From: Actinomycetota bacterium
GTDB taxonomy: Bacteria; Actinomycetota; UBA4738; HRBIN12
Direction: 5' to 3'
DNA: 64,000 nucleotides
NCBI GenBank assembly: GCA_036390995.1
Contig: DASWAT010000111.1
Location: 378-64,377 of the forward strand
In this document: piece after piece, positions 1-64,000 of the stretch
Numbering within the stretch: the stretch's first letter is position 1
Layout: each line of letters starts with the position of its first letter
Notes under the pieces: model-generated
Databases searched by the model: none
The model's input: the letters and a program-made list of their open reading frames with translations, nothing else
Told to the model about the DNA's origin: nothing
Made by a program: the position numbers and the translations under genes

Positions 1-1968
1 TCCCTCCACCGGCGGCCTCCCCAGACCTTCGACGTTCGTCGAGTACTCAGGGCCCCGCTGCGCGCGGATCCACTCGGAGATGCCCTGGATCTCCTTCTCG
101 GTCACCCATGCGGCCTGCAGGCGGGTGGGCTTGGAGGCGCTGGAGGGGGCGAACAGCATGTCGCCATGGCCCACGAGTTTCTCGGCGCCGTTCATGTCGA
201 GGATCACGCGCGAGTCGGCCTGGCTCGAGGTCATGAGCGCGATCCGGCTGGGGATGTTCGCCTTGATGAGCCCGGTGACCACGTCGACCGACGGCCGCTG
301 CGTGGCCACGACGAGGTGGATACCCACCGCGCGCGCCATCTGCGCGATGCGGACGATCGTGTCCTCCACGTCACGCGGAGCGACCATCATGAGGTCGGCG
401 AGCTCGTCGATCACGACGAGGATGTACGGGAGATCCGTGAAGCTCTCCTCCTGCCCCGGCGGGATGCGAAGCGTCCCAGCCACGAGCCCCTCGCGGTAGC
501 CGTCGATGTCGCGGACACCGACCATCGCCAGCAGTTCGTACCGGTTCTCCATCTCGCGGACCACCCAGCCGAGGGCCTCGGCGGCGCGCTTGGGGTGCAC
601 GATCACCGGCGAGAGCAGGTGCGGCAGGTCGGCGAAATGGGCCAGCTCCACGCGCTTGGGGTCGACGAGCACCAGCTTCACCTGATCGGGCGGGGTGCGC
701 ATGAGGATCGACGTGATGAACGAGTTGATCAGGCTGGACTTGCCGGCCCCCGTGGCTCCCGCGATGAGCAGGTGCGGCATCCTCGTGAGGTCCACCAGCT
801 GGGCCCGGCCGTGGACATCCTTGCCGAGCGCCACCGAGAGCGGATGGGGATCGTCCTTCGCGACCTTCGACCGCAGGATGTCGCCGAGCATCACGAAGTC
901 GCGGACCCGGTTCGGCACCTCGACACCGATGGCGGACCTGCCGGGGATCGGGGCGATGATGCGGACGTCGGGCGTGGCCAGTGCGTACGCGATGTCGTCG
1001 GCGAGCGACAGGACCTTGTTCACCTTCGTCCCCGCCTCCACCTCGACCTCGTACAGGGTCACCGTGGGGCCGCGGTGCGCCGCCGGCACCCGGGCGGCCA
1101 CGCCGAACGTCCGGAACGTGCGCTCGAGCGCCTCGACGGTGTGCTCCTCGTCCAGGTTCGTGCCGGAGGAGGCCGGCGCCACCCGCAGCAGGTCGAGCGG
1201 TGGGAGCTTGTAGACGCCGCTCCGGGGCGAGGGCGGCTCGACGTGCAGGACGGGCTCGAGCTCCGGTTCTGGTTCGGGCTCCCGCAGGTCGACCACGAGC
1301 GGCAGCTCGTCCTCGGTGTCCAGGCGCCCACGCTCGCGGCGCCGCTCCCGGCGGGACCTCGAAGCCGGCTCCTCCTCCTCGTCCTCCTCCTCCACGTTGG
1401 CCGCGGAGAAGAAGTCGTGGACCCGGATCCAGACCGCCGACAACGGTGTCCCGGTGAAGATCAGGAGGCCGAGCACGGCGAGCCCTCCGCACACGATGCC
1501 CGAGCCGACCTTGGACACCGCCTGGGCGAGCGGCCAGGCCGCGCCCGCTCCGATCACGCCGGCTGCGTCGGCGACCCGCTCGTAGCCGGCGAAGGGGCGG
1601 GGGTTCCCGCGCGCGAGCGACAGGAGCCCAAGGATCCCGACGAGCGCGATGGCGAACCCGATGAACATGCGGACCCGGTCCTCCTCCACGGTGCCGCGAA
1701 GCAGCAGCACGCCCCAGTACAGGGCGAGCACAGGGAAGGTCACCGCGGCGACGCCGACGGCGCCGTGCAGGAGCACCGTGATGCCCCGGCCGACGACGCC
1801 CGCCGCGTCGAACCACACCGCCAGCACGGCGATGAGCGAGAAGACGACCAGCCCGATGCCGACCGCGTCGCGAGCCCAGGGAGCGAGGTGTTGCCGGACG
1901 GGCGTCCGGGCGCGGGTGCGCGAGCGGCCGCGCCGTTTCGCGGCCGCGCGGCGCCTGCTCTTCCCCAT
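1..1968 (-). CDS. ftsK: DNA translocase FtsK/SpoIIIE, C-terminus runs off the window start
   Basis: The minus-strand frame reads MGKSRRRAAAKRRG... followed by N-terminal TM helices, and near the window start gives FtsK-type C-terminal motifs (RIALMTSSQADSRVILD, RVGIHLVVATQRPSVDV). The start ATG (1968..1966) overlaps the rnj stop. It is absent from the ORF track because there is no stop inside the window. Confidence 0.85.
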   Translation of the reverse strand, partial: MGKSRRRAAAKRRGRSRTRARTPVRQHLAPWARDAVGIGLVVFSLIAVLAVWFDAAGVVGRGITVLLHGAVGVAAVTFPVLALYWGVLLLRGTVEEDRVRMFIGFAIALVGILGLLSLARGNPRPFAGYERVADAAGVIGAGAAWPLAQAVSKVGSGIVCGGLAVLGLLIFTGTPLSAVWIRVHDFFSAANVEEEDEEEEPASRSRRERRRERGRLDTEDELPLVVDLREPEPEPELEPVLHVEPPSPRSGVYKLPPLDLLRVAPASSGTNLDEEHTVEALERTFRTFGVAARVPAAHRGPTVTLYEVEVEAGTKVNKVLSLADDIAYALATPDVRIIAPIPGRSAIGVEVPNRVRDFVMLGDILRSKVAKDDPHPLSVALGKDVHGRAQLVDLTRMPHLLIAGATGAGKSSLINSFITSILMRTPPDQVKLVLVDPKRVELAHFADLPHLLSPVIVHPKRAAEALGWVVREMENRYELLAMVGVRDIDGYREGLVAGTLRIPPGQEESFTDLPYILVVIDELADLMMVAPRDVEDTIVRIAQMARAVGIHLVVATQRPSVDVVTGLIKANIPSRIALMTSSQADSRVILDMNGAEKLVGHGDMLFAPSSASKPTRLQAAWVTEKEIQGISEWIRAQRGPEYSTNVEGLGRPPVEG

Positions 1969-3668
1969 CACACCTCCAAGATCACCGGCAGGATCACCGG
2001 CTTGCGCTGGGTCACCTCGTAGAAGTACCGACCCAGCGTCCGCCGGATGTTCTGCTCGAGGACGCCGCGATCGATCACCTCCGACGCGGCGCTCTCCTTC
2101 AGCGAAAGCATGACGCGTTCGCGCGCCTCTTCAAGGATGTCGCCTGCCAGATCGTCGAACACGAAGCCGCGGTTCACGATGTCGGGCCCGGCCACCACCT
2201 CGCCGTGATGCGCGTCGATGGCCACGACCACAACGACCACGCCCTCGCCGGAGAGCTTGCGGCGGTCCCGCAGGACCACCTCGCCCACATCGCCGATGCC
2301 GAGGCCGTCGACGAACGTCATCCCAGCCGGGACCCGACCCAGGATCCGGACCTGCTCCCCCACCTCGACCACGTCCCCGTCCTCGCACACGAGCACGTGG
2401 TCCGGCCGGATCCCCACCTCGGTGGCGAGCTTCGCGTGGTGCGCGAGGTGCCGGCGCTCACCGTGGACGGGGATGAACCAGCGGGGCCGGACGAGCGAGA
2501 GCATCAGCCGCAGCTCCTCCTGGGCGGCGTGCCCCGAGGCGTGCACGGGCGCCGCCGGTAGGTGGTAGACGTCGGCGCCCGTCCGATACAGGCCATCGAT
2601 CACCCGGTGGATCGCCGGCTCGTTGCCCGGGATCAGGCTGGACGAGAGCACCACCGTGTCGCTCGCGTCGAGCTTCACCCACTTGTGCTCGCGCGCCGCC
2701 ATGAGCGAGAGCGCGGACAGCGGTTCGCCCTGGCTGCCGGTGCAGATCACGACCACCCGAGAGGGGTCCATCTCCTCGACCTGCTCGATCAGGATGACGT
2801 CCTCGTCGGGGACGGTGAGGATCCCCAGGCGCCGTGCCGCATCCACGCTCTGGTGCATCGAGCGGCCCAGGAACGCCACGACGCGCTCGTTCGCGCGGGC
2901 CGCGTTCACGACCTGTTGGATCCGATGGATGTGGCTGGAGAAGCACGCGACCACCACGAGCGCCGGGGCCCGGGCCACGATGTCCTGCAGCACCGGGCCC
3001 ACGCTCCTCTCGCTCTTCGTGAACCCGGCCTCCTCGGCGTTCGTAGAGTCCGACAGGAGCAGGTGCACGCCGCGACCCGCCTCCTCGGCCAGCGCGTGGA
3101 GGTCCGTGGGCCGGCCGTCGAGCGGCGTCTGGTCGATCTTGAAGTCCCCCGTGTGCAAGATCGCGCCGAACGGCGTGTCGACGGCCACGGCCATGCCGTC
3201 GGGGATCGAGTGGGTGACGCGCATGAACCGCATCGAGAACGGCCCTGCCACGGCGGCCTCGCCGGGCACCACCTGGCGGAACTCGGCGCGGTCGCGGACG
3301 CCGTGCTCCTCGAGCTTGCCCTCGAGCAGGGCCAGGGTGAAGGGTGTCCCGTAGACCGGCAGGGCTCGCTCGAACTCGCGGAGCAGGTACGGCATGGCCC
3401 CGATGTGGTCCTCGTGCCCGTGGGTGAGCACGATCGCCTCGACACGGTCCCGTTGGTCACGGACGTACTCGAAGTCCGGTAGCACCAGGTCGATCCCCGG
3501 CATCTCGGCGTGCGGGAACGAGAGCCCCACGTCGAGGATCAGGAGTCGGTCGGCCAGCTCGATGCAGGCCATGTTCCGACCGACCTCGCCCACGCCGCCG
3601 AGGAAGACGACGCGCGCCGGCCCGTCCCCCGCGGCGGGCGGGGGGACCGGCTTACCGGAGGCCGGCAT
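1968..3668 (-). CDS. rnj: ribonuclease J (metallo-beta-lactamase / beta-CASP)
   Basis: 566-aa ORF with an HxHxDH metallo-beta-lactamase motif (LTHGHEDHIGA) and full-length similarity to the RNase J architecture. It lies downstream of dapA, as in mycobacteria. Confidence 0.9.
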   Translation of the reverse strand: MPASGKPVPPPAAGDGPARVVFLGGVGEVGRNMACIELADRLLILDVGLSFPHAEMPGIDLVLPDFEYVRDQRDRVEAIVLTHGHEDHIGAMPYLLREFERALPVYGTPFTLALLEGKLEEHGVRDRAEFRQVVPGEAAVAGPFSMRFMRVTHSIPDGMAVAVDTPFGAILHTGDFKIDQTPLDGRPTDLHALAEEAGRGVHLLLSDSTNAEEAGFTKSERSVGPVLQDIVARAPALVVVACFSSHIHRIQQVVNAARANERVVAFLGRSMHQSVDAARRLGILTVPDEDVILIEQVEEMDPSRVVVICTGSQGEPLSALSLMAAREHKWVKLDASDTVVLSSSLIPGNEPAIHRVIDGLYRTGADVYHLPAAPVHASGHAAQEELRLMLSLVRPRWFIPVHGERRHLAHHAKLATEVGIRPDHVLVCEDGDVVEVGEQVRILGRVPAGMTFVDGLGIGDVGEVVLRDRRKLSGEGVVVVVVAIDAHHGEVVAGPDIVNRGFVFDDLAGDILEEARERVMLSLKESAASEVIDRGVLEQNIRRTLGRYFYEVTQRKPVILPVILEV

Positions 3669-4536
3669 CCACGAGCGCCTTCTCGATCCGGGTCCGCTCC
3701 TCGGCGGTCGCCGGGACCAGCGGCAGGCGCGGCGGCCCCGCCGGCAAGCCGAGGATCTGCAGCGCGGTCTTCACGGGGATCGGGTTCGTGGTGATGAACA
3801 GCGTGTTGACGAGCGGCGTGAGCTCCTCGTGGACCTTCCGGGCCGCCGCGATGTCGCCCGAGGAGACGAGGTCGGTGAGCTGGTGCACGCGTTCCCCGAT
3901 GATGTTCGAAGCCACCGAGACCACGCCGACCGCCCCCAAGCACATGTAGCCGAAGGTGGCCCAGTCGTCGCCGGAGTAGACCTCGAAGTCGGCCGGCGCC
4001 TCGCTGATCAGCCGCGAGATGGCCTGGAAGTCGCCGGTCGAGTCCTTCACGCCGACGATGTTCGGGACCGTCGCCATCCGCAGGAGCGTGTCGTGCTCGA
4101 TCCGGGTGGCCGTCCGGCCCGGGATGTTGTAGGCCACGATCGGCAGGTCGACGGCGTTCGCCACGCGGGTGAAGTGCTCGAGCAGGCCTCGCTGGGGCGG
4201 CTTGTTGTAGTACGGCGTGACGAGCAGCAGCCCGTCGGCGCCGAGCCGCTCGGCCTCGCGGGAGAGCTCGATCGTCTCCACCGTGTTGTACGTGCCGGTG
4301 CCACACATCACCTTGCCGCCTCCGTCGGCGGCCTCGATCACGGCGCGGAACAGGTCCACCTTCTCGCGATGGCTGAGGGTGGGCGCCTCTCCGGTGGAAC
4401 CGGCGACGACCAGCGTGTCCGTGCCGTGCTCGAGCAGGTGGCGTGCGAGAAGCTGCGCGCCGTCCAGATCCAGCGTGTGATCGTCCCGGAACGGCGTGAC
4501 CATGGCGGTGGCGACCGCCCCGAACCTACCGGCCAT
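3652..4536 (-). CDS. dapA: 4-hydroxy-tetrahydrodipicolinate synthase
   Basis: The DapA N-terminus (MAGRFGAVATAMVTPF) and a TIM-barrel aldolase body are present. I chose the internal Met start at 4536, which is preceded by AAGGAGGAAG. It overlaps the rnj start by 17 nt. Confidence 0.85.
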   Translation of the reverse strand: MAGRFGAVATAMVTPFRDDHTLDLDGAQLLARHLLEHGTDTLVVAGSTGEAPTLSHREKVDLFRAVIEAADGGGKVMCGTGTYNTVETIELSREAERLGADGLLLVTPYYNKPPQRGLLEHFTRVANAVDLPIVAYNIPGRTATRIEHDTLLRMATVPNIVGVKDSTGDFQAISRLISEAPADFEVYSGDDWATFGYMCLGAVGVVSVASNIIGERVHQLTDLVSSGDIAAARKVHEELTPLVNTLFITTNPIPVKTALQILGLPAGPPRLPLVPATAEERTRIEKALVDAGLR

Positions 4537-4804
4537 GCTTCCTCCTTGCGTGCCGGGTGCGGCGGGAAACGGTAGCCCCCACACGTCGGGCCGGGCGGTC
4601 GGGCCCCGCTCAGGCGTCCTGGCTTGCACCGGCCGCCCTGCCCCACGCTTGGCCTCGGAATCTACCACCGTTCCACGCGTCGCACAAGAGTCACACGAGT
4701 CACATGTTGCACGTGGCGTTCGGGTTGCTCCAGCACCTCCTGTGGTCCATGTGCCCAGAGAGAGGTCGGACGGCGGGCGTCGACCTCCCGGCTATCCTAG
4801 CGAG

Positions 4805-5356
4805 ATGGCGCGGATCTACACGAAGACCGGCGACGACGGAACCACCGGCCTGCTGTACGGGGGGCGGATCTCGAAGGCGAACCCCGCGGCCGAGGCGTAC
4901 GGGACCACCGACGAGGCGGTCGCCGCGCTCGGCGTAGCCCGGGCGCTCGCGCAGGATGCCGAGCTGCGTGAGGAGCTCCTCGGCCTGCAGCGCTCGCTGT
5001 TCGTCGTCGGGGCCGATCTGGCGACGAACCCGAAGGAGCGCTCCAAGCTGGAGCCGGGCGTCTCGCTCGCGACCGCGGAGATGGTGAACAGGCTCGAGCG
5101 GCGGATCGACCAGGTCGTGGCCGAGCACCCGCTCCCGAACGCCTTCGTCGTGCCAGGCGCGAACCCGGTCTCGGCAGCGCTCGACGTTGCGCGCAGCATC
5201 GTGCGCCGCGCCGAGCGCCGCGTGGTCGAGCTCCACGACGCCGGCGCCGAGGTGAACACCGAGGTCCTGCGGTACATGAACCGCCTGTCGGATCTGTTGT
5301 TCGTGATGGCGAGGTGGCAGGCGGGCGGATCCGAGTCGGCCAGCAGGGCGGAGTAG
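4805..5356 (+). CDS. PduO-type ATP:cob(I)alamin adenosyltransferase
   Basis: Starts MARIYTKTGDDGTTGL, the hallmark N-terminus of PduO/MMAB-type adenosyltransferases, and is about 184 aa. The upstream in-frame extension in the track ORF is Arg/Pro-rich and is likely non-coding. Confidence 0.8.
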   Translation: MARIYTKTGDDGTTGLLYGGRISKANPAAEAYGTTDEAVAALGVARALAQDAELREELLGLQRSLFVVGADLATNPKERSKLEPGVSLATAEMVNRLERRIDQVVAEHPLPNAFVVPGANPVSAALDVARSIVRRAERRVVELHDAGAEVNTEVLRYMNRLSDLLFVMARWQAGGSESASRAE

Positions 5357-5362
5357 CCCCCG

Positions 5363-5812
5363 CTACTGGCGGACGAAGGCCCCGTAGTTGTCGGGGCCGA
5401 TCATGAGGACCACCAGGCCGATGTTCTTGTCCTCGAGCCCGCTGAAGGACACGTGGAAGGTCCCCGTCTGGCCGTCGGGGACCGGCCCCGGCGCGTCCAC
5501 CGTGCCGTCGATGCGCTTGCCGTCGCGCGCGTCGAGGATGTAGAAGCCGGGCGGCGAGAGCTCGCGCCCGGTGGCGTTCTGGATCGTGAGCGTGCCCTTG
5601 TCGCCCTCGAGCTGGAGCGTGGCCGAAAGACCGGCGTTCGCGTAGTGGTAGATGATCGCGCCGGGCGGCCCCGTAACCGTCGCCACGGGACTCTGGCTCG
5701 ACGTGGCCGGAGGCGTCGACGAGGCATCGCCTCCGGTCCCCGAGCTCGTGCACGCTGCAGCGGCGAGCGATACGACGAACAAGACCGTGGCGGCCCGAAG
5801 GGTAGGCTTCAT
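5363..5812 (-). CDS. small lipoprotein, hypothetical
   Basis: MKPTLRAATVLFVVSLAAAAC is a signal peptide with a lipobox Cys. The rest is about 149 aa and Ser/Thr/Gly-rich, with no recognisable domain. Confidence 0.6.
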   Translation of the reverse strand: MKPTLRAATVLFVVSLAAAACTSSGTGGDASSTPPATSSQSPVATVTGPPGAIIYHYANAGLSATLQLEGDKGTLTIQNATGRELSPPGFYILDARDGKRIDGTVDAPGPVPDGQTGTFHVSFSGLEDKNIGLVVLMIGPDNYGAFVRQ

Positions 5813-5859
5813 GCGGTGGGGCATCATACGAGAAGGCCCCCCGGAAGGACCTTCCGCAG

Positions 5860-6309
5860 GTGAGAGCGCTCGAGATCCGCCGACACGCGAAGCGGCAGCC
5901 CGACGTGGATCGCCTCTCCGCGCGGGGCCGGGCCCAGGCCCAGGAGGTCGGGCGGACGCTGGCGGGCGGCTACGCCGTCGTGTACGTCTCGCCGGCGGAG
6001 CGGGCGGCCGAGACCGTGGCGTGGTTCCTCCGTGGGCTCGGAGAGCAGCTCCCACCCCAGGGCGTGGTCCCCGGGCTCGCCGGCCGGGGCACCGACGACT
6101 CCCCCCGGGAGCTCGGAGCCGTGCTCCGGGACCTCCTGCACCGCGTCCCCGAAGGTGAGCGTGGTCTGGCCGTCGGCCACACACCGCTGATCGAGAAGGC
6201 CGTCCTCGGCCTGACCGGTCGCGAGATCGCACCGCTCGCCGAGTGCGAGGGCGTCCTCCTCTCCGAAGAAGACGCCCACCTGGTCATCGAGGAGCTGCGG
6301 CTTCCCTGA
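5860..6309 (+). CDS. histidine phosphatase family protein (SixA-like)
   Basis: RHAKRQ near the N-terminus (RHG-type catalytic His motif) and a later GHTP match the phosphohistidine phosphatase / PGAM-like fold. Length is 149 aa. Confidence 0.65.
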   Translation: MRALEIRRHAKRQPDVDRLSARGRAQAQEVGRTLAGGYAVVYVSPAERAAETVAWFLRGLGEQLPPQGVVPGLAGRGTDDSPRELGAVLRDLLHRVPEGERGLAVGHTPLIEKAVLGLTGREIAPLAECEGVLLSEEDAHLVIEELRLP

Positions 6310-6310
6310 C

Positions 6311-6928
6311 GTGAGCCTCGACCTGTCGCACCCGGCGGCCGCGCTCGGCCTGGGGATCGCGCTCGGCGCCTCCCCCGGCCCGGTGCAACTGCTGCTGTTC
6401 TCGGAGGCCTCCCGCGGGGGGATCGGCCGGGGGTTACGGGCGATGGCCGGCGCGAACACGACGTTCGGCGCGATGCTCGTCCTTCTCGCGGGGGGGATGG
6501 CGTCGGCGGAGCCGGGCGACGCCTTCCTGCGCGTCGTTCGGCTGGTCGGAGGCGCGTTCCTGGTGTGGCTGGCCATCGACGCGTTCCGCGAGAACCGGCG
6601 CCCGTCCGCCACCGACGGCGCGGCTCGAGGCCGGCATCCCTCGATCCGGGGCGTGGTCGCCGTGGTGCTGAACCCCGGTGTGTACGTGTTCCTGGCCACC
6701 ACGGGAGCCGCCGTCGCCGCCGATGCCGCGCGCGATGGCGGGCGCGGCCTGGCCCTGCTGACCGTGGCGGCGTTGCTCCTGGGCGTCTCCACGATGGACA
6801 CGGGCATGGTGCTGCTGGGCAGCGGCGCCCACCGCGTGAGCGATCGGGGGCTGAGGATCCTCAGCGACGTGCTCGCCGTAGGTCTCGGCGCGCTGGGGGT
6901 CTGGCTCGTCGTCCAGGGCCTGGCCTGA
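6311..6928 (+). CDS. LysE/RhtB family amino-acid exporter
   Basis: 205-aa polytopic membrane protein with a LysE-type N-terminus (LGIALGASPGPVQLLLF). It starts 1 nt after the preceding gene. Confidence 0.7.
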   Translation: MSLDLSHPAAALGLGIALGASPGPVQLLLFSEASRGGIGRGLRAMAGANTTFGAMLVLLAGGMASAEPGDAFLRVVRLVGGAFLVWLAIDAFRENRRPSATDGAARGRHPSIRGVVAVVLNPGVYVFLATTGAAVAADAARDGGRGLALLTVAALLLGVSTMDTGMVLLGSGAHRVSDRGLRILSDVLAVGLGALGVWLVVQGLA

Positions 6929-6954
6929 GCGCCGCCGACCGGTCCCGGCTCCGC

Positions 6955-8166
6955 TCAGAAGATGAACGAGCACCACGGCGCCGGGTCCCAGCCGAACATC
7001 GCGTCGGCGCGAGCCAGGGCGCCGGTGCGGACCTCGTCCACCCGACCGGCCCGGGAGAGCTGCCGGAACCCCATCCCGCCCAGGTAGCACGCCCCGAGCT
7101 CGTTCACGGTCAGGGCCAGGTCGGGCTCGGCGTCGGTGCGGCGGCAGGCCGCGCCGTCGGGCCCGCCCTCGACCTCGTACCGACCCTCGTTCCACGGACA
7201 GAACGGATCGGCCACCTCGAGCACGAGGCGCCCCGTCGCGGCGTACCGCCTGGCCTCGAGCGCCCCAGGCACGTCCACGAGCCGGACCCACAGGCCGTCG
7301 CCGAGGCGCAGCCGGAGGCGGTCGGGTTCGCGGAGCAGGTGCAGCAACGGCTCGTCGAGCGGGCGGTTCCAGGACGTGATCCGGTCCATGAGGTCGACGT
7401 CGAACAGGTACCGCCACAGCTCCGCGTACGCCTGCGGCGTCAGGGCCTGGAGGTCCTCCACCTCCAGGACGTTGCGCCGTTCCTCGTGCCAGTCGTGCTT
7501 CACGTGGTAGACGGCGTAGCCGTCGATCTCGTCTTCCGACCCGTGAACAGCGAAGAAGAGCTTCCGGTCCTCACCGTGGTGCATCTCATCGAACCGGTAG
7601 GCGAACCACGCGGGGGCGAGATCGACCATGCCGGGACGCTCCCTGCGCGCACGATCGTAGATGGGCCGGAACCGCTCCAAGGCCGTTCCCCGGTCCAGCA
7701 GGCGGACCCGCCCCGAGGGCCGGTACTCGCGGACGTACGCCGTCCGCTCCCGCTCGATGTCGATCAAGCACCGGTACGAGGCCATCGCGTACCCGAAGCG
7801 CCCGTAGATCGCTCCCTCCGACGCGTACAGGGCCGCCACCGGCTCGCCGGCCGCGTGCACGTCGTCGAGCTGCCGGCGCATGAGTGCCGAGTTGATCCCG
7901 CGCCGGCGGTGCGTCGGCTTCACCCCCACCCCCGTGACGCCGGCCGTCCGGGTCTCCCCGCCGGGGACGGTCATCGTGAACGAGACGGCGGCTGCGCCCC
8001 CGACCATCTCGCCGCCGTCGAAGGCTGCGAGGCATCGGTCGACCTCGGCCACCGCTCGTTCGCGCTCGACCTCCGCGGGGCGCAGATGCGAACCGAACGC
8101 CGTCTCCAGCGTGCGGCAGTACGTCTCGAACTCGGCGGGCGCGATCGATCGGATCTGCAGGTCCAT
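6955..8166 (-). CDS. GNAT N-acetyltransferase, Eis-like (GNAT plus SCP2-like C-terminal domain)
   Basis: About 400 aa with a GNAT acetyl-CoA motif (RRRGINSALMRRQLDD) and the long C-terminal extension typical of the Eis / UPF0256 family. Confidence 0.65.
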   Translation of the reverse strand: MDLQIRSIAPAEFETYCRTLETAFGSHLRPAEVERERAVAEVDRCLAAFDGGEMVGGAAAVSFTMTVPGGETRTAGVTGVGVKPTHRRRGINSALMRRQLDDVHAAGEPVAALYASEGAIYGRFGYAMASYRCLIDIERERTAYVREYRPSGRVRLLDRGTALERFRPIYDRARRERPGMVDLAPAWFAYRFDEMHHGEDRKLFFAVHGSEDEIDGYAVYHVKHDWHEERRNVLEVEDLQALTPQAYAELWRYLFDVDLMDRITSWNRPLDEPLLHLLREPDRLRLRLGDGLWVRLVDVPGALEARRYAATGRLVLEVADPFCPWNEGRYEVEGGPDGAACRRTDAEPDLALTVNELGACYLGGMGFRQLSRAGRVDEVRTGALARADAMFGWDPAPWCSFIF

Positions 8167-8179
8167 GCGCCCCGCAAGC

Positions 8180-8962
8180 CTACGCGCCGGGCAGCTCCTC
8201 GAACACGTCGGACAGGATCGCTTGCCCGAGGGGTCGCTCGGGCCAACCCTGCACGAAGTCCTCCCAGCCCAGCACCTCGAGCCACGCCTCGAACGGCACG
8301 TCGTGCATCTCGGCCTGCGTCCGGTGCTGCGCGAGCGCCTCGCGCTTGCGATCGAAGACCGATCGGCAGTCCACCGAGACCGCGATCCGGTCGTCAGGAA
8401 CCGGCCGCGGCGTGAAGGGCTGGGTGGGGTCGAGCGGCTCCATCCCCCGCTCGCGGAGCAGCTCGTTCCACCGGTCGAACCGCGATCGGGGGATCCCGAC
8501 GTGCAGGAGGCGCCGCAGACCTCGGTCCTGCCTGCGCTCGCGGAGCCGGTGGAAGGCGACGGTGGCGGCCCGGCCCACGGCGACGTGGTCCCCGTGACCG
8601 GTCACGCCGTCGGGCCCGAACGTGACCACGACGTCGGGGCGGGCGCGTTCCAGCCGCTGCTCGATGGCCGCGACGAGCTCCTCGTGGGCAACGGCGACCA
8701 CCCCACCGTCCGGGTACCCGAGGAAGTCCACGGCCGTCTCCACACCGACGGCCATCCACGAGGCGCGATCCTCGGCCTCCCGGACCGCGCCCAGGGTCTC
8801 CCGGGTGGCCAGGCTCGGATCGGCGATCTGTCCCGCTTCGCCGCGCGTGGCCAGGACCACGGTGACCTCGATGCCCTCGGAGGCGTGCAGCGCAACCGTC
8901 CCGGCCACGCCGTACGTGTCGTCGTCGGGATGGGCGAACACGGCGGCCAGCCGGCGGGTCAC
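8180..8962 (-). CDS. PIG-L/LmbE family deacetylase (MshB/Mca-like)
   Basis: AHPDDDTYG and HGDH zinc-binding motifs are both present. The GTG start overlaps the dapB stop in a GTGA arrangement. Confidence 0.75.
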   Translation of the reverse strand: MTRRLAAVFAHPDDDTYGVAGTVALHASEGIEVTVVLATRGEAGQIADPSLATRETLGAVREAEDRASWMAVGVETAVDFLGYPDGGVVAVAHEELVAAIEQRLERARPDVVVTFGPDGVTGHGDHVAVGRAATVAFHRLRERRQDRGLRRLLHVGIPRSRFDRWNELLRERGMEPLDPTQPFTPRPVPDDRIAVSVDCRSVFDRKREALAQHRTQAEMHDVPFEAWLEVLGWEDFVQGWPERPLGQAILSDVFEELPGA

Positions 8963-9765
8963 GTCGCCGGCGGCAGATCGAGGAGCGGCTCGAGCCCGAT
9001 CGTGAGGCCGGGCCGGGTGGCCGCAGCCCGGACCGCCAGCAGGACGCCGGGCATGAACGAGGTCCGGTCGGTGGAGTCGTGGCGGATCGTGAGGGTCTGC
9101 CCCTGTCCGCCGAAGATGACCTCATGATGCGCGACGAGCCCGGGCAGGCGAACCGAATGGACCCGGATGCCCGCCACGTCGCCGCCCCGGACCCCGCGGA
9201 TGCTCTCCGCCGCCGGCCCCTGGTACGTGCCGGCGCGCTCGCGGGCTACGCGTTCGGCCATCACGAGCGCGGTGCCGGAGGGAGCGTCGGCCTTGCCGTC
9301 GTGGTGGAGCTCGACGATCTCGACGGCCGGGAACACCCTCGCGGCCATGGCGGCGAACCGCTGCATCAGCACGGCCCCGAGGGCGAAGTTCGAGACCGCG
9401 ATGACGTTGGACTCCCCCCCCTCCTCCTCGATCATCCGGCGAACGTCGTCCAGGTCCTTCTCAGCGATGCCGCTGGTCCCCACGACGAGGTTCACGGCGT
9501 GCGAGACGCACCACTGGATCGTGTCCATGACGACGTCGGGGTGCGTGAAGTCCACGGCCACCTCGACCTCGGCCTCCAGGAGACGGTCGAGCTCGTCCGA
9601 GATCGGCACGTCGAGCTCGGGGTGGCCGATCAGCGGGCCGATCTGCTGGCCGACCCGCGAGCGGTCGATCGCCGCGGCGAGCGCGAGGTCGCCGGCCTCG
9701 GCCACTGCGCGGCACACCAGCTGCCCCATCCGGCCGCTGGCACCGATCACGCCGACGCGGATCAC
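8959..9765 (-). CDS. dapB: 4-hydroxy-tetrahydrodipicolinate reductase
   Basis: VIRVGVIGASGRMGQ is a Rossmann-fold DapB N-terminus, and EIVELHHDGKADAPSGTA is the catalytic region. The GTG start is preceded by AGGAAGG and overlaps the stop of the upstream peptidase (GTGA). Confidence 0.85.
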   Translation of the reverse strand: MIRVGVIGASGRMGQLVCRAVAEAGDLALAAAIDRSRVGQQIGPLIGHPELDVPISDELDRLLEAEVEVAVDFTHPDVVMDTIQWCVSHAVNLVVGTSGIAEKDLDDVRRMIEEEGGESNVIAVSNFALGAVLMQRFAAMAARVFPAVEIVELHHDGKADAPSGTALVMAERVARERAGTYQGPAAESIRGVRGGDVAGIRVHSVRLPGLVAHHEVIFGGQGQTLTIRHDSTDRTSFMPGVLLAVRAAATRPGLTIGLEPLLDLPPAT

Positions 9766-11021
9766 CGGAACGCCTTCCTGTCGAAGGGTCCCAGCACGGC
9801 CAGGGCGAAGGGCTGCGACAGGATCCGCTTCGCCGCCCGCCGGGCGTCGTCGAGCGTGACGGCCTCGATGCGGGACAGGATCTGGTTCACGGTGAGGATC
9901 TCGCCGTGGGACAGTTCGGACTTGCCCAGACGCGACATCCGTCCGCTCGGGTCGTCGAGCGACAGGACCAGCGAGCCTTTGAGGTGCCCCTTCGCGCGTT
10001 CGAACTCCGCCTCGGTGAGCCCGCCGTCGCCCACGTCGTGCAGCTGGTCGCGCACGATCTCCAGGACCTGGTGCGCGCGGGCCGGCGTGGTCCCGGCGTA
10101 CGCGGCGAACAGCCCCGCTTCGACGTACATCGTGTGGTAGCTGTAGACGGAGTAGGCAAGGCCCCGGCGCTCGCGCACCTCCTGGAACAGGCGAGAGGAC
10201 ATCCCGCCGCCGATCGCATTGTTCACGACGCCGAACGCGAACCGATCGGGGTCGGCGCGGGAGACCCCGTTCGTGCCGATGCAGATGTGCGCCTGCTCGG
10301 TCTTCCGCCGCCGCACGACCACGTTGCCCGATGGCCTGGGGGCATCCCCGCCCTGCCGAAGGTTCCAGCCCCCCGGCCCCTCCCGGCGGATCGGACCGGT
10401 CTGCATCGAGCCCGAGATGCGCTCGAGGAGCTCCTCGTGCCGCAGGTTCCCGGCCGCCGAGACGACGAAGCTGGCCGGCACGTAGTGCCGTCCGTAGAAG
10501 CGCCGTACCTGCTCGCGGGAGGCGGCCGTGATGCTCTGGATCGTCCCCAGGATCGGGCGGCCGAGGGGGTGGTCGGGCCAGAGCGCCTCGTTCAGCAGGT
10601 CGTGGATGAGGTCGTCGGGGGTGTCCTCGTGCATGTGGATCTCCTCGAGGATCACCTGCCGCTCGGCCTCGAGGTCCTGCGCCCGGATCACCGAGTGCTG
10701 GAGCATGTCGCAGAGGTGCTCGACCGCCATCGGGAGATCCCGGTCGCGCACACGCGAGTAGAAGCACGTGTACTCCTTCGCGGTGAAGGCGTTCACGTCC
10801 CCCCCCACCGCGTCGAATGCCTCGGCGATGTCGCGGGCCGTCCGGGTCTTCGTCCCCTTGAAGAGCAGGTGCTCGAGGAAGTGCGAGGACCCGCTGATCC
10901 TCGGTGGCTCATCGCGCGATCCGGCCAGCACCCAGAAGCCGAGGGCCACCGAGCGGACGCCGGGCATCCGCTCGGTGACGACCCGAAGACCCGATTCGAA
11001 CTCGGTCCGACGGATCGGCAT
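9762..11021 (-). CDS. M16 family zinc peptidase (pitrilysin-like, PepR-like)
   Basis: Inverted zinc motif HFLEH near the N-terminus, 419 aa. It sits between pnp and dapB, as mycobacterial pepR does. Confidence 0.85.
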   Translation of the reverse strand: MPIRRTEFESGLRVVTERMPGVRSVALGFWVLAGSRDEPPRISGSSHFLEHLLFKGTKTRTARDIAEAFDAVGGDVNAFTAKEYTCFYSRVRDRDLPMAVEHLCDMLQHSVIRAQDLEAERQVILEEIHMHEDTPDDLIHDLLNEALWPDHPLGRPILGTIQSITAASREQVRRFYGRHYVPASFVVSAAGNLRHEELLERISGSMQTGPIRREGPGGWNLRQGGDAPRPSGNVVVRRRKTEQAHICIGTNGVSRADPDRFAFGVVNNAIGGGMSSRLFQEVRERRGLAYSVYSYHTMYVEAGLFAAYAGTTPARAHQVLEIVRDQLHDVGDGGLTEAEFERAKGHLKGSLVLSLDDPSGRMSRLGKSELSHGEILTVNQILSRIEAVTLDDARRAAKRILSQPFALAVLGPFDRKAFR

Positions 11022-11035
11022 GGACCGGACCCGGG

Positions 11036-13327
11036 CTAGGAGCGCTCCCGGCGCTCGCGGTCGCGCGGGCGGCGGTCGCGATCCCGGTCGCGGCCCCTGC
11101 CCCGGTCACCACGGTCGCCGTCGCGGTGCTCGCGGCGGGGCTGCTCCTCGACCTGCATGCCCTCCGGAACCTCCCACTCGGAGCCGATCGGCTTCAGGCT
11201 TATCTTGCCCATCTGGTCGATGTCCTGGATCTCGACCTCGATCGTGTCGCCTTCCCTCACGGCCTCCTCGACGCTGGACAGCCGCTTGCCGCGGCCGAGC
11301 TTCGAGATGTGCACGAGGCCGTCGCGCCCGGGCACGAGGTTCACGAAGGCGCCGAACGTGGTGGTCTTCACGACCTTGCCGGTGAACCGTTCGCCCACCG
11401 AGAGCGGCCGCGGGTTCGCGATCTCGTCGATCATCCTGGCAGCCTCGTCGGCCCCCTGGCCTTCCTTCGACCCGATGAACACGGTGCCGTCGTCCTGGAT
11501 GTCGATGTCGGCACCGGTCATGGCGATGATCTCGTTGATCCGCTTGCCCTTGGGCCCGATCACCTCGCCGATCTTGTCCACGGGGATCTGGATGGTGAGG
11601 ATCCGCGGAGCCTTCGGGTTCACCTCCTGCCGCGGCTCGGGGATCGTCCGAAGCATCGTCTCGAGGATGAACAGGCGGGCCTCGCGGGCTTGCTTCAGGG
11701 CCTGGGCGAGCGCCTCCGCCGGCAGCCCGGTGACCTTCATGTCGAGCTGGATCGCCGTGACCCAGTCACGCGTCCCGGCGACCTTGAAGTCCATGTCGCC
11801 GAGGGCGTCCTCGGCCCCGAGGATGTCGGTGAGCGTCACGTACCGATCGCCCTCGGCGATCATCCCCATCGCGATGCCGGCCACCGGCGCCTTGATCGGC
11901 ACACCGGCGTCCATGAGCGAGAGCGTGGAGGCGCACACGCTGGCCATCGACGTGGAGCCGTTCGAGGACAGCACGTCGGACACCAGCCGCAGCGCGTACG
12001 GGAACTCCTCCTCGGTCGGGATCACCGGCACGAGGGCCCGCTCGGCCAGCGCGCCGTGACCGATCTCGCGGCGCCGGGGACTTCCGATCCGGCCCGTCTC
12101 GCCGGTGGAGAACGGCGGGAAGTTGTAGTGGTGGATGTACCGCTTCGACTCCTCGGGGTCGAGGGTGTCGATCATCTGGGTCATCCGCAGCATGCCGAGC
12201 GTGGTGACGTTCAGGACCTGCGTTTCGCCCCGCTGGAAGATGGACGAGCCGTGCGCCCGTGGTACCACGGCGACCTCGCAGTAGAGCGGGCGGATCTCGT
12301 CGACCTTGCGGCCGTCGAGGCGGATGCCGTCGGAAAGGACGCGGGCCCGCATGATCTTCTTCTGCAGCTCCTTGAAGGCGGGGGAGATCTCCGAGGCGCG
12401 CTGCGCGAACGCCTCCTCACCCCACGTCTGCAGCAGGTGCGCCTTGAGATCGTCCTTCACCTGGTCCAGGGCGGCGCTGCGGTCCTGCTTGCCGGGCACG
12501 AGCGCCTCCTCGATGCGGGGGCGCCCGAAGGACTCGACGACCTGCCAGGTGTCCTGCGTGAACAGTGGCTTCGGCTCGAAGGGCTGTTGCTGCACCCCGA
12601 TCTGCGACAGGAACTCGTTCTGGAAGTCGATCATGTCGCCGATCGCGCGCTTCGCGGCCTCGAGGCCCTCGGCCACGACCTCCTCGGTCGGCGCGACCGA
12701 GGCTCCGCCGTCCGCGAGCAGCCCCCACGCTTCGTCGGGGGCTTCGCCTTCGATCATGAGGACGTCGATGCCGCCGGCGTCGTTGCGGCGCCCGGCCACG
12801 ACGACATCGAACGTGGCTTGCTCCAGGTCCTGGAACGTGGGGTTGATCCTCCACTCGCCGCCGATCAGGCCCATCCGGACCGCCCCCACGGGTCCGTCGA
12901 ACGGCAGTCCCGCGATCATCGTGGACAGGCTCGCCGCGTTGATACCCGGGATGTCGTACGGGTTGCCCATGTCGACGGACAGCACCGTGATCACGACCTG
13001 GACCTCGTCCCGGTACCCCTCCTTGAACGTCGGGCGCATGGGGCGATCGGTCAGCCGCGCGGTGAGGGTGGCGGTCTCGGACGGCCGGCCCTCGCGACGG
13101 AAGAACCCGCCGGGGATCTTGCCGGCCGCGTACATCCGCTCCTCGACGTCGACGGTGAGCGGGAAGAAGTCGATGCCCTCGCGGGGCGCCGAGGTGGTGG
13201 TGGTGGCGAGCACCTGGGTCTCGCCGTAGGTGAGGAGCACGGATCCGCTCGCCTGCATGGCGAGCTTGCCGTGCTCGAACGTCATCTCCTGGGAGCCGAC
13301 GGTCCTGCTGAGCTTGGTGATGGCCAC
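11036..13327 (-). CDS. pnp: polyribonucleotide nucleotidyltransferase (PNPase) with a C-terminal RD/RG-rich tail
   Basis: 763 aa with two RNase PH domains, KH (GKVIGPKGKRINEI) and S1 domains. Its GTG start is preceded by AAGGAGGAGAAGG. The C-terminus ends REHRDGDRGDRGRGRDRDRDRRPRDRERRERS. Confidence 0.9.
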   Translation of the reverse strand: MAITKLSRTVGSQEMTFEHGKLAMQASGSVLLTYGETQVLATTTTSAPREGIDFFPLTVDVEERMYAAGKIPGGFFRREGRPSETATLTARLTDRPMRPTFKEGYRDEVQVVITVLSVDMGNPYDIPGINAASLSTMIAGLPFDGPVGAVRMGLIGGEWRINPTFQDLEQATFDVVVAGRRNDAGGIDVLMIEGEAPDEAWGLLADGGASVAPTEEVVAEGLEAAKRAIGDMIDFQNEFLSQIGVQQQPFEPKPLFTQDTWQVVESFGRPRIEEALVPGKQDRSAALDQVKDDLKAHLLQTWGEEAFAQRASEISPAFKELQKKIMRARVLSDGIRLDGRKVDEIRPLYCEVAVVPRAHGSSIFQRGETQVLNVTTLGMLRMTQMIDTLDPEESKRYIHHYNFPPFSTGETGRIGSPRRREIGHGALAERALVPVIPTEEEFPYALRLVSDVLSSNGSTSMASVCASTLSLMDAGVPIKAPVAGIAMGMIAEGDRYVTLTDILGAEDALGDMDFKVAGTRDWVTAIQLDMKVTGLPAEALAQALKQAREARLFILETMLRTIPEPRQEVNPKAPRILTIQIPVDKIGEVIGPKGKRINEIIAMTGADIDIQDDGTVFIGSKEGQGADEAARMIDEIANPRPLSVGERFTGKVVKTTTFGAFVNLVPGRDGLVHISKLGRGKRLSSVEEAVREGDTIEVEIQDIDQMGKISLKPIGSEWEVPEGMQVEEQPRREHRDGDRGDRGRGRDRDRDRRPRDRERRERS

Positions 13328-13566
13328 TGGCCTTCTCCTCCTTGTGCGTCCCGCGCGCGGCGCGCACGGGATCCTCCGGTACGTCGTCTGGAGGTGGGGA
13401 GGCTCGGCCAGTTGTCAGTGGTGAACCACCGAGAGCGCGTGCTCCCTCGGGGGCTCGCTACTGAGAACCGACCCGATGCGCTCCCCTCCTCCGTCCGGCT
13501 CTCTTCCTTGGACATCCCTCCTTGCGGGGAACGGGCGGCGGGGCGCCCCCGGCCTACCGGCCCACC

Positions 13567-13836
13567 CTACCGCCGCAGTCCCAGGCGGGCGATGAGCTCG
13601 CGGTAGCGCTCGATGTCCTCGCGCTTCAGATACTCGAGGAGCCGGCGCCGGCGGCCGACCATCTGCAGCAACCCCCGTCGCGAGTGGTGGTCCTTCTTGT
13701 GGGCCTTGAGATGGTCGGTGAGGTCGCCGATGCGCTTGGTCAGCACCGCGATCTGCACCTCGGCCGAACCGGTGTCGCCCTCGCTCCGCCGGTACTCGGA
13801 GATGAGCTGGGTCTTCGCTTCCTTCGTGAATGCCAT
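13567..13836 (-). CDS. rpsO: 30S ribosomal protein S15
   Basis: 89 aa reading [36 protein letters not shown]. It is upstream of pnp, giving the canonical rpsO-pnp pair. Confidence 0.9.
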
Positions 13837-13903
13837 ATCCAGCGAAAAAGGCTACCAGACCGGTCCTTCGTTCAGCCTCCCAGGAGCGACAGAGCACGCG
13901 CTC

Positions 13904-15014
13904 CTACCCGCTCCGGAGCACAGGGTGTCCGTCGGACACGATGTACGCGGGCAGGAGCCTTGCCTCGAACCGGCCCTCCGGGGTCACCGTCACCTGCGCC
14001 ACGCCGGTGGTCGACCCCTCCTGCGACAGGTGCGGCCACACGAAGTTGCCGAGGCTGTAGAAGATCGGGCGGCCCTTGTAGGTCTGCAGCGGCTGCAGTC
14101 GGTGAGCGTGCCCACCGAAGATCACGTCCGCGCCGGCGTTGATCATCCGGTGGGCCTCCTCGACCTGGTACTCCCGCGGCTGCGTGTCGAGCTCGACGCC
14201 CCAGTGGATCATGACGACGACCAGGTCCGAGCGCGCGGCGGCGTTCCCGGATGGCCTCCAGCGCGAGCGAGAAGTCGTGACCCGCCGCCGTCCCCGGCTT
14301 GTCCGGCCCTGCAACTTCGTACTCCGGGTCGATCACCTCGTCGAGGCCCACCACCGCCACGCGCCAGCCCTTCACGTCGAAGATCGCCGGCCGCAGCGCC
14401 TGATCCTGGTTCGCCCCGGCCCCCACGGGGACCAGTCCCGCCTCGCGGATCTGCCGTAGCGAGTCCAGCAGGCCCTCCGGCCCTTGGTCGTAGGCGTGGT
14501 TGTTCGACTGGTTCGCCACGTCGACCCCGAACCGCTTCGCGACCGGCAGCGCCGCGGGATCGCACCGGAACACGAACTGCTTCGCGACCGGTGCGCTCAT
14601 GCCGGTGGCCGGGCACTCGAGGTTGACCACGGTGAGGTCGTCCCGGAGGAACAGGCCGCCCAGGCCCGACCACGCCCAGCCGTAGCCGTTGGAGCCGAAG
14701 ACGGGGATGTAGCCGGGATCCAAGCTCACGTCGCCGGTGCCGTGGATCACGAGGGTGCCCCTGGGCTCCGGGCTCGGACTCGGGCTCGGACCGGGGATCG
14801 GGTTCGAGGCGGAGCTCCGGGCGGCGGCGGTGCCCGGGCTCGAGGCCTGAGAGGCCTGCCCGGAGCTGGGCGTCAGGACCGCCGCGACCGTATCGGCCCG
14901 GCCGGCGCCGAGATCGGTCGCGCGCCAGGCCACCGCGCCGGCGACCACCAGGACCAGCGCGGCGAGGACCGGTCCGAAGGGCAGGCGCCACCGGCGGCGG
15001 TGACGGTGCGTCAC
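13904..15014 (-). pseudogene. CapA-family (PGA_cap metallophosphatase) membrane-anchored protein, interrupted by a single frameshift near 14235
   Basis: The N-terminal part (TM anchor MTHRHRRRWRLPFGPVLAALVLVV..., then NQSNNHAYDQG, SLALEAIRERRR) is in one frame. The C-terminal part (RSDLVVVMIHWGVE..., GGHAHRLQ, IFYSLGNFVW) is in the -1/+1 frame. The junction lies in the run cgccgccgcgcgc. It may be a true pseudogene or a sequencing indel. Confidence 0.55.
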
Positions 15015-15018
15015 CCGC

Positions 15019-15978
15019 CTATCCTCCCACGGGGGGCACGATCCCCCTCGTGCGACGCACGTCGTCCTCCATGGCCCGGATCAGGTCCTCGGTGGATCCG
15101 AACCGCTCCTCATCGCGCAGTCGCTCCCAGAACTCCACGGTGAGGTCCTGGCCCCGGAGGTCCCCGTCGCCGAAATCCAGGAGGTAGGCCTCCACGTGCA
15201 GCGGCTCCACGCCGAAGGTCGGGTTCGTGCCGACGCTCACGGCGGCCACGTACTCGCCCCGGGCGCTCCCGGCCCGTCCCGCGTAGATCCCGGTGCCGGG
15301 AAGCAACAGTCGGGGCGACGTGCGGAGGTTCGCCGTTGGGAAGCCGAGTCCGTGGCCGCGGCCCGCACCGCTCACCACGGTCCCGTCCACCGAGTACCGC
15401 CGGCCCAGGGCGCGCGTCGGCCACTCCAGATCCCCCGCCGAGAGCGCCTCCCGGATCGACGAGGAGGACAGCCGTCGTCCGTCGAGCTCGAAGGGCGCCA
15501 CCTCCTCCGCGGTGAAGCCGAGGGACGCTCCGAGCTCGTGGAGGGTCTGGAGGGTTCCCGCCGCCCGGTGTCCGAACGTGAAGTCGCCCCCCACCGCCAC
15601 GTGGACGGCGTGGAGCCCGTTCACCAGCACCGTGCGGACGAATGCCTCTGCCGTCCACCGCGAGAACGCCTCGGTGAATCCGAGGATCAGCAGCACGTCG
15701 GCCCCCGTGGCCGCGATCAGCTCCGCCTTGCGATCCACCGTGGTGAGGAGCCGGGGCTCCTTGCCCGGGGTGAGGATCTCCCGCGGATGGCGGTCGAAGG
15801 TGACGGCCACGGCCCGTGCCGAGCGCTCCCGCGCGGCCTGCACCGTCTGCTCGATCACGGCGCGATGGCCCAGGTGCACGCCGTCGAAGAAGCCGACGGT
15901 GACGACGGTGGGCCCGTCGTCGATGGGCAGCGAGGCGACGCCTCGGCGGATCTCCATGCCGCGCAGGGTATCGAACAA
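15019..15978 (-). CDS. ribF: bifunctional riboflavin kinase / FMN adenylyltransferase
   Basis: The N-terminal FAD synthetase region (GFFDGVHLGHRAVI) and the C-terminal riboflavin kinase region (GFPTANL..., VEAYLLDFGDGDLRGQDLTVEF) are both present. Confidence 0.9.
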   Translation of the reverse strand: MFDTLRGMEIRRGVASLPIDDGPTVVTVGFFDGVHLGHRAVIEQTVQAARERSARAVAVTFDRHPREILTPGKEPRLLTTVDRKAELIAATGADVLLILGFTEAFSRWTAEAFVRTVLVNGLHAVHVAVGGDFTFGHRAAGTLQTLHELGASLGFTAEEVAPFELDGRRLSSSSIREALSAGDLEWPTRALGRRYSVDGTVVSGAGRGHGLGFPTANLRTSPRLLLPGTGIYAGRAGSARGEYVAAVSVGTNPTFGVEPLHVEAYLLDFGDGDLRGQDLTVEFWERLRDEERFGSTEDLIRAMEDDVRRTRGIVPPVGG

Positions 15979-16020
15979 CGGCGGAGCGACGCGGGCCGCC
16001 GGAGGCTAGGCTTGTCCTCC

Positions 16021-16965
16021 ATGGGGAGCGGAGGGGGTCGGGGCCGCCGAGCGGCCGCCCTCATCGCCGTGGCCGCAGCACTTCTCGCGTCTGCGTGCTC
16101 CGGACCCGGGGGGCCGAACCCCTCGGCCCTCGAGGACGACGCCGTCACGGTCGCCTCGTTCAACTTCCCCGAGAGCGTCTTGCTGGCCGAGCTGTACGCG
16201 CAGGCGCTCGAGGCTCACGGGTTCCGGGTCGACCGCAAGCTCGACCTGGGCACCCGGGAGATCGTGGAGCCGGCGCTCGAGCGGGGGCTGGTCGAGCTCG
16301 TTCCCGAGTACGGCGGCAGCCTGCTGGAGTTCCTCGCCGGCCAGAACTCGGCGGGGCCCGACGCCGAGGACGTCCACCATCGCCTGGCCTCGGCGCTGCA
16401 AGGTCGGGGGATCGTGGCGCTCGACGCCGCACCGGCCCAGGACCAGAACGGCGTGGTCGTCACTCGCACGACGGCGGACCGGTACGGCGTTCGAACCATC
16501 TCGGACCTGGCCCCCATCGCCGACGGCCTCACGTTCGGCGGGCCGCCGGAGTGCCGGGTACGGCCGCTCTGTCTGCCTGGGCTCGCGTCGGCCTACGGTC
16601 TCACGTTCGCGAGCTTCGTCCCGCTGGACGAGGGCGGCCCCCTGACCATCGCGGCGCTCCAGGAAGAACACGTCCAGGTCGCTGTGATGTTCACGAGCGA
16701 CGGAGCCATCGAGGCCAACGACCTCGTCGTGCTCACGGACGACCGCCACCTGCAGCCCGCCGAGAACGTCACCCCCGTCGTCCGCCAGGAGACCCTGCAA
16801 CGCTTGGACCCGCAGCTCGCCGAGATCGTCAACTCGGTGTCGGCCCTCCTGACCACGCATGGTCTCCGGCAGCTGAACGCGGAGGTCTCGTCCGGGGACC
16901 GCACCGTGGGGGAGATCGCCGCGGACTGGCTGCGCTCGCACGGCCTGACGGGGCCGGTGGGGTAG
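16021..16965 (+). CDS. ABC-transporter substrate-binding lipoprotein, glycine betaine/choline (OpuAC/OsmF) type, orphan
   Basis: Lipoprotein signal LIAVAAALLASAC, followed by an OpuAC-type core (ASFNFPESVLLAELYAQALEAHGFRVDRKLDLGTREIVEPALERGLVELVPEYGGSL). No permease or ATPase genes occur within the window. Confidence 0.7.
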   Translation: MGSGGGRGRRAAALIAVAAALLASACSGPGGPNPSALEDDAVTVASFNFPESVLLAELYAQALEAHGFRVDRKLDLGTREIVEPALERGLVELVPEYGGSLLEFLAGQNSAGPDAEDVHHRLASALQGRGIVALDAAPAQDQNGVVVTRTTADRYGVRTISDLAPIADGLTFGGPPECRVRPLCLPGLASAYGLTFASFVPLDEGGPLTIAALQEEHVQVAVMFTSDGAIEANDLVVLTDDRHLQPAENVTPVVRQETLQRLDPQLAEIVNSVSALLTTHGLRQLNAEVSSGDRTVGEIAADWLRSHGLTGPVG

Positions 16966-16995
16966 CATCCGGAGGATCCGCAGTCGGGGGGACGG

Positions 16996-18696
16996 ATGAT
17001 CGGACCAGGGGACCTCTCCGCTCGACGCATCGCGGAGGAGCGCCGGCGACGGCTCCCCGGTGGTTCGGCCACCCGGCGGCGACGCCCCTCGGGCCAGCCA
17101 CCTCCCCTCCCGCACGTGCTCGGACCGAGCGGACGCTTCTGGATCGTGATGCTGGGCTTGTTCGTCGTCATCCTGGTCGGCCTCGGACTGTCCGAGTCGC
17201 TCGGCGGCATGCTCGAGCGCTGGGAGGCGCGGCAGCTTGCCGGGTTGGCCGAGCTGCGCACGGGTTGGCTGACGCAGGCCATGCTCGCTGTGAACCTCCT
17301 CGCCTCGCGGTGGACGATCCGGACCGTCAGATGGGGCACCATCCTCGCGCTGATCGCCGTCCGGCGGTGGCGACACCTCTTGCTCTTCCTGGGGAGCCTC
17401 TTCGCCGCCGAGCTCATCGCCTACCAGCTCTCGATCGGGATCACGCGTCCGCGGCCGCTCGGGGTCGTCATCCTGGCGCCCTGGAACGGATACTCGATGC
17501 CCTCGAGACCCGTCGCCGGCTTGGCGGCGACCGGGATCGGGATCGCGTACGCGCTCGTGGTGCCCGGCCGGCCCCGCGCCGTCGCGAAATGGACGACGGG
17601 CGTCGTGGTCGGCATGCTCGTGTTCGCCCGTCTGTATCTGGGCGTCGACCATCCCACCGACGACCTCTTCGGGATGATCATCGGGGTCTCGATCCCCCTC
17701 GTCGCGTTCCGGTGGTTCGCCCCGAACGACGTGTTCCCCGTCAGCTACCGCCGCGGCAAGGCGGCACACCTGGATGTCGGAGGGCGTCGAGGGCAGGCGA
17801 TCCGGGAAGCGGTGCGCGACCAGATCGGTCTCGAGGTGCTCGAGATCAAGCCTGTCGGCCTGGAGGGTTCCGGCGGGTCGACGCCGCTTCGCCTCAAGGT
17901 TGCGGCCACCGACGACGAGCCCGAGCGGTACCTGTTCGCCAAGCTCTACGCGAAGAACCACGTGCGCGCCGACCGTTGGTACAAGCTGGGGCGCTCCATC
18001 CTCTACGGTGCGCTCGAGGACGAGACGCCGTTCGGGACGGTCCGGCGGTTCGTCGAGTACGAGGACTACACCCTCCGGTTGCTGCGCGACGCCGGCATCC
18101 CGACCCCCGCGCCGTTCGGCATCGTCGAGATCACCCCCGAGCGCGAGTACATGATCCTCATGGAGTTCTTCGCCGGCGCCGTCGAGATCGGCGAGTCGGA
18201 GGTCGACGACGGTGTCATCTCCGACGGGTTGGCGGTGATCCGGGCGTTCTGGGACGCGGGACTCGCACACCGCGACATCAAGCCTGCCAACCTCATGGTC
18301 CGCGACGGCAAGGTCCTCGTGATCGACGTCTTCTTCGTGCAGGTGCGTCCCTCGCCGTGGCGCCAGGCGGTCGACCTGGCGAACATGATGCTGGTCCTGG
18401 CCGTGAAGACCGACGCCGAGCGCGTGTACCGGCGCGCCCTCGAGTACTTCACGCCGGAGGAGATCGCCGAAGCGTTCGCCGCCGCCCGCGGTGTGGCCAG
18501 CCCCACACAGCTCCGGTCGGTGTTGAAGAGCGACGGCCGCGATCTCGTGAACGAGTTCCGCGCGATGGCGCCGCCTCGCGCGCCGATCTCGATCCAGCGG
18601 TGGAGCCTCCGCCGGGTGGTCCTGACCTTCGAGGTGCTGATCGGCGCGTTGATCGTCCTCAGCCTGCTGGTGAGCAACTGGGCGGTGTTCGCATGA
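16996..18696 (+). CDS. membrane fusion protein: PAP2-like N-terminal domain plus protein-kinase-like (Kdo/WaaP/eSTK-like) C-terminal domain and a C-terminal TM helix
   Basis: The N-terminal half has about 6 TM helices with PAP2 motif 1 (SIGITRPRP) and motif 3 (ARLYLGVDHPTDD), but motif 2 reads PSRP instead of PSGH. The C-terminal half has a kinase-like beta3 region (YLFAKLYAKNH), a catalytic loop HRDIKPANLMV, and VIDVFFV in the DFG position. A final TM helix is present. Confidence 0.6.
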   Translation: MIGPGDLSARRIAEERRRRLPGGSATRRRRPSGQPPPLPHVLGPSGRFWIVMLGLFVVILVGLGLSESLGGMLERWEARQLAGLAELRTGWLTQAMLAVNLLASRWTIRTVRWGTILALIAVRRWRHLLLFLGSLFAAELIAYQLSIGITRPRPLGVVILAPWNGYSMPSRPVAGLAATGIGIAYALVVPGRPRAVAKWTTGVVVGMLVFARLYLGVDHPTDDLFGMIIGVSIPLVAFRWFAPNDVFPVSYRRGKAAHLDVGGRRGQAIREAVRDQIGLEVLEIKPVGLEGSGGSTPLRLKVAATDDEPERYLFAKLYAKNHVRADRWYKLGRSILYGALEDETPFGTVRRFVEYEDYTLRLLRDAGIPTPAPFGIVEITPEREYMILMEFFAGAVEIGESEVDDGVISDGLAVIRAFWDAGLAHRDIKPANLMVRDGKVLVIDVFFVQVRPSPWRQAVDLANMMLVLAVKTDAERVYRRALEYFTPEEIAEAFAAARGVASPTQLRSVLKSDGRDLVNEFRAMAPPRAPISIQRWSLRRVVLTFEVLIGALIVLSLLVSNWAVFA

Positions 18697-19277
18697 GGGG
18701 CGGCGGAGGCATGATCGGCCGCACACTGGTCGTCGGCGCGGTGGGGCTGACGATCGCCCTTCCCGCCTGCTCCACCGCGGGAAGCAGCGTCCCCTCGTGC
18801 GAGAGGGAGGGTAACGAGACGGTCCTGGCGGCCCAGGCGGTCCCATCGGCCACGCTCATCCCATGCGTGGATTCCCTCCCCGCAGGCTGGACGTTCGCCG
18901 GATCGCGCTCCACGAACGGCTTGGCCGAGTTCTGGCTCGACTCCGACCGGGCGGGGATCCGCGCGCTCTCCGTCACGTTGACGAGCACCTGCGACACCTC
19001 AAGGGCCGTCGAGATCACCGCGGCGGCCCCACGTCCGGGTGTCCGCATCTTCGAGGAGCCGCTCAGCCTGCCTCCGCACTTCCAGGCCGACCGTTTCGCC
19101 ACGTTCCCCGGCGGCTGCGTCACCTACCGGTTCAGGTTCACCACGGACGCGCCGGCGACCGTGGCCCTCGAGGTCGACCAGGGACTCGGCTTCGTCACCC
19201 GGGAGCGGGTGGCCGGCGCGGTGCGGCGGCTGGGACTGACGCTGTGCGGAGCCGGCGCCCCGCCCTGCCCCGGGTAG
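18693..19277 (+). CDS. secreted/lipoprotein, hypothetical (Cys-rich)
   Basis: The ATG overlaps the stop of the preceding gene (ATGA). It begins MRGGGGMIGRTLVVGAVGLTIALPAC, a signal with a lipobox-like Cys. About 194 aa with 8 Cys and no recognised domain. Confidence 0.5.
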   Translation: MRGGGGMIGRTLVVGAVGLTIALPACSTAGSSVPSCEREGNETVLAAQAVPSATLIPCVDSLPAGWTFAGSRSTNGLAEFWLDSDRAGIRALSVTLTSTCDTSRAVEITAAAPRPGVRIFEEPLSLPPHFQADRFATFPGGCVTYRFRFTTDAPATVALEVDQGLGFVTRERVAGAVRRLGLTLCGAGAPPCPG

Positions 19278-19289
19278 GCTGAGGGACCC

Positions 19290-20003
19290 GTGCTGAAGAA
19301 CCATCGCCGGACGCTCCTCTACGCGGCCGGGCTCCTGGCCGCCATGGCGGTGCTCTTCGCCGCGGTGGGACGGCATCCGCCCGCCGAGACGCCGGCTACG
19401 AGCCTGCCGTTCATCGGTCGATGGGACCTCGACGTGTACCGCGCGATGGACGACATCCGGAACGTCGTGCTGTCCGGCCTCGCCCGAGCCCTGAACGTGA
19501 TCGGCGGCGGGGTCGTGACGATCCCGCTCCGTGCCCTCGTGGCCGTCTGGCTGGCCGCCCGACGCCGCTGGCGGGCCTTCGCCACCTGGGCGCTCACGTG
19601 GATCACCGCCGAGGTCGTCCTGACCGTGGCCAAGGCGTACTTCCATCGGGGGCGACCACCGGCCCCGCTGGTCGCGATCACGGGCTTCTCGTTCCCCTCC
19701 GGCCACGCCGTGGCGGCGGCGGCAACGGCCGTCGCCCTGGTCCTGGTGCTCATGCCGTCCAGCCCCAGGCGGCGCAAGTGGGAGCTGGCGGCCGTGGCGT
19801 TCGCGTTCGTGATGGCCTTCTCGCGCGTGTACCTGAATGCCCATTGGCTGTCGGACGTCGTTTCGGGAGTCCTGCTCGGCACGGGCGTGGCCCTCGGCTC
19901 GGCGGCGCTGGTCAGCGAGGTCCGCCATCACGCGCTCCGGAGGTGGCCGACCCCGGCCTCGATCCCGAGCTCGCCTACTCCGTCGCGGGCCGGAGACTCG
20001 TGA
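19290..20003 (+). CDS. PAP2 family lipid phosphate phosphatase
   Basis: All three PAP2 motifs are intact: KAYFHRGRPP, PSGHA and SRVYLNAHWLSDV. It has a polytopic membrane topology and starts 12 nt after the upstream gene. Confidence 0.8.
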   Translation: MLKNHRRTLLYAAGLLAAMAVLFAAVGRHPPAETPATSLPFIGRWDLDVYRAMDDIRNVVLSGLARALNVIGGGVVTIPLRALVAVWLAARRRWRAFATWALTWITAEVVLTVAKAYFHRGRPPAPLVAITGFSFPSGHAVAAAATAVALVLVLMPSSPRRRKWELAAVAFAFVMAFSRVYLNAHWLSDVVSGVLLGTGVALGSAALVSEVRHHALRRWPTPASIPSSPTPSRAGDS

Positions 20004-21126
20004 CGAACTCCGGCTCCTCCGGTGCCGGCCGGCGCCAGCTCTTCTTCGCGCGCCAGATCAGATAGGTGATCCCACCCAGCGGGATCTGGATGCCGTACGT
20101 GAGCCCCCGGAAGACCAAGACGGCCGCCGCGATCTGCGCGCGGAACACCTCCGGGGGGACGTCGGCATGAGACCGCCCCGCGAGGATGAGCCCACCGATG
20201 TAGCTGAGCTCGACCACACCCAGGCCGCCGGGGGTGAGCGGCAGCGCCGTGACCAAGCGCCCGAAGGCGAACACGCCCAGCACCTGGGCCCAGCCGATCT
20301 CGTGCTCGGACACCCCGACGTGCCGTAGCGCCAGCAGCAGGACGAAGTACAAGGCGAGGTGGCTCAGGACGGTGGTGAGCGTGAGGGCCACCCATCGCCC
20401 GGCCACGAGGTCGATGGTCTGACGCCGGAAGCGCACGACCACCTCGCCGAAGTCGGAGAGCGGCGGCTTGCGGGCCAGCCGGCGCAGGAACGAGAGGGCC
20501 CCGCCCAGCAGGTCGCCGATCCGGCGGGCGAAGGCCTTCTTCCACAGCACGAGGACGAACAGCGCCACGGCGACGGCCAGGACGACCACGCCGACCGAGG
20601 CACCCACGACCAGCCCCCCGCTCGCCTGACCTTCGATCGCGAGGAGCGCGAGCGCGATCACCGGCAGTCCGAGCTTCATGAAGACGTTCCAGATCCCCGT
20701 GACCGCCACGGACAGCGCGATCGCCGAGCCGGGGAACCCCCACGAGCGGTACATCGCGTAGCCGAGGCCGACGGCCAGGTATCCACCCCCCGGGATCGTG
20801 TTGGCGACCGACGTGGTGGTCTGGTTGTTCACGGCGGCCTGCCAGAGCCCCAGACCGGGGATCGAAGCCATGTTCAGCCACCAGTAGGTGACGAGGTTGA
20901 AGATCGTCGCCGCGACCAGCGAGGCGATCTCCAGCCTCGTCATCTGGGTGATCGAGTCCCAGACCTTCGAGTAGTCCGCCAGTTTGGGGATCGCGTAGGC
21001 GAAGATCCCGACGACGAGCGCGACCGAGACCACGATCTGGACGATCCGCTTGATCGGCCACCGACGGGGCAACCTCGCCGGGGCCTCGCGCGGAGTCGCG
21101 CCGGGGGTCCCCTCGTGGCTGGGCAT
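19975..21126 (-). CDS. lysylphosphatidylglycerol-synthase-TM-region-like (flippase-like, UPF0104) membrane protein
   Basis: About 383 aa and polytopic. The N-terminal RRWPIKRIVQIVVSVALVVGIFAYAI and the conserved LPLTPGGLGVVE loop are typical of the LPG_synthase_TM / UPF0104 family. It is convergent with the PAP2 gene and overlaps it by 29 nt. Confidence 0.6.
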   Translation of the reverse strand: MPSHEGTPGATPREAPARLPRRWPIKRIVQIVVSVALVVGIFAYAIPKLADYSKVWDSITQMTRLEIASLVAATIFNLVTYWWLNMASIPGLGLWQAAVNNQTTTSVANTIPGGGYLAVGLGYAMYRSWGFPGSAIALSVAVTGIWNVFMKLGLPVIALALLAIEGQASGGLVVGASVGVVVLAVAVALFVLVLWKKAFARRIGDLLGGALSFLRRLARKPPLSDFGEVVVRFRRQTIDLVAGRWVALTLTTVLSHLALYFVLLLALRHVGVSEHEIGWAQVLGVFAFGRLVTALPLTPGGLGVVELSYIGGLILAGRSHADVPPEVFRAQIAAAVLVFRGLTYGIQIPLGGITYLIWRAKKSWRRPAPEEPEFVTSLRPATE

Positions 21127-21164
21127 CGTGGGAGGGTAGCACCCCGGACCGGGCGGCTCCTCCG

Positions 21165-22022
21165 TCAGTCCGTCGCGAGGACCACCTCGGGGCGGGCCTT
21201 GGCCCCATCGTCGCGGTAGACGGCGATCAGCCGCCCCTCGGGTCCGAACACCGCGTACGATCCGGCGATCCCGGCGGGCCCCAGGATCGTGCCGTGGCTC
21301 GCCGCGCGTGCTTCCTCGGCGCCCAGGTCCAGCCGCGGGAGGTGGGACACGGCCACCTCGATCGGAGCTGGGGCGCTCGCACGCTCGGGCGGAACGGCTT
21401 CGTCCAGCCGGAAGGGCCCGATCGCGGTACGCACGAGCCTGGTGAGGTGCGCCCCGCACCCCAGGGCCTCGCCGACGTCGGACAGCAGCGCGCGCACGTA
21501 GGTCCCGCTCGAGCAGATCACCCTGAAGTCGACGTCGGGCGAGCGGAACGCGAGCAGCTCGAACGCGTCGACCCGGATGGGCCTCCGAGCGGCCTCCACG
21601 GTCCGTCCCGTCCGTGCGGCCTCGTACAGCTTGCGCCCCCCCACCTTCACCGCCGAGTACGCGGGCGGCCGCTGCATCGACTCCCCCACGAGCGCGGCCA
21701 TCGACTCCGACACGTCACGCCGCGAGACGCGGACCTCCGACGTCCGCACGATCCGGCCCTCGGCGTCGAGCGTGTCCGTCTCTTCGCCGAGCCGAGCCGT
21801 GCCCTCGTACGTCTTCGGCAGGTCGCCGAGGAACCGTAGCAGGCGCGTGGCGCGCCCCACGCCGACCATGAGGAGCCCGGTGGCCATGGGATCGAGGGTC
21901 CCGGCATGGCCCACCTTGCGCGTGCGAAGCCTGCGGCGCACGACGTCCACGACGTCGTGCGAGGTGACGCCCTTCGGCTTGTCGACGAGCAGCAATCCCT
22001 CGGGGCGCCCGCCGTCGCTCAC
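21165..22022 (-). CDS. truB: tRNA pseudouridine(55) synthase
   Basis: LLVDKPKGVTSHDVV, HAGTLDPMATGLL and a PUA-like C-terminus are present. The GTG start overlaps the nrnA stop (GTGA). Confidence 0.85.
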   Translation of the reverse strand: MSDGGRPEGLLLVDKPKGVTSHDVVDVVRRRLRTRKVGHAGTLDPMATGLLMVGVGRATRLLRFLGDLPKTYEGTARLGEETDTLDAEGRIVRTSEVRVSRRDVSESMAALVGESMQRPPAYSAVKVGGRKLYEAARTGRTVEAARRPIRVDAFELLAFRSPDVDFRVICSSGTYVRALLSDVGEALGCGAHLTRLVRTAIGPFRLDEAVPPERASAPAPIEVAVSHLPRLDLGAEEARAASHGTILGPAGIAGSYAVFGPEGRLIAVYRDDGAKARPEVVLATD

Positions 22023-22999
22023 GGCCGGGAGGAGCCGTCGCCCAGTGCGTCCTGCAACTCGCGGAGGGTGAGCGCGAGCCCATGGCGGGACGTGTAGCCG
22101 GCCGCCAGCCGATGCCCGCCGCCCCCGAACCGTGAGGCGACGCCAGCGACGTCGTGTCCGCCCCGGGATCGCAAGCTGACCTTGAACCGGCCATCGCGCT
22201 GCTGCTTCACCACGGCGGCGACGTCCGCCTCGCGGGCGGTTCGGATGACGTCGATCAGGTCGTCGGTCTCGGCCGGCTCCACGCCGGCTTCGGCCAGGTC
22301 GGCCCGGGTGAGGTAGGTCCACACGAGATCCGCCTCCGGCTCCAGCCGTAGGCGGCGCAAGACCGTCCCCAGGAGCCTCAGGTACGCGGCCCCGTTGTCC
22401 TCGTAGAGCGCCTGCGCCAGCGCTGCATGGTCGAACGGATGCTCCCGCAGCTCGGCGGCGATCCGAAGCGTCTCCGGCCGGGTGGCCGTGTACTGGAACC
22501 GTCCCGTGTCCGTGATCAGCCCGGCGTACAGGCACACAGCCACCTGATCGGGCATCTCGCCGCCGATCTCGCGGACCAGGCGGAACACCAGCTCGCAGGT
22601 GGACGAAGCGGTCCGATCGACCAGCGGGATCGTCCCAAGGCCGTCGTTGCTGGCGTGGTGGTCGATCCAGATCAGCTCCGTCGCCGTTCCGGCCGCCGCG
22701 CCCAGGACGCCCAGCCGATCCATCGACGCCGTGTCGCACGTGACCATCACCTCCGGCGCCTCCGGGAAGTCGCCGGGAGGCACGAGGGCCTCCCGGCCGG
22801 GCAACCGCTCCAACCACCTCGGCGCCTCGAACGGGTCGTTGCCGAACGAGCACACCGTGCGAACCCCCTGCGCCCGGAGGTGGCTCGACAGCCCCAGCAT
22901 GGATCCGAGGGCGTCGGGATCGGGGTTCACGTGACACGCGAGGGCGACCTCGCGCGCCTCCCGGAGCACCCGCGCGGCGTGTGCGAGCTCGTCACTCAT
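22019..22999 (-). CDS. nrnA: DHH-family bifunctional oligoribonuclease / pAp phosphatase (NrnA/CnpB-like)
   Basis: DHH motif region (HVNPDPDALGS, WIDHH) plus a DHHA1 C-terminus. It is adjacent to rbfA, as in mycobacteria. Confidence 0.8.
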   Translation of the reverse strand: MSDELAHAARVLREAREVALACHVNPDPDALGSMLGLSSHLRAQGVRTVCSFGNDPFEAPRWLERLPGREALVPPGDFPEAPEVMVTCDTASMDRLGVLGAAAGTATELIWIDHHASNDGLGTIPLVDRTASSTCELVFRLVREIGGEMPDQVAVCLYAGLITDTGRFQYTATRPETLRIAAELREHPFDHAALAQALYEDNGAAYLRLLGTVLRRLRLEPEADLVWTYLTRADLAEAGVEPAETDDLIDVIRTAREADVAAVVKQQRDGRFKVSLRSRGGHDVAGVASRFGGGGHRLAAGYTSRHGLALTLRELQDALGDGSSRP

Positions 23000-23345
23000 G
23001 CTCGCCCTCGTGCAGCTCCTTCAGCAGATGCTCGATCCGCTCTGCCGTCTCCAGGGCTCGATCCTCCTCGAACTCGAGCTCCGGCAGCACCTTCATCCGG
23101 ACCTGGCTCCCCACCACCTGGCGCAGGTGCGCTCGGGCGGACAGGAGCCCGGCCGCCGTGGCCCGTCGCTCGCGTTCGTCACCCATCGCCGTGTAGAAGA
23201 CGCGCGCCCGCCTCAGGTCCGGCGTCATCTTCACGTACGTCACCGTCACGAAGCCGATCCGCGGATCCTTCAGCTTCGGGATCTCCTCGGCGAGGATCTC
23301 GCGGAACTCCTCCGAGACGCGGCTGGGACGGGTTCCCTCGGTCAT
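22992..23345 (-). CDS. rbfA: ribosome-binding factor A
   Basis: 117 aa containing RVSEEFREILAEEI...DPRIGFVTVT...VKM, a KH-like RbfA fold sequence. Confidence 0.8.
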   Translation of the reverse strand: MTEGTRPSRVSEEFREILAEEIPKLKDPRIGFVTVTYVKMTPDLRRARVFYTAMGDERERRATAAGLLSARAHLRQVVGSQVRMKVLPELEFEEDRALETAERIEHLLKELHEGEHE

Positions 23346-23348
23346 CGT

Positions 23349-23642
23349 TCAGTCCTCGGGGTAGTGCAGGCTGAGACCGGTCTCGATGATCTCGACCTCC
23401 ATCCACCGGTCCACGAACTTCTCCACCTCGTGCATGACCTTCTTCACGTGGTACGCCTCGTGGCCGACCGCCGAAACCGCGATCGTCGTGCGTTGCCACA
23501 GGTCGTGATGATCGACCTCGGCGACCGCCACGTTGAACTTCGACCGGAGCGCGTTCGTCAAGGTCTTCACGACGTGCCGCTTCTCCTTCAGCGAGCCGCA
23601 TCCGGGGATGCGCAGATCGAACCGTTCCAGCGCGACGAGCAT
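23349..23642 (-). CDS. DUF503 (YlxP-like) protein
   Basis: 97 aa lying between infB and rbfA, as B. subtilis ylxP does. The sequence MLVALERFDLRIPGCGSLKEKRHVVK matches this family. Confidence 0.7.
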   Translation of the reverse strand: MLVALERFDLRIPGCGSLKEKRHVVKTLTNALRSKFNVAVAEVDHHDLWQRTTIAVSAVGHEAYHVKKVMHEVEKFVDRWMEVEIIETGLSLHYPED

Positions 23643-23665
23643 CGACCCCCCTCGCGACCGGAGCG

Positions 23666-25849
23666 CTACAGCTCGCGGGCGACCTCGCGGACCTCATAGG
23701 CCTCGATCACGTCGCCCTCCTTCACGTCGTTGAAGTTCTCGATCCCGATGCCGCACTCGAAGCCCTCCGCGACCTCGCGGACGTCCTCCTTGAATCGGCG
23801 GAGGGACCCGATCCGGCCGTCGTAGGCCACCACACCGTCCCGGACCACGCGGGCACGAGAGTTGCGGACGATCGTCCCCTGCAGGACGTAGCAGCCGGCC
23901 ACGACCCCGACGCGCGGGACCCGGAACAAGGCTCGAACCTCTGCGCGGCCGAGCTCGATCTCCTGTTCCTCGGGCTTCAGCATGCCCGAGGCCGCGCTCC
24001 GGATGTCGTCGATGGCGTCGTAGATGACGCGGTACAGGCGGACGTCGACCCCTTCGCGTTCGGCCATGGAGGTGGCGTTCGCGACGGGGCGCACGTTGAA
24101 CCCCACGACGATGGCTCGCGATGCCATGGCCAGGGAGATGTCGCTCTCGGTGATGGCGCCGGGAGCGCTGTGGATCACGTTCACCCGGACCTCGCCCTGC
24201 GGGATCTTCGCGAACGCGTCCAGGAGCGCACCGATCGAGCCTTGCACGTCGGCCTTCACGATGAGGTTCAGCTCGGGAACCAGGGCCTCGCGCGCCTGGG
24301 CCATGAGGTCCTGGAGCGTGGGTGGGCGGGACGTAACGAGCTCGGCCGCCCGAACCTTCGCCTCGCGCTCTTGGGCGATGTGGCGGGCCTCGCGCTCGTC
24401 CTCGACCTCACGGAACTCGTCGCCGGCGTTCGGCACGGCGGACCACCCGAGGATCTGCACGGGCTTGCTCGGCCCGGCCTGCTTCACCGGCTGCATGTTC
24501 TCGTCGAGCATCGCCCGGATCTTCGCCCACGTCGTCCCGGCGACGAGCGCGTCGCCCACCTCGAGGGTCCCCCGCCGTACCAGGACGGAGGCCACCGGTC
24601 CCCTGCCCTTGTCGAGGTTCGCCTCGAGCACGCTACCCCGGGCCCGGCCCTCGGGATCGGCCTTCAACTCCTCGAGGTCGGCGACCAGCAGGATCGTCTC
24701 GAGCAACGTGTCGAGGTTCGTCCGAGCCTTCGCCGACACGTCGACGAACTCGAAGCTCCCGCCCCACTCGGCGGGAACCACACCGTGCTCGACCATCTGC
24801 TGGCGCACGCGCTGCGCATCCGCCTCTGGCTTGTCGATCTTGTTCACGGCCACGACGATCGGCACGCCCGCCGCCTTCGCGTGGTCGAGCGCTTCCACCG
24901 TCTGCGGCTTCACGCCGTCGTCCGCCGCGACCACCAGCACGACGATGTCGGTGACCTCGGCGCCACGCGCGCGCATCGCCGTGAACGCCTCGTGGCCGGG
25001 GGTGTCGATGAACGAGATCTCGCGACCGTCCACGTGGACCTGGTACGCGCCGATGTGCTGCGTGATCCCACCGAACTCCTGCGAGACGACGTCGCTGCGG
25101 CGGATCGCGTCGAGCAGGAGCGTCTTGCCGTGGTCCACGTGCCCCATCACGGTGACGACCGGCGGTCGAGGATGCAGCCGGCTCTCGTCGACCTGCTCCT
25201 CCTGCTCCTCCTCCTCCTCGATGCCCACCACGTCGGCCTCGTAGCCGAGCTCGGTGGCGAGTAGGCCGACGGCCTCGTCCGACAAGGACTGCGAGGCGGT
25301 CACCATCTCGCCCATGGTGAACAGGATCTTCACGATCTCCGCCGCGCTCTTGCCGGTCCTGTCCGCCACGTCCTGCGCGGTGGCGCCACGCACGAGCCGG
25401 AGCGCGGGCAGGGACGGCTTCTGGGGTTCAGGCCTCGACACGGGCTCGGCGGCGGGAGCCTCGGCGGGCGAGGGTTGCGTCGCAGGTGCGCGCGCCGGTG
25501 CTTCGGCGGCAGCCAACGGGGGGGCCGCCGGCTCCACATGGCGCCTGGGAGCGGCGGGCCCGGCAGCTGCCGGCGCAGAGCCGGCCCGTCCGGCGACCTT
25601 CGGGGCGGCCTCGGCGACCTTCGGCTTCTCGGTCTTCGCCTTGGGACGGGGCTTCGGCGTGGGCTCCTCGACGGCCTCCTTGATCTTCGCGGCCGGCACG
25701 GGCTTGCCACCGGAGGCTCGGAGCCGGGGGACCGCCTCGTCCGGCACGGACGACGACGCCGTGCGCCCACCGAGACCCATCTCGTCGAGGACATCGAGCA
25801 ACTCCTTGCTCGAGACCCCGAGCTCCTTCGCCAGTTCGTGAACCCTCAC
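23666..25849 (-). CDS. infB: translation initiation factor IF-2
   Basis: 727 aa with an N-terminal Ala/Pro/Glu-rich linker. The G-domain motifs are GHVDHGKTLLLD, DTPGHEAF and NKID. Confidence 0.95.
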   Translation of the reverse strand: MRVHELAKELGVSSKELLDVLDEMGLGGRTASSSVPDEAVPRLRASGGKPVPAAKIKEAVEEPTPKPRPKAKTEKPKVAEAAPKVAGRAGSAPAAAGPAAPRRHVEPAAPPLAAAEAPARAPATQPSPAEAPAAEPVSRPEPQKPSLPALRLVRGATAQDVADRTGKSAAEIVKILFTMGEMVTASQSLSDEAVGLLATELGYEADVVGIEEEEEQEEQVDESRLHPRPPVVTVMGHVDHGKTLLLDAIRRSDVVSQEFGGITQHIGAYQVHVDGREISFIDTPGHEAFTAMRARGAEVTDIVVLVVAADDGVKPQTVEALDHAKAAGVPIVVAVNKIDKPEADAQRVRQQMVEHGVVPAEWGGSFEFVDVSAKARTNLDTLLETILLVADLEELKADPEGRARGSVLEANLDKGRGPVASVLVRRGTLEVGDALVAGTTWAKIRAMLDENMQPVKQAGPSKPVQILGWSAVPNAGDEFREVEDEREARHIAQEREAKVRAAELVTSRPPTLQDLMAQAREALVPELNLIVKADVQGSIGALLDAFAKIPQGEVRVNVIHSAPGAITESDISLAMASRAIVVGFNVRPVANATSMAEREGVDVRLYRVIYDAIDDIRSAASGMLKPEEQEIELGRAEVRALFRVPRVGVVAGCYVLQGTIVRNSRARVVRDGVVAYDGRIGSLRRFKEDVREVAEGFECGIGIENFNDVKEGDVIEAYEVREVAREL

Positions 25850-26121
25850 TGCCCCACTTCCCGTTCGATGTCGGCCCTTAGCCTAGCGGCTTCCTCCGGT
25901 TGCAGACCCGTCCGCAACGCCCTCGCGAGCCCGCCTCGGGTCATCGCCGTCTCCGCGCACTCCCGATCGGGGTGCAGGTAGGCGCCGCGTCCCGGCACCC
26001 GGCCCTGCGGGTCGAGCATCACGGTCCCGTCGGTCCGGCGAGCCAGCCGAACCAGCGAGCCTTTGGCTGCCCGGCCCCGGCACCCGACGCAGGTCCGTTC
26101 CGGCTCCGTGCGCTTGCGCAC
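25846..26121 (-). CDS. YlxR/DUF448 family RNA-binding protein
   Basis: 91 aa with a conserved RTCVGCRG motif. It lies between nusA and infB, and its GTG start overlaps the nusA stop. Confidence 0.8.
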   Translation of the reverse strand: MRKRTEPERTCVGCRGRAAKGSLVRLARRTDGTVMLDPQGRVPGRGAYLHPDRECAETAMTRGGLARALRTGLQPEEAARLRADIEREVGQ

Positions 26122-26123
26122 GC

Positions 26124-27356
26124 TCAGCCCTCCGTCGGCTCCTCCACCGCGGCCTCACCGATCGCGGTGGGCTCCTCGGGGGTGTCGGCGGCGTGTTCGG
26201 GCGCCTGCTCCTCCGCGACCGGGGCGGGCTCCTGCGCGACGGGCTCCTCGGCGACCGGCTCCATCGGGGCGGGCTCCTGGGACGGGGCCGGGGCTGCGGC
26301 TTCTGCGGCCCGTGCGGTGCCGCCCCGCTGCTCCTCCGCGAACTGGGTCTCGCTCTTGATGTCGATCCGCCACCCGGTGAGCCTGGCGGCCAAGCGCGCG
26401 TTCTGGCCTTCCTTCCCGATCGCCAGTGACAGCTGGTAGTCCGGGACGATCACCAGCGCGGTCTGCGAGTCGGGATCGATCTGCACGCGGTTGACCTTCG
26501 CCGGCTGCAAGGCGTTGGCCACGAACGTGGGCGGGTCGGCGCTCCACGGAACGACGTCGATCTTCTCGCCGCGAAGCTCGTTCACCACCATCCGCACCCG
26601 TGATCCCTTCGGGCCCACGCAGGCGCCGACGGGGTCCACGCCCGGCTCGCGCGAGGACACCGCGAGCTTCGACCGGTGACCCGGCTCCCGGGCCACGGCG
26701 CGGATCTCGACGATGCCTTCCTCGATCTCCGGGACCTCCAACTCGAACAGCTTCTTCAGCAGCCCCGGATGCGTGCGGGACACGACGATCTGCGGCCCCT
26801 TCGTTCCCTTGCGGACCTCGGTGATGTAGGCCTTCAGCCGCTCACCGTGCCGGTACGGCTCGGACGGGACCTGTTCGGCCTGTGGGAGGAGCGCCTCGAC
26901 CTTACCGAGGTCGAGCAGCGTGTACCGACGTTCCTGCTGCTGCACGATGCCGGTCACCACGTCGCCCTCGCGCCCGGCGAACTCCTCGTAGGTCATCTCG
27001 CGCTCGGCATCGCGGAGCTTCTGGAAGATCACCTGCTTGGCGGTCTGCGCGCCGATGCGTCCCTTGAACTCGTCCGTGACCTCGACCTCCTCCTCGGAGA
27101 TCACCTTCGTCTGCGGCTCGCCCTCCTCGTCCTCGACCTCCTCGAGCCTCTGGAGCCAGACGCGGAGGTCGCCGGACTCCGGGTCGATCTGCGCGCGAAC
27201 GCCGAACGACTCCTCCTCCTCCTCGGGATGCTGCTGCTTCCACCACGACTTGTAGGCGGACGCCATCGCCTCCTCGAGGCCGGCCAGGATCGTCTCGAAC
27301 GCGATCCCCTTCTCCCGCTCCAGCTCGCGGAGCGCCGCGATCATGTCGGCATTCAT
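26124..27356 (-). CDS. nusA: transcription termination/antitermination factor NusA
   Basis: Starts MNADMIAALRELEREKGI, a NusA N-terminus, and contains S1 and tandem KH domains. The C-terminal about 70 aa are an acidic, Pro-rich tail. The ATG overlaps the rimP stop (ATGA). Confidence 0.9.
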   Translation of the reverse strand: MNADMIAALRELEREKGIAFETILAGLEEAMASAYKSWWKQQHPEEEEESFGVRAQIDPESGDLRVWLQRLEEVEDEEGEPQTKVISEEEVEVTDEFKGRIGAQTAKQVIFQKLRDAEREMTYEEFAGREGDVVTGIVQQQERRYTLLDLGKVEALLPQAEQVPSEPYRHGERLKAYITEVRKGTKGPQIVVSRTHPGLLKKLFELEVPEIEEGIVEIRAVAREPGHRSKLAVSSREPGVDPVGACVGPKGSRVRMVVNELRGEKIDVVPWSADPPTFVANALQPAKVNRVQIDPDSQTALVIVPDYQLSLAIGKEGQNARLAARLTGWRIDIKSETQFAEEQRGGTARAAEAAAPAPSQEPAPMEPVAEEPVAQEPAPVAEEQAPEHAADTPEEPTAIGEAAVEEPTEG

Positions 27357-27814
27357 GCGTTGCTCCTTGCAGAACCCCATTCGAAAACGGTCCGCGCGGA
27401 CGCGACGACGTCGTACGGCACGCGCAGCTCTCCGCCCTCGGCGGCGATAACGATCGCCTCCGCGTCGGCCGAGACCAGCGCGCCCTCGTGCGTCTTCTTC
27501 CCGTTCACCGGCTCTACCGTCTTCACCTTCACCCGTTCTCCCACGCTTCGCTGGAAGTGTCGCGGCCGTCGAAGAGACCGCTCCAGCCCGGGCGAGCTCA
27601 CCTCGAGCTCGTACCGGCCTTCACCGAAGTCCTCCAGGTCCAGCCGCCGCGAGAGCCGTTCCGAGACCTGCGAGATCGTGTCGAGGTCAACACCGCCCTC
27701 CTGATCCACGAAGACTCGGAGGATCATCCGGCCGCCCTCCCTTCGGTAGACGGCCTCCCAGAGCTCCAGACCGGCCGCCTCGACCACCGGCCGGACCAGC
27801 GCCTCCACGTCCAT
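27353..27814 (-). CDS. rimP: ribosome maturation factor RimP
   Basis: 153 aa lying upstream of nusA, with RLDLEDFGEGRYELEVSSPGLERSL. Confidence 0.85.
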   Translation of the reverse strand: MDVEALVRPVVEAAGLELWEAVYRREGGRMILRVFVDQEGGVDLDTISQVSERLSRRLDLEDFGEGRYELEVSSPGLERSLRRPRHFQRSVGERVKVKTVEPVNGKKTHEGALVSADAEAIVIAAEGGELRVPYDVVASARTVFEWGSARSNA

Positions 27815-27940
27815 CTCGCCCTCGCTCGCCGCAGCGACCCACCGAAAAAGAAAGTGGGCGCGAGCCCACTCCGCGTGATGCCGCTCCTATTGCCGTTCGA
27901 GTATACCGAACCCGCCGAAACGGCAGCTCAGACGGGGGCC

Positions 27941-28222
27941 TCAGATCGCCCGGCGCTGCCCGCCCGGCCGATCCCAGTGATCTCGGCGGTTCATGCGCCG
28001 GGCCAGGCGTGGGTCATCCCAGCCCAGGTTCGAGCGGATCCCGAGGTCCCGGCACGCGGCCTCGGCGAGCTCCCGGGACGAGAACTCGCCCCGCACCCAA
28101 GTTCCGTCGACGTCGACCACCAGGAGGTCCCAGGTGGCCAGCCCGACGTGCTGGATCACGCCCTCCGCCTCCGGATGGACACGCGCGAACCATCGGAGCG
28201 CCTGGGGAACGTGGGCCCGCAT
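27941..28222 (-). CDS. small hypothetical protein (93 aa)
   Basis: It fills the gap between proS and rimP. Its Trp/Arg-containing composition is not Arg-runaway (MRAHVPQALRWFARVHPEAEGVIQHVGLATWDLLVVDVDGTWVRGEF...). I recognise no domain. Confidence 0.4.
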   Translation of the reverse strand: MRAHVPQALRWFARVHPEAEGVIQHVGLATWDLLVVDVDGTWVRGEFSSRELAEAACRDLGIRSNLGWDDPRLARRMNRRDHWDRPGGQRRAI

Positions 28223-28239
28223 GCCGGCAGCGTAGCCCA

Positions 28240-29958
28240 CTACGGGGCCGAGGCGAGGAGATCGACCGCGGCCCCGGCGGCGTCCGCCAACGGGGCGGTG
28301 GATCGATCCCCGGAGGCGCGAAGCTTCAGGTCGACCGATCCCGTCTCCACCCCCCGGCGACCCACGACCACCTGGACCGGATACCCGACGAGGTCGGCGT
28401 CGGCGAACTTCACACCTGCGGTCTGTTCGCGGTCGTCGATCACCACCTCGATGCCGAGCTCGCCCAACTCGCCGTAGATGCGCTCGGCCTCGGCGGCCAC
28501 CCGCTCGTCGTCGCGGTTCGCCACCACCACGACGACGTCGAACGGCGCCGTTGCCCTCGGCAGGCGAAGCCCGGCGTCGTCGTGGAACTGCTCGACGGCC
28601 GCCGCAAGGATCCGCGAGATGCCGATCCCGTACGAGCCCATCTGGTAATGGCGCTCCTCGCCGTCCTCGTCCACGAAGCGCGCATCGAGCGGGGCTGAGT
28701 AGATCGTGCCGAGCTGGTAGATGTGCCCGACCACGATGGCCCGCCCGACGTGGAGCGTCGCGCCGTCGACCGGACAGCGATCGCCCTCGCGGAGCGCGAC
28801 CACGTCCTCGAACCGGTCGATCCGGAAGTCGCGCGGCGTGTTCGCCCCCGTCACGTGGCGGTCGGATTCGTTCGCCCCCGTCACCCAGTCCGCCCGCCCG
28901 CGGACGGATGGATCGGCGACGATCGTGACGTCCTCGCCCATCCCCTGCGGGCCGACGAACCCCTTCACGAAGCCGCGCGATGCGAACTCGCCGTCCTCGA
29001 ACCGGCGGATCGTCGTGGGGAAGAACGCGCGCTCGAGCTTGGCCTCTTCGACCTCCCGGTCGCCGGGGACGAGGACCGCGACCGTCCGCCCGCCCGCGTC
29101 GTACAGCATCGTCTTCAGCATCTGCTCTGAGGGACGCCCGAGGAAGCCCGACACCTCTTCGATCGTCGCGGCGCCGGGGGTGTCCACCGTCTCGAGCTCG
29201 GCGAGCCCATCCTGCGACGCCGGCTCGGGCCGCCCGGGCGTCGCCGCTTTCTGGTCGGCGAGGTAGTCGCCGTTCTCGCACTCCACGAACCGGTCCTCCC
29301 CGACGTCCGCGCGGGCCATGAACTCGTGGTTCACACCGCCGCCGATCTGCCCCGGCTCGGCCTCGACGACGACGTAGTCGAGGCCGAGCCGGTCGAAGAT
29401 CCGCCGGTACGCTCGCAGCATGATGTCGTACGAGCGGGCCATGCCCTGCTCGTCTCGATCGAACGTGTACGCGTCCTTCATCAGGAACTCGCGCCCCCGC
29501 AGGAGGCCGAATCGGGGGCGGAACTCGTCCCGGTACTTCCACTCGATCTGGTACAGGTTCACCGGCAGGTCGCGGTACGAGGGCAGTCCCGCGTCCACGA
29601 GCGGCGTCGCGACCTCCTCCTGGGTGGGGCCGAGGAGCATCTCCCGGCCGTGCCGGTCGGTCAGCCGGAACATGAGCTCCCCGTACAGGTCCCACCGGCC
29701 CGTGGCCTTCCACGGCTCGGCCGGGAGCACGATCGGCATCCGGATCTCCTGGGCGCCGGAGACGTCCATCTCCTCCCGGACGATCCGCTCGACCTTCCTC
29801 ATGGCGCGCAGGCCGAGCGGCAGCGTCGTGTAGACGCCGGCGGCCACCTGCCGGATGAACGCCGCGCGGAGGAGGAGGCGATGCGAGGCGATCTCGGCCT
29901 CGGCCGGATCCTCCCGGAGCGTGGGCGCGAACAGCTGCGACAGCCTCATGGGCTCCAC
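28240..29958 (-). CDS. proS: proline--tRNA ligase
   Basis: 572 aa with class II aaRS motifs and a ProRS N-terminus (RLSQLFAPTLREDPAEAEIASHRLLLRAAFIRQVAAGVYTTLPLG). Confidence 0.9.
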   Translation of the reverse strand: MEPMRLSQLFAPTLREDPAEAEIASHRLLLRAAFIRQVAAGVYTTLPLGLRAMRKVERIVREEMDVSGAQEIRMPIVLPAEPWKATGRWDLYGELMFRLTDRHGREMLLGPTQEEVATPLVDAGLPSYRDLPVNLYQIEWKYRDEFRPRFGLLRGREFLMKDAYTFDRDEQGMARSYDIMLRAYRRIFDRLGLDYVVVEAEPGQIGGGVNHEFMARADVGEDRFVECENGDYLADQKAATPGRPEPASQDGLAELETVDTPGAATIEEVSGFLGRPSEQMLKTMLYDAGGRTVAVLVPGDREVEEAKLERAFFPTTIRRFEDGEFASRGFVKGFVGPQGMGEDVTIVADPSVRGRADWVTGANESDRHVTGANTPRDFRIDRFEDVVALREGDRCPVDGATLHVGRAIVVGHIYQLGTIYSAPLDARFVDEDGEERHYQMGSYGIGISRILAAAVEQFHDDAGLRLPRATAPFDVVVVVANRDDERVAAEAERIYGELGELGIEVVIDDREQTAGVKFADADLVGYPVQVVVGRRGVETGSVDLKLRASGDRSTAPLADAAGAAVDLLASAP

Positions 29959-30010
29959 AGGATACCGGCCCGGAGGCCGGTGCTCGCTTGCGGGGAGGAC
30001 GCCGCCGGGC

Positions 30011-31615
30011 TCAGGCGTGGGTCACGACGTCGACGGTCTCCTGCCAATCCTGGGTCGGCCCGTCACCGTCGGCCTTCGCGTACTGGTTGATCATCACGAT
30101 CTGCGACGGGTCGGACGGGTTGCGGGCGATGCCGTTGAAGTCGCCCCAGCGCTCGGGCCCCCGGGTCGCCTCGAATCGGGCGGTCCCGGGAGCCAGCTCC
30201 GTGAGCGTCGCCTGGGTCGTCCCCGGTGGGATCTCGGCGGCCCACGCCGACAGGTACTCGTGCGTGAGCGCGCCGGCTCGGCTGTACGTGACGAACAGGT
30301 TGCCGGATCCGTCCGTGGCGACCACCGGCCACCCCGCGTCCGTCTCCGGGGTTCCGACGATGCCCTGGCGGCTCAGCGACGAGGCTCGGAGCCGGCCCAT
30401 CGGCGCCACCTCGTACCACCGGATCGCGGCCTCCGGGTACCCTCCGGGCCGCGTGTCCGGGCGGAGGTTGCGGAAGATGACGTGCGCGGCGTACAGACGG
30501 TCGAGGTCGGCGTCGTAGAAGGCGTTGATCAGCCGCAGGTCGCCGGGGTCCCACCAGGTGTTCGCCTTCTTCAGGCTGCCGTCTCCCTGTGTACCGAACG
30601 GAGAGATGCCCACGTTGGCCACCGGCAGATCGGCGCGCTGGAGCTGGAGGCCCGAGGCTCGCTCCTTCAGCCTCCATACGATGAGGGAAGAGGCCCGTCG
30701 ATCGCGCTCGAAGGACAGGAAGTACTGCATGGCCGGGGCCGTCCCCGCGCTCTGCGCCGGCTGGATGGTGAACGCGGCCGTGCGGTCGGGGTTCCTGGTG
30801 GCCGCCCCGGCGAACCGGTCGAAGGCGGTCGGCTGCGTGCAGTCGTAGAGGCTGGTCTTCGGGAACGAGAGGATCTGGGCGTAGTCGAACGCGAGATGCT
30901 CGAAGTCGAACTGGTTCGTGGTCACGACCACCCGGTCGGCGTCGTAGCCGAGTCCCGGGTAGTCGGCCCACTGGCGGCCGTCCCGCCGGACCTGATCGGC
31001 CTTCATGCGCCGGGCGCACCACGTCGCGGGGTCGTTCGCGGTGGCGTCGGGGACCGTCACCATCTGGATCCAGCTCCGGCGCAGGCCGTCGTTCACCGCC
31101 AGGTACACCAGCACGAACGTCTGTCCGTACGGGTCGTAGACGACCTTCGGGTCGAAGATCTGGGTGCCCGAGGGGTACGTGAAGAACGGCTCGAACGAGG
31201 TGGGGGGTATCACCGGGGTCCCGGTGAGGTCGTACAGGGCGTACGAGGTGTTCACGGCGGTGAGGATCCACTGGGAGCCCATGGCGCCACTCGGATCGGC
31301 CGGCCAGTTCGGCCCGGTCCTGGGGATGGCGTCGAAGTGGAGGCCCGAGACCGGGGTGCGCGGCGAGGGCCGAGCCTCGGTCGCGCGGCCGAGCGGATGC
31401 CGATCCGACGAAACGGGGTAGCTCCCGCGCAGCAGCGGCCGCACCGTCCTCGAGGGCACGATCGACGGTGCGGGGACGAACGTCCGGTGCCAGAGGCGGG
31501 CGGGGGCTGGGTCCCGGGGAACGACGCCTGCGGCGAGCGCCGGCGGGGGCAGCGACAGCAACGACACCGCCGTGCTTGCCGCCAGTGCCAGGCGAAGTGC
31601 TGCAGGTGGACGCAT
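30011..31615 (-). CDS. secreted hypothetical protein (about 534 aa) with an N-terminal signal peptide
   Basis: Signal peptide MRPPAALRLALAASTAVSLLSLPPPALA. The ATG is preceded by AGGAGA at 5 nt. The long Arg-rich upstream extension in the track ORF is likely non-coding. No recognised catalytic motifs; the Gly/Trp/Asp-rich body might be a beta-propeller. Confidence 0.55.
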   Translation of the reverse strand: MRPPAALRLALAASTAVSLLSLPPPALAAGVVPRDPAPARLWHRTFVPAPSIVPSRTVRPLLRGSYPVSSDRHPLGRATEARPSPRTPVSGLHFDAIPRTGPNWPADPSGAMGSQWILTAVNTSYALYDLTGTPVIPPTSFEPFFTYPSGTQIFDPKVVYDPYGQTFVLVYLAVNDGLRRSWIQMVTVPDATANDPATWCARRMKADQVRRDGRQWADYPGLGYDADRVVVTTNQFDFEHLAFDYAQILSFPKTSLYDCTQPTAFDRFAGAATRNPDRTAAFTIQPAQSAGTAPAMQYFLSFERDRRASSLIVWRLKERASGLQLQRADLPVANVGISPFGTQGDGSLKKANTWWDPGDLRLINAFYDADLDRLYAAHVIFRNLRPDTRPGGYPEAAIRWYEVAPMGRLRASSLSRQGIVGTPETDAGWPVVATDGSGNLFVTYSRAGALTHEYLSAWAAEIPPGTTQATLTELAPGTARFEATRGPERWGDFNGIARNPSDPSQIVMINQYAKADGDGPTQDWQETVDVVTHA

Positions 31616-31742
31616 CGATGTCTCCTGAGGGATCGCGGGCGGGGTGAGCGAGACGGTATCCGAAAGGGAGAACGCCGTCCAGTGTCCGGGGTTGTGCGGA
31701 CGTTGACGGCGGCGGCGCCCACACCGCACAATCGTCGCCACG

Positions 31743-31808
31743 ATGAGCTGCGCGATCCACTGGTCCTGGCCTTGGGGCTCGAGGAGCCCGGAGCCGGCGC
31801 GCGCCTGA
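31743..31808 (+). CDS. trp operon leader peptide (21 aa, three Trp codons within five codons)
   Basis: Reads atg agc tgc gcg atc cac tgg tcc tgg cct tgg ggc ..., i.e. MSCAIHWSWPWGSRSPEPARA. It sits in the 269-nt region just upstream of trpE, with a GC hairpin following. Confidence 0.6.
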   Translation: MSCAIHWSWPWGSRSPEPARA

Positions 31809-31836
31809 ACATCGTCACGACAGGTTCGACCGAAGA

Positions 31837-31868
31837 AGCCCCGGGCGGCGCCCGGGGCTTCACGTTGC
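31837..31868 (+). terminator. putative attenuator hairpin between the trp leader peptide and trpE
   Basis: agccccgggcggcgcccggggct forms an 8-bp GC stem, followed by ttcacgtt. The trpE RBS (GAGGAGGA) lies immediately downstream. Confidence 0.4.
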
Positions 31869-31884
31869 CACGAGGAGGACGCAG

Positions 31885-33387
31885 GTGCGGGTTCGACCCG
31901 ACCGCGGGACGTTCGACGGGCTGGGCACCGCTTGGCCGCTCGTTCCGATGTGGACGGAACTGCTCGCCGACGTCTCGACGCCCGTCGGTGTGTTTCCGGC
32001 ACTGGCCTCGGACGGTCCCGGCATCCTGTTGGAGAGCGTGGAGCGCTCGGAGCGGTGGGGGCGGTTCTCGTTCGCGGCCGGCGATCCTGCTGCGATCGTC
32101 CTTGCGGGGCCCGACGGCGTCGAGGTCACCGAGGTGCGCCGTGAGCGACTCCCGGTGGCGGTCCCCGAACCCGGCATGCCGGTTCGGGCCGCGCTTCGAG
32201 CGGTCGCGGACTCCCTGGCGGCCCCGCGATCCTCCGAGCTCCCCTCCCTTACCGGCGGCCTCATGGGCTACCTCGCGTATGAGGCCGCGCGGTTGCTGGA
32301 CGGCCACCCCGCGCCCGCCGTGGCCGATGCGCCGTGCCCGCCGATCGGGCTGTTGGTCGTGGACCGAGCGGTCGTCTTCGACCACTGGCGCCAGCGCTTG
32401 CTTTTGGTCGCCCACGTCCCGCCCGGCGCGTACGACGTCGGCGTGGAGGCGCTTGAGGCGCTCGCGGCGACCGTACGGGCAGCCGCCCCTCCCCCTCCGG
32501 AGCCCTTCCACCCCTTCGACGTGCCAACGGCAGCCACGGACGAGGGGAGTCCGAACATGGACGACGCACGGTACCGGCGGATCGTCGCCGACTTCAAGGA
32601 TCACATCCTCGCCGGTGACATCTACCAGGCAGTCCCTTCGCGGCGCGTGTCGTTCCCGGCAGCGGCCGGCGGCTACCCCGTCTACCGCCGGCTCCGCGTG
32701 ACGAACCCTGCGCCCTACATGTTCTTCGTGCGGATGCTCGGCATGGAGCTCGCAGGCTCCTCGCCCGAGCCGCTCGTGCGGGTCGAGGGTCGGCGGGTGT
32801 CTACCCGACCCATCGCCGGCACGCGGCCTCGAGGACGAACCGAGGTCCGCGACCGGCTCCTCGAGCACGAGCTCCTGGCCGACCCGAAGGAACAGGCCGA
32901 ACATGCGATGCTGGTGGATCTGGCCCGGAACGACCTCGGCCGCGTGTGCCGTCCGGGCAGCGTTCGCCCCACGGAGCTGATGGTCGTCGAACGGTTCTCG
33001 AAGGTCATGCACATCGTGAGCACGGTGGAGGGCGAGCTGGCGGAGGGACAGGACGCCTTCGATGCCCTCGCCGTCACGTTCCCGGCGGGGACCGTGACCG
33101 GCGCGCCGAAGCGCCGGGCCATGGAGCTGATCGCGGATGCGGAGCCCACACCGCGCGGGCCGTACGCGGGGGCGGTCGGTTACCGGACCTTCGCCGGGGA
33201 CCTCGACTTCTGCATCACGATCCGGACCGCGGTGGTGAGCGGTGGAACCGCCCACGTCCAAACCGGCGCCGGCGTCGTGGCCGACTCGGACCCGGATGCC
33301 GAGCTCCGCGAGACGAAGGCGAAGGCGGCGGGGCTCCTGCCCGCCGTGGTCGCCGAGCCGGCGGAGATGGGAGACACGCCCGCATGA
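31885..33387 (+). CDS. trpE: anthranilate synthase component I
   Basis: 500 aa in the chorismate-binding enzyme family, with LLESVERSERWGRFSF near the N-terminus and a GAVGY...FCITIRTAV C-terminal region. The upstream Trp leader supports TrpE over PabB. Confidence 0.8.
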   Translation: MRVRPDRGTFDGLGTAWPLVPMWTELLADVSTPVGVFPALASDGPGILLESVERSERWGRFSFAAGDPAAIVLAGPDGVEVTEVRRERLPVAVPEPGMPVRAALRAVADSLAAPRSSELPSLTGGLMGYLAYEAARLLDGHPAPAVADAPCPPIGLLVVDRAVVFDHWRQRLLLVAHVPPGAYDVGVEALEALAATVRAAAPPPPEPFHPFDVPTAATDEGSPNMDDARYRRIVADFKDHILAGDIYQAVPSRRVSFPAAAGGYPVYRRLRVTNPAPYMFFVRMLGMELAGSSPEPLVRVEGRRVSTRPIAGTRPRGRTEVRDRLLEHELLADPKEQAEHAMLVDLARNDLGRVCRPGSVRPTELMVVERFSKVMHIVSTVEGELAEGQDAFDALAVTFPAGTVTGAPKRRAMELIADAEPTPRGPYAGAVGYRTFAGDLDFCITIRTAVVSGGTAHVQTGAGVVADSDPDAELRETKAKAAGLLPAVVAEPAEMGDTPA

Positions 33388-33950
33388 TCCTGGTCGTCGA
33401 CCACTACGACTCCTTCACGTACAACCTCGTCCAGTTGGTCGAGAGCCTCGGCTACCCGACCATGGTCGTGAAGAGCGACGCAGAGCCGGCAGAGGCCCTC
33501 GTGGACCGGCGCCCGGACGCGGTGATCCTCTCCCCCGGCCCCGGCCGGCCCGAGGACGCCGGGTGCTTCCTCGACCTCCTGCGCCTGCTCCCGGCCGAGA
33601 CGCCGGTGCTCGGGGTGTGCCTGGGCCACCAGGCCCTCGGCATGCATCTGGGCGGCCGAGTGGATCGAGCCGCGCCGATGCACGGGAAGGCCTCGCTCGT
33701 GTACCACGACGGCGCTGGGATACTCGAGGGCGTGGCCAGTCCCTTCGAGGCCGGGCGGTACCACTCCCTGGTGGTCACCCGGGACAGCCTGCCCGCCGAA
33801 CTCGCCCTCACCGCCTGGACCGAGGACGGGGTGGTCATGGCCACCCAGCATCGCGAGCTCCCCCGGTTCGGCGTCCAGTTCCACCCCGAGTCCATCCTGA
33901 CCCCCGAGGGTCCGGCGATCGTCGAACGCTTCCTTCGCGTAGCCCGCTGA
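33384..33950 (+). CDS. trpG: anthranilate synthase component II (class I glutamine amidotransferase)
   Basis: The ATG overlaps the trpE stop (ATGA). It carries the triad-type GATase signature GVCLGHQ and a HPES C-terminal motif. Length is 188 aa. Confidence 0.8.
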   Translation: MILVVDHYDSFTYNLVQLVESLGYPTMVVKSDAEPAEALVDRRPDAVILSPGPGRPEDAGCFLDLLRLLPAETPVLGVCLGHQALGMHLGGRVDRAAPMHGKASLVYHDGAGILEGVASPFEAGRYHSLVVTRDSLPAELALTAWTEDGVVMATQHRELPRFGVQFHPESILTPEGPAIVERFLRVAR

Positions 33951-33967
33951 CCCGAAGGAACCGCAGG

Positions 33968-33984
33968 TAGTCTGGGCCAGACTA
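33968..33984. terminator. short inverted repeat between convergent trpG and ispG
   Basis: tagtctgggccagacta forms a 7-bp stem with a 3-nt loop. It overlaps the ispG stop codon. It is weak and has no clear U-tract. Confidence 0.25.
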
Positions 33985-35088
33985 GTTGTCGACGGGCGCG
34001 GTCGTTGCCGCAGCCGCTCGTTCGGCCGCGATCCGCTCGGCCTCCTCAACCAGGACCTCGACGAACCGGTCCTCGGGGACCTTGCCCTTCACCTCGCCCT
34101 TCACGATGAGGAATCCCTGACCCTTGCCCGCCGCGATCCCGAGGTCGGCCTCCCGAGCCTCGCCGGGCCCGTTCACCACGCAGCCCATGACGGCCACCCG
34201 GATGGGGGCCTTGATCCCCCGGCGCTCCAGCTCCTCCTGGACCTGCTTCGTGAGCCCGAGCACGTCGACCTCGGCCCGCCCGCACGAGGGGCACGCCACG
34301 AGGTCCAGGCCCCGCTTGCGCAACCCGAGCGACTGGAGGATCCACGTGCCGACCTTGACCTCCTCCACCGGATCGTCGGTGAGAGAGACCCGGATCGTGT
34401 CCCCGATCCCCTCGGCCAGCAGCGCGCCGATCCCGACGGCGTTCTTGAGGCCCCCCATCGGCATGGGACCCGCTTCGGTGACGCCGAGGTGCAGGGGGTA
34501 GTCGCACTTCTCGGCCAGCATCCGATACGCCGGGATCATCACCCGCGGGCTGGAGTGCTTCACCGAGATCTTGATGTCGAAGAAGTCCTCGTCCTCCAGG
34601 ATCCGGACCTCGTTCAGGGCGCTCTCGACGAGGGCCTCCGGCGTGGGTCCGCCGTGCTTGGCGAGCAGGTCCTTCTCCAGGGATCCGGCGTTCACGCCGA
34701 TCCGGATCGGCACGCCCCTGGCCTTCGCCTCGTGGGCGATGAGCCGGACCTTGTCGTGGTACTTGATGTTGCCGGGGTTGATCCGCAGCCCCTGAACCCC
34801 CGCCTCAAGCGCCGCGATCGCGTATTTCCACTGGAAGTGGATGTCGGCCACCACCGGGATCGTCGACTTCGACGCGATGGCCGGCAGGGCTTCGGCGTCC
34901 TCCCAGTGCGGCACGGCGACCCGGACGATCTCGCACCCGGCCGCCACGAGCGAGGCGATCTGCTGCAGCGTCGCGTTGACGTCGGCCGTCTTCGTGATGG
35001 TCATCGACTGCACACGGATGGGCGCGTCGCCGCCGATCGTCACGTCGCCGAGCCGGACCTGCCGGGACTTCCGTCGCGTGGTGAGCAT
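33982..35088 (-). CDS. ispG: 4-hydroxy-3-methylbut-2-en-1-yl diphosphate synthase (flavodoxin)
   Basis: IspG/GcpE TIM-barrel sequence plus a 4Fe-4S domain with CPSCGR...[10 protein letters not shown] chose the internal Met start [20 protein letters not shown]. Confidence 0.9.
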
Positions 35089-35110
35089 CGCGTCCAGGCT
35101 ACCGCTCGCT

Positions 35111-35560
35111 TCACGCGCCGAACACGTGGAAGACGACCTGGCGCGCCTTCGGCTCGTCCATCTCGAACAGCAACAGCCGCTGCCACCGACCGAACATCGG
35201 CTCACCGGAGGTCACGGGGATCGCATGCGAGGAGGCCGAGAGCAGCATCGACTTCACGTGCGAATGGCCGTTGCGGCGCTCGTGGCTCTCGTCCAGGTTC
35301 TGCGTCCGGCGGTCGAGATCGTCGTGCGCGTAGTACGCGTCCTCCGGCACCAGGTGGAGCAGACGGTTCCGGAAGTCCTCCAGCGCGCCCTCCTCCCACT
35401 CGTTGATGAGGAGCGCGCACGTGGTGTGGGCGCAGAACGCGACGGCGGCGCCCTCGGTGACCCCGGAGTCCTTGATGGCGCGCTGCAGGTCCTCCGTGAG
35501 GTCCACGTAGCCGTACCGGCTGGGAACCTCCACCTCGACGGTTACGGTCGACGACTTCAC
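35111..35560 (-). CDS. YjbQ/UPF0047 family (secondary thiamine-phosphate synthase-like) protein
   Basis: 149 aa. The GTG start is preceded by AAGGAGGG and overlaps the histidine-kinase stop (GTGA). The YjbQ signature reads [11 protein letters not shown]...[12 protein letters not shown]. Confidence 0.7.
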
Positions 35561-36918
35561 GAGGCCCTCCTTGTCTCGGCCGCGGGTGCGACCGGTAGCT
35601 CGAACGCGAACGTGCTCCCCTTGCCGACCTCGCTGTCGGCATGGATCCGGCCGCCGTGCGCCTCCACGACGGAGCGTGCGATGGCCAGGCCGATCCCGGT
35701 CCCGCCGTCCTTCTGGGAGCGCGACGGATCTACCCGGTAGAACCGCTCGAACAATCGCGGGAGGTGCTCCGGCGCGATGCCGGGGCCGGTGTCCGTGACG
35801 GACACCTCGCAGGACCCGTTCGCGCGGCGTGCCGACACCACCACGTGACCTCCCGAAGGGGTGAACCGCACTGCGTTGTCCAACAGGTTGAAGAGCACCT
35901 GGTGCACCCGCTCGCGGTCCACGAAGATCGGCGGCAAGTCGTCGGGGACGCGATCGTCGATGGCGACGCCGCGTCCCGACCGCGCGACCTCGATCTCGGA
36001 CAGCACCTGCGACACCAGCGGCCGGAGCGATACCGCCTCCCGCTGGAGCGGCATCTCGCCGGACTCCAGGCGTGAGAGGTCGAGCAGCCGTTCCACCAGC
36101 CGGCCCAGGCGCTCCGATTGCGAAAGCATCACCTGCAGCGTCTCGGGGGCAGGCGGTTCCACGCCGTCGAGGAGGTTCTCCAGGTGCGCGCGGAGCGCCG
36201 AGATCGGCGTCTTCAGCTCGTGGGACACGTTCGCCACCAGGTCGCGGCGCAGCTGCTCGAGGCTCTCGAGCTCGTCGCTCATGCGGTTGAACGCGGCGGC
36301 CAGCTGGCCCACCTCGTCGCGCGAATCCGTGTGCACGCGCTGGCCGTAGTCGCCCCGCTCCATCTTGCGGGCGGCCTGGGCCATGTCGCGCAGCGGCTGC
36401 GTCATGCCCCGCGCGAGCCACCGGGCCAGGCCGAGCGCGACCGCCGCCGCCAAGGCGCCCGCCAGGAGGAACTGCCACCAGAAGTCGGCCAGGAACCGGA
36501 ACGTCGCCCCCACCCTGTCGAACAGCCCGCGTCCCACCGCCGGACGCACCGCGTACACGAGATGGTCGAGCGCTCCGCCGGCCACGACCGGAACGACCGC
36601 ATACTGCAGCTCCGGCGTGGTCCCCACGTGCACGAGCCCGTCCCGGAACCGAGGCAGCGCCGCCGGCGGAGTTCCGGATAAGACGCTCCCGTCCATCCCG
36701 ACGGCCACGACCGTCACGTTCTCCGGCGCGCGCGCCAGGGTCCCCGCAGCGTACCGGCGGGCTGCCGAGAGCAGCTGCAGGCGGTCGGCGTTCTGAGAGG
36801 TTCCTCGGAGCGCGTAGCCCAGCATGAGGAAGATGAGGACGACCGTGATCCCCACCGCGAACACGATGGTCGAGCCGAGCTTCGCGCGGATCGTGGGAAG
36901 CCGATCGAGCGGTCTCAT
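35557..36918 (-). CDS. two-component sensor histidine kinase (TM-HAMP-HisKA-HATPase)
   Basis: H-box (SHELKTPISAL), and N, G1 and G2 boxes (DTGPGIAPEHLPRLFERF, GGTGIGLAIARSVVEAHGG). It has two TM segments. The ATG overlaps the response-regulator stop (ATGA). Confidence 0.85.
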   Translation of the reverse strand: MRPLDRLPTIRAKLGSTIVFAVGITVVLIFLMLGYALRGTSQNADRLQLLSAARRYAAGTLARAPENVTVVAVGMDGSVLSGTPPAALPRFRDGLVHVGTTPELQYAVVPVVAGGALDHLVYAVRPAVGRGLFDRVGATFRFLADFWWQFLLAGALAAAVALGLARWLARGMTQPLRDMAQAARKMERGDYGQRVHTDSRDEVGQLAAAFNRMSDELESLEQLRRDLVANVSHELKTPISALRAHLENLLDGVEPPAPETLQVMLSQSERLGRLVERLLDLSRLESGEMPLQREAVSLRPLVSQVLSEIEVARSGRGVAIDDRVPDDLPPIFVDRERVHQVLFNLLDNAVRFTPSGGHVVVSARRANGSCEVSVTDTGPGIAPEHLPRLFERFYRVDPSRSQKDGGTGIGLAIARSVVEAHGGRIHADSEVGKGSTFAFELPVAPAAETRRAS

Positions 36919-37613
36919 CCGGACTGGTCCTGGAAGGCGTACCCGACGCCGTGGACGGTCCGGATGAACCTCGGCTCCGCACCGTCCTCGCCCAGCTTGC
37001 GCCGGATCCGCGCCACGTGCGAATCCACCACGCGGCCGCCCGCGTAGTCGCGGTAGCCCCACACCCGGTCCATCAGCTGCTCCCGGGTGAAGACCACGCC
37101 GGGCTCCCGGGCCAGCGTGAGCAGGATCTCGAACTCGAGGGGCGTCAGTTGGACCTCGGTGTCGTCGACCGTGACGCGGCGGCGGGACGGATCGACGACC
37201 AGCGCCCCGCGCTCGAGCGACTCGGCCCCGGTCGTGGAGCGGATCCTATCGACCCGCCGAAGGATCGCCCGGACCCGCACCGCCAGCTCGCGGAGCGAGA
37301 AGGGTTTCGTCAGGTAGTCGTCGGCACCCACCGCGAACCCGGCCACCTTGTCGGCCTCCTCGGTCCGGGCGGTCAGCATGAGCACCGGAACCCACCGCTC
37401 GCGCTGGATCTCCTTGCAGACCTCCAGACCGTCCATCCCCGGAAGCATGAGATCCAGCACGACGAGGTCGGGGTGGATCTCGGCCGAGGCCCCGATGGCC
37501 GCGGGGCCGTCGCCGGCCACGACCACCCGGTACCCCTCGCTCTCCAGGCGGGCTCGAACCGCCTCGGCGATCGCCTCCTCGTCGTCCACGACGAGCACGG
37601 TCTGCTGGGACAC
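36915..37613 (-). CDS. OmpR-family response regulator
   Basis: Receiver domain (LVVDDEEAIAEA, DLVVLDLMLPGMDGLEVC) plus a winged-helix trans_reg_C domain (TVHGVGYAF). Confidence 0.9.
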   Translation of the reverse strand: MSQQTVLVVDDEEAIAEAVRARLESEGYRVVVAGDGPAAIGASAEIHPDLVVLDLMLPGMDGLEVCKEIQRERWVPVLMLTARTEEADKVAGFAVGADDYLTKPFSLRELAVRVRAILRRVDRIRSTTGAESLERGALVVDPSRRRVTVDDTEVQLTPLEFEILLTLAREPGVVFTREQLMDRVWGYRDYAGGRVVDSHVARIRRKLGEDGAEPRFIRTVHGVGYAFQDQSG

Positions 37614-37698
37614 GCCAGCAATCGTATCCGCAGCGTGTGGCAGACCCCCGGGGGGCGTGTTGAGAACTTGTGTCAGCGTGCGCCCCCGGCGCTCCGGC

Positions 37699-38820
37699 CT
37701 AGGGTCTCAGGGGGAGCGGCTTGGCGAAGTCGAGGTAGATCACGGCCACGAAGAGGAGCATGAAGAACGCGGCGACGACGGCCGAGATGGGGATGAGCTT
37801 GCGCACGTCGATCTTCTTGCCCCGTACCTTCTCGATGGCCAGGACGGCGATGTGGCCCCCGTCGAAGGGCGGGACGGGGAGCAGGTTCAGCAAGCCGATG
37901 AACACGTTCACGAACCCGAAGATCCACAGGATGTCCCAGAACCGCTGCCCCGAGGCGACGTCGCCGGTCAACTGGGACAGCCCCACGGGGCCGGAGACAT
38001 CGGTCGGCTGGCGCTGGGCGTTCGTGAACAGCAGGTCGGCGATCCGGCCGAGCCCCTGGGGCCCGAAGAGTCGCCCGAGGCTCTTCACGGAGTCGGTCAC
38101 CGACGTGCCCACCAAGCGGACGCCGCCCGTGAACCCGCCGACCACGCCCGGCGTCTCGCGGGCCTGGGCCAGGAGGACGCCGATCCGTCCGACCTTCCTC
38201 CCATCCACGGTGGAGAGCACCGGCGTGAGGCTCACCTCGAACACACGACCGCCGCGCTCGATCCGAAGCGGCACCGGCTCGCCGACGTGACGCCGCGTGT
38301 AACGCACGAGCTGAAGATCGGTGGGATCCGAGATCCCGTCGACACCGACGATCCGGTCGCCGGGACGGAGCCCGGCGACGGCCGCCGGGGACGTCTGCCC
38401 TCCGAGCTTCGGCGCGACGTCCGCAACCAGGGGGCTGCGGACCGTCGGCTGGCCCACGGCCCCGAGCCAGATCGCGAACAGCAGGAAGGCGAGCACGAAG
38501 TGCGTCGCCGGTCCCGCGAAGACCACCAGCGCACGCTGCCAAGCGGGCTTCGCCCCGTAGGTGCGCGGCAGGTCCTCGGGCGCGATCTGCTCGAATGGAT
38601 TCATCCCCGCGATGCGCACGTAGCCGCCGGCGGGGATCCACTTGAACCCGTACTCGGTCTCCCCCCGGCGCGTCGACCAGATGCGCGGGCCGAACCCCAC
38701 GAAGAACTCGTCGACCTTGAACCCGAACCGCTTGGCCACGCCGAAGTGGGCGGCCTCGTGCACGATCACCACGAGGATCAGCGAGACGAAGAACACGATC
38801 TCGCCGACGGTGCCGGCCAT
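37699..38820 (-). CDS. rseP: site-2 protease RseP/Rip1 (M50 zinc metalloprotease with PDZ)
   Basis: HEAAH zinc motif lies in TM1, a PDZ segment (GLRPGDRIVGVDG) follows, and the LDGG motif (PPFDGGHI) is present. It is adjacent to dxr and ispG, as in mycobacteria. Confidence 0.85.
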   Translation of the reverse strand: MAGTVGEIVFFVSLILVVIVHEAAHFGVAKRFGFKVDEFFVGFGPRIWSTRRGETEYGFKWIPAGGYVRIAGMNPFEQIAPEDLPRTYGAKPAWQRALVVFAGPATHFVLAFLLFAIWLGAVGQPTVRSPLVADVAPKLGGQTSPAAVAGLRPGDRIVGVDGISDPTDLQLVRYTRRHVGEPVPLRIERGGRVFEVSLTPVLSTVDGRKVGRIGVLLAQARETPGVVGGFTGGVRLVGTSVTDSVKSLGRLFGPQGLGRIADLLFTNAQRQPTDVSGPVGLSQLTGDVASGQRFWDILWIFGFVNVFIGLLNLLPVPPFDGGHIAVLAIEKVRGKKIDVRKLIPISAVVAAFFMLLFVAVIYLDFAKPLPLRP

Positions 38821-38833
38821 CAGCCCCTCGCGA

Positions 38834-39994
38834 TCATCGGGCCTCGATGATCTCGGCCGCCCGGCGACGGGCCCACGAGTCCGCCCGCTCCAGGTTCACC
38901 ACCGAGACCACCGACGAGGGCGCCTCGTGCTCGTCGACCACGGCCTGGACCACCTCGACGATGCGCGTGAGGGGGATCTTGCCCTCGAGGAACGCCATGA
39001 CCGCGACCTCGTTGGCCGCGCTCATGACGGCGGGGAAGGTGAGAGCCAGCTCGCCCACGCGGTAGGCCAGGTCGATCGCGGGGAACGCCTCGCGGTCGAC
39101 GGGTTCGAACGTGAGCTTCTTGTCGGCCAGCGGCACCGGCTCGATGCCGGTGGCCAGACGCTCCGGCCACGCCAGCGCGAGCTGGATCGGCAGGCGCATG
39201 TCCGGCAGCGCGAACTGCGCCAGCATCGTGCCGTCCCGGAACTCGGTAAGCGCGTGCACGATCCCCTCGGGATGCAGCACAACGTGGATCTGCGAGTACT
39301 CGAGGTTGAACAGGTAATGGGCTTCGATCACCTCGAGCCCCTTGTTCATCAACGTGGCCGAGTCGATCGTGATCTTCGGGCCCATCTGCCACACGGGGTG
39401 CGCCAGCGCCTCCTTGACCGAGGCCCGGGCGAGCTCGCTGCGGGTCCAGCCCCGGAAGGGACCGCCCGAGCCCGTGAGGATCACCCGTTTCACGTCTTCC
39501 CGCCGCTCGCCTCGCAGCAGTTGCGCGAGCGCGGCGTGTTCGGAGTCCACAGGGACGAGCCGCTCGGGCTCGCCCTTGATGAGGTCGGTGACCAGCTCGC
39601 CCCCGATGACCAGGCTCTCCTTGTTGGCGAGGGCCAGGACCTTACCGCTCTGCAGAGCTGCCAGTGTGGGCGCCAGACCGGCGGCGCCGACCAGTGCGTT
39701 CACCACCATGTCGGCTTCGACGTCGCGCGCCAGGCGCTCGGCGGCGTCCGGGCCGACCAGGACCTCCACGTTCGGGACGTTCGTGCCGAGCATCTCCCGG
39801 AGGTCCTTGGCGGCCTCCTCGTCGGCCATCGCCACGAACGGCGGGAGGAACTCCCGGATCTGCCCGACGAGGAGCTCGTGGTTCGTGCCTGCCGACAGCC
39901 CGACGACCTTGAACCGATCCGGATTGCGCCGGACCACGTCGAGGGCCTGGGTTCCAACCGACCCCGTCGATCCGAGGATGATGAGCGAGCGCAT
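38834..39994 (-). CDS. dxr: 1-deoxy-D-xylulose 5-phosphate reductoisomerase
   Basis: Begins MRSLIILGSTGSVGTQALDVV, with NADPH-binding and DXR catalytic regions. The ATG is preceded by GGAAGGA. Confidence 0.9.
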   Translation of the reverse strand: MRSLIILGSTGSVGTQALDVVRRNPDRFKVVGLSAGTNHELLVGQIREFLPPFVAMADEEAAKDLREMLGTNVPNVEVLVGPDAAERLARDVEADMVVNALVGAAGLAPTLAALQSGKVLALANKESLVIGGELVTDLIKGEPERLVPVDSEHAALAQLLRGERREDVKRVILTGSGGPFRGWTRSELARASVKEALAHPVWQMGPKITIDSATLMNKGLEVIEAHYLFNLEYSQIHVVLHPEGIVHALTEFRDGTMLAQFALPDMRLPIQLALAWPERLATGIEPVPLADKKLTFEPVDREAFPAIDLAYRVGELALTFPAVMSAANEVAVMAFLEGKIPLTRIVEVVQAVVDEHEAPSSVVSVVNLERADSWARRRAAEIIEAR

Positions 39995-40065
39995 TCCTTC
40001 CAAGATTACCCTGGGACGCCGGGATTCAGCGCAACCCGTGGTCAGGCGTCGCCGTGGCGTTCCCT

Positions 40066-41661
40066 CTACAGGAGGATGAGCCGCATGAACAGGTAGGCGG
40101 CCGGCGCGACGAACAGCACGGAGTCGATCCGGTCGAGCACGCCGCCGTGGCCCGGCAGGATGCTGCCCATGTCCTTCAGGCCGAGGTCCCGCTTCAGCAG
40201 CGACTCCGCCAGGTCCCCCAGCGGCGCGAAGATCGCGACGACGACGGCCAAGCCTGCCGAGCGTCCGAGGGTCTCCAGCACCCCGACGTACGGCGCCACG
40301 GCGCCCACCGAAACGGCGATCACCACCAGCGTGGCGCCCACCGCCCCCTCGATGGACTTCTTCGGGCTTACCGTGGGAGCCAGCGGACGGCTCCCCCACC
40401 AGGAGCCCACGACGAACGCGGCGGTGTCGTACACGAACGTAAGCCCGATCACCGAGAGCGTGACCGCCCGCCCATCGGGAGCCTTCAGCATGGCGAGCGC
40501 GAAGCCGGCCAGGAGCGGGACGTAGGCCACGCCGAGAGCCGTCAACCCGACGTTGACCACGGTGTGCTTGCGGTGTGGCGCGGGCACGGCCATGTACCAG
40601 AGGAACGTGGCGAAGAGCGACAGGACGAGCATCGAGAGCATGGCCGCCTCGCCCCGGAAGTAGCCGGCGGCCAGCACGAGGGCGCCGGATACCAGTCCGA
40701 GCGCCGTGGCCGGCTGATGGTGCTGCTTCTGCAGGGCGCGGTAGAACTCGCCCTGGGCCCACAGGACGATGAGCCCCGCCACGACGGCGAAGGCGCCGGC
40801 CGCGATCGCGATGCTGCCGACGGCAAGGCCCGCCAGGACAAGGCCGGTGAGGAACGCGGCGGGCACGTCGCGTCCCCCGCGGCGGGTCTCGTGCTCGGCC
40901 CCGACCTCCAAGGCGGTGGGCTCCTGCCAGCTCGGCCCTCCGAGGCCCTCCGCCCCCACCCGGACCGTGCGCGCCGGAACGGGCTCCTCCTCCGTCTCGG
41001 CGACGGACTCCTCTTCCCCCGCGAACAGGTCCGGCAACGTCGCCGACGGCGGCTCCTCAGGTCCGACGCCCGAAGGTTCCGCCGTCCCCTCGTCGCGGAC
41101 CGAGGCGGCGAAGTGCTCGGCCGCCGCTTCGACCGCTTCCGGCGACGGCTCCCCCTCGCTCGCGGCGCCCGCCTCCTCGGTGGCTCCCTCGTCCAGCTCT
41201 GCCTCAGGGCCCTCCTCCAGGTCGGCGCCCGGAAGATCCACGTACGCGTCGGGGGGCCGGGTGAAGCTCTCCACCGAGATCACCGCCTCCCCCTCCAGCT
41301 CGGCCGGCTGCGCCGGCTCCTCTCCAACGTGCGAAGTCCCCAAGACCGACGAGGCCTCGTCCGTCTCGCCCGCCTCTGCCCAGGGCTCCTCCTCGGAGGC
41401 TGCCGGTTCGGCCTGCTCGAACAGTCCCTCCTGCCCGGGACCGGGGCCCACCGAGGGCTCCTCGGCGCCGGGCTCGTCGGTCGCAGGCTCCTCGAGCGCG
41501 GCGGCGTCCTCGGAGCGCGCCGGCGGAGCGGTGGGGGGCTCGGGCCCCGCCCGCTGCTCGCCCCTGCGGGTCGCGGTCTCGGGCCAGTCCACGTCCTGGA
41601 TCGGCGCGAAGAACTTGTCGAGATCCTCGAAGAGGTCGTCCTTCTTGTCGCCCTCGGGCAC
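40066..41661 (-). CDS. cdsA: phosphatidate cytidylyltransferase with an about 260-aa acidic low-complexity N-terminal extension
   Basis: The C-terminal about 270 aa form the CdsA core with 8 TM helices and SxxKRxxGxKDxGxxxPGHGGxxDR (SLLKRDLGLKDMGSILPGHGGVLDRIDS). The upstream in-frame part is rich in E/A/P/G/D, with no stops and no Arg-runaway. The GTG start overlaps the frr TAG. Confidence 0.7.
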   Translation of the reverse strand: MPEGDKKDDLFEDLDKFFAPIQDVDWPETATRRGEQRAGPEPPTAPPARSEDAAALEEPATDEPGAEEPSVGPGPGQEGLFEQAEPAASEEEPWAEAGETDEASSVLGTSHVGEEPAQPAELEGEAVISVESFTRPPDAYVDLPGADLEEGPEAELDEGATEEAGAASEGEPSPEAVEAAAEHFAASVRDEGTAEPSGVGPEEPPSATLPDLFAGEEESVAETEEEPVPARTVRVGAEGLGGPSWQEPTALEVGAEHETRRGGRDVPAAFLTGLVLAGLAVGSIAIAAGAFAVVAGLIVLWAQGEFYRALQKQHHQPATALGLVSGALVLAAGYFRGEAAMLSMLVLSLFATFLWYMAVPAPHRKHTVVNVGLTALGVAYVPLLAGFALAMLKAPDGRAVTLSVIGLTFVYDTAAFVVGSWWGSRPLAPTVSPKKSIEGAVGATLVVIAVSVGAVAPYVGVLETLGRSAGLAVVVAIFAPLGDLAESLLKRDLGLKDMGSILPGHGGVLDRIDSVLFVAPAAYLFMRLILL

Positions 41662-42221
41662 TAGATCTCCTTGAGCTCCTGCTCCTTGTGAGCGATCGTC
41701 TCGTCGATCTCGGACACGTGCTGATCGGTCAGCTTCTGGAGCTCCTTCTCCGAGCGCACGAGGTCATCTTCAGAGATTGCGTGCTCCCGCTCAAGCCTTT
41801 CGAGCTCTTCCTTCGAATGTCGCCGGATGTTCCGAACGGCAACCCGGCCCTCCTCACCGCGCTGGTGGACGAGCTTCACCAGGTCCTTCCGGCGCTCCTC
41901 CGTGAGCTGCGGGAAGGCGAGGCGGATGACGTTCCCGTCGTTCGACGGCGTGATGCCGAGATCGCTCGCCAGGATGGCCTTCTCCATGGCGGAGATGGAG
42001 TTCTTATCGTAGGGCTGGATGAGCAGGGTCCGGGGCTCCGGCACGGAGAACGACGCGAGCTGCTGGATGGGCACCTGGGTACCGTAGTAGTCCACCGTGA
42101 TCCGCGAAAGCAGGCTGGGGGTCGCCCGGCCGGTCCGGATCCCCGCGAGCTCCTCCCTCAAGACCGAGACGGCCTTGCTCATCTTCTCCGAGGCCTCGGC
42201 GAGGGCAGACTCGACGGTCAT
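41661..42221 (-). CDS. frr: ribosome recycling factor
   Basis: Starts [33 protein letters not shown], the RRF N-terminus. I chose the internal Met start, which overlaps the pyrH stop (ATGA). Confidence 0.9.
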
Positions 42222-42967
42222 CGGGCGCCTCCGTGGACGAGCGTACCGATCGATTCGCCGGACACCGCCCGCCGGATGTTGCCCTCCCTGCCGAAGTCGA
42301 ACACGATGATCGGCAGCTTGTTCTCCATGCACAGCGAGATCGCGGTGGCATCCATCACCTGGTAGCCCTCGCGAAGCACGTCGATGTACTCGATCGATTC
42401 GAAACGCTTGGCGCCGGGATCGACGTGCGGATCGGCGTCGTAGACGCCGTCCACCTTCGTCCCCTTGAGGATCGCCTCTGCGTGGATCTCGAGCGCGCGC
42501 TGCGCGGCCGTGGTGTCTGTGGAGAAGTACGGCGCCCCGATCCCCGCCGCGAAGATCACGATGCGCCCCTTCTCGAGGTGCCGGATCGCGCGCAACGGGA
42601 TGTACGGCTCGGCGATCTGCGCCATGTGGATGGCCGTCTGCAGGCGCGTGGTCACGTGGATCTTCTCCAGGGCGTCCTGCAGGGCAAGCCCGTTCATCAC
42701 GGTCGCGAGCATCCCCATGTAGTCCGCGCGGGCTCGCTCGATGCCCGGCGCCTGCCGCCCCCGGAAGATGTTGCCGCCGCCCACCACGACCGCGGTCTGG
42801 ACGCCCAGATCCACGACCTCGGCGAGCTGGCGGGCGAGGAGGGCGGCGGACTCCACCGAGATTCCGTAGCCGGTGTCGGGGGGAGCGAACGCATCGCCGG
42901 AGAGCTTCAGCAGGATCCGCTGGTACGTCGGCCTGGACGGCAGCGCCTGCGCCTCCGGCTCACCCAT
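42218..42967 (-). CDS. pyrH: UMP kinase
   Basis: [19 protein letters not shown] and the amino-acid-kinase fold are present. Confidence 0.9.
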
Positions 42968-42978
42968 GCCCGCCCCTC

Positions 42979-43587
42979 TCAGTCCGATTCCTCGCCAAGC
43001 TTGTACCGGACGAAGCGCCGCACGGCAACCTTCTCACCCACCTTCGCCCCGACCTCGTCGAGCAGCTGCTGGATCGTCTTCGAGTCGTCCCTCACGAAGG
43101 GCTGATCGAGCAGCACGTGCTCCTTGTAGAACGCCTCGAGCTTGCCCTCGACGATCTTAGAGACGACGTTGTCAGGCTTGCCCATCTCCTTGGCCTGCAC
43201 CTCGAAGATGTGGCGCTGATCATCCACGATGTCCGCTGGAACGTCGTCCCGCGACAGCCACCGGGGCGGCGGGGGGCTCGCGACGTGCAGCGCGACGTCC
43301 CTGGCCAGCTGTGTGAAGTCGTCGGTGTTGGCCACGAAGTCCGTCTCGCAGTTCACCTCGACCAGGGACCCCACGGTGTGGTTGAAGTGGATGTAGCTCT
43401 CGACGCGACCCTGGTTCGCGATGCGCGATGCGCGCTTGGCGGCCGACGCGAGCCCCTTCTGCCGCAACAGCTCCACGGCTTTCTCCACGTCGCCGTCCGC
43501 GTCCTGCAGGGCCCGCTTGCAGTCCATCATGCCGGCTCCGGTGAGCTCTCGGAGCTGCTTCACCTGCTCCGCGTTGATATCTGCCAT
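42979..43587 (-). CDS. tsf: elongation factor Ts
   Basis: Starts [27 protein letters not shown], a UBA-like N-terminus. It is the short 202-aa form. Confidence 0.9.
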
Positions 43588-43588
43588 T

Positions 43589-44521
43589 TCAGTCGTCCTT
43601 CATCGTCTGAGTCGTGTTCGCAGGCGGTGCGGTGGTCTCGTCGGGCTGGGCCGGCCTCGGGCCCTCGCCGTCGGGTTGGGGGACCGCAGACGCCTCCGCC
43701 GCTGCGGTTCGCGCGTCCTGCGCGGGAGCCGCGGGCTCGGGCTCGACCGGGGTCGGCGGCTCCGCCGCGGCTTCGGGGAGGACGTCGGGCTCGGGCTCGA
43801 TCTCGGGTCCGGAGGCTCTCGTCACCATCTGCTCGCGACCGATCCTGCGACCCTCGGCGATCGCGTCTGCCACCACCCGAGTCACCAGTGCGACCGAGCG
43901 GATCGCGTCGTCATTGCCGGGGATCACGTAGTCGACCTCGTCCGGATCGCAGTTCGTGTCCACGATGGCCACCACGGGCAGGCCGAGCTTCCTTGCCTCG
44001 TTCACCGCGATGTGCTCCTTCTTCGTGTCGATCACGAAGATCGCGTCCGGCAGGCGTTCGAGATCCTGCATGCCGCCCAGGTTGCGCTCGAGCTTCTCCT
44101 TCTCGTGACGGAGCTTCAGGACCTCCTTCTTCGGGAGGAACCCGAAGGCGCCACCGCGCTCCATCTCCCTGAGCTCACGGAGTCGGAGCAGCCGTCGAGA
44201 GACCGTCTGGAAGTTCGTGAGCATGCCGCCGAGCCACCGGGTGGTGACGAAGGGCATGCCGACCCGTGCGGCCTCCTCCTCGATGACCTCCTGGGCCTGC
44301 TTCTTCGTGCCCACGAACAAGACGATGCCGCCGCGGCGCGCGAGGTCCCGGACGTGCTGGTAGGCCTCCTCGATGCCGACGAGGGTCTTCTCGAGGTCGA
44401 TGATGTAGATGCCCGAACGCTCCCCGTACAGGTACCTCCCCATCTTCGGGTTCCAGCGCCTGGTCTGGTGCCCGAAGTGGATACCCGCCTCGAGGAGCTC
44501 CCGCCTGGTGACCACAGGCAC
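43589..44521 (-). CDS. rpsB: 30S ribosomal protein S2 with a Pro/Glu/Ala-rich C-terminal extension
   Basis: Contains [15 protein letters not shown]. The C-terminal about 70 aa are low-complexity ([25 protein letters not shown]...). Confidence 0.9.
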
Positions 44522-44673
44522 GGTGCTTCCTCCTTCCGGTTGTCTCCTCCGCCCGGATCCGCCCGCCCTCGGCCCGGCGAACCGGGACCCCGAGAGCGAT
44601 CCTCGGGCGTGCGTGCTCGGCGCGAACGCCGGCGAAGAGGCAGTCTACCAGCGGCTTCCCAGAGCGGCGGACC

Positions 44674-45642
44674 TCAGCGGCGGCGGAGCTTCACCGGCTG
44701 CTCCGGCACGTCCGGCTCACCCGCGATCCAGCGATACGTGAACGCCGCCAGGAAGACGACGTGCAGGACGTTCGCGAGCAGCGCGTACACCCAGGTGGCC
44801 AGGGAGGGATTGACCGTGAGATCGCTCGAGCTGGGTGCGAAAGCAACCAGGAGCGGCAGCGACAGGAACACGTACAGCATGGCGAACAGCAGGTTGCGGC
44901 TGCCCGGCATCAGCGACGCCCGGGCCGCTCGGCGCATCGTCTCCTGTAGGCGCCGCTGCTCCCGGATGGCGGCGGGCGGCACATAGACGAAGAAGAACAT
45001 CGCGGCCACCAGGATGGCCACGGAACCGAAGAATCCCAGCCCGGGACCGAGGAACGGCAAGATCACCGTCCCGGCGATCATCAAGCTCATGGCCAGCAGG
45101 TTCACGGCCAAGACCGTGGGGAACGCGCGAAGGCCGCGGAGGGCCCCTCCTCCCGGACCGCCCTCCGCCTCCAGATCCTGCACCACGATCCCGGTCACGA
45201 TGGATACGAACAACGCGCGCACCGCCAGGAACACTGCCCCCCACACGAGACCCGCCACGCCGAAACCGAAGATGGCCACGCCGTTGTAGGTGTCCCAATA
45301 CGTGCCGATCGGAGGGAGCGCCGTGACGTAGACGAGGCGACCCGCGGGCCCCTCCAGGCCCAGAGCCACCATCCCGAGCCAGCCCCCGAGCACGAACAGC
45401 AGCGTGACCAGGAGCAGGACCGGAGACGACCCCACGACGATGAGGCCTCGGCCGAGGCTGCGGGAGATCGATGGCAGCCGGGACTCGCCGGTGCCGCGCG
45501 ACAGCCATCCCAGGAACCCGGGGACCTCGGGGCGTTCCCGCTCGTGCTCCTTCGTCGCCAGCGCTTTCGAGCCGGCGCCGGACGCCGATTTCGACCGGTG
45601 GGAGCCGGCGGAGCTGCGGCCCTTGCGCCGCTTCCTGCTCAC
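44674..45642 (-). CDS. polytopic integral membrane protein, hypothetical
   Basis: 322 aa with a basic N-terminus, then about 7 hydrophobic helices. Its ATG overlaps the upstream PQQ-repeat gene stop (ATGA). Confidence 0.55.
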   Translation of the reverse strand: MSRKRRKGRSSAGSHRSKSASGAGSKALATKEHERERPEVPGFLGWLSRGTGESRLPSISRSLGRGLIVVGSSPVLLLVTLLFVLGGWLGMVALGLEGPAGRLVYVTALPPIGTYWDTYNGVAIFGFGVAGLVWGAVFLAVRALFVSIVTGIVVQDLEAEGGPGGGALRGLRAFPTVLAVNLLAMSLMIAGTVILPFLGPGLGFFGSVAILVAAMFFFVYVPPAAIREQRRLQETMRRAARASLMPGSRNLLFAMLYVFLSLPLLVAFAPSSSDLTVNPSLATWVYALLANVLHVVFLAAFTYRWIAGEPDVPEQPVKLRRR

Positions 45643-46994
45643 GGCGCTTCCCCTTCCTCGTCAGCGTCGAGCCCCTCCCACGCCTCCCACGCCGGCGGGC
45701 CGATCCGGTTCGAGGCCAGGCGGATCGGAACGAGCAGCAGCGCGAGGACGATCACGAACGCGATGGCGTAGTTGCCGAACAGACGACCCGCGTCCAGGCG
45801 GGTGGGCGAGGGGACGTCGAGGAGCGTCGCGCTCGGATCGTGGACGTAGGCGACCAGGCCCGCGTCGTTCCCGCCCTTGGAGGCCACGACGAGGTTCGGG
45901 GTCAGGGCGATCGGACCGATCAGCCCCGGGGAAGGATCGCTCTGCCACACGAGGTTGCCCGAGGTCGTGTCGACCGCCACGAGCCGTCCGTCGTTCAACC
46001 CGACGAGGACCGTCCCGCGGGAGACGACCGGCGCGCTTCGGACCACGAGCTGGTTGAACTGGTAGTCCCAGACCCGGGCACCCGTGGCCGGGTCCAGGCG
46101 GTAGAGCCCTCCGGACACGTCCACCGCGTAGACGCCGTCCGAGGTGACGGCCGGGGCCGTCACCGGCGAGAACAGGGACAGCGCCAATCGGCTCCACCGC
46201 TCCGTGCCGTCCTCAGCGGAGAACGCATGGATCGACCGATCGGCGGCACCGGCCACCACCGTGCCGTCGGCTACGGAGGCAGCCGATCCGGTCGAACCGG
46301 CGACGGACGGCGTGAACTCCCAATCCTTGCGTCCGCTCGCCTCGTCGAGTGCGAGAAGTTGGGCCCGCTGGTTGACGGTGTCACGCCCGGCGACGAAGAC
46401 GCGGCCCCCGGCGACCGCAGGCGGCGCAAGCACGTCGCCGAGCGTCTTCGCGGTCCACGTGATCGATCCGTCGGACACCGAGACCGCATAGACGTTCCCG
46501 TCGTCGTCGGCGACGAACGCGGTGGCGCCGTCCACGGCGATGCCGCTGCGACTGGGAGCCTTCAGCGCGGTCCGCCAAAGCTCGGTCCGATCCTTGAGGC
46601 TGACGGCGACGAGGCCGACGCCGGCATCCTTCGTCCCGTCGGTGAACAACAGGACGGTCCTGCCTCCCACCGATGCCACCGCGGGCATCGCCAGCGGACC
46701 GCCGGTCCTGTCGAGCTTCCAGACCTGCCGACCGGTGGCCAGGTCCACGCCGTACACGGCCGTGGTCCCCACGGTGACGACCGTTCCGCCCTGGACGACC
46801 GGCCCCGAGACGGTGCCCTCGGAGGGCCGGAAGGTCCACGCCTGCCGGTAGGGCGGCAACGGCCCGGAGGCCAACGATCCCTCATGGGCGGCGCCACCTT
46901 GGAACTGCGCCCAACCGGCTGTGGACGACTGGCTCAGCGCGGGCGCGGCGCCGAGCAAGATCATGGCCGACGCGACGAGCGCGGCGTTCGACAT
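45639..46994 (-). CDS. PQQ-like beta-propeller repeat protein, secreted with a C-terminal membrane anchor
   Basis: N-terminal signal-like region, then repeated ...G.V.A.D..TG...W motifs (8-bladed PQQ/BamB-like). A C-terminal TM (YAIAFVIVLALLLVPI) and an acidic tail follow. Confidence 0.65.
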   Translation of the reverse strand: MSNAALVASAMILLGAAPALSQSSTAGWAQFQGGAAHEGSLASGPLPPYRQAWTFRPSEGTVSGPVVQGGTVVTVGTTAVYGVDLATGRQVWKLDRTGGPLAMPAVASVGGRTVLLFTDGTKDAGVGLVAVSLKDRTELWRTALKAPSRSGIAVDGATAFVADDDGNVYAVSVSDGSITWTAKTLGDVLAPPAVAGGRVFVAGRDTVNQRAQLLALDEASGRKDWEFTPSVAGSTGSAASVADGTVVAGAADRSIHAFSAEDGTERWSRLALSLFSPVTAPAVTSDGVYAVDVSGGLYRLDPATGARVWDYQFNQLVVRSAPVVSRGTVLVGLNDGRLVAVDTTSGNLVWQSDPSPGLIGPIALTPNLVVASKGGNDAGLVAYVHDPSATLLDVPSPTRLDAGRLFGNYAIAFVIVLALLLVPIRLASNRIGPPAWEAWEGLDADEEGEAP

Positions 46995-47589
46995 ACGTCG
47001 GATCGGATGACGGAGCAGGCAGGACCTCCCAGGCGCGGCCGGCCCATTGTAGGCGCCCGCCCTCTACGGCGACCTCGGCCACCGGCGGGGAGCCAAGCGG
47101 CGCCAGCGAGACGATGTCCGCGACGCTGGGCGGCAGGAGGAGATCGAAGGGATCCACGTAGACGCCGTCGAGCTTCGCGCCGAAGTGCAGGTGCGCCAGG
47201 GCGGATCCCGGGTGGCCGAGTCCCGACGACGCGACGACGTCACCGGCCGCGACCACGTCGCCCTTGCGCACCATCACGGCCGACAGCCAAGAGTACGTGC
47301 TGGCGAGGCCGCCACCGTGATCGATCGAGACGAACAGCTCGCCCCCGACCGGACCCGCGAACGAGACCACTCCGCCGGCGGTCGCGTGGACCGGTGTCCC
47401 GACCGCGGTGGCGATGTCGATGCCGCGATGGCCCGACCCGTAGGGGGTCTCCGGAGGGTCGAACCCACGGATCACCGGCCCGACCACGGGCCAGGTCCAA
47501 CCGCCCGCCGCGACCGCAGGAGGAACGGGCAAGAGATCGATCGCCGATGCGAGCACGAGCAGCACGAGGAAGAGGAGCCAGGACCGCAT
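46882..47589 (-). CDS. M23 family metallopeptidase (LytM-like), secreted
   Basis: Signal peptide MRSWLLFLVLLVLASA. The M23 motifs are HRGIDIA and HLHFG. The last about 35 aa are Arg-rich and overlap the PQQ gene start by 113 nt, so the C-terminal end is uncertain. Confidence 0.65.
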   Translation of the reverse strand: MRSWLLFLVLLVLASAIDLLPVPPAVAAGGWTWPVVGPVIRGFDPPETPYGSGHRGIDIATAVGTPVHATAGGVVSFAGPVGGELFVSIDHGGGLASTYSWLSAVMVRKGDVVAAGDVVASSGLGHPGSALAHLHFGAKLDGVYVDPFDLLLPPSVADIVSLAPLGSPPVAEVAVEGGRLQWAGRAWEVLPAPSSDPTYVERRARRVGHDLARRRARAEPVVHSRLGAVPRWRRP

Positions 47590-47729
47590 GAGCCGCGGCA
47601 CGTCGACCTCCCGGGAGACGGAATCCAACCGAAGGCAGAGGCTACGCGCGGCCGGGTTCCGGCGCAGTGAACGAGATCACATCGGCTGCGCCCGGGCCCG
47701 GGCGATGTCCCGTCGGGGCCTCCGGAGGT

Positions 47730-48683
47730 TCAGTCCGACTCGACGAACTGGAGGCGGAGCTGGTTCACGGCCTTCGTGTGGATCTGGCACACGCGGGACT
47801 CGGTGACGCCGAGGATCTCGCCGATCTCGGCGAGGGTGAGGCCTTCGAAGTAGTAGAGCGTGACCACGATCTTCTCTCGCTCCGACAGCGAGTTGATGGC
47901 CGCCGCGAGGAGACCGCGTGTCTCCTGCCCCTCGAGCCCGGTGGTCGGGTCCACCCCCTTGTCGGCCAGGGTGTCGAGCAGCGAGACCTGCTCGCCGCGG
48001 TCGCTGCCCACCGACAGGAGCTCGTCGAGCGCCAGCACGGAGACGAACGAGATCTGGTTGATCACGTCGTGCAGCTCCGGGATCGAGACGCCGAGCCGCT
48101 CGGCCATCTCGCGCTCGGTGGGCGCGCGCTTCAGCATGGTCTCGAGGTCCTGGTATGCCTTCTCGATCTCGCGCGCCTTGAACCGGACGGAACGCGGCAC
48201 CCAGTCCATCGCGCGAAGCTCGTCGATGATGGCGCCCTTGATCCGCGGGATCGCGTACGTCTCGAACTTGTTTCCGCGGGCCGGCTCGAACTTCTCGAGA
48301 GCGTCGATGAGGCCGAACATGCCGTAGGAGACGAGGTCCGCCTGCTCGACGCTGGCCGGCAGACCGGTTGCCACCCGGCTCGCCACGTACTTCACGAGCG
48401 GCGCGTAGTGCAGGATCAGCCGCTCGCGCGCCTCCGCCGGATGGCTTCGCTTGAACTCCTCCCAGAGCAGCCCGAGCTCGTCCGGCCGGCGATCGGGCTC
48501 GGCCGTCGCGACGGCCGAGCGGGGGCGCTCCCGTACCGCGGCCTTCACCGCGGCTTTCGCCCCCTTCTGGACCTTGCCGGTCTGCTTCGCCTTCGCCGTC
48601 TTCGCCGTCTTCGCCGTCTTCGCCGTCTTCGTGCCTCTCTCAGGCCGGCCGCCGCTGCTCGCGTTCGTGCGCACTGCCGTCAA
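47730..48683 (-). CDS. FliA/WhiG-family (sigma-28 type) RNA polymerase sigma factor with an N-terminal Lys/Ala/Thr-rich basic extension
   Basis: Region 2 (YAPLVKYVASRV, FETYAIPRIKGAIIDELR), region 3 and region 4 (LAEIGEILGVTESRVCQIHTKAV) match FliA/WhiG. The N-terminal 50 aa include TAKTAKTAKTAKAKQTGKVQKGAKAAVKAAV. Confidence 0.75.
   Translation of the reverse strand: MTAVRTNASSGGRPERGTKTAKTAKTAKTAKAKQTGKVQKGAKAAVKAAVRERPRSAVATAEPDRRPDELGLLWEEFKRSHPAEARERLILHYAPLVKYVASRVATGLPASVEQADLVSYGMFGLIDALEKFEPARGNKFETYAIPRIKGAIIDELRAMDWVPRSVRFKAREIEKAYQDLETMLKRAPTEREMAERLGVSIPELHDVINQISFVSVLALDELLSVGSDRGEQVSLLDTLADKGVDPTTGLEGQETRGLLAAAINSLSEREKIVVTLYYFEGLTLAEIGEILGVTESRVCQIHTKAVNQLRLQFVESD
48590..48637. 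repeat. 9-bp tandem repeat (cttcgccgt on the plus strand, about 4 full copies plus partials) encoding (TAK)n in the sigma factor N-terminus
   Basis: The unit is visible directly in the sequence and lies in-frame within the coding region. Confidence 0.8.
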
Positions 48684-49612
48684 GCCCTCGGGTGGCTCTG
48701 CCGGTAGGCATCGAAGAGCCGCGCACGTGACACGTGCGTGTACCGCTGCGTGGTGGCCACGCTGGCGTGACCGAGCAACTCCTGGACCGCGCGGATGTCG
48801 GCTCCTCCCTCGAGCAGGTGCGTCGCGAACGAATGCCTGAGCGTGTGCGGCGTCACCCGGCGCCCCGAAAGCGTCAGCTGAGCGTATCGTCCCACAACCC
48901 GCCGGATGTCGCGCGCGGTCATGGGATGTCTTCGGCGGTTGCAGAACAGGGCCGGGTCGACCGCGGGTGCGAGCACGGGCCGGCCGTCACGCAGGTAATC
49001 CCGCACGGCCTCACGCGCGAAGTCCGAGATCGGAAGCTCCCGCTCCTTCGACCCCTTGCCCATCACGAGCATGCGGCCGCGAGCAAGATCGAGCCGGTCC
49101 ACCGTGAGCCCGGCCACCTCTCCAACCCGCAGGCCCGAGCCGTACATGAGCTCCAGGATCGCCGAGTCGCGGAGCGCCACGGCTCGATCCAGGTCTGCGT
49201 GGCCGGCCTGCACCGCCGGGGCCTCGACGAGGCGAGCGGCTTCGGCGGGCCGCAGGACCGTGGGGAGCCGGCTCGCGACCTTCGGCCGGCCGAGCGTCGC
49301 GGCCGGGTCGCTGGCCACGAGCCCGCGTCCGGCCGCCCACCGGTAGAAGGTGTGGATCGCGCCCACCCGCCGGGCGATCGATGCCCGAGCGTACCCCAGC
49401 GTCACCTGCTGAGCGAGGAACCGCCGGAGCTGCGCGTAGGTGGCCTCCACGAGCGGCACCCCTTGGCGGTGCAGGAACGTGGCCAGCTGTCGCACGTCCC
49501 GCCGGTAGGCGGCGACGGTATGTCCAGACAGGCGGCGCTCGAGCGACAGATGATCGACGAACGCGTCGATCAGCGCGGCCTCGGGACGGGGAAGGTCCTC
49601 CCGCGGTGTCAT
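48680..49612 (-). CDS. xerC: tyrosine recombinase XerC/XerD
   Basis: N-terminal SAM-like domain and a C-terminal catalytic domain with the R...HxxR...Y pattern (HTLRHSFATHLLEGGADIRAVQELLGHASVATTQRYTH). I chose the internal Met start (MTPREDLPRPEAAL), which is preceded by GGAAGGA. Confidence 0.85.
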   Translation of the reverse strand: MTPREDLPRPEAALIDAFVDHLSLERRLSGHTVAAYRRDVRQLATFLHRQGVPLVEATYAQLRRFLAQQVTLGYARASIARRVGAIHTFYRWAAGRGLVASDPAATLGRPKVASRLPTVLRPAEAARLVEAPAVQAGHADLDRAVALRDSAILELMYGSGLRVGEVAGLTVDRLDLARGRMLVMGKGSKERELPISDFAREAVRDYLRDGRPVLAPAVDPALFCNRRRHPMTARDIRRVVGRYAQLTLSGRRVTPHTLRHSFATHLLEGGADIRAVQELLGHASVATTQRYTHVSRARLFDAYRQSHPRA

Positions 49613-49727
49613 CGTTCCTTCCGGTATCGGATCTGCGGGCTCCTTCCTACCAACCACCGAACCCAGGTTCAACCGTTCCGGGGTAGACGACGCCCGGCGG
49701 AGGCGCCCGAACCCGTAGGATTCGCCC

Positions 49728-51128
49728 GTGGACGGCTTCGAGCTGGACCTCGTGGTCACCCTCGGTCTCGGTGACAACAGCTACGTGCTGTCCTCTGGCG
49801 GGGAGGCGATCCTCGTGGACCCCCAGCGCGACGCGGAGCGACTCCTCGGCGCAGCCGAGGACCGCCGCGCCGAGGTGAGGTACGTGCTGGAGACGCACGT
49901 CCACAACGATTACGTCTCGGGCGCCGCCGAGGTGCGGGCGTCGACCGGCGCGGCGGTGGTGGGGCCAGCCGCCGCGCGATACCGGTTCCCGTACGCGCCG
50001 ATGGCAGAAGACGACGAGCTCCGGATCGGCGCGGTCACGCTGGTGGCGATGGAGACGCCCGGCCACACCCCGGAGCACCTCGCCTACGCCCTGATCCCGG
50101 ACGGCCGGGACGGGCCGGTCGCGGTGTTCACGGGGGGAAGCCTGATCGTCGGGAGCGCGGGGCGAACCGACCTGCTCGGTCCGGAGTGGACCGACCGGCT
50201 GACCCGCGCGCAGTTCAGGACCCTTCGGCGCCTCGGGTCCCTCCCCGGATCCGCCCAGGTCCTACCCACCCATGGAGCGGGGAGCTTCTGCGCCACGGCG
50301 GCGCCGCAGGAGGACCGGACCTCGACCATCGAGCGGGAGCTGGCGTCGAACCCCGTCCTGGCAGAGCCGGACGAAGAGGCGTTCGTGCGCAGGCAGCTGT
50401 CGGGGCTCATGGCCTTCCCCACCTACTACGCGAACATGGCGCCGATCAACCGCGCGGGGCCGAGCGTGTCCGGCGGCGTGCCGATCACCGAGCCGATCTC
50501 ACCGCAAGCGGTGGCGGGGCACGCGGCCGAAGGCGCCTGGATCGTGGACGTGAGGGACGGCTCCGACTTCGCCGCCGCGCACATCCCCGGCTCGCTCAAC
50601 ATCCCGCTCGAGGAGTCGTTCGCGAGCTACGTGGGGTGGCTGCTGCCGTTCGACGACCCGCTCGTCCTGGTTGCGCCCGAGCCGCCGGGCGAGGCCGTGC
50701 ACGAGGCGACCCGCCAGCTGTTCCGGATCGGGTACGAGCGGGTCCTCGGCTCCTTGCGGGGCGGCATCGAGGCGTGGCGGCGCTCGGGGCGGGAACTCCG
50801 CGCCTACCCCGTGGCCACGCTGGACCAGCTGCTCGCCCTCGCCGGCCGGGAGGTGTCGAGGATCCTCGACGTCCGTCAGGCTCCCGAGTGGGAGGCGGGG
50901 CATCTGGACGGCAGCCGGCACGTGTTCGTCGGCGACCTCCCGGAACGGCTCGATGGGTTCGAGCACGACCGAGAAGTGGTGGTGGCGTGCGCCAGCGGAT
51001 ACCGATCGTCGATGGCGGCGAGCCTCCTGGATCGCGCGGGCGTGCCCGTGCGAGTGGTGGCGCGGCGCGGCGTGCCGGACGCGCTGCGGCGGCGGGCCGG
51101 GCTGCGCTCCCTTCAGGACTCGCCGTAG
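49728..51128 (+). CDS. MBL-fold metallo-hydrolase fused to two rhodanese domains (CstB-like persulfide dioxygenase-sulfurtransferase)
   Basis: N-terminal metallo-beta-lactamase motif (ETHVHNDY, the HxHxDH equivalent). Two rhodanese modules follow, the last with the active-site loop CASGYRS. Confidence 0.7.
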   Translation: MDGFELDLVVTLGLGDNSYVLSSGGEAILVDPQRDAERLLGAAEDRRAEVRYVLETHVHNDYVSGAAEVRASTGAAVVGPAAARYRFPYAPMAEDDELRIGAVTLVAMETPGHTPEHLAYALIPDGRDGPVAVFTGGSLIVGSAGRTDLLGPEWTDRLTRAQFRTLRRLGSLPGSAQVLPTHGAGSFCATAAPQEDRTSTIERELASNPVLAEPDEEAFVRRQLSGLMAFPTYYANMAPINRAGPSVSGGVPITEPISPQAVAGHAAEGAWIVDVRDGSDFAAAHIPGSLNIPLEESFASYVGWLLPFDDPLVLVAPEPPGEAVHEATRQLFRIGYERVLGSLRGGIEAWRRSGRELRAYPVATLDQLLALAGREVSRILDVRQAPEWEAGHLDGSRHVFVGDLPERLDGFEHDREVVVACASGYRSSMAASLLDRAGVPVRVVARRGVPDALRRRAGLRSLQDSP

Positions 51129-52417
51129 ACGATCGGCAGGAACGTGCTCACCCAGCGGTCCCACTCGCGAGGATCCCGGTACACGTAGTAGTCGCGGGCT
51201 CCCCCGCCCGCATCGGAGCCTTCCGCGTTCAGCCGGGCGAGCTCCGGGCCCGGGAACACCAGCGGGCTGTTCGCCACCTCGCGATCCCCGAACTCACCGG
51301 CGATGATCGCGCGGGCGTCCGGGACGGGGGTGATGTACCAGACCCAGTCCGCGATCATCGCGGCAACCTTGGGCTGGTACACGAAGTCGATGTACTCCAT
51401 CGCATCCACCGGATGCCGCGCTCCGGCCGGGATCATCATGTTGTCGGTCCAGAGCATGGCGCCCTCGTCGGGCACCACGAAGCGCATCTCCGGATGGCCC
51501 AGCGCGTTGATCTGGAAGATGTCGCCGGACCAGGCCATCGTGGCCCAGGTGTCCCCCCGAGTGAGCGCGTCCACGTATCCCTGGTCGTAGTAGCGGGGAT
51601 GGACCACGTCGCGCTGCCCTCGGAGGGCGTCGGCCGCCTGCGCCCAGTCCTGCGGCGTGGAGGCGGCCGGGTCGACGCCGATGGCGAGCAGCCCGAAGCT
51701 CCCCAGCTCGGTGGTGTCGCTCATCATGCCGACCCTGCCCTGCAGGGCCGGATCCCACAGATCCCGGACGCTGCGCGGCTCCCGCCCGAGGGCCTCCGTC
51801 GCTCTCGGGCTGAACGCGATCCCCGTGAGACCCGACTGCCAGGCGACGGTGTACCGGTTCCCCGGATCCCACGATGGGTCCTGGACCAGCGGGCCGGCGT
51901 ACACGGCGAAGTTCCCCAGGTAGGAGTGGTCGAGCGGGATCAGCCACCCCGACTCCATCATCTCGGTCACCTCGGGGCCGTTCGTGAGGACGATCAGGTC
52001 GTAGCCGATGCTGTTCCCCGCGCTGAGCTGCGGCCGGATCTCCTCGAAGAACGACGGCGTATCCTTGATCGGCCGGTAGTAGTTGACCCGGATCCCGGTC
52101 TCGCGCGTGAAGAGTTCGAGCGACGGGCGGCGGTCGAAATGGCGGTCGATGTAGTACGGCCAATTCGCGAAGTCCAGGACGCCGGCCCGCGACCGCTGCG
52201 ACCACCAGCGATCCCAGTTCGGTGAGGGCGAGGGCCGTGCCGTGCGGCCGGGCTCGCACGCCGCAGCCAACCCCGTCAGCGCCAGCGAGCCGGCACCCAG
52301 GCCCGCGCGCCTCAGCAGCTCGCGCCGGGTGAGAGCGGGGTCCCACCGCGACCCAGAACGCGCGGCGTCTTCCCTCGAGCTCTCGCGCCGGCCGGTCTGG
52401 CCTTCTGGGGGTTGCAT
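51113..52417 (-). CDS. polyamine (PotD/PotF-type) ABC-transporter substrate-binding lipoprotein with Tat signal, orphan
   Basis: Tat motif (TRRELLRRAGLGAGSLALTGLAAAC) with a lipobox Cys, followed by a PotD-like body. The start is preceded by GGGAGGGG. No permease or ATPase genes occur nearby. Confidence 0.7.
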   Translation of the reverse strand: MQPPEGQTGRRESSREDAARSGSRWDPALTRRELLRRAGLGAGSLALTGLAAACEPGRTARPSPSPNWDRWWSQRSRAGVLDFANWPYYIDRHFDRRPSLELFTRETGIRVNYYRPIKDTPSFFEEIRPQLSAGNSIGYDLIVLTNGPEVTEMMESGWLIPLDHSYLGNFAVYAGPLVQDPSWDPGNRYTVAWQSGLTGIAFSPRATEALGREPRSVRDLWDPALQGRVGMMSDTTELGSFGLLAIGVDPAASTPQDWAQAADALRGQRDVVHPRYYDQGYVDALTRGDTWATMAWSGDIFQINALGHPEMRFVVPDEGAMLWTDNMMIPAGARHPVDAMEYIDFVYQPKVAAMIADWVWYITPVPDARAIIAGEFGDREVANSPLVFPGPELARLNAEGSDAGGGARDYYVYRDPREWDRWVSTFLPIVYGES

Positions 52418-53842
52418 CGCGCCCCTCCCTCGCCTCATCGCACACGCCCGTGGGCGCGATCGCGACCAAGCGTCGCCGGTTCCTTTCGGGTTCGGCAGTC
52501 GGGGTTTTCCCCCAGGGCGCGAGGGACTCCCAGCTGCCATACACTTGTCAACTTGAGCCGCGCGAGGATCCTTCTCAGGCGAGATCCGAGGTATCGGTCC
52601 CGCTACCGGTTGATCACAAGGCTGGCCGAGGACGCTTCGGGCAGCCTGTGGACCGCGGTGCTCACGGGCCTCGGCAAACCCGTGACGGTTCACCTCCTGT
52701 CGGGTCCCGAGACCCTAGATCCGACCTTCGGCCACGACTTCTCGGAGCGGATGCAGGCCATGTTCCCCTGGCCCGACCATCCGAACGTCGCCGCCGTCTT
52801 CAACTACGGCCGCGACGAGCGAGCGCGGGCCTTCTTCGTCCTCATGGAACCGCTCACGGGTGAGACCCTCGGCAGGCGGATCGAGCGCTCCCCCTGCCTA
52901 CCGCCACCCGAGTCGCTCCGGATCGCAGCGGCGGTTGCCCGGGGCCTCGAGGTCGTCCACGGCCGAGGGATCGCCCACGGCCGGCTGCGTCCGGACAGCG
53001 TACTGCTCACCCGGGACGGCGGCGTGAAGCTCCTGGGTCTCGGCGTTCCTCCGGATCGGCCGGGCCGGGACACGCCCGAGGACGACATCGCGGCGCTCGC
53101 CGGCGTCGTCCACCAGATGCTCGTGGAAGATCTGGACGCGCGGGCCCTCGACCGAACGACCGACCTGCCTCCGCGGGCGGCCGGCCCACCCTTCCCCGGC
53201 CTTCCCGCCGAGGTCCGGCAGCTGCTCGAGCGGTGCCTGGACCCCACCCCGACCGTTCGGCCGACGGCGTCCGACCTGGCCAGCGCCCTGGGGGGCGCGG
53301 CGCACCCCCTGGCCACCCGGTCCGTCCGGTCGCCCGGCTCCGAGGATGCGCGGCCGGTGACCCAGGCGCGGGATCCCGGGACGGCTCCCACTGTCGCCGG
53401 GGCGGCCGTGGGCCCGGTCGTCGAGGACGACGCGGTGGCCGTCGAGGACGACACCGTGGCCGCGGTCCCCGACTCGACCTCGACGGAGCGCCCCGAGCGT
53501 CGGCGGCGCCGGCCCGTGGGACGGTGGATCGCCGGATTCGCGATCTTGAGCGCGATGGCGGTGACCGTCTCCATCGTTCTGGCGTCGCGAGGAGGCGAGG
53601 ATCCGCTTCCCGACCGGCGGACGCCTCCTGCCTTCGAGGGAACCACGGTCCCGGACGTCCTCGGGTTGTTGCTGGCAGAGGCGGAGGATCTTCTCGGGAA
53701 GGCCGGTCTCCAGGTGACCGGGGTCCGGGAGGTCGCGGGCAAGCCGGGGTTCGTCGTGAGGACCGATCCGACCCCCGGGGAGGCCGTTCGCATGGGTGCC
53801 TCCGTCACGGTCTTCGTCGGGCGATCACCGCCCTCGGGGTGA
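52412..53842 (+). CDS. PknB-like pseudokinase with a TM helix and a single C-terminal PASTA domain (start uncertain)
   Basis: Kinase-like fold with a degenerate catalytic loop HGRLRPDSVLL (HRD to HGR) and GLG in place of DFG. The beta3 Lys is replaced (VTVH). A TM helix follows (WIAGFAILSAMAVTVSIVLA), then a PASTA domain (TVPDVLGLLLAEAEDLLGKAGLQVTGV...VTVFVG). The TTG start in the track overlaps the divergent binding-protein start and is probably too far upstream. Confidence 0.6.
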   Translation: MHRAPPSPHRTRPWARSRPSVAGSFRVRQSGFSPRARGTPSCHTLVNLSRARILLRRDPRYRSRYRLITRLAEDASGSLWTAVLTGLGKPVTVHLLSGPETLDPTFGHDFSERMQAMFPWPDHPNVAAVFNYGRDERARAFFVLMEPLTGETLGRRIERSPCLPPPESLRIAAAVARGLEVVHGRGIAHGRLRPDSVLLTRDGGVKLLGLGVPPDRPGRDTPEDDIAALAGVVHQMLVEDLDARALDRTTDLPPRAAGPPFPGLPAEVRQLLERCLDPTPTVRPTASDLASALGGAAHPLATRSVRSPGSEDARPVTQARDPGTAPTVAGAAVGPVVEDDAVAVEDDTVAAVPDSTSTERPERRRRRPVGRWIAGFAILSAMAVTVSIVLASRGGEDPLPDRRTPPAFEGTTVPDVLGLLLAEAEDLLGKAGLQVTGVREVAGKPGFVVRTDPTPGEAVRMGASVTVFVGRSPPSG

Positions 53843-53876
53843 TCCGACGACCCTCGTGACGCCCGACCCGGAGCGC

Positions 53877-54995
53877 TCAGGCGCCGAGCGGCAACCTGGG
53901 CTCGAAGCGCCCACCCGAGCTCCGTACGAGACCCTTCAGCTCGAGCTGCATGAGCAGCGGGACCACTTCGGCCACGGTCACCCCCAGGGCCCGGGCCACG
54001 GTCTCGGGCAGGACCGGGCCCGTCATCGCGTCGAGGGCCGCCTGCTCCACGAGGGTCAGCACCGGCGGCGGGGCCGGCCCCAGCACGCGCGCGAGCTCCA
54101 GATCCGAAAGGAGATCCTCGACGTGACGGATCAATCCGGCGCCGTCCCGGATCAGAGCATGGGGCGCCGCCGAGAGCGGATTGCTCACGGCGCCGGGGAC
54201 GGCATAGACGTCCCGCCCGTGCTCGAGCGCATGGCGGGCCGAGATCAAGGATCCGCTCCGCTCCCGCCCCTCCACCACGACGAGCGCTGCGCACAGACCG
54301 GCGATGATCCTGTTGCGCGCCGGGAAGCGCTGCGGCTCGGCGGGGACGCCCGGCGGGTACTCGCTCACGATGGTGCCCTCCTGCTCGATCCGCCGCAACA
54401 GCCCGCGGCTGCCCGGCGGGTACGCCAGGTCGATCCCACAGCCAAGCACGGCCACGGTCCGGCCGCCCACGTCGAGGGCTCCCTCGTGGGCAGCGGCGTC
54501 GATGCCTCGGGCGGCACCGCTCACGATGACGGCGCCCGCGGCCGCGAGCTCGCGTCCGAAGCTCCGGGCGAGCTCCCGGCCGAGGTCGCTGCAGTTGCGC
54601 GCCCCGACCACGGCGATCGTTCCGCTCTGGATCGGAGGCGAAGCCCCACGAACGAACAACCACCCCGGCGGGTCCCGGAGGTGCTCGAGCTGCGGTGGGT
54701 ACTCGCGGCTCCCCCAGACGACCAGCCGTGCCCCACACGAGCGAAGCTCCCCATCGATCCGAGCGGCATCCAGCGAGCGGGAGAACCGGACGTCGAGCTC
54801 GCTCCCAGCCCGGCCCTCTCGGATCGCCGCGAGGCAGGCCACCGCCGTGCCTTCTTCTCGCGCGAGGGCCAGCAGGTCGGCCGGCCTCTGCCCCCGCAAC
54901 GCCGACAGGACCAGCACCGCACGCCGCTCGGCGGGGTCGCGACCGAATCCCACGGGCCAACCCGTCCGCTCAGCCGGCACGTGCCAGTCCCCCAC
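53877..54995 (-). CDS. dprA: DNA-processing protein DprA (Smf)
   Basis: Rossmann-like DprA domain (AVVGARNCS, VSGAARGIDAAAHEGAL) and a C-terminal winged-helix domain. Confidence 0.85.
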   Translation of the reverse strand: MGDWHVPAERTGWPVGFGRDPAERRAVLVLSALRGQRPADLLALAREEGTAVACLAAIREGRAGSELDVRFSRSLDAARIDGELRSCGARLVVWGSREYPPQLEHLRDPPGWLFVRGASPPIQSGTIAVVGARNCSDLGRELARSFGRELAAAGAVIVSGAARGIDAAAHEGALDVGGRTVAVLGCGIDLAYPPGSRGLLRRIEQEGTIVSEYPPGVPAEPQRFPARNRIIAGLCAALVVVEGRERSGSLISARHALEHGRDVYAVPGAVSNPLSAAPHALIRDGAGLIRHVEDLLSDLELARVLGPAPPPVLTLVEQAALDAMTGPVLPETVARALGVTVAEVVPLLMQLELKGLVRSSGGRFEPRLPLGA

Positions 54996-56502
54996 CCGCG
55001 ACGTCCATGCGATACGAGAGGGCCTCGGCCACGTGGTCGGAGCCGACCTCGGCCGCGCCCGCCAGGTCGGCCACGGTCCTGGCGACCTTGATCGCGCGGT
55101 CGAAGCCCCTGCCGGTCAGCGCAAGCGTGTCCACGGCCCGGGCCAAGAGGTCCCGTGCGGGATCGGAGACCCGGGCGAGCCTCCGGGCCAGCGGACCGGG
55201 CAGCTGCGCGTTGCAGGGATAGCCGAGCTCCGCGTACCGATGGCGCTGCACCTCGCGCGCCTCCTCTACCCGTCGCCGGATGGCCTCCGACGCCTCGCCG
55301 GGCTCCTCCTCGAGGAGCTCGCGGCGGGAGAGCCGGGGAACGGAAAGGCGGATGTCGATCCGGTCGAGGAGGGGCCCCGAGAGCTTCTGACGGTAGACCT
55401 CCACCCGGTGGGTGATGCAGCTGCACTGCCGGCGAGGATCACCCTCGTAGCCGCACGGACACGGATTCGCCGCCGCCACGAGCGTGAACCGCGCGGGGAA
55501 CTCGACCGTCCCGGCCACCCTCGTGACCACGACGTGACCGTCTTCCAGCGGCTGGCGAAGCGCCTCGAGGGCGTCCCGACGGAACTCGTTCAACTCGTCC
55601 AGGAACAGGACACCGTGGTGGGCCATCGACACCTCGCCCGGACGAACGAACCCGCTTCCCCCTCCGAGCATCGCGGGGAGCGAGATCGAGTGATGCGGGG
55701 CGCGGAACGGTCGGGCCGCGACCAGTCCTCCTCCCGGCAGGATGCCCGCCACCGAGTGGAGCTGCGTGACCTCCAGGGCCTCGCTCCGCGACAGGGTCGG
55801 CAACACGGTGGCCAATCGCCGGGCCAGCATGGTCTTGCCGGCCCCCGGCGAACCCATCAGCAGCACGTTGTGCCCGCCCGCCGCAGCCACCTCCAGCGCC
55901 CGCCGGGCCTGCGCCTGCCCCCGGACCTCGGCGAAGTCCACCTGATGAGCCGGCGCCGGGGACGGCCGTCGCTCCGCCGTGCCCGGCTCCCATCGTCCCC
56001 GAAGGAAGGCGACCACGTCGGCGAGCGCGGGAGCGCCCACGACGTGTAGGTCCTCCACCAGCGCGGCTTCGCCAGCGTTCGCCTCCGGGACCACGATGCC
56101 GGCCAGCCCCGCCGAAGCCGCGGCGATGCTGGCCGAGAGCACACCGGGTGTCGGGATCAGGGACCCCTCGAGCGCGAGCTCGCCGAAGAACGCGTAGCGG
56201 CCGAGCCGTTCCACCGGCACCTGCGCCGAGGCCGCGAGGACGCCCATGGTCACTGGAAGGTCGAGTCCGGGCCCATCCTTACGGAGGTTGCCGGGCGATA
56301 GGTTCACCACGATCCTGCGGAGCGGCCACTCGAGCCCCGAGCTCTCCACCGCGGGCCGGATGCGGTCCCGGGCGTCGTGGACCGCGGCACCGGGTAGACC
56401 CGTGAACGACACGGAGGGAAGCCCTCGTCCGATATGCGCCTCGACCACGACCGGGTGGCCCCGAACCCCCACGATGGTGACACCCGATACCCGTCCGTAC
56501 AC
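54970..56502 (-). CDS. YifB/ComM family Mg-chelatase-like AAA+ ATPase
   Basis: N-terminal Lon-like domain, Walker A (GSPGAGKTMLARRL), Walker B (GVLFLDELNEF) and a zinc-ribbon-like CPCGYEGDPRRQCSC motif. Confidence 0.85.
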   Translation of the reverse strand: MYGRVSGVTIVGVRGHPVVVEAHIGRGLPSVSFTGLPGAAVHDARDRIRPAVESSGLEWPLRRIVVNLSPGNLRKDGPGLDLPVTMGVLAASAQVPVERLGRYAFFGELALEGSLIPTPGVLSASIAAASAGLAGIVVPEANAGEAALVEDLHVVGAPALADVVAFLRGRWEPGTAERRPSPAPAHQVDFAEVRGQAQARRALEVAAAGGHNVLLMGSPGAGKTMLARRLATVLPTLSRSEALEVTQLHSVAGILPGGGLVAARPFRAPHHSISLPAMLGGGSGFVRPGEVSMAHHGVLFLDELNEFRRDALEALRQPLEDGHVVVTRVAGTVEFPARFTLVAAANPCPCGYEGDPRRQCSCITHRVEVYRQKLSGPLLDRIDIRLSVPRLSRRELLEEEPGEASEAIRRRVEEAREVQRHRYAELGYPCNAQLPGPLARRLARVSDPARDLLARAVDTLALTGRGFDRAIKVARTVADLAGAAEVGSDHVAEALSYRMDVAGGGLARAG

Positions 56503-56584
56503 GACCGGGCGACCCTAGCGTCCCGCACTGACACCCCCCGCCTGGACGGAGCCGCATCTGCCGATGGGCGGGCGGGCCACGGCC

Positions 56585-56962
56585 TCAGAAGGCGTCCTCG
56601 AAGAGCACCACGTCGTACGTCGTGGACCGCTGCCGGACACTGGCGACGTCGAAACGCAGACGGGCGTGCGCCGGCCGGCACGTCACCATGAACAGGTCGG
56701 CGAGACTCCTCAGCTTCCTGCGCTTGGCCTGCGTGACGGCCTCGAAACCGCCACCGAAGACGTCCCCGCTGCGGGTCTTCACCTCGCAGAAGACCAGCAG
56801 TTCGCCGCGCTCGACGATCAGGTCGATCTCGCCGAGCCGGCACCTCCAATTCCGGGCCACCGGACGGAACCCCTTGCCGAGGTACAGAGCGAGCGCGGCG
56901 TCCTCGCCCGCACGGCCGCGCGCGGCGCGGATGTCCGGCGGCAAGGAGGGCGACGTGTCCAC
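56585..56962 (-). CDS. YraN/UPF0102 family endonuclease
   Basis: 125 aa with GEDAALALYLGKGFRPVARNWRCRLGEIDLIVERGELLVFCEVKTR. Confidence 0.8.
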   Translation of the reverse strand: MDTSPSLPPDIRAARGRAGEDAALALYLGKGFRPVARNWRCRLGEIDLIVERGELLVFCEVKTRSGDVFGGGFEAVTQAKRRKLRSLADLFMVTCRPAHARLRFDVASVRQRSTTYDVVLFEDAF

Positions 56963-57005
56963 CGGCCGAACCTACCCCCGGTCGCCGACACGGGCGCGCG
57001 CGGAC

Positions 57006-57350
57006 TCAGACCGGGAGCGGCGGATCCTCGGGCAGCGTCCCGTCGGACAGGGCCGTTCCGGGCAGCGGCTCGTCGCGGCGAAGCTCCTCCACGTTCACGT
57101 CGCGGCGGGTAAGCACCCGCACCTTGGTGACGAAGCGGCCCGTCCGGAACATGTCCCAGACCCAGGCGTCCTGGAGCTCGACCTCCACCCATCCGTCGTC
57201 GCGGGGCCGGACGTCCACCCGGTTCGCGAGGTAGAAGCGGCGCTCGGTCTCCACGACGTACGCGAACATCGGGACCACGTCCCGGTACTCGTGATAGAGC
57301 TCGAGCTCGCGCTCCTCCTCGAACCGCTCGATGTCGTCGTCGTGGTTCAT
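57006..57350 (-). CDS. DUF2469 family protein
   Basis: 114 aa starting MNHDDDIERFEEERELELYHEYRDVVPMFAYVVETERRFYLANRV. GGAGG lies 5 nt upstream. It is immediately downstream of rnhB, as in mycobacteria. Confidence 0.7.
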   Translation of the reverse strand: MNHDDDIERFEEERELELYHEYRDVVPMFAYVVETERRFYLANRVDVRPRDDGWVEVELQDAWVWDMFRTGRFVTKVRVLTRRDVNVEELRRDEPLPGTALSDGTLPEDPPLPV

Positions 57351-58024
57351 CCAGCCTCCTCGGGCCCGGACTCGATCCACCCCTCGTCCGTCGCGTCCGG
57401 GATCACCACGACGCCCCCGCCGACGCCCTTGAACGACAGCCGGTGGATCGGGCACGGGCCCAGCTGCGCGATCGCCCTGCGATGTTCGGGCGTACCGTAC
57501 CCTCGATGCCGGTCGAAGCCGTAGTCCGGGAACCGGCGGTGGTATCGATCCATGATGCGATCTCGGGTCACCTTCGCCACGATCGAGGCCGCCGCCACCG
57601 AGGCCGTCACCGCGTCGCCCTTCTTCATGGCCAGGCTCGGGAGGGGCAAGCGGCGGATCGGGAAGCCGTCGGTCAGCACGTAGTCCGGCACCACCGCCAG
57701 CTCGAGCACCGCCCTGCGTAGGAGCCACAGGTTCGAACGGTGCAGCCCCCGGTGGTCGATCCGCGAGGGCGTCGCCCGCTTCACGCACACGGCCACGGCG
57801 CCCCGCAGGATCCGCTCGTACCCCACCTCGCGCTGCGATCGTGTGAGGACCTTCGAGTCGCCGAGCCCGACGAGATCGAAGTCCTCCGGCAGGATCACCG
57901 CCGCCGCCACGAGGGGGCCGGCGAGCGCGCCGCGACCCGCTTCGTCGGCCCCGGCGATCGCGCGGAACCCCTGCGCCCGCAGCCGGCGTTCGTACCGCCC
58001 GAGATCGATCCCTAGTGCAGCCAC
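57347..58024 (-). CDS. rnhB: ribonuclease HII
   Basis: AGADEAGRGALAGPLVAAAV contains the DEAGRG motif, and the RNase HII fold sequence follows. Confidence 0.9.
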   Translation of the reverse strand: MAALGIDLGRYERRLRAQGFRAIAGADEAGRGALAGPLVAAAVILPEDFDLVGLGDSKVLTRSQREVGYERILRGAVAVCVKRATPSRIDHRGLHRSNLWLLRRAVLELAVVPDYVLTDGFPIRRLPLPSLAMKKGDAVTASVAAASIVAKVTRDRIMDRYHRRFPDYGFDRHRGYGTPEHRRAIAQLGPCPIHRLSFKGVGGGVVVIPDATDEGWIESGPEEAG

Positions 58025-58878
58025 CCGATCCGCGAAGGCGGCCAGATCTTGACGAACGCCTTCCCTACCACCTTATCGAGTGGGACGAAGCCGAGCCCGA
58101 ACCTCGAGTCGTTGGAATCGGTCCGGTTGTCACCCAGCACGAACAGGTCCCCGGCTGGAACGCGCACCGGGCCGTACGGACGGGTGTCCGGCGGACCGTG
58201 CAGGTACGGCTGCCCCACGCGCTTCCCGTTCACGAACAGCTTGCCGTTCCGCAGCTCCACGGTGTCTCCGGGGAGGCCGATCACGCGCTTGATGAAGTCC
58301 TCGTCGGCCGGCCGGGCGAACCCAAGCCCCTCCGACAGCCAGTGCAGGATTCCCCCAACGATCCCGCGATCGGGCTGCGGCGCGGGGTGTGGATCCTGGA
58401 ACACGATGATGTCCCCCCGGTGCGGGTGGTAGAAGAGCTTCTCCACCAGCACCCGGTCGCCGGGCATCAGCGTGGGCTCCATCGATCCTGAGGGGATGTA
58501 GAAGGCCTGGATCGCGAAGGTCTTCAGGAGGATCGCGAGAGCGAATGCGAGGACCACGAGCACCGGGAGCTCGCGCAGGAACTCCCAGACGCCGCGATCG
58601 TCGGACTTCGCGGAGCCGGAGGCCCATGCGTCGGACGACGCGGGCCGATCCGAGACCTCAGGCTTGTTCGTCGCCCTCAGCCGCCCGGGCCGGTTCCGCC
58701 TCAGCCGGTTCCGCCTCGCCTGCCTCCTCGCCGGGCGCCTCGGGCTCGGGACCGGGTTCGGGCTCCGTCGCTGCCGCCCGCAGGGCGGCGAGCTCCCCGC
58801 CCTCGATCCGCCGCTCCTTGATGCGCGCCTTCTTCCCGCGGCGCTCACGAAGGTAGTAGAGCTTGGCCCGGCGGACAC
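58012..58878 (-). CDS. lepB: signal peptidase I (start uncertain)
   Basis: TM anchor ([15 protein letters not shown]), Ser box ([10 protein letters not shown]), Lys box and the GDNRxxSxDSR box ([14 protein letters not shown]). The first about 75 codons of the track ORF are Arg-rich with rare AGG/AGA codons and overlap the rplS 3' end, so they are probably not all coding. Confidence 0.75.
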
Positions 58879-59146
58879 GGCCGTGGATCACGACCTCGAG
58901 CTTGGCGATCGAGGGCGAATGGACGGGGAAGGTCCGTTCTACGCCGACCCCGAACGAGATCTTCCGGACGGTGAAGGTCTCCTGGAGGCCGCCGCCCTGG
59001 CGGCGGATCACGACGCCCTGGAAGACCTGCACCCGCTCGCGGCCCGCCTCCACCACGCGGACGTGCACGCGCACGGTGTCGCCCGGGCGGAACGGTGGGA
59101 TGTCCGCGCGCAGGTACTGCTTGTCGACGAGATCTGTGGCCTTCAT
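58658..59146 (-). CDS. rplS: 50S ribosomal protein L19 with an acidic C-terminal extension
   Basis: [47 protein letters not shown] is the canonical L19 sequence. About 45 extra C-terminal residues follow ([35 protein letters not shown]). Confidence 0.85.
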
Positions 59147-59187
59147 GGCGGGAAACGGATGATAGCAGGTGGTCCGAACCGCCCGGC

Positions 59188-59862
59188 TCAATCCTCCAGC
59201 AGGTCGGGCCTGTTGCGGCGGGTCTTCTCGCGGGCGGCCTCCCGGCGCCACCGCTCGATCTCGGCATGGTTGCCGGACAGCAGCACGTCCGGAACCCCCA
59301 TCCCCCGGAACCGCGCCGGGCGCGTGTAGTGCGGGTGGTCGAGCAGCCCGTCCTTTCCGAACGAATCGCGCTCGTGCGACTCCTCCCTGCCGATCACGCC
59401 GGGCACCAGCCGCGTGACGGCCTCGAGCAGGACCATCGCCGGAACCTCTCCCCCGGAGAGCACGTAATCTCCGATCGAGACCTCCTCGGCCGGCAGACCC
59501 CGGGCGACGCGCTCGTCCACGCCCTCGTAGCGTCCGCAGAGCAGCACGAGCCACGGCTCTTTCGCGAGCTCGCGTACGAGCGGCTGGTCGAGCCGGCGCC
59601 CGGCCGGGGAGAGCAGGAGCACTCGCTTCGGCCGCTCGCCCAGGGATTCGACGGCCGCGAAGACGGGCTCGGGCTTCATGACCATCCCGGGCCCGCCCCC
59701 GTAGGCCTCGTCGTCGACCTGGTGGTGCTTGTCGGTCGTGAAGTCGCGGAGATCATGGACCCACACGTCGATCACGCCGCCCTCGACGGCCTTGCCGAGC
59801 AGGCTCTCGCGCAGCGGGCCCTCGAAGATCCCAGGGAAGATCGTGAAGACGTCGATCCGCAC
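59188..59862 (-). CDS. trmD: tRNA (guanine37-N1)-methyltransferase
   Basis: Starts [17 protein letters not shown], with the SPOUT knot region [13 protein letters not shown]. Confidence 0.9.
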
Positions 59863-59987
59863 GACCGCAGGCTAGCGCGTTGCCGATCGGCCGGAGTGAT
59901 GACCCACGAGCGGGCGGGGGGAAGGTCGTCGGGCCACTCGAGGGCGCCCCACCTGACCCCGCGCGGCCGCCGATACACTCTCACGTC

Positions 59988-60476
59988 ATGAGCTCCGCAC
60001 TCGAACCGATCGGGGTCATCCGAACAGCTGCCTCCGACGAGGAGGTGAAAGCCTCGGCGGAGGATCTGGAATCCTCGATCGAGGTGTTCGAGCCGTTCGA
60101 GCCGGCCCTTGCCGGGATCGACGGGTTCTCGCATCTATTCGTCCTGACGCTCCTCGATCGGATCGGCGAGCAGGGCCGCACCACGTTCCAGGTCAAGCCG
60201 CGCGGCCTGCTCCGCCTCGGCCTTGCCCTGGACGAGCTCCCCACGATCGGTGTGTTCGCTTGCGACTCGCCGGTCCGGCCCAACCCCATCGGCCTGAGCG
60301 TCGTGCGGCTGGCGGGGCGGGACGGGCGCGTGCTCACCGTCCGAGGTCTCGACGCGTTCGACGGCACGCCGGTCCTCGACATCAAGCCCTACGGTCCCGA
60401 CCGCATCGTCGCGGATCCGGCGGTTCCGGCGTGGCACCGCGACCTGTCCGAGAAGGCGGGAACCAGGCGCATCTGA
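59988..60476 (+). CDS. trmO: TsaA/YaeB-family tRNA (adenine37-N6)-methyltransferase
   Basis: IGVIRT, FSHLFVL, RPNPIG and DGTPVLDIKPY all match the TsaA/TrmO signature. I chose the internal ATG at 59988. Confidence 0.75.
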   Translation: MSSALEPIGVIRTAASDEEVKASAEDLESSIEVFEPFEPALAGIDGFSHLFVLTLLDRIGEQGRTTFQVKPRGLLRLGLALDELPTIGVFACDSPVRPNPIGLSVVRLAGRDGRVLTVRGLDAFDGTPVLDIKPYGPDRIVADPAVPAWHRDLSEKAGTRRI

Positions 60477-60490
60477 GGTTCTCGGCCCCC

Positions 60491-61003
60491 CTATGCCTCC
60501 GGCACCGTGAGGCCCGGGACGGGGCGGACCACGACCCGCTTCGAGCTGACGTCGACCGAGACGATCACGTCGCGCAGCGCCGGGATCAGCGTCTCGCGGC
60601 CGCCCTCGTCGACGGCGCTCCAGACGTCGTTCGCCGCGGTATGGATCACCTCGCGGAGCTCGCCGAGGGGCCGTCCGTCGTCGGTGAGCACCGCGCAGCC
60701 CACCAGCTGGTGGTCCCACCACGACCCCTCGGGCAGCGGTGGCGACATCGATTCCGGCACGAACAACATGTGGCGTGCCATCCGCTCCGCCGCGGTGCGG
60801 TCGGGCACCTCCTCGAACGTCACGAGCAATCCCGCGCGGTGACGTCGGGATGTCGCCACCGTGAGCCTGCGGCCGTCCTCGAGGAACACGACGGCCCCCG
60901 GCGCGAACCGGTCCTGGACTTCAGAGAGGACGAGCAACGACACCTCCCCCTTGATCCCGTGGGCGCCGGTGATGCGGCCGACCGCGACGGCCGGCTGGTC
61001 CAT
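60491..61003 (-). CDS. rimM: ribosome maturation factor RimM
   Basis: VAVGRITGAHGIKGEV is the RimM N-terminal beta-barrel, followed by a PRC-barrel C-terminus. Confidence 0.85.
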   Translation of the reverse strand: MDQPAVAVGRITGAHGIKGEVSLLVLSEVQDRFAPGAVVFLEDGRRLTVATSRRHRAGLLVTFEEVPDRTAAERMARHMLFVPESMSPPLPEGSWWDHQLVGCAVLTDDGRPLGELREVIHTAANDVWSAVDEGGRETLIPALRDVIVSVDVSSKRVVVRPVPGLTVPEA

Positions 61004-61004
61004 C

Positions 61005-61235
61005 TCAGTCGACGATCTCGACGGCGGCGTGGATGCGGTCCCGCACCGCCGCGGCCTTCACCACGGCGCGGATGGCTCGCGCGGTGCGCCCGCCCTTCCC
61101 GATGACCTTGCCCATGTCCTCGGGGTCGACCGACAGCTGCAGGAACACCCCACGGTCGTCGGTGGTCTCGGTGACCCGGACGGCGTCGGGGTTCTCCACG
61201 AGCTCCTTCGCGATGAACTCGAGGAGCTCCCTCAC
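61005..61235 (-). CDS. KH-domain RNA-binding protein (YlqC-like)
   Basis: 76 aa containing [16 protein letters not shown] (KH GxxG motif). It lies between rpsP and rimM. Confidence 0.8.
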
Positions 61236-61516
61236 GAGGCCGCCTTCGACCCCTTCCGCTCGGCCTCGAACTTCTCCCAGATCCCCGCCTTCACCAGCAG
61301 GTTCTGGACGGACTGGCTGGGCTGGGCCCCGACCTGGAGCCAGTGCATCGCACGCTCCTCGTCGATGTCGATCAACGAGGGCTCGTCGAGCGGGTGGTAC
61401 TTCCCGATGTTCTCGATGAACCGGCCGTCACGCGGACTGCGCTGGTCGGCCACCACCACTCGGTAGAACGGACGCTTCTTGGCGCCCATCCTCCGCAACC
61501 TGATCCGTGTCGCCAT
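61232..61516 (-). CDS. rpsP: 30S ribosomal protein S16
   Basis: Starts [24 protein letters not shown]. Confidence 0.9.
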
Positions 61517-61526
61517 CCTTCGCTCC

Positions 61527-62873
61527 TTACGGCATCCCGGGCATCTTCGGCATGCCCGGGATCCGCGGCATGCGCTTTCCGCCCATCATCGACTTCATCA
61601 TCTTCTTCGTCGCGTCGAACTCCTTCAGGAGCGAGTTCACGTCGGCCGTCGTGCTCCCCGACCCGCGGGCGATCCGCAGGCGCCGGGACCCACCGATGAT
61701 AGCGGGGTTCCGGCGCTCCTCCCCGGTCATCGAGCAGATGATCGCCTCGGCCCGGGCCAGCTGGCCCTCGTCCACCTGACCGGCCAGATCTTTCAGGGCG
61801 TTCTTGCCGCCGGGCACGCCGGGCAGCATCGCCAGCAGGTCCTGGAGCGGCCCGAGCTTGCGCATCTCGCGCATCTGGACCAGGAAGTCCTCCAGGGTGA
61901 ACCGGGCCTCCATCATCTTCTTCGCCGCCTCGGCCGCCTGCTCGGCGTCGAGGTTCTCCTGGGCCTTGTCGATGAGCGAGAGGACGTCGCCCATCCCCAT
62001 GATCCGTGAGGCCATCCGGTCCGGGAAGAAGGGCTCCATGTCGGCGGGCCGCTCCCCCGTCCCCACGAAGAACACCGGCCGGCCGGTGACGGCGGTGATC
62101 GACAGGGCGGCCCCGCCCCGAGCGTCGCCGTCGAGCTTGGTGAGGACGAATCCGGTGGTGTCGACCTCGCGCATGAATGCCCGCGCCTGCACCACGGCGT
62201 CCTGCCCGGTCATGGCGTCACACGCCATCAGGACGTGGTGGGGTCTGATGGTGTCCCGAACCCGGCGGGCCTCCTTCATCATCTCGTCGTCCACGTGCAG
62301 ACGGCCGGCCGTGTCGACGATCACCACGTCCAGGCCCTCGCGTCCTGCCTGCTTCGTCGCGCTCTTCGCCACCTTGACGGGATCCTTGCCGTCCGAGACG
62401 ACGGGGACGCCGATCTCGCCGCCCAGCGTGAACAGCTGCTCGACGGCGGCTGGTCGCTGCAGGTCGGCGGCGACCAGCAGCGGGTGCTTGCCCTTCTCCT
62501 TCAGCATCCGGGCGAGCTTCGCGCAGGCGGTGGTCTTCCCCGATCCCTGTACACCGGCCATCATCACGACCGCGGGCTTCGCCGAGGGAAGCGTGAACGG
62601 CACCTGGGTGCCCCCCATCGTGGTCTGCAGCTCGTCCCGCACGACCTTGACCACCTGCTGGGCGGGGGTGAGGCTCTTCATCACCTCTTCGGACAGCGCC
62701 CGGGCGCGCACGCGGTCGAGGAGGTCGTCCGCGACCTCGACGGCGACGTCCGCCTCGAGCAGCGCCGAACGCATGTCCCGAAGGGCGTTGTCCACCTGCT
62801 TGGGGTGGAGCTTGCCCCGGGCCCGGAGCTTCTTGAAGACGCCGTTCAGGCGATCGGTCAGCGTGTCGAACAT
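61527..62873 (-). CDS. ffh: signal recognition particle protein Ffh
   Basis: N domain, SRP54 G domain ([14 protein letters not shown]) and M domain. No long Met-rich tail is evident. Confidence 0.95.
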
Positions 62874-62950
62874 ATCTGTGGAGGCGCGGGGTGCGCGTGT
62901 CCCGGCCTGCGCCGAGACGAGACCCGATCGTACCAGTGGGGAGGTTGGGG

Positions 62951-64000
62951 ATGAGCGGCAGGGAACGCGCCGGCGGGGAGCTCGCGCGGGGCAAGCGGCT
63001 CGAGGTCGGTCTGATCGGCCTGCGCTGGTTCGTGGTGGGCTTCGGGGTCCTGCTCACGGCGGCCAGCATGAGGACCGACCCCGGCCAGCCCGACTACGTC
63101 CTTCCGCTCGGCTTCCTGTTGGTGGCCGGACTGGCCCTCGGCAACGTGCTGGTCTCGGCACTCGCCGAGCGGGCCCGGCGCGTGGAGCGGCTCCGGGTGA
63201 TCGGGCTCGCGGCGTTCGCCCTCGATCTCGTGGTGATCACCGGCCTCGTGTGGACGTACGCGACCCCCGGCAACTCGCTCTGGGTACTCACGTACGTGCT
63301 CCCGTTGGAGGGCGCCGTTCGGTACCGGCTCGTCGGCGCCCTGGTGCCGGTGGCCCTGAACCTCGTGGCGGAGCCGCTCCGGGAGCTCTACGTCACCGTC
63401 CGCTTCCCGTTCCACCAGTACCTCACCTCGGCCGTCGCGTTCCGGATCGGCGTGGAGCTCGCGGTCGCCATGGTTGCGGGGCTCATGGCCCGCTCGCTCC
63501 GTCGTGAGGCCGACCGGGCCCGGGAGCGAGCCGTGGTGGCCGAGGAGGCCGCCGCGCGCGAGGCGGCCGCTCGCCGGGAGCTGTCCGCGTTCCACACAGC
63601 CGTGCTGGCCGGCGTGGCGGCCGACGAGGTGCGGGCCGGGATCCGGTCCATGGCGGCGTCGATCGCCCGCGACCTCGAGCTCCTGTCCCTGGGGATCCTC
63701 CTGCTCGAGGATGACGAGCTCGTCGCCACCGGCGTGCATGGGGTTCCGGGATACCCGGCAGGCGCTCATCTTGCGGTCGGGGAGGGCATCGTCGGCCGGG
63801 TCGCGCTCGACCGCAGGGCGCACGTGCAGGGGGACGGCTCACCCGCCGAGGCTGCGGAGGCTGCCGTTCCGCTCTGCGTCGGGACCGATCTCCTCGGCGT
63901 GCTGCACGTCCGAAAGGACAGCGGCCCCATCGGCGGTGACGACCTCGTGACGCTGGGGGCGCTGGCCGACCAGATCGCGATCGTGATCCAGGCGGCGCTG
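62951..64000 (+). CDS. membrane-anchored GAF-domain sensor protein (N-terminal part; continues past the window end)
   Basis: ATG at 62951 with GGAGG 8 nt upstream. About 5 TM helices, then a coiled/charged linker and a GAF-like region (GIVGRVALDRRAHVQGD...LGVLHVRKD). It is not in the ORF track because no stop occurs before the window end. Confidence 0.55.
   Translation, partial: MSGRERAGGELARGKRLEVGLIGLRWFVVGFGVLLTAASMRTDPGQPDYVLPLGFLLVAGLALGNVLVSALAERARRVERLRVIGLAAFALDLVVITGLVWTYATPGNSLWVLTYVLPLEGAVRYRLVGALVPVALNLVAEPLRELYVTVRFPFHQYLTSAVAFRIGVELAVAMVAGLMARSLRREADRARERAVVAEEAAAREAAARRELSAFHTAVLAGVAADEVRAGIRSMAASIARDLELLSLGILLLEDDELVATGVHGVPGYPAGAHLAVGEGIVGRVALDRRAHVQGDGSPAEAAEAAVPLCVGTDLLGVLHVRKDSGPIGGDDLVTLGALADQIAIVIQAAL

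What the first reader, a model, noticed from the sequence alone, without database searches (positions are those of the whole stretch)
16021..21126. Envelope-lipid module: orphan OpuAC-type binding protein, PAP2/kinase-like fusion, Cys-rich lipoprotein, intact PAP2, and a convergent LPG-synthase-TM-like flippase
Four co-directional genes are packed with 31-, -4- and 12-nt spacing, giving an operon-like layout. The centrepiece is a 566-aa membrane protein that fuses a PAP2 phosphatase fold to a protein-kinase-like domain (catalytic loop HRDIKPANLMV, Kdo/WaaP-like YLFAKLYAKN strand) and ends in a TM helix. The PAP2 motif 2 is degenerate (PSRP instead of PSGH). An intact stand-alone PAP2 enzyme with KxxxxxxRP / PSGH / SRxxxxxHxxxD follows two genes later. 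The substrate-binding protein upstream has no cognate permease or ATPase, so it may act as a periplasmic ligand sensor for the fusion protein rather than in transport. A lysyl-PG-synthase-TM-type (UPF0104) protein converges on the module. Together this looks like an uncharacterised lipid head-group phosphorylation/dephosphorylation or remodelling system of the cell envelope. I do not recognise this domain fusion from characterised systems.
Basis: partly seen in the sequence, partly recalled or inferred. Interest (0 to 1): 0.75.

Follow-up and report, generated by a model that had tools for sequence, protein, structure and literature searches.

The report
Dead-phosphatase membrane kinase sensor module
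A widely conserved but unstudied gene cluster of uncultured soil Actinomycetota encodes a membrane protein that joins a catalytically dead lipid phosphatase to an intact protein-kinase domain. It most likely acts as a cell-envelope signalling receptor, not as a lipid-modifying enzyme.

Summary
All five genes, the spacings and the quoted motifs are present as described. The 566-aa fusion is real: more than 8000 homologous clusters and at least 526 species genomes, all metagenome-assembled Actinomycetota.

The pseudo-active site faces outward and the kinase faces the cytoplasm. In a sister clade the Cys-rich lipoprotein is fused in frame after the C-terminal TM helix. Other relatives carry REC-LuxR or STAND-TPR domains. 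An S/T-only RRP[S/T]G motif precedes TM1.

The binding protein, the intact PAP2 and the UPF0104 protein stay linked even in rearranged operons.

Best reading (about 0.5): a new receptor-type Ser/Thr kinase module that senses the envelope, possibly lipid phosphates. I found no published description. No function was tested.

The parts
16021..16965 (+). Orphan OpuAC-type substrate-binding protein with a signal peptide and the lipobox-like motif LLASAC.
   Evidence: Pfam OpuAC scores 165.6 bits. The closest solved structures are OpuBC-derived sensors, 5uve, OsmF and ProX. Of the four canonical aromatic-cage positions, placed by pairwise alignment to 5uve/7s7w (approximate), only Y97 and F224 are aromatic. 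The other two are N143 (61 of 61 orthologues) and E248 (57 E, 4 D). A C178/C184 pair is invariant. The gene sits directly upstream of the fusion in 59 of 69 loci. No permease or ATPase gene is in the module or its immediate flanks.
16996..18696 (+). 566-aa fusion protein: cytoplasmic N-terminal tail, PAP2-fold TM domain, kinase domain, C-terminal TM helix.
   Evidence: More than 8000 homologous clusters. AF2 model pLDDT 77.5. Fold matches. The public gene call (P0001, 515 aa) starts at M52 and cuts off the conserved N-terminal motif and TM1. Conservation of residues 29-46 shows that the ATG at 16996 is the real start.
17080..17112 (+). Conserved cytoplasmic juxtamembrane motif RRRP-S32-G-x-PPPLP, a candidate phospho-acceptor or docking site.
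   Evidence: R, R, P and G are 60-62 of 62 conserved in 50%-identity representatives. Position 32 is S 38, T 18, other 5. In 206 closer homologues it is S 114, T 92, other 0. The motif is kept just before TM1 even behind large N-terminal domains. It is disordered in the model. Its function is inferred.
17125..17721 (+). PAP2-fold transmembrane domain (residues about 44-242), catalytically dead, with the pseudo-active site facing outward.
17779..18570 (+). Cytoplasmic protein-kinase-like domain (residues about 262-525) with intact catalytic residues.
18607..18675 (+). C-terminal TM helix (residues 538-560) that carries the chain to the outside.
   Evidence: Hydropathy 2.0 and a helix in the model. 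In the sister clade this helix is followed in frame by the lipoprotein-type domain.
18693..19277 (+). Extracytoplasmic Cys-rich protein, a probable lipoprotein (LPAC motif). It belongs to an undescribed family with a Mog1/PsbP-like fold.
19290..20003 (+). Stand-alone PAP2 lipid-phosphate phosphatase with all three catalytic motifs intact.
   Evidence: Pfam PAP2 62.1 bits. K-x6-RP, PSGH and SR-x5-H-x3-D are read in the sequence. The closest solved relative is B. subtilis PgpB/YodM at E 1e-11. Weak NCBIfam hits to SepP and PgpB. Adjacent in 57 of 70 loci.
19975..21126 (-). UPF0104 / MprF-flippase-like membrane protein without a synthase domain.
   Evidence: Pfam LPG_synthase_TM 58.5 bits. NCBIfam bifunctional MprF scores only 39 bits against a cut-off of 600. 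Present in 43 of 51 loci, convergent in 38. In L072 and L074 it lies on the same strand directly upstream of the binding protein and the fusion.

Best explanation
The module encodes a receptor-type transmembrane signalling kinase and its extracytoplasmic partners.

**The fusion protein.** It threads a PAP2-derived six-helix domain through the membrane. That domain has lost both catalytic histidines but mostly keeps the phosphate-binding Arg and Ser residues, so its pocket at the outer membrane face can probably bind a phosphorylated lipid without hydrolysing it. This is inferred. Candidate ligands are a polyprenyl (pyro)phosphate or a phosphatidylglycerol phosphate; none was tested. The domain is followed on the cytoplasmic side by an intact kinase with the Ser/Thr-type HRDxKxxN loop on a minimal RIO/Bud32-like scaffold. 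A last TM helix then returns the chain to the outside.

**The outside partners.** The Cys-rich Mog1/PsbP-like domain sits there, either fused to the last TM helix (sister clade) or as a separate lipoprotein (this window). It is probably joined by the orphan OpuAC-type binding protein, whose pocket is non-canonical. Together they would act as ligand-sensing inputs (inferred).

**The output.** Signals would change kinase activity and lead to phosphorylation of cytoplasmic targets. These may include the invariant RRP[S/T]G juxtamembrane site and, in some relatives, fused REC-LuxR or STAND-TPR domains (inferred).

**The linked genes.** The active PAP2 phosphatase and the MprF-flippase-like protein are genetically linked. 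They are likely the envelope-lipid functions that the sensor monitors or works with (inferred).

**Shown:** the folds, motif loss and retention, charge-based topology, the in-frame fusion of the lipoprotein domain, and gene linkage.

**Not shown:** kinase activity, ligands, substrates.
For: - **Family size.** More than 8000 clusters, 717 clusters at 50% identity with E<=1e-30, and at least 526 species genomes.
- **Dead PAP2, live kinase.** The motif-2 His position is H in 3 of 86 and the motif-3 His position in 0 of 107. The motif-1 R is kept in 74/81. In the kinase, K316 is kept in 120/125, HR in 116/119 and D427 in 113/119, K429 in 112/117, N432 in 111/115, D444 in 110/113.
- **Topology.** The Arg-rich N-terminus, RRWR and PGRPR loops and the kinase are inside. 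PAP2 motifs 1-3 and the C-terminus are outside.
- **In-frame fusion.** The lipoprotein domain follows the last TM helix in L071, L072 and L074-L078 and in more than 100 clusters of 715-750 aa. The six structural Cys are kept and the lipobox Cys is dropped.
- **Signalling-domain accretion.** REC+LuxR in P0134 and P0139; STAND NTPase+TPR in P0124 and P0128, with a TPR-only N-terminus in P0173.
- **Paralogues.** Copies next to HisKA_3 histidine kinases.
- **N-terminal motif.** S 114, T 92, other 0, in all architectures.
- **Linkage.** Lipoprotein 73/75, SBP 59/69, PAP2 57/70, UPF0104 43/51. The genes are reshuffled into same-strand operons in L072 and L074 outside the ribF-truB context.
- **SBP pocket.** Residues are invariant but non-canonical.
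- **Precedents.** A binding protein signalling through a membrane protein to a Ser/Thr kinase: GlnH-GlnX-PknG (PMC6069109, PMC9769921). A lipid-handling TM domain fused to a kinase-like domain, a TM helix and an extracellular domain: MviN (PMC12599244).
Against: - No experiment exists for any member, and all members come from uncultured organisms.
- The Pkinase HMM score is far below threshold (16.3 against 31.7). I see no APE motif or long activation loop after DVF in the sequence.
- No partner phosphatase (PP2C) or FHA gene was identified among the genes examined beside the module. The flanks were matched only to this window's own proteins plus a handful of Pfam scans, so absence was not specifically tested.
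- Lipid binding by the dead PAP2 pocket rests only on retained Arg and Ser residues. The motif-3 Arg is kept in just 71 of 105.
- The 80 loci examined are the closest relatives, so part of the synteny reflects shared descent.
Confidence: 0.5

Rival explanations
1. The kinase-like domain is an ATPase or conformational switch, as in RIO, Bud32 or UbiB-type atypical kinases. It gates or powers the handling of a phosphorylated carrier lipid held by the dead PAP2 domain. It would work with the UPF0104 flippase-like protein and the active PAP2 in recycling polyprenyl phosphate or another lipid phosphate.
For: - The closest folds and the most consistent HMM hit are RIO/Bud32 (RIO1 in 46 of 47 homologues). 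These proteins act chiefly as ATPases (established knowledge).
- P0128 has a weak ABC1/UbiB hit.
- The fusion is tightly linked to an intact PAP2 and an MprF-flippase-like protein, including in rearranged operons.
- The PAP2 pocket mostly keeps its phosphate-binding residues.
Against: - The catalytic loop is HRDxKxxN with a conserved Lys (112/117). RIO and Bud32 have HxDLSxxN and HGDLTTSN (own knowledge; the Bud32 loop is visible in the alignment).
- The S/T-only N-terminal motif and the fused REC-LuxR and STAND-TPR domains fit signalling better.
- PAP2 and UPF0104 are missing from a minority of loci, whereas the lipoprotein domain is almost never missing.
Confidence: 0.2
2. One reading: a lipid head-group remodelling system. 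The kinase domain phosphorylates a lipid or glycolipid (Kdo/WaaP- or APH-like) and the PAP2 proteins dephosphorylate it.
For: - Weak Kdo and APH HMM hits.
- An intact PAP2 and a flippase-like protein are neighbours.
Against: - The fusion's own PAP2 domain is catalytically dead across the family.
- Its pocket faces outward while the kinase is cytoplasmic, so the two cannot share a head group on one membrane face.
- Lys at D+2 of the catalytic loop is typical of protein Ser/Thr kinases and absent from the APH, choline-kinase and Kdo-kinase loops (own knowledge).
- Kdo is the least frequent kinase-family hit apart from a single WaaY match (25 of 47).
- The accreted domains are regulatory, not metabolic.
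Confidence: 0.15
3. The five genes are neighbours only by shared descent: an insertion between ribF and truB in one lineage, with no common function.
For: In 32 of 42 assessable loci the module sits in the same ribF-truB context. The 80 loci are close relatives, with 58-72% identity for the fusion. UPF0104 is co-directional with truB and could belong to that operon.
Against: - The lipoprotein domain is fused in frame to the kinase protein in another clade.
- Outside the ribF-truB context the genes reappear in new orders on one strand: UPF0104-SBP-fusion in L072, and UPF0104-SBP-fusion-PAP2 in L074.
- Spacings in the window are 30, -4 and 12 nt.
Confidence: 0.05

Closest known systems
GlnH-GlnX-PknG signalling system of Mycobacterium and Corynebacterium (PMC6069109, PMC9769921)
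   Same: Actinobacterial. A lipoprotein-type solute-binding protein with no transporter is encoded next to a membrane protein and a Ser/Thr kinase, and acts as the extracellular sensor for the kinase.
   Different: There the membrane transducer (GlnX) and the kinase (PknG, soluble, canonical Hanks type with a TPR domain) are separate proteins. The binding protein is of the amino-acid type, not OpuAC. There is no PAP2 fold and no Mog1/PsbP-like domain. No sequence relationship was tested or is claimed.
MviN/MurJ (Rv3910) of M. tuberculosis, with its pseudokinase and extracellular domain (PMC12599244)
   Same: A polytopic lipid-handling TM domain is fused to a cytoplasmic kinase-like domain, then a TM helix, then an extracellular domain. 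It serves cell-envelope regulation.
   Different: In MviN the TM domain is an active flippase and the kinase is dead (VALT, no HRD, no DFG). Here it is reversed: the TM enzyme domain is dead and the kinase motifs are intact.
Receptor-type Hanks Ser/Thr kinases (PknB, PrkC)
   Same: Cytoplasmic kinase with an HRDxKPxN loop, a single TM helix, an extracellular sensor domain, and regulatory phosphorylation of juxtamembrane regions (PMC12636448). PknB senses a lipid-linked wall precursor (PMC6428115).
   Different: Here the kinase is preceded by a six-helix PAP2-fold domain. It lacks a recognisable activation loop or APE motif, scores below the Pkinase threshold, and is structurally nearer to RIO/Bud32. 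The extracellular domain is Mog1/PsbP-like, not PASTA.
RIO and Bud32/PRPK atypical kinases
   Same: Closest fold and most consistent HMM hit for the kinase domain, with a compact C-lobe.
   Different: Those are soluble ribosome- or tRNA-associated ATPases with HxDLSxxN or HGDLTTSN loops. Here the domain is membrane-embedded at both ends, has an HRDIKPAN loop, and scores below the RIO1 gathering score (19.1 against 22).
PAP2 lipid-phosphate phosphatases (B. subtilis PgpB/YodM, E. coli PgpB, LpxE)
   Different: The fusion's domain lacks the motif-1 Lys and both catalytic His residues across the family, so it cannot use the PAP2 phospho-histidine mechanism.
Kdo kinase / WaaP family
   Same: Protein-kinase-like fold and weak HMM similarity (14.3 bits in the window protein; 25 of 47 homologues at E<=0.01).

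Membership tests
PAP2 phosphatase (PF01569): N-terminal domain of the fusion | PAP2 six-helix fold | tested here: met
PAP2 phosphatase (PF01569): N-terminal domain of the fusion | Pfam gathering score | tested here: not met
   24.4 bits against a cut-off of 27.2 for the window protein. 42 of 47 homologues match at E<=0.01.
PAP2 phosphatase (PF01569): N-terminal domain of the fusion | Catalytic motifs K-x6-RP, PSGH and SR-x5-H-x3-D, with both histidines | tested here: not met
   The motif-1 K position is variable (Q here). The motif-2 His position is P in 51 and H in 3 of 86. The motif-3 His position is D or E in 82 and H in 0 of 107.
Hanks-type Ser/Thr protein kinase (PF00069) | Beta3 Lys, HRDxKxxN catalytic loop, metal-binding Asp | tested here: met
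   K316 120/125; HR 116/119; D427 113/119; K429 112/117; N432 111/115; D444 110/113.
Hanks-type Ser/Thr protein kinase (PF00069) | Pfam gathering score, and an activation segment ending in APE | tested here: not met
RIO / Bud32 atypical kinases (PF01163, TIGR03724) | Closest fold among kinases | tested here: met
RIO / Bud32 atypical kinases (PF01163, TIGR03724) | Family score cut-offs and the family-type catalytic loop (HxDLSxxN / HGDLTTSN) | tested here: not met
   RIO1 19.1 against 22. Bud32 23.1 against 125. The loop is HRDIKPAN (Bud32 alignment).
Kdo/WaaP kinase (PF06293) | Pfam gathering score and structural proximity | tested here: not met
OpuAC-type betaine/choline binding protein (PF04069) | Domain match | tested here: met
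   165.6 bits. PDB relatives at E 1e-22 to 1e-26.
OpuAC-type betaine/choline binding protein (PF04069) | Four-residue aromatic cage for quaternary ammonium ligands | tested here: not met
   Positions were mapped through the alignments. Y97 and F224 are kept. The other two are N143 (61/61) and E248 (57 E, 4 D). The mapping is by pairwise alignment and therefore approximate.
OpuAC-type betaine/choline binding protein (PF04069) | Adjacent ABC permease and ATPase genes | tested here: not met
   The neighbours are ribF and the fusion gene in the window and in most related loci.
PAP2 phosphatase: stand-alone gene 19290-20003 | Pfam score and three intact catalytic motifs | tested here: met
   62.1 bits. 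The motifs are read in the sequence. B. subtilis PgpB at E 1e-11. The substrate was not tested.
MprF (bifunctional lysyl-PG flippase/synthase) | Flippase-type TM domain | tested here: met
   LPG_synthase_TM 58.5 bits against 33.4.
MprF (bifunctional lysyl-PG flippase/synthase) | C-terminal aminoacyl-PG synthase domain | tested here: not met
   The protein is 383 aa and all TM. NCBIfam bifunctional MprF scores 39 bits against 600.
Mog1/PsbP-like fold proteins (including mycobacterial LpqN and Mtc28) | Structural similarity of the Cys-rich lipoprotein | tested here: inconclusive
SBP-dependent Ser/Thr kinase signalling (GlnH-GlnX-PknG type) | Physical and functional coupling of the binding protein to the kinase | not testable with these tools
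   Only conserved adjacency (59 of 69 loci) and the lack of a transporter.

The most novel reading that the evidence does not exclude
This would be a previously unrecognised class of bacterial receptor kinase. A catalytically dead PAP2 lipid phosphatase would act as the intramembrane sensor of a phosphorylated envelope lipid, for example the polyprenyl (pyro)phosphate carrier. It would act together with a Mog1/PsbP-like extracellular domain and an orphan binding protein. The signal would pass to an intact minimal Ser/Thr kinase that autophosphorylates an RRP[S/T]G site and adjusts carrier-lipid recycling by the linked PAP2 and flippase-like proteins.
Probability: 0.3. Interest if true: 0.8.

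Novelty: new variant of a known kind. Interest (0 to 1): 0.62.

Why it matters
How bacteria monitor the supply of phosphorylated envelope lipids and carrier lipids is poorly understood. Few ligands of bacterial Ser/Thr kinases are known.

This family is large: at least 526 species genomes and more than 8000 protein clusters. It is confined, as far as seen, to uncultured soil Actinomycetota, and it is currently annotated only as 'PAP2 family' or 'RIO1/Bud32'.

Its anatomy gives a directly testable proposal: an enzyme fold (PAP2) reused as a membrane sensor for a kinase. It is the mirror image of mycobacterial MviN, where the transporter is active and the kinase is dead. It also defines a new extracytoplasmic Cys-rich domain family, and a second possible case of solute-binding-protein-dependent Ser/Thr kinase signalling.

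Tried and rejected
- **Frameshift artefact joining two genes: rejected.** Thousands of full-length homologues exist.
- **Kdo/WaaP-like kinase: rejected as the closest family**.
- **Active PAP2 in the fusion: rejected** by motif statistics.
- **Twin-arginine signal as an explanation for RRRPSG: rejected by reading.** No RRxFLK pattern is present, and the motif also sits internally behind large cytoplasmic domains.
- **Promoter and terminator scan:** no promoter-like site. One weak hairpin at 20021-20036, and the two terminator-like sites found are within the number expected by chance. Uninformative at 70% GC.
- **afdb50 fold search** (to look for named or cultured organisms): the library was unavailable.
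- **Literature searches:** four searches plus three targeted reads found no description of a PAP2-kinase fusion.
- **Cultured hosts:** a search with the three-part form returned only metagenomic sequences among the best 120.
- **Recurrent extra neighbours in rearranged loci:** only histidine kinases next to paralogues turned up.


Full report
**1. What is in the sequence**

The region lies in a roughly 70% GC stretch. It sits between ribF (15019-15978, -) and truB (21165-22100, -), inside the conserved pnp-rpsO...ribF / truB-nrnA-rbfA-DUF503-infB cluster. Most flanking genes were verified by Pfam; pnp, rbfA and infB were read from the translations only.

Four plus-strand genes follow one another:
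- an OpuAC-type binding protein (SBP), 16021-16965
- a 566-aa membrane protein, 16996-18696
- a 194-aa Cys-rich probable lipoprotein, 18693-19277
- a 237-aa PAP2, 19290-20003

A 383-aa UPF0104 protein (19975-21126, -) converges on them and overlaps PAP2 by 29 bp. The spacings are 30 nt, a 4-nt overlap and 12 nt.

Pfam supports OpuAC (165.6 bits), the stand-alone PAP2 (62.1 bits) and LPG_synthase_TM (58.5 bits). For the fusion, every HMM hit is below its curated cut-off (PAP2 24.4, APH 22.1, RIO1 19.1, Pkinase 16.3, Kdo 14.3). Its domain assignment therefore needed independent support.

**2. The fusion is real and both folds are confirmed**

A search of 5.8 billion proteins returned more than 8000 homologous clusters. 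The best 120 are 65-77% identical, mostly about 560 aa, and all from metagenomes or MAGs of Actinomycetota. A profile search of 50%-identity representatives found 717 clusters at E<=1e-30. At least 526 species-representative genomes encode it, all MAGs.

An AF2 model built on 47 sequences (pLDDT 77.5) matches two folds:
- in the C-terminal half, RIOK3 (15.6), Bud32 (14.7), Rio1 (14.6) and APH(9) (14.7)

WaaP (12.4, rank 36) and PknB (12.1) are more distant. By sequence, the only solved relative is an Arabidopsis Bud32 at E 0.0024. Among 47 homologues, RIO1 is hit by 46, PAP2 by 42, APH by 42, Pkinase by 38 and Kdo by 25.

**3. A dead phosphatase joined to a live kinase**

Motif statistics come from 150 representatives at 50% identity.

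PAP2 domain:
- The motif-2 histidine position is Pro in 51 and His in only 3 of 86.
- The motif-3 histidine position is Asp or Glu in 82 and never His, of 107.
- The motif-1 Lys position is variable.
- Phosphate-binding positions are largely kept: motif-1 Arg 74/81 and Pro 78/80, motif-2 Ser 71/86, motif-3 Arg 71/105.

Kinase domain:
- K316 120/125
- H425-R426 116/119 and D427 113/119
- K429 112/117
- N432 111/115
- D444 110/113

The loop HRDIKPAN carries the Lys at D+2 that marks protein Ser/Thr kinases. RIO, Bud32, APH and Kdo-kinase loops lack it (my own knowledge; the Bud32 loop HGDLTTSN is visible). The domain has no recognisable APE motif or activation segment. It is a Hanks-type active site on a minimal RIO/Bud32-like scaffold.

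**4. Topology**

Hydropathy and charge distribution give this layout:
- Inside: the Arg-rich N-terminus (10 K+R), the RRWR loop (122-126), the PGRPR loop and the whole kinase.
- Outside: PAP2 motifs 1-2 (149-170), motif 3 (216-221) and the C-terminus after the last TM helix (538-560).

This is the canonical PAP2 orientation. The pseudo-active site and the kinase therefore sit on opposite faces of the membrane. That geometry suits transmembrane signalling. It does not suit two enzymes acting on one lipid head group.

**5. The lipoprotein is a physical partner**

The 194-aa protein has no Pfam or NCBIfam match. It has 719 homologous clusters, all named 'hypothetical'. It has an LPAC lipobox-like motif; the Pro at -2 is atypical. 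Six further Cys are invariant.

In loci L071, L072 and L074-L078 the same domain is fused in frame directly after the C-terminal TM helix of the kinase protein. It keeps the six Cys and loses the lipobox Cys. More than 100 clusters of 715-750 aa have this three-part form. This is strong genomic evidence that the split lipoprotein in the window works with the fusion at the outer membrane face.

**6. Gene linkage**

Counts come from 80 related loci:

| Gene | Count |
|---|---|
| Lipoprotein domain adjacent | 73 of 75 |
| SBP directly upstream | 59 of 69 |
| Intact PAP2 downstream | 57 of 70 |
| UPF0104 within the locus | 43 of 51 (38 convergent) |
| ribF-truB context | 32 of 42 |

These are the closest relatives, so some of this synteny is inherited. 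Outside the ribF-truB context the genes reappear in new arrangements on one strand: UPF0104-SBP-fusion in L072, and UPF0104-SBP-fusion-PAP2 in L074. That argues for selection on linkage.

**7. Signalling flavour of the wider family**

- Representatives carry N-terminal REC + LuxR-type HTH domains (P0134, P0139), STAND NTPase + TPR (P0124, P0128; P0173 shows TPR only), or an additional intact PAP2 (P0156).
- Paralogous copies without the lipoprotein lie divergently next to HisKA_3 histidine kinases (L031, L033).
- Just before TM1 every architecture keeps the motif RRP[S/T]G-x2-3-PLP. In 206 homologues with a complete N-terminus the central residue is Ser in 114, Thr in 92 and never anything else. 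In 50%-identity representatives it is S or T in 56 of 61.

An S/T-only constraint in a disordered, basic juxtamembrane segment is what a phospho-acceptor site would show. This is an inference. A conserved juxtamembrane phosphosite that activates PrkC is a published precedent (PMC12636448).

**8. The binding protein**

It is clearly OpuAC-type, with solved relatives at E about 1e-24. I mapped the four aromatic-cage positions through those alignments onto 61 orthologues. Only Y97 and F224 are aromatic. The other two positions are an invariant Asn (N143) and Glu (E248: 57 E, 4 D). The pocket is thus conserved but non-canonical.

No permease or ATPase gene accompanies it. Orphan binding proteins that feed Ser/Thr kinases are known in Actinobacteria: GlnH-GlnX-PknG (PMC6069109, PMC9769921).

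**9. Interpretation**

The best-supported reading (about 0.5) is a receptor-type Ser/Thr kinase module. A PAP2-derived pseudo-enzyme domain, a Mog1/PsbP-like extracellular domain and an orphan binding protein would provide the extracytoplasmic or intramembrane inputs. The linked active PAP2 (closest to B. subtilis PgpB) and the MprF-flippase-like protein point to phosphorylated envelope lipids as the physiological theme.

Rivals:
- An ATPase switch or lipid-handling machine in the manner of RIO, Bud32 or UbiB (0.2).
- Mere inherited synteny (0.05).

The remaining probability is for something not yet imagined. Structure alone cannot decide the substrate class, because APH-type small-molecule kinases are as close as RIO. 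No activity, ligand or substrate has been tested.

**10. Novelty**

Pfam, NCBIfam and the literature searches gave no description of this architecture. That includes a 2025 atlas of bacterial Ser/Thr kinases and a 2025 review of bacterial pseudokinases. Public names are only 'phosphatase PAP2 family protein', 'RIO1 family regulatory kinase/ATPase' or 'Bud32'.

It is built from known domain kinds and resembles known receptor kinases in logic. I therefore rate it a new variant of a known kind. It has an unusual mirror-image relationship to MviN, where the transporter is active and the kinase is dead (PMC12599244).

Noticed in passing
window 16996-17148: The public gene call for the fusion (P0001, 515 aa) starts at Met52. 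It omits the invariant RRRPSGxPPPLP motif and cuts into TM1. Conservation across homologues shows the ATG at 16996 is the true start. The lipoprotein call (P0271, 188 aa) likewise starts at Met7 (18711), so the 4-nt overlap depends on which start is used.
   Followed up: partly
window 13872-15014 (-) and 13904-14314 (-): The PGA_cap (CapA-like) gene between rpsO and ribF is split between two reading frames. Pfam model positions 5-146 are in the long ORF and positions 185-252 in the overlapping 136-aa ORF. This is a frameshift, either a pseudogene or an assembly error, somewhere between about 14240 and 14320. The gene is present in only some related loci.
   Followed up: partly
L031 7007-9085 (-), L033 3163-5244 (-), L008 3357-5483 (+): Second copies of the fusion that lack the lipoprotein, SBP and PAP2 neighbours lie divergently next to a roughly 690-aa polytopic HisKA_3/HATPase_c histidine kinase. 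L032 and L033 come from the same MAG, so one genome can hold both types.
   Followed up: partly
P0124, P0126, P0128, P0133 (about 1370-1400 aa); P0134, P0139 (about 760 aa); P0156 (924 aa): Family members exist with about 830 aa of STAND NTPase + TPR (Pfam-checked in P0124 and P0128 only), with REC + LuxR HTH, or with an extra intact PAP2 in front of the conserved RRP[S/T]G-TM1 start. The membrane kinase seems to be wired into several regulatory schemes.
   Followed up: partly
L010, L013, L023: about 1.0-1.9 kb upstream of the fusion gene, minus strand: In several related loci an extra gene of about 290 aa is inserted between ribF and the binding-protein gene. By eye it looks like a polyphosphate kinase 2 (YEKELRRLQEELVK...IFEGRDAAGKGG-type N-terminus). 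No HMM check was made. It is absent from the window.
   Followed up: no
L058 and L007: about 1.1-1.8 kb upstream of the fusion gene, minus strand: A 206-242-aa membrane ORF replaces the binding protein upstream of the fusion in these loci. Its N-terminal region looks PAP2-like by eye. This was not tested.
   Followed up: no
window 19975-20036: The 3' ends of PAP2 (+) and UPF0104 (-) overlap by 29 bp. A weak GC-rich hairpin with a poor T-tract at 20021-20036 lies inside the UPF0104 coding end. The two terminator-like sites found are within the number expected by chance.
   Followed up: no
window 16021-16965, residues C178 and C184: The binding protein has an invariant Cys pair (E-C-x-x-R-x-x-C) in all 61 orthologues. 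It is probably a disulphide near the hinge or pocket. I do not recall this from characterised OpuAC proteins.
   Followed up: no

Follow-up and report, generated by a model that had tools for sequence, protein, structure and literature searches.

In the window, that is the whole 64-kb stretch of DNA that was analysed, a gene for a trpE-like anthranilate synthase component I was located on the plus strand at 31885..33387. The gene has a GTG start and encodes 500 aa with the Pfam domains Anth_synt_I_N (E-value 1.7e-20) and Chorismate_bind (7.9e-90). It is followed on the same strand by a gene for a trpG-like glutamine amidotransferase component II (33384..33950, 188 aa, GATase), the ATG of which overlaps the trpE TGA (ATGA, 33384). 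The original prediction had read this pair as the anthranilate synthase. For TrpG this was borne out, as the protein passes TIGR00566 with 183 bits against a cut-off of 121. For TrpE it stood in part: among the NCBIfam models it is those for anthranilate synthase component I that match best, and PabB models score lower (350.5 bits), but the equivalog cut-offs were missed (474 against 693 and 463.6 against 517.7). A Trp leader upstream of trpE, described below, gives independent support for a role of TrpE in Trp synthesis. It favours annotating TrpE and TrpG as a Trp-regulated anthranilate synthase despite the position of TrpE below the curated equivalog thresholds.

Pfam scans placed the gene pair in a row of housekeeping genes. 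On one side the order is rnj, dapA, pnp, ribF, infB, nusA, rimP, proS and then trpL-trpE-trpG; past trpG it continues with ispG, a two-component pair, rseP, cdsA, pyrH, tsf, rpsB, a sigma factor and xerC, followed further along by dprA, rnhB, lepB, trmD, rimM and ffh. Between positions 26124 and 35205, trpL-trpE-trpG and a gene for a putative secreted protein are thus found between proS and ispG, amid this housekeeping backbone. The proS-ispG interval is an unusual home for a pair of Trp-biosynthesis genes. The divergent neighbour of trpE (30011..31615, minus strand) encodes 534 aa with a signal-peptide-like N-terminus (MRPPAALRLALAASTAVSLLSLPPPALAAG...) and had no match in Pfam or NCBIfam. 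The Pfam-scanned candidate genes, which span most of the 64-kb window, include no trpD, trpC, trpF, trpB or trpA, in line with the earlier statement that the other trp genes are not nearby.

The intergenic region between the minus-strand gene, the ATG of which ends at 31615, and the trpE GTG at 31885 is 269 nt long (31616..31884). A trpL-like leader ORF on the plus strand (31743..31808) encodes MSCAIHWSWPWGSRSPEPARA*, with 21 sense codons followed by TGA. Its Trp codons, UGG at 31761, 31767 and 31773 (W7, W9 and W11), form a W-x-W-x-W motif at 31761..31775. Coordinates and translation both agree with the divergent gap, the 21-codon ORF and the three Trp codons in five positions that had been described for this region. 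There are three TGG trinucleotides in the region in total, and every one of them lies in the frame of the leader ORF. When the region was shuffled 5000 times with its dinucleotides preserved, an ORF of 8-40 codons with at least three Trp within five codons turned up only 4 times, which corresponds to a probability of about 0.0008 for a Trp-rich leader ORF to arise by chance.

Relatives of the locus were collected in one TrpE scan of species-representative genomes. It yielded 80 loci with TrpE identities of 71-85%; each comes from a MAG, and almost every one carries an Actinomycetota label. Upstream of trpE, 56 of the 80 loci have a 22-codon leader ORF that follows the pattern M-x6-W-x-W-x-x-G-S-x-S-P-x-P-x-R-x, and after a search with a covariance model made from the aligned leaders the element was counted in 59 of 80. 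These 59 consist of 55 aligned loci, L023, L050 and the two loci L012 and L054, which are truncated by contig ends. L050, L012 and L054 were added by the covariance model and L023 was confirmed by it; L023 had been omitted from the alignment, as the terminator pattern search missed its hairpin. In the window the covariance model found exactly one copy (31740..31872, 104 bits) and no second one; the other match was the reverse strand of the palindromic hairpin.

In the alignment of 56 leaders the invariant columns are TTGAC, A..ATC, the G of the start codon, two TGG codons (W-x-W) and the CCCCGG/CCGGGG core of a hairpin downstream. The A and T of the start codon are at least 90% conserved, and three leaders have a GTG start. 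The two core TGG codons correspond to the columns T64 G65 G66 and T70 G71 G72 and to the first two Trp codons of the window; the third Trp codon is confined to a subclade. Codons 2-7 and the codon between the core Trp codons vary freely. Conservation of the small ORF, on which the original prediction had made itself dependent, is thus seen in 59 of 80 related loci, with the two core TGG codons invariant while neighbouring codons vary. In nine loci the leader has 14 codons and stops in the loop of a hairpin formed by the first two RNA segments (1:2, described below), and GAGCCCGG is still conserved 3' of the stop. As GAGCCCGG is kept past the early stop, the conservation of the C-terminal half of the peptide (G-S-x-S-P) acts at the RNA level. 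A functional micropeptide was rejected as a candidate on the ground that this conservation persists as RNA where the ORF stops early.

A promoter scan of the intergenic region gave one site (TTGACG-18-CACAAT, 31703..31732, plus strand) against 0.0 expected. The TTGAC of the -35 box TTGACG (31703..31708) is invariant in 56/56 aligned leaders. The -10 box CACAAT (31727..31732) has the consensus nAnnAT followed by C in the relatives, with the columns A31, T35 and C36 invariant in the alignment. In 56 of 57 leaders the two boxes stand 17-18 nt apart, and the leader ATG follows the end of the -10 box at a distance of 6-10 nt in the 57 leaders and of 10 nt in the window. Transcription usually starts 6-8 nt past the -10 box. 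The conserved promoter would place the transcription start at the leader ATG or at most about 4 nt upstream, leaving a 5' UTR of 0-4 nt. A distance of 9-10 nt, as in 37 of the 57 leaders, is a bit far for a strictly leaderless start. The leader ORF has no SD, and since the promoter ends 6-10 nt before the ATG, it is probably leaderless or nearly so and translated without a ribosome-binding site. That no such site is obvious upstream of the ATG had been remarked upon before and raised as an objection to an attenuator. The remark is correct and the objection is not refuting, as the arrangement TTGAC-17/18-nAnnAT with an ATG 6-10 nt away fits a leaderless start. For Streptomyces lividans, TSS mapping is reported to show that trpL1, which precedes a monocistronic trpE and is accompanied by hairpins and by a U-enriched stretch, is leaderless, as are further leader peptides (PMC8079986).

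Downstream of the leader ORF lies a GC-rich hairpin, the putative terminator (3:4, 31835..31861, plus strand). Its 12-bp stem, GAAGCCCCGGGC / GCCCGGGGCUUC, closes a GGC loop and has a predicted energy of -25.7 kcal/mol. The hairpin is followed by ACGUUGCCAC (31862..31871), the Shine-Dalgarno sequence of trpE (GAGGAGGA, 31872..31879) and the GTG. A strong GC stem-loop before the trpE SD had been predicted; its presence was verified, and its size had to be corrected, the stem-loop being slightly larger than described. RNAalifold, applied to the 56 leaders, recovered the terminator as the sole structure. Across these leaders 89% of the cells are paired, compared to at most 65% in slid controls, and 51 cells carry double (compensatory) changes, a covariation value reached by 0 of 500 shuffles.

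Two further helices, 1:2 and 2:3, were specified by hand for testing, since RNAalifold gave the terminator alone. The 1:2 hairpin, a putative anti-antiterminator (31766..31797, plus strand, -20.3 kcal/mol), is formed by segment 1 (31766-31780) and segment 2 (31784-31797) around the core GGGCUC/GAGCCC. Segment 1 overlaps the second and third Trp codons (UGG 31767 and 31773). The 2:3 helix, a putative antiterminator (31786..31846, plus strand), pairs GCCCGG at 31786-91 with CCGGGC at 31841-46 and GC at 31793-94 with GC at 31838-39, in a domain of -26.2 kcal/mol. Neither 1:2 nor 3:4 can coexist with it, and the three structures have similar predicted stabilities in the window. In the 56 leaders 76% of the 1:2 cells are paired, compared to at most 48% when slid, and 85% of the 2:3 cells, compared to at most 53% when the partner was slid. 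Covariation scores were matched in 5 of 500 shuffles for 1:2 and in 3 of 500 for 2:3, the latter with 9 double-change cells. Covariation is limited in these two helices because their cores are nearly invariant, as is expected where one segment must pair with two partners; limited covariation in such segments has been noted for other attenuators (PMC1262725).

Fold energies were not discriminating in sequence of 70% GC and were therefore replaced as tests by in-register pair counts and by a positional test of stalled-ribosome folds. The fold energy of the whole leader is unremarkable for this GC content (z = -1.62; 9 of 200 shuffles fold as well), and the energy support for the antiterminator is moderate, as shuffled controls pair too (mean z = -0.6). 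The MFE fold of the window leader contains both the 1:2 hairpin (31766..31797) and the 3:4 terminator. To model stalling, a ribosome footprint was put on a Trp codon and the 3' arm of the terminator was treated as still untranscribed; folding then yielded the pairing of segment 2 with segment 3. With the ribosome on the last Trp codon, sequence 13-46 nt past that codon paired with 6 nt or more of the 5' arm of the terminator in 45 of 56 loci, compared to 45% for shuffled sequences. An alternative antiterminator pairing, without which the original prediction would have had to be given up, was thus found in the modelled folds (GCCCGG 31786-91 with CCGGGC 31841-46) and is in register among the relatives. 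Sequestration of the SD and the start codon was considered as a separate candidate and rejected: the MFE helix 31799..31806 : 31883..31890 is not conserved in the 11 closest leaders.

Taken together, the Trp codons, the mutually exclusive helices 1:2, 2:3 and 3:4 and the conservation in 59 of 80 loci support the reading of the region as ribosome-mediated trp attenuation, as first proposed. The element is very probably a classical ribosome-mediated transcription attenuator of the trpE-trpG operon. We infer leader translation, termination and the Trp dependence of termination from the sequence. Transcription would begin at the leader ATG or no more than about 4 nt from it, and the 21-codon leader would be read from a leaderless mRNA that has no SD. 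Under a shortage of charged tRNA-Trp, the ribosome would stall on the UGG codons at 31761-31775 and cover segment 1, so that segment 2 (GAGCCCGGAGCC) becomes available to segment 3 (GCCCCGGGC) as a pairing partner. The antiterminator thus formed would block the terminator, and RNA polymerase would read on to trpE-trpG. When Trp is plentiful, the ribosome would proceed over segment 2 to the UGA at 31806, or depart so that 1:2 re-forms; in either case segment 3 would be taken up by segment 4, and transcription would end before trpE at the resulting 12-bp GC hairpin and its tail, which contains U. If the leader were not translated at all, 1:2 and 3:4 would form and termination would result.

The tail following the terminator, ACGUUGCCAC, is a weak U-tract in the window. 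It has 2 U in 10 nt, and the efficiency of termination at the window's own hairpin is therefore uncertain. A weak U-tract would suit a mechanism in which leader ORF and hairpin act mainly on the translation of trpE, by re-initiation, by coupling or by masking of the start region, and in the window the MFE does pair 31799-31806 with the trpE start region. A role in re-initiation has been proposed for actinobacterial leader genes (PMC4833913), and the example of two relatives, L033 and L039, shows that coupling can evolve here: their leader ORF continues across the hairpin until its stop overlaps trpE (GTGA). However, the SD and the start codon of trpE are outside any conserved structure, even when the 11 closest leaders are taken by themselves; hairpin and trpE start are separated by anything from 24 to 98 nt; and in the window 76 nt lie between the leader stop and the trpE start, too far for coupling. 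Furthermore, T-rich tails past the stem are strongly enriched among the relatives, as a terminator predicts: the mean T content of the 10 nt after the stem is 0.34 in the relatives' leaders, compared to 0.125 in the upstream background (p = 4e-10). A mainly translational mechanism is improbable on this evidence.

The same two U in ten could also be taken as a sign that termination at the hairpin is factor-dependent, assisted by Rho or NusG, with the position of the ribosome governing the access of the factor. Rho-dependence has been suggested for mycobacterial cys leaders that lack terminators (PMC1262725). However, the 12-bp GC hairpin shows covariation and most relatives have U-enriched tails, which fits an intrinsic terminator, and an exclusive antiterminator is conserved, for which a purely Rho-based scheme has no need. 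This explanation is considered very unlikely. The least credible explanation, to which hardly any weight can be given, is that the small ORF encodes a functional micropeptide or arose by chance, and that the hairpin has a structural or stabilising role unconnected with it: W-x-W-x-x-G-S-x-S-P does appear conserved as a peptide, but free variation is seen at residues 2-7 and at the position between the Trp codons, G-S-x-S-P coincides with the GGCUC...GAGCCCGG stem that the nine early-stop loci conserve as RNA, a chance origin has the low shuffle probability of about 0.0008, and the element is always located before trpE.

With attenuation as the preferred reading, the distribution of the element among the relatives can be considered. 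On a tree of TrpE the leader is spread over the whole group, and the relatives without a leader are found in three or four clades. This pattern suggests an ancestral attenuator that was lost repeatedly. About 19 relatives do without the element. No leader of any kind was seen in L007, L011, L013, L018, L017, L021, L034, L038, L043, L045, L048, L058, L065, L070, L071, L072 and L075. The leader-less relatives have a short 5' region upstream of trpE with its own promoter-like boxes and an SD. In L033 (2860-3010) and L039 (2860-3010), the promoter is the same and the CCCCGGG/CCCGGGG hairpin and a T-rich tail are retained, and about 60 nt with the Trp codons and segments 1-2 are absent. A leaderless ORF, MRHVEPRAHGPGFVRSMGARG*, crosses the hairpin in both loci, and its TGA overlaps the trpE GTG (GTGA). 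The arrangement suggests a derived form with translational coupling and without Trp sensing. A further variant is L050 (2819-2944, 51 bits with the covariance model), in which a one-base shift separates the frame of the leader ATG from that of the TGG codons; either the leader has decayed or the assembly is in error at this point.

Published trp attenuators of the classical type from Corynebacterium and Streptomyces combine double or triple UGG codons with GC-rich terminators and show complementary triples that are conserved (PMC1262725), and PMC4833913 cites experimental support for trp attenuation in C. glutamicum and S. venezuelae. The closest resemblance is to the trpL/trpE leaders of Streptomyces (S. 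venezuelae trpEG; S. lividans/coelicolor trpL1-trpE), which are likewise actinobacterial and high in GC and have a leaderless leader ORF, as is probable here (PMC8079986, PMC1262725, PMC4833913). In both cases a short Trp-codon leader directly precedes an anthranilate synthase gene unlinked to the other trp genes, conserved complementary triples are found in antiterminator and terminator, and GC-rich hairpins are followed by a U-enriched stretch, which in the present family is a matter of the mean and is weak in the window. The leader peptides are unrelated in sequence: the Streptomyces leader MFAHSTRNWWWTAHPAAH has three tandem Trp codons, whereas the present family has W-x-W(-x-W), with the core Trp fixed at positions 8 and 10 in a leader of about 22 codons. 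The conserved triples, as described, also set the two apart, with GGGCUC / GAGCCCGG / CCCCGGGC / GCCCGGGG here and gGCC-rGCy-GGCC in Streptomyces. The host, unlike Streptomyces, belongs to an uncultured lineage of Actinomycetota.

The trpL of C. glutamicum shares ribosome-mediated attenuation with a Trp-codon leader, based there on RNA-seq and on leader mutations (PMC3890552, PMC1262725, PMC4833913); the trpE leader peptide is picked up by RNA-seq in that species (PMC3890552). The C. glutamicum attenuator governs the whole trp operon, whereas the element of the window precedes trpE-trpG alone. With E. coli trpL (Rfam Trp_leader) the element shares the four-segment logic, with segment 1 over the Trp codons and mutually exclusive 1:2, 2:3 and 3:4 helices. 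The stop codon of E. coli trpL lies between segments 1 and 2, as in the 14-codon relatives; in the window it lies after segment 2. Unlike E. coli trpL, the leader of the window has no SD, its Trp codons are spaced and not adjacent, and its U-tract is weak. The two are not alike in sequence or by covariance model: a cmscan of 31000..32500 with E up to 10 gave no match to Rfam Trp_leader or any other RNA family; the only matches were chance hairpins of 13-19 bits, compared to gathering scores of 39-112.

An attenuator solely on trpE(G), with the other trp genes in separate operons, is also known from Sinorhizobium meliloti, where the released leader RNA, rnTrpL, has a demonstrated trans-acting role (PMC6614838). 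A similar function is conceivable here because the attenuator is on trpE-trpG alone, the other trp genes are elsewhere and the RNA core is invariant throughout the lineage. By analogy with rnTrpL, the terminated leader transcript of about 120 nt might act in trans as well and coordinate the unlinked trp genes, an idea to which only a small chance is assigned.

Judged by its predicted parts, the element is an ordinary textbook-type leader-peptide attenuator in an uncultured actinobacterial lineage. The example will not surprise a specialist and leaves the knowledge of attenuation itself unchanged, but it is useful for annotation. What it adds is a well-conserved, putatively leaderless trp attenuator from uncultured Actinomycetota that lies outside the Rfam models. 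The 56-sequence alignment and the covariance model could seed an RNA family. The leaders of 22 and 14 codons, the complete losses and the ORF coupled through the hairpin are natural variants for studying how an attenuator is built up or lost. One of the relatives, L001 (JBHGAT010000009.1), is titled 'Candidatus Velamenicoccus archaeovorus', whereas the other relatives are Actinomycetota. Its TrpE is 85% identical to that of the window and is preceded by the same leader; the contig is probably mis-binned.

Follow-up and report, generated by a model that had tools for sequence, protein, structure and literature searches.

The window, i.e. the complete 64-kb stretch of actinobacterial DNA that was analysed, contains two divergently oriented genes on either side of a short intergenic region (Table 1): one for a PASTA pseudokinase and one for an orphan solute-binding lipoprotein of the PotD/PotF family. 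The initial annotation of this locus was confirmed overall. Its statements on the pseudokinase architecture, the orphan state of the binding protein and a link between the two stood, whereas the overlap of the two start codons and the parallel drawn with a second locus at 16 kb did not. The most likely starts are ATG 52417 for the binding protein gene (preceded by a GGAGGG Shine-Dalgarno sequence and the same as the NCBI start) and TTG 52553 for the pseudokinase gene. The latter was preferred because it keeps the family-conserved RYRL motif of strand beta1, which the start of the NCBI model P0001 (TTG 52610, 410 aa) would cut. The lengths of 476 aa and 526 aa that were given before are those of the longest ORFs and the overlap of the start codons was an artefact of these; with the corrected starts the genes do not overlap and lie some 135 bp apart.

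Table 1. Features of the divergent locus (positions in the window).
Feature	Position	Strand	Remarks	Evidence
Orphan PotD/PotF-family solute-binding lipoprotein gene	51113..52417	-	434 aa; identical to P0028
Tat signal peptide and lipobox	52256..52417	-	TRRELLR; LAAAC, Cys54	translation; 13-sequence alignment
Divergent intergenic region	52418..52552	.	135 bp; presumably with both promoters	sequence
Inverted repeat, hairpin-like	52462-52476	intergenic	GCGAC-N5-GTCGC	sequence scan
-10-like hexamer	52540..52545	+	TACACT; 7 nt before TTG 52553	direct reading
PASTA pseudokinase gene	52553..53842	+	429 aa from TTG 52553	ORF list, Pfam, family alignments, AlphaFold2 model
Cytoplasmic kinase-like domain	52601..53311	+	residues 17-253	degenerate motifs; AlphaFold2 pLDDT about 90; Foldseek
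Disordered Pro/Ala-rich juxtamembrane linker	53312..53521	+	residues 254-323	pLDDT below 50; sequence
Single transmembrane helix	53525..53584	+	residues 325-344	AlphaFold2 helix; hydrophobic stretch
Single extracytoplasmic PASTA domain	53633..53827	+	residues 361-425	Pfam; pLDDT about 95

The kinase-like domain is recognised by Pfam (Pkinase, 36.7 bits) and its best sequence matches are PknA, StkP and PknB, with M. tuberculosis PknA at the top (phmmer against the PDB, E 3.6e-16); a Foldseek search with the AlphaFold2 model also ranked PknA/PknB as the top PDB structures (E 1e-16, TM about 0.7 on the target). The proposed degeneration of the catalytic motifs is borne out by both the phmmer alignment and the hmmalign read-out. 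In the ungapped alignment with PknA, VAVK is replaced by VTVH, HRDVKPGN by HGRLRPDS and DFG by GLG, such that H47 takes the position of the beta3 Lys, H142-G143-R144 that of HRD, S149 that of the catalytic-loop Asn and G162-L163-G164 that of DFG; the PknB positions K40, E59, D138, K140, N143 and D156 are occupied by H, R, R, R, S and G, respectively. The Gly-rich loop position reads EDxLGxLW, and the activation loop is short and lacks an APE motif. No indel restoring any catalytic residue was found in the PknA and PknB alignments, and the catalytic Lys, Asp and DFG are therefore not present in a shifted form. Judged from sequence and model, the window protein can be called a true pseudokinase: no catalytic residue is left in a Hanks fold that is predicted to be intact.

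The linker ends in ERRRRRP (positive-inside) and is followed by the transmembrane helix (hydrophobic stretch WIAGFAILSAMAVTVSIVLA) and the PASTA domain (Pfam 41.6 bits, cutoff 23.2), which carries the clade-specific motifs TVPDVLG and VVRTDPTPGEAV. From this order it follows that the PASTA domain resides outside the cell, and a single PASTA on a short stalk is the only extracytoplasmic part of the protein. The combination of one helix and one PASTA domain that was noted initially is thus supported by Pfam and the AlphaFold2 model; the suggested sensing of peptidoglycan fragments would be only an analogy, drawn from the likeness to PknB.

The protein is, as far as the sequences tell, a member of a new pseudokinase family that is found in Actinomycetota and exclusively in metagenomes. 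Family members share a beta3 Arg, HG[AG], a short activation loop and one PASTA domain, and the structural core residues W33, H136, H142 and D178 are invariant (about 30 representative clusters at 30-40% identity, no frameshifts). With its His and GLG the window protein has gone further in this degeneration than the consensus of the family (Arg, DFG/DLG), the DFG Asp being kept in most members. The nearest active relatives are metagenomic canonical single-PASTA kinases (about 420-460 aa, about 30% identity). The architecture had not been recognised among characterised PASTA kinases, and indeed a pseudokinase with a transmembrane segment and one PASTA domain is absent from the Atlas of bacterial STKs and from the 2025 pseudokinase review. 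Seven bacterial pseudokinase families have been described (ActPs1, ActPs2, ActPs3/MviN, GLW, DLHK, CP1 and DYD) and PASTA domains were reported only for canonical KAPD and for none of these seven (bioRxiv 10.1101/2025.01.12.632604; PMC12599244). The window family matches none of them and is set apart by the published descriptions. What is shared is the actinobacterial Hanks-type pseudokinase with a C-terminal transmembrane segment, the beta3 Lys to Arg change of ActPs2 (in the family consensus) and the shortened alphaF-alphaH region of ActPs1. In contrast, the HRD Asp to Asn change, the DFG deletion, the 32-aa insertion and the ~250-aa activation-loop insertion of ActPs2 do not occur in the window family, ActPs1 has a linked PQQ domain and ActPs3 is fused to MviN, and the DFG Asp that most window-family members retain is missing from ActPs1, ActPs2 and GLW.

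The binding protein was initially classified as a Tat-exported PotD/PotF-type lipoprotein, in agreement with its Pfam matches (SBP_bac_8, 88 bits; SBP_bac_6; SBP_bac_1), with its best NCBIfam matches, which remain far under the equivalog cutoffs (PotD 94 vs 582; PotF 81 vs 636), and with the residues that are invariant in 13 homologues: the twin-Arg R31 and R32, L35, A53 and the lipobox C54. Among solved structures it is nearest to the putrescine/spermidine-binding proteins 7xjm, 3ttl and 1pot. Aligned with E. coli PotD (1POT), it has the same residue at eight positions, namely W34, Y37, D168, E171, W229, W255, D257 and Y293, which we take to be PotD contact residues; seven of these are invariant in the 13 homologues, the E171 position is always acidic (E or D), and the Asp of a PotF-like WxGD motif is invariant as well. 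The protein thus shares with E. coli PotD/PotF the fold family, these contact residues and the WxGD Asp. It differs in being a Tat-exported lipoprotein without potABC nearby, and in having Pro, Tyr and Pro in the place of PotD T35, E36 and Y85.

The claim that the binding protein has no transporter partner could be maintained: no ORF in the 64-kb window combines a Walker A motif with LSGGQ, and no ABC permease or ATPase occurs among the ORFs that were scanned with Pfam (about 9.8-64 kb minus a few stretches). At the other paired loci described below, where these were read as DNA, there is no ABC ATPase within 6-8 kb. Of 80 binding-protein homologues at a greater distance (42-55% identity), at least 36 have a PotA-type ATPase gene immediately upstream, which suggests that the paired proteins descend from transporter components and became unlinked. 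Other orphan members of the family adjoin FemAB, aminotransferase, MFS and beta-lactamase-like genes.

The neighbourhoods of pseudokinase homologues provide a firmer link between the two genes than the sequence alone gave. The divergent pair is present in all eight examined lineages of one pseudokinase clade, as delimited in a neighbour-joining tree without support values from a small and entirely metagenomic sample: the window, the P0002/P0029 contig, L002 (represented again by L003 and L005, and counted once), L004, L009/L010, L089, L090/L091 and L094-L096. L094 was chosen solely by its match to the paired-clade profile and was found to be paired, as predicted. The outer neighbours are unrelated (dprA/xerC; an iron permease and an acyl-CoA dehydrogenase; soxBDAG; PAP2/DAGK; a cold-shock protein and an amidohydrolase), and since the pair recurs amid such differing flanks a functional link between pseudokinase and binding protein is likely. 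In addition, the identities of the two proteins correlate over six pairs (r = 0.92; pseudokinases 30-68%, binding proteins 56-84%), as expected of genes that are inherited together. The two genes thus form a module that is conserved among uncultured Actinomycetota. Four lineages outside the paired clade (L008, L092, L093 and the P0298 contig) are unpaired and have the same architecture, so that the receptor can work without the binding protein. The Pfam-scanned parts of the window encode neither a partner kinase nor an FHA protein or a phosphatase, and a canonical kinase is nearby only in L090, two genes away. Fusions of binding protein and pseudokinase were not found in the family either, its longer members differing only in the length of the linker; these observations, like the unpaired lineages, speak against a joint sensor.

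Within the paired clade it is the PASTA domain, and no longer the kinase domain, that is under the strongest sequence constraint: it is the most conserved part (53% identity vs 35% for the kinase-like domain), whereas the situation is reversed in the canonical single-PASTA kinases (33% and 59%, respectively). The PASTA signatures also differ, with TVPDVLG and TDPT[PQ]GEAV in the paired clade and MPDLRGL and T.PGLGQ in the unpaired clade.

These findings suggest a previously undescribed two-part surface sensor, and our tentative reading, to which we give somewhat less than an even chance, is that of a transmembrane sensor that depends on a binding protein and has a non-catalytic transducer. For ligand class, contact between the proteins, signalling direction and output we infer the following: the membrane-anchored binding protein would capture a polyamine-like cationic amine and, depending on the ligand, dock on or be released from the PASTA ectodomain; a conformational or oligomeric change could then pass across the membrane, and the dead kinase domain, which would phosphorylate nothing itself, might serve an active Hanks kinase, for instance, or some other protein of phospho-signalling as a scaffold or allosteric partner.

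Other known systems offer partial likeness, and two of them, NspS-MbaA and GlnH-GlnX-PknG, are precedents for signalling through a binding protein to which the proposed sensor would be analogous. The PASTA Hanks kinases (PknB/PknA, StkP and B. subtilis PrkC; NF033483) share the N-terminal cytoplasmic kinase fold, the linker, one transmembrane helix and extracytoplasmic PASTA, but the window protein lacks the beta3 Lys, alphaC Glu, HRD Asp, catalytic-loop Lys/Asn and DFG Asp, scores 97 against the NF033483 cutoff of 450, has a single PASTA domain where they have three or four, and is paired with a binding protein. In NspS-MbaA (Vibrio cholerae/Sinorhizobium meliloti) a PotD homologue reports extracellular polyamines through the periplasmic domain of its partner (PMC8079147, PMC5646818, PMC9993111). 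Like the binding protein of the window, it has no transporter of its own and is encoded beside a membrane signalling protein; MbaA, however, combines GGDEF-EAL enzymatic domains with a periplasmic domain of its own and is encoded in an operon in Gram-negative hosts, whereas the window locus combines a non-catalytic kinase fold, a PASTA ectodomain, divergent genes and an actinobacterial Tat lipoprotein. In the GlnH-GlnX-PknG system of Mycobacterium/Corynebacterium the occupancy of a binding lipoprotein is relayed by a non-enzymatic membrane protein to Ser/Thr-kinase signalling (PMC6069109, PMC9769921). This system is also actinobacterial and has the same two kinds of components, but GlnH is from another family of binding proteins and has amino acids as ligands, GlnX has four transmembrane segments and no kinase fold, and PknG is encoded in the glnH-glnX operon, whereas an active kinase is linked to a pair of the window type only in L090. 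That the window pair is divergent and not co-operonic, unlike nspS-mbaA and glnH-glnX, argues against a sensory role.

The same arrangement is expected if the binding protein simply serves polyamine uptake with a PotABC transporter encoded elsewhere and the pseudokinase is an envelope protein in its own right, an explanation that we consider rather unlikely. The divergence would then be kept through shared regulatory DNA, or the pseudokinase would modulate the transporter or its expression, and no PASTA signalling would be involved. The genome may carry a potABC operon elsewhere, which counts against a sensory role; uptake also fits the transporter-derived family with its upstream PotA genes, the retained polyamine pocket and the divergent instead of operonic gene order, and the orphan relatives beside unrelated genes indicate that orphan status alone is common. 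It does not readily account for a pair that is kept throughout the clade despite changing surroundings, for the lack of ABC components close to any paired locus read as DNA, or for a partner in which the extracellular PASTA and not the cytoplasmic domain is most constrained.

PASTA domains of PknB and StkP bind lipid II or muropeptides, and the pseudokinase domain of MviN works with FhaA. The window protein might likewise be a non-catalytic regulator of wall synthesis whose PASTA domain binds such compounds, with the binding protein as an incidental, long-lived syntenic neighbour. PASTA kinases are the closest relatives of both its domains, sister clades have the same architecture without a binding protein, and MviN (family ActPs3) is a wall-related pseudokinase precedent; nevertheless, we regard this as improbable, as the pair is conserved while the surrounding synteny is not, the PASTA signature is distinct from that of the unpaired clade, and the matches listed (60 PDB sequence, 50 Foldseek) do not include the MviN pseudokinase. 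That the gene is the decaying, non-functional remnant of a PknB-like kinase, as the loss of every catalytic motif to beyond the family consensus could indicate, is hardly credible given the full-length ORF with a coding-type GC3 of 0.83, the confidently modelled fold, the invariant core and highly conserved PASTA domain over the family clusters, and a family held at its level of identity without frameshifts.

The locus at 16 kb, which had been put forward as a second orphan binding protein next to a kinase-like membrane protein, is real but of a different kind: an OpuAC binding protein precedes a PAP2 membrane protein whose small kinase-like domain has retained HRDIKPAN. As this domain is different and apparently catalytically competent, the locus is not another example of the pair described here.

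The intergenic region contains no E. coli-type promoter consensus, and no robust block is shared among the intergenic regions of the related loci. The position of the -10-like hexamer suggests that the pseudokinase mRNA may be leaderless; L089 and L090 are exceptions, and a TAnnnT hexamer is found 6 nt before the ATG also in L002, L004 and L009/L010.

The divergent pairing of the pseudokinase gene with a gene encoding a PotD/PotF-type binding lipoprotein was found, searching from the pseudokinase side, in all eight examined lineages of one clade: besides the window, next to P0002, P0155 (L002), the protein of L004, those of L009/L010, P0149, P0151 and P0309 (L- and P-handles denote loci and proteins, respectively). 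P0309 had been selected solely by its match to a profile of the paired clade and proved to be paired, which amounts to a confirmed prediction. Outside the pair, no two lineages have the same gene surroundings. Also recovered were pseudokinases of the same architecture that have no binding-protein neighbour (P0150, P0148, P0196 and P0298, of the P0160 cluster), and in a neighbour-joining tree without support values every paired protein falls in one clade and every unpaired protein outside it. The pairwise identities of the two partners correlate (r = 0.92), the binding proteins changing far more slowly (56-84% identity) than the paired pseudokinases (30-68%). Within the paired clade the PASTA domain is better conserved than the kinase-like domain (53% vs 35%), the reverse of what is seen in canonical single-PASTA kinases (33% and 59%, respectively), and it carries a clade-specific signature (TVPDVLG, TDPT[PQ]GEAV). 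No Rosetta-stone fusions of binding protein and pseudokinase were found. We consider it likely that the members of the conserved pair are functionally linked in some way.

Coordinates of the pair and of other features of the window and of related loci
Feature	Location	Strand	Description
Pseudokinase gene	window 52553-53842	+	429 aa from TTG 52553; NCBI model (P0001) 410 aa from TTG 52610
Binding-protein gene	window 51113-52417	-	434 aa, Tat lipoprotein; identical to P0028
Intergenic region	window 52418-52552		between the divergent genes
-10-like hexamer and start	window 52540-52555		TAnnnT, 7 nt before the start codon
Inverted repeat	window 52462-52476		GCGAC-N5-GTCGC
MBL-rhodanese gene	window 49728-51128	+	metallo-beta-lactamase fold fused to two rhodanese domains
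OpuAC gene and membrane-protein gene	window 16030-18696	+	binding protein abutting a 576-aa protein
Signalling row	window 35557-38895	-	histidine kinase, response regulator, site-2 protease
Long ORF	window 44674-45660	-	coding-type GC3, no Pfam family at E <= 1e-4
Long ORF	window 30011-32125	-	coding-type GC3, no Pfam family at E <= 1e-4
Flank of paired locus	L002 1-17311		amine/one-carbon catabolism genes
Flank of paired locus	L004 1-17281		amine/one-carbon catabolism genes
Pkinase gene	L090 906-2768	-	canonical, 620 aa

The binding protein has a type II periplasmic binding-protein fold of the SBP_bac_8/6/1 group (Pfam), its nearest relatives in the PDB are putrescine/spermidine-binding proteins, and its twin-arginine motif and lipobox cysteine are invariant among homologues. 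In an alignment with E. coli PotD it is identical at eight of the twelve positions that we take to be the PotD contacts (W34, Y37, D168, E171, W229, W255, D257 and Y293). A 13-sequence alignment shows seven of them without variation, the position of E171 being occupied by E or D, and the Asp of the PotF-type WxGD motif is present and invariant in 13 homologues. Judged by these residues, the polyamine pocket appears intact. The fold group and, by alignment, the aromatic and acidic polyamine-contact residues are thus shared with PotD and PotF; unlike the transporter proteins, the binding protein has no potA/potB/potC linkage and scores below the NCBIfam equivalog cutoffs (PotD 94 vs 582; PotF 81 vs 636). 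That it has no transporter partner in the window, as the initial annotation held, is borne out by the absence of any ABC ATPase signature throughout the 64 kb, and no ABC ATPase was found up to 6-8 kb from the pair in the paired loci read as DNA. Among 80 metagenomic loci with homologues of the binding protein (42-60% identity), a pseudokinase is present at only the two closest, a PotA-type ABC ATPase lies directly upstream on the same strand in at least 36, and others hold orphan binding proteins beside unrelated genes. The upstream PotA suggests that the paired binding proteins descend from genuine polyamine-transporter components.

The overlap of the two start codons that had been reported is an artefact of choosing the longest ORF and vanishes with realistic starts. 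The binding protein most likely starts at ATG 52417, with a GGAGGG ribosome-binding site and in agreement with the NCBI start. For the pseudokinase TTG 52553 is the best start, because it keeps the family-conserved RYRL motif of beta1, which the NCBI start truncates. The TAnnnT hexamer is found 6-7 nt before the pseudokinase start codon in the window, L002, L004 and L009/L010, a position that suggests leaderless transcripts and supports the TTG start; in L089 a Shine-Dalgarno leader takes its place, and in L090 the start is spanned by a 27-bp tandem duplication. An E. coli-type promoter scan of the window intergenic region found nothing, and a search for an operator or promoter block shared across the intergenic regions of the loci was uninformative. 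The inverted repeat, flagged as terminator-like by the scan, lies in the middle of the divergent region and could, given this position, be an operator; no conserved counterpart was evident in the other loci.

The window pseudokinase gives a weak but significant match to Pfam Pkinase (36.7 bits vs a cutoff of 31.7), indicating a Hanks-type fold, and a clear one to PASTA; its top solved sequence relative is PknA of M. tuberculosis (E 3.6e-16), followed by others that include PknB and the StkP of S. pneumoniae. The AlphaFold2 model, for which 14 family sequences were aligned, contains a confident kinase-like domain (residues 17-253, pLDDT about 90), a disordered linker (254-323), a TM helix (325-344) and a likewise confident PASTA domain (361-425), and a Foldseek search with this model against the PDB is led by PknA and PknB (E 1e-16). 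As an ERRRRR stretch precedes the TM helix, the PASTA domain is placed on the extracytoplasmic side. The architecture initially annotated, an eSTK fold with a TM helix and a single extracellular PASTA domain, is thereby upheld, and so is the degeneracy of the catalytic signatures. The ungapped alignment with PknA pairs VAVK with VTVH, HRDVKPGN with HGRLRPDS and DFG with GLG, and a profile alignment gives, in PknB numbering, K40->H, E59->R, D138->R, K140->R, N143->S and D156->G, so that the beta3 Lys, alphaC Glu, HRD Asp, catalytic-loop Asn and DFG Asp read H, R, R, S and G. EDASGSLW stands in place of the Gly-rich loop, and the activation loop is short and devoid of the APE motif in a MAFFT alignment with PknB. 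Rescue of the catalytic residues through an indel shift is ruled out by the agreement between the PknA alignment, the MAFFT alignment and an hmmalign read-out; the sole nearby Lys, K42, lies in the beta2-beta3 turn and is not conserved across the family.

Among 1.84 billion cluster representatives, an exhaustive HMMER search retrieved only 14 proteins with E <= 1e-30. Motifs were read out for 176 sequences (the 150 best representatives plus 26 matches from the first homologue search), about 30 of which are pseudokinases of one shared design: beta3 Arg, HG[AG] for HRD, Thr/Ser for the catalytic-loop Lys/Asn and one C-terminal PASTA, with DFG or DLG usually intact. At the five catalytic positions the family consensus is R, R/Q, G/A, S and D, and the longer members differ only by longer linkers. 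Every member that could be traced is of metagenomic or Actinomycetota MAG origin, the clusters holding 1-4 sequences each; one member is encoded on a complete MAG chromosome of 3.45 Mb with the label 'uncultured Actinomycetes bacterium'. Single-PASTA kinases of ~420-460 aa, with ~30% identity, are the closest relatives whose catalytic residues are intact. The pattern V[VM][RA]TDPTPG, taken from a narrower alignment, recovered from 185,579 GTDB genomes a single true family locus and two ordinary four-PASTA Streptomyces kinases, and the taxonomic range in genomes is therefore poorly sampled.

The kinase fold, single TM helix and extracytoplasmic PASTA are shared with the PASTA Ser/Thr kinases (PknB/StkP/PrkC); unlike the characterised ones, which have three or four repeats, the window pseudokinase has one PASTA, it scores 97 bits against the NCBIfam equivalog cutoff of 450 (NF033483), and its catalytic residues are lost. 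Seven pseudokinase families are described in the Atlas of bacterial Ser/Thr kinases and in a review of bacterial pseudokinases from 2025, and a PASTA domain is given for none of them (bioRxiv 10.1101/2025.01.12.632604; PMC12599244). Three of these were compared by their descriptions in the same sources: i) ActPs1 has lost all three catalytic residues, with the DFG Asp absent in 100% of members, and has a G-helix deletion and frequently a C-terminal PQQ; the alphaF-alphaH segment of our protein, shorter than that of PknB, resembles this deletion, a PQQ domain is absent, and most members of its family retain the DFG Asp; ii) ActPs2 is defined by beta3 Lys->Arg, HRD Asp->Asn, a DFG deletion, a 32-aa beta3-alphaC insertion and a ~250-aa activation-loop insertion, of which only Lys->Arg is held in common, and at family level alone, whereas Gly, Ala or Arg replaces the HRD Asp, most members have an intact DFG, insertions are absent and the activation loop is shortened; iii) ActPs3 is a pseudokinase domain fused to an MviN/MurJ flippase, with an MviN-type fold and an attenuated activation loop, and Pfam detects no MviN domain in the window pseudokinase. 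Membership of ActPs2, ActPs3, GLW, DLHK, CP1 and DYD was rejected on the published motif and indel definitions, as far as these can be compared by description, and the definition of ActPs1 does not appear to fit either. Set against these definitions, the pseudokinase family and its architecture appear to be new; the pairing of binding protein and receptor appears to be new as well.

A pocket-intact orphan lipoprotein, an obligate-looking PASTA neighbour, a non-catalytic kinase domain and the conservation and signature of the PASTA domain are most economically read as a binding-protein-dependent transmembrane sensor with a non-catalytic relay, which we propose tentatively. The lipoprotein would report a polyamine-like amine to the PASTA ectodomain, and the dead kinase domain would pass the signal on through scaffolding or allostery. 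The elevated PASTA conservation may be an indirect hint of a ligand-modulated contact between binding protein and ectodomain. A more specific version, which we put forward as a rather unlikely one, has the PASTA repurposed as a docking site for the polyamine-loaded lipoprotein instead of for peptidoglycan/lipid II, its occupancy being transmitted by the dead kinase domain through allostery or scaffolding. Functional precedents are NspS-MbaA, which employs a PotD homologue (PMC8079147, PMC5646818, PMC9993111), and GlnH-GlnX-PknG, which operates in Actinobacteria (PMC6069109, PMC9769921); an orphan binding protein beside a membrane signalling protein, with conserved adjacency, is common to them and the window, where the genes are divergent and not operonic. 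In its topology the module resembles a PASTA receptor kinase, and in its logic it resembles NspS-MbaA or GlnH-GlnX; it is a member of neither.

The sensor reading has several weak points: a layout that is divergent and not operonic, the absent fusions, the lack of a linked output protein (with a kinase nearby only in L090), the small and all-metagenomic sample and the possible presence of potABC elsewhere in the genome. The last of these, like the PotA genes beside homologues, accords with the view that the binding protein is a normal uptake component for a distant potABC and the pair co-regulated only; with the strict adjacency in the clade set against it, we find this view somewhat improbable. 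A PknB/MviN-like wall scaffold with the binding protein as an incidental neighbour is decidedly unlikely: the PknB-like fold and the unpaired members speak for it, the persistence of the pair amid changing neighbours and the clade-specific PASTA signature against it, and no MviN chain occurs among the 60 PDB sequence matches or the 50 Foldseek matches listed. Decay of the kinase-like ORF, to which the lost residues might point, is very improbable next to the shared family design, and a pseudogene reading was rejected.

How bacterial receptors of the Hanks type are activated has long been debated, and experiments on bacterial pseudokinases are scarce. The putative module, deduced wholly from the genomes of uncultured organisms, supplies a non-catalytic PASTA receptor with a defined, testable input, a PotD-like binding protein whose polyamine pocket is recognisable, and extends the catalogue of bacterial pseudokinases by a family and an architecture known so far from metagenomes alone. 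If the pairing is functional, PASTA domains would be more than peptidoglycan sensors and signalling of the NspS-MbaA / GlnH-GlnX type would extend to kinase-fold receptors of Gram-positive bacteria. Docking, if true, would define a new class of binding-protein-dependent receptor, assign an input to a PASTA pseudokinase for the first time, and tie extracellular polyamines to Ser/Thr-phospho-signalling in Actinomycetota. The module would interest, and surprise, specialists in bacterial Ser/Thr signalling.

The locus (window G+C 71%) sits in a housekeeping stretch typical of Actinomycetota. One flank reads ffh, rimM, trmD, lepB, rnhB, yraN, a comM-like Mg-chelatase gene and dprA up to the pseudokinase; the binding-protein and MBL-rhodanese genes follow, and then xerC, a sigma factor gene, rpsB, tsf, pyrH and cdsA. 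The MBL-rhodanese product is persulfide-dioxygenase-like, and its gene is convergent with the binding-protein gene, overlapping the 3' end of the latter by 16 bp. No partner kinase, FHA protein or phosphatase was found among the scanned ORFs of the window, that is, those outside 1-9 kb, 20.0-22.0 kb and 22019-23020. A canonical Pkinase protein is encoded two genes from the pair in L090, at no other paired locus, and is a possible active partner. The flanks of the paired loci L002 and L004 are rich in genes for amine and one-carbon catabolism (amine oxidase, dimethylglycine-oxidase-like FAO_M/GCV_T, sarcosine oxidase soxBDAG, aldehyde dehydrogenase, OpuAC), a weak hint at the ligand class, and have a YbaK-like tRNA_edit gene immediately downstream of the binding protein.

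The case at 16.0 kb that had been taken as a companion of the pair holds in part: an OpuAC-type binding protein (glycine-betaine family, 165 bits) does abut a kinase-like membrane protein, which is Arg-rich at its N-terminus and has a weak PAP2 domain and a TM helix at its C-terminus. The small kinase-like domain of the latter, with weak APH, RIO1, Pkinase and Kdo matches, keeps LAHRDIKPANLMV and VIDVFF; its motifs show that the protein is no pseudokinase, and it has no relation to the 52-kb module. Of the two long ORFs that match no Pfam family, one is flanked by rpsB and a BamB-like gene with PQQ repeats, and the other overlaps a gene for a chorismate-binding enzyme in the 5' region of that gene. 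Signalling genes were otherwise seen in the window only in a row adjoining ispG, whose products are a histidine kinase (HAMP/HisKA), a response regulator of the OmpR type and an RseP-like M50 site-2 protease with a PDZ domain.
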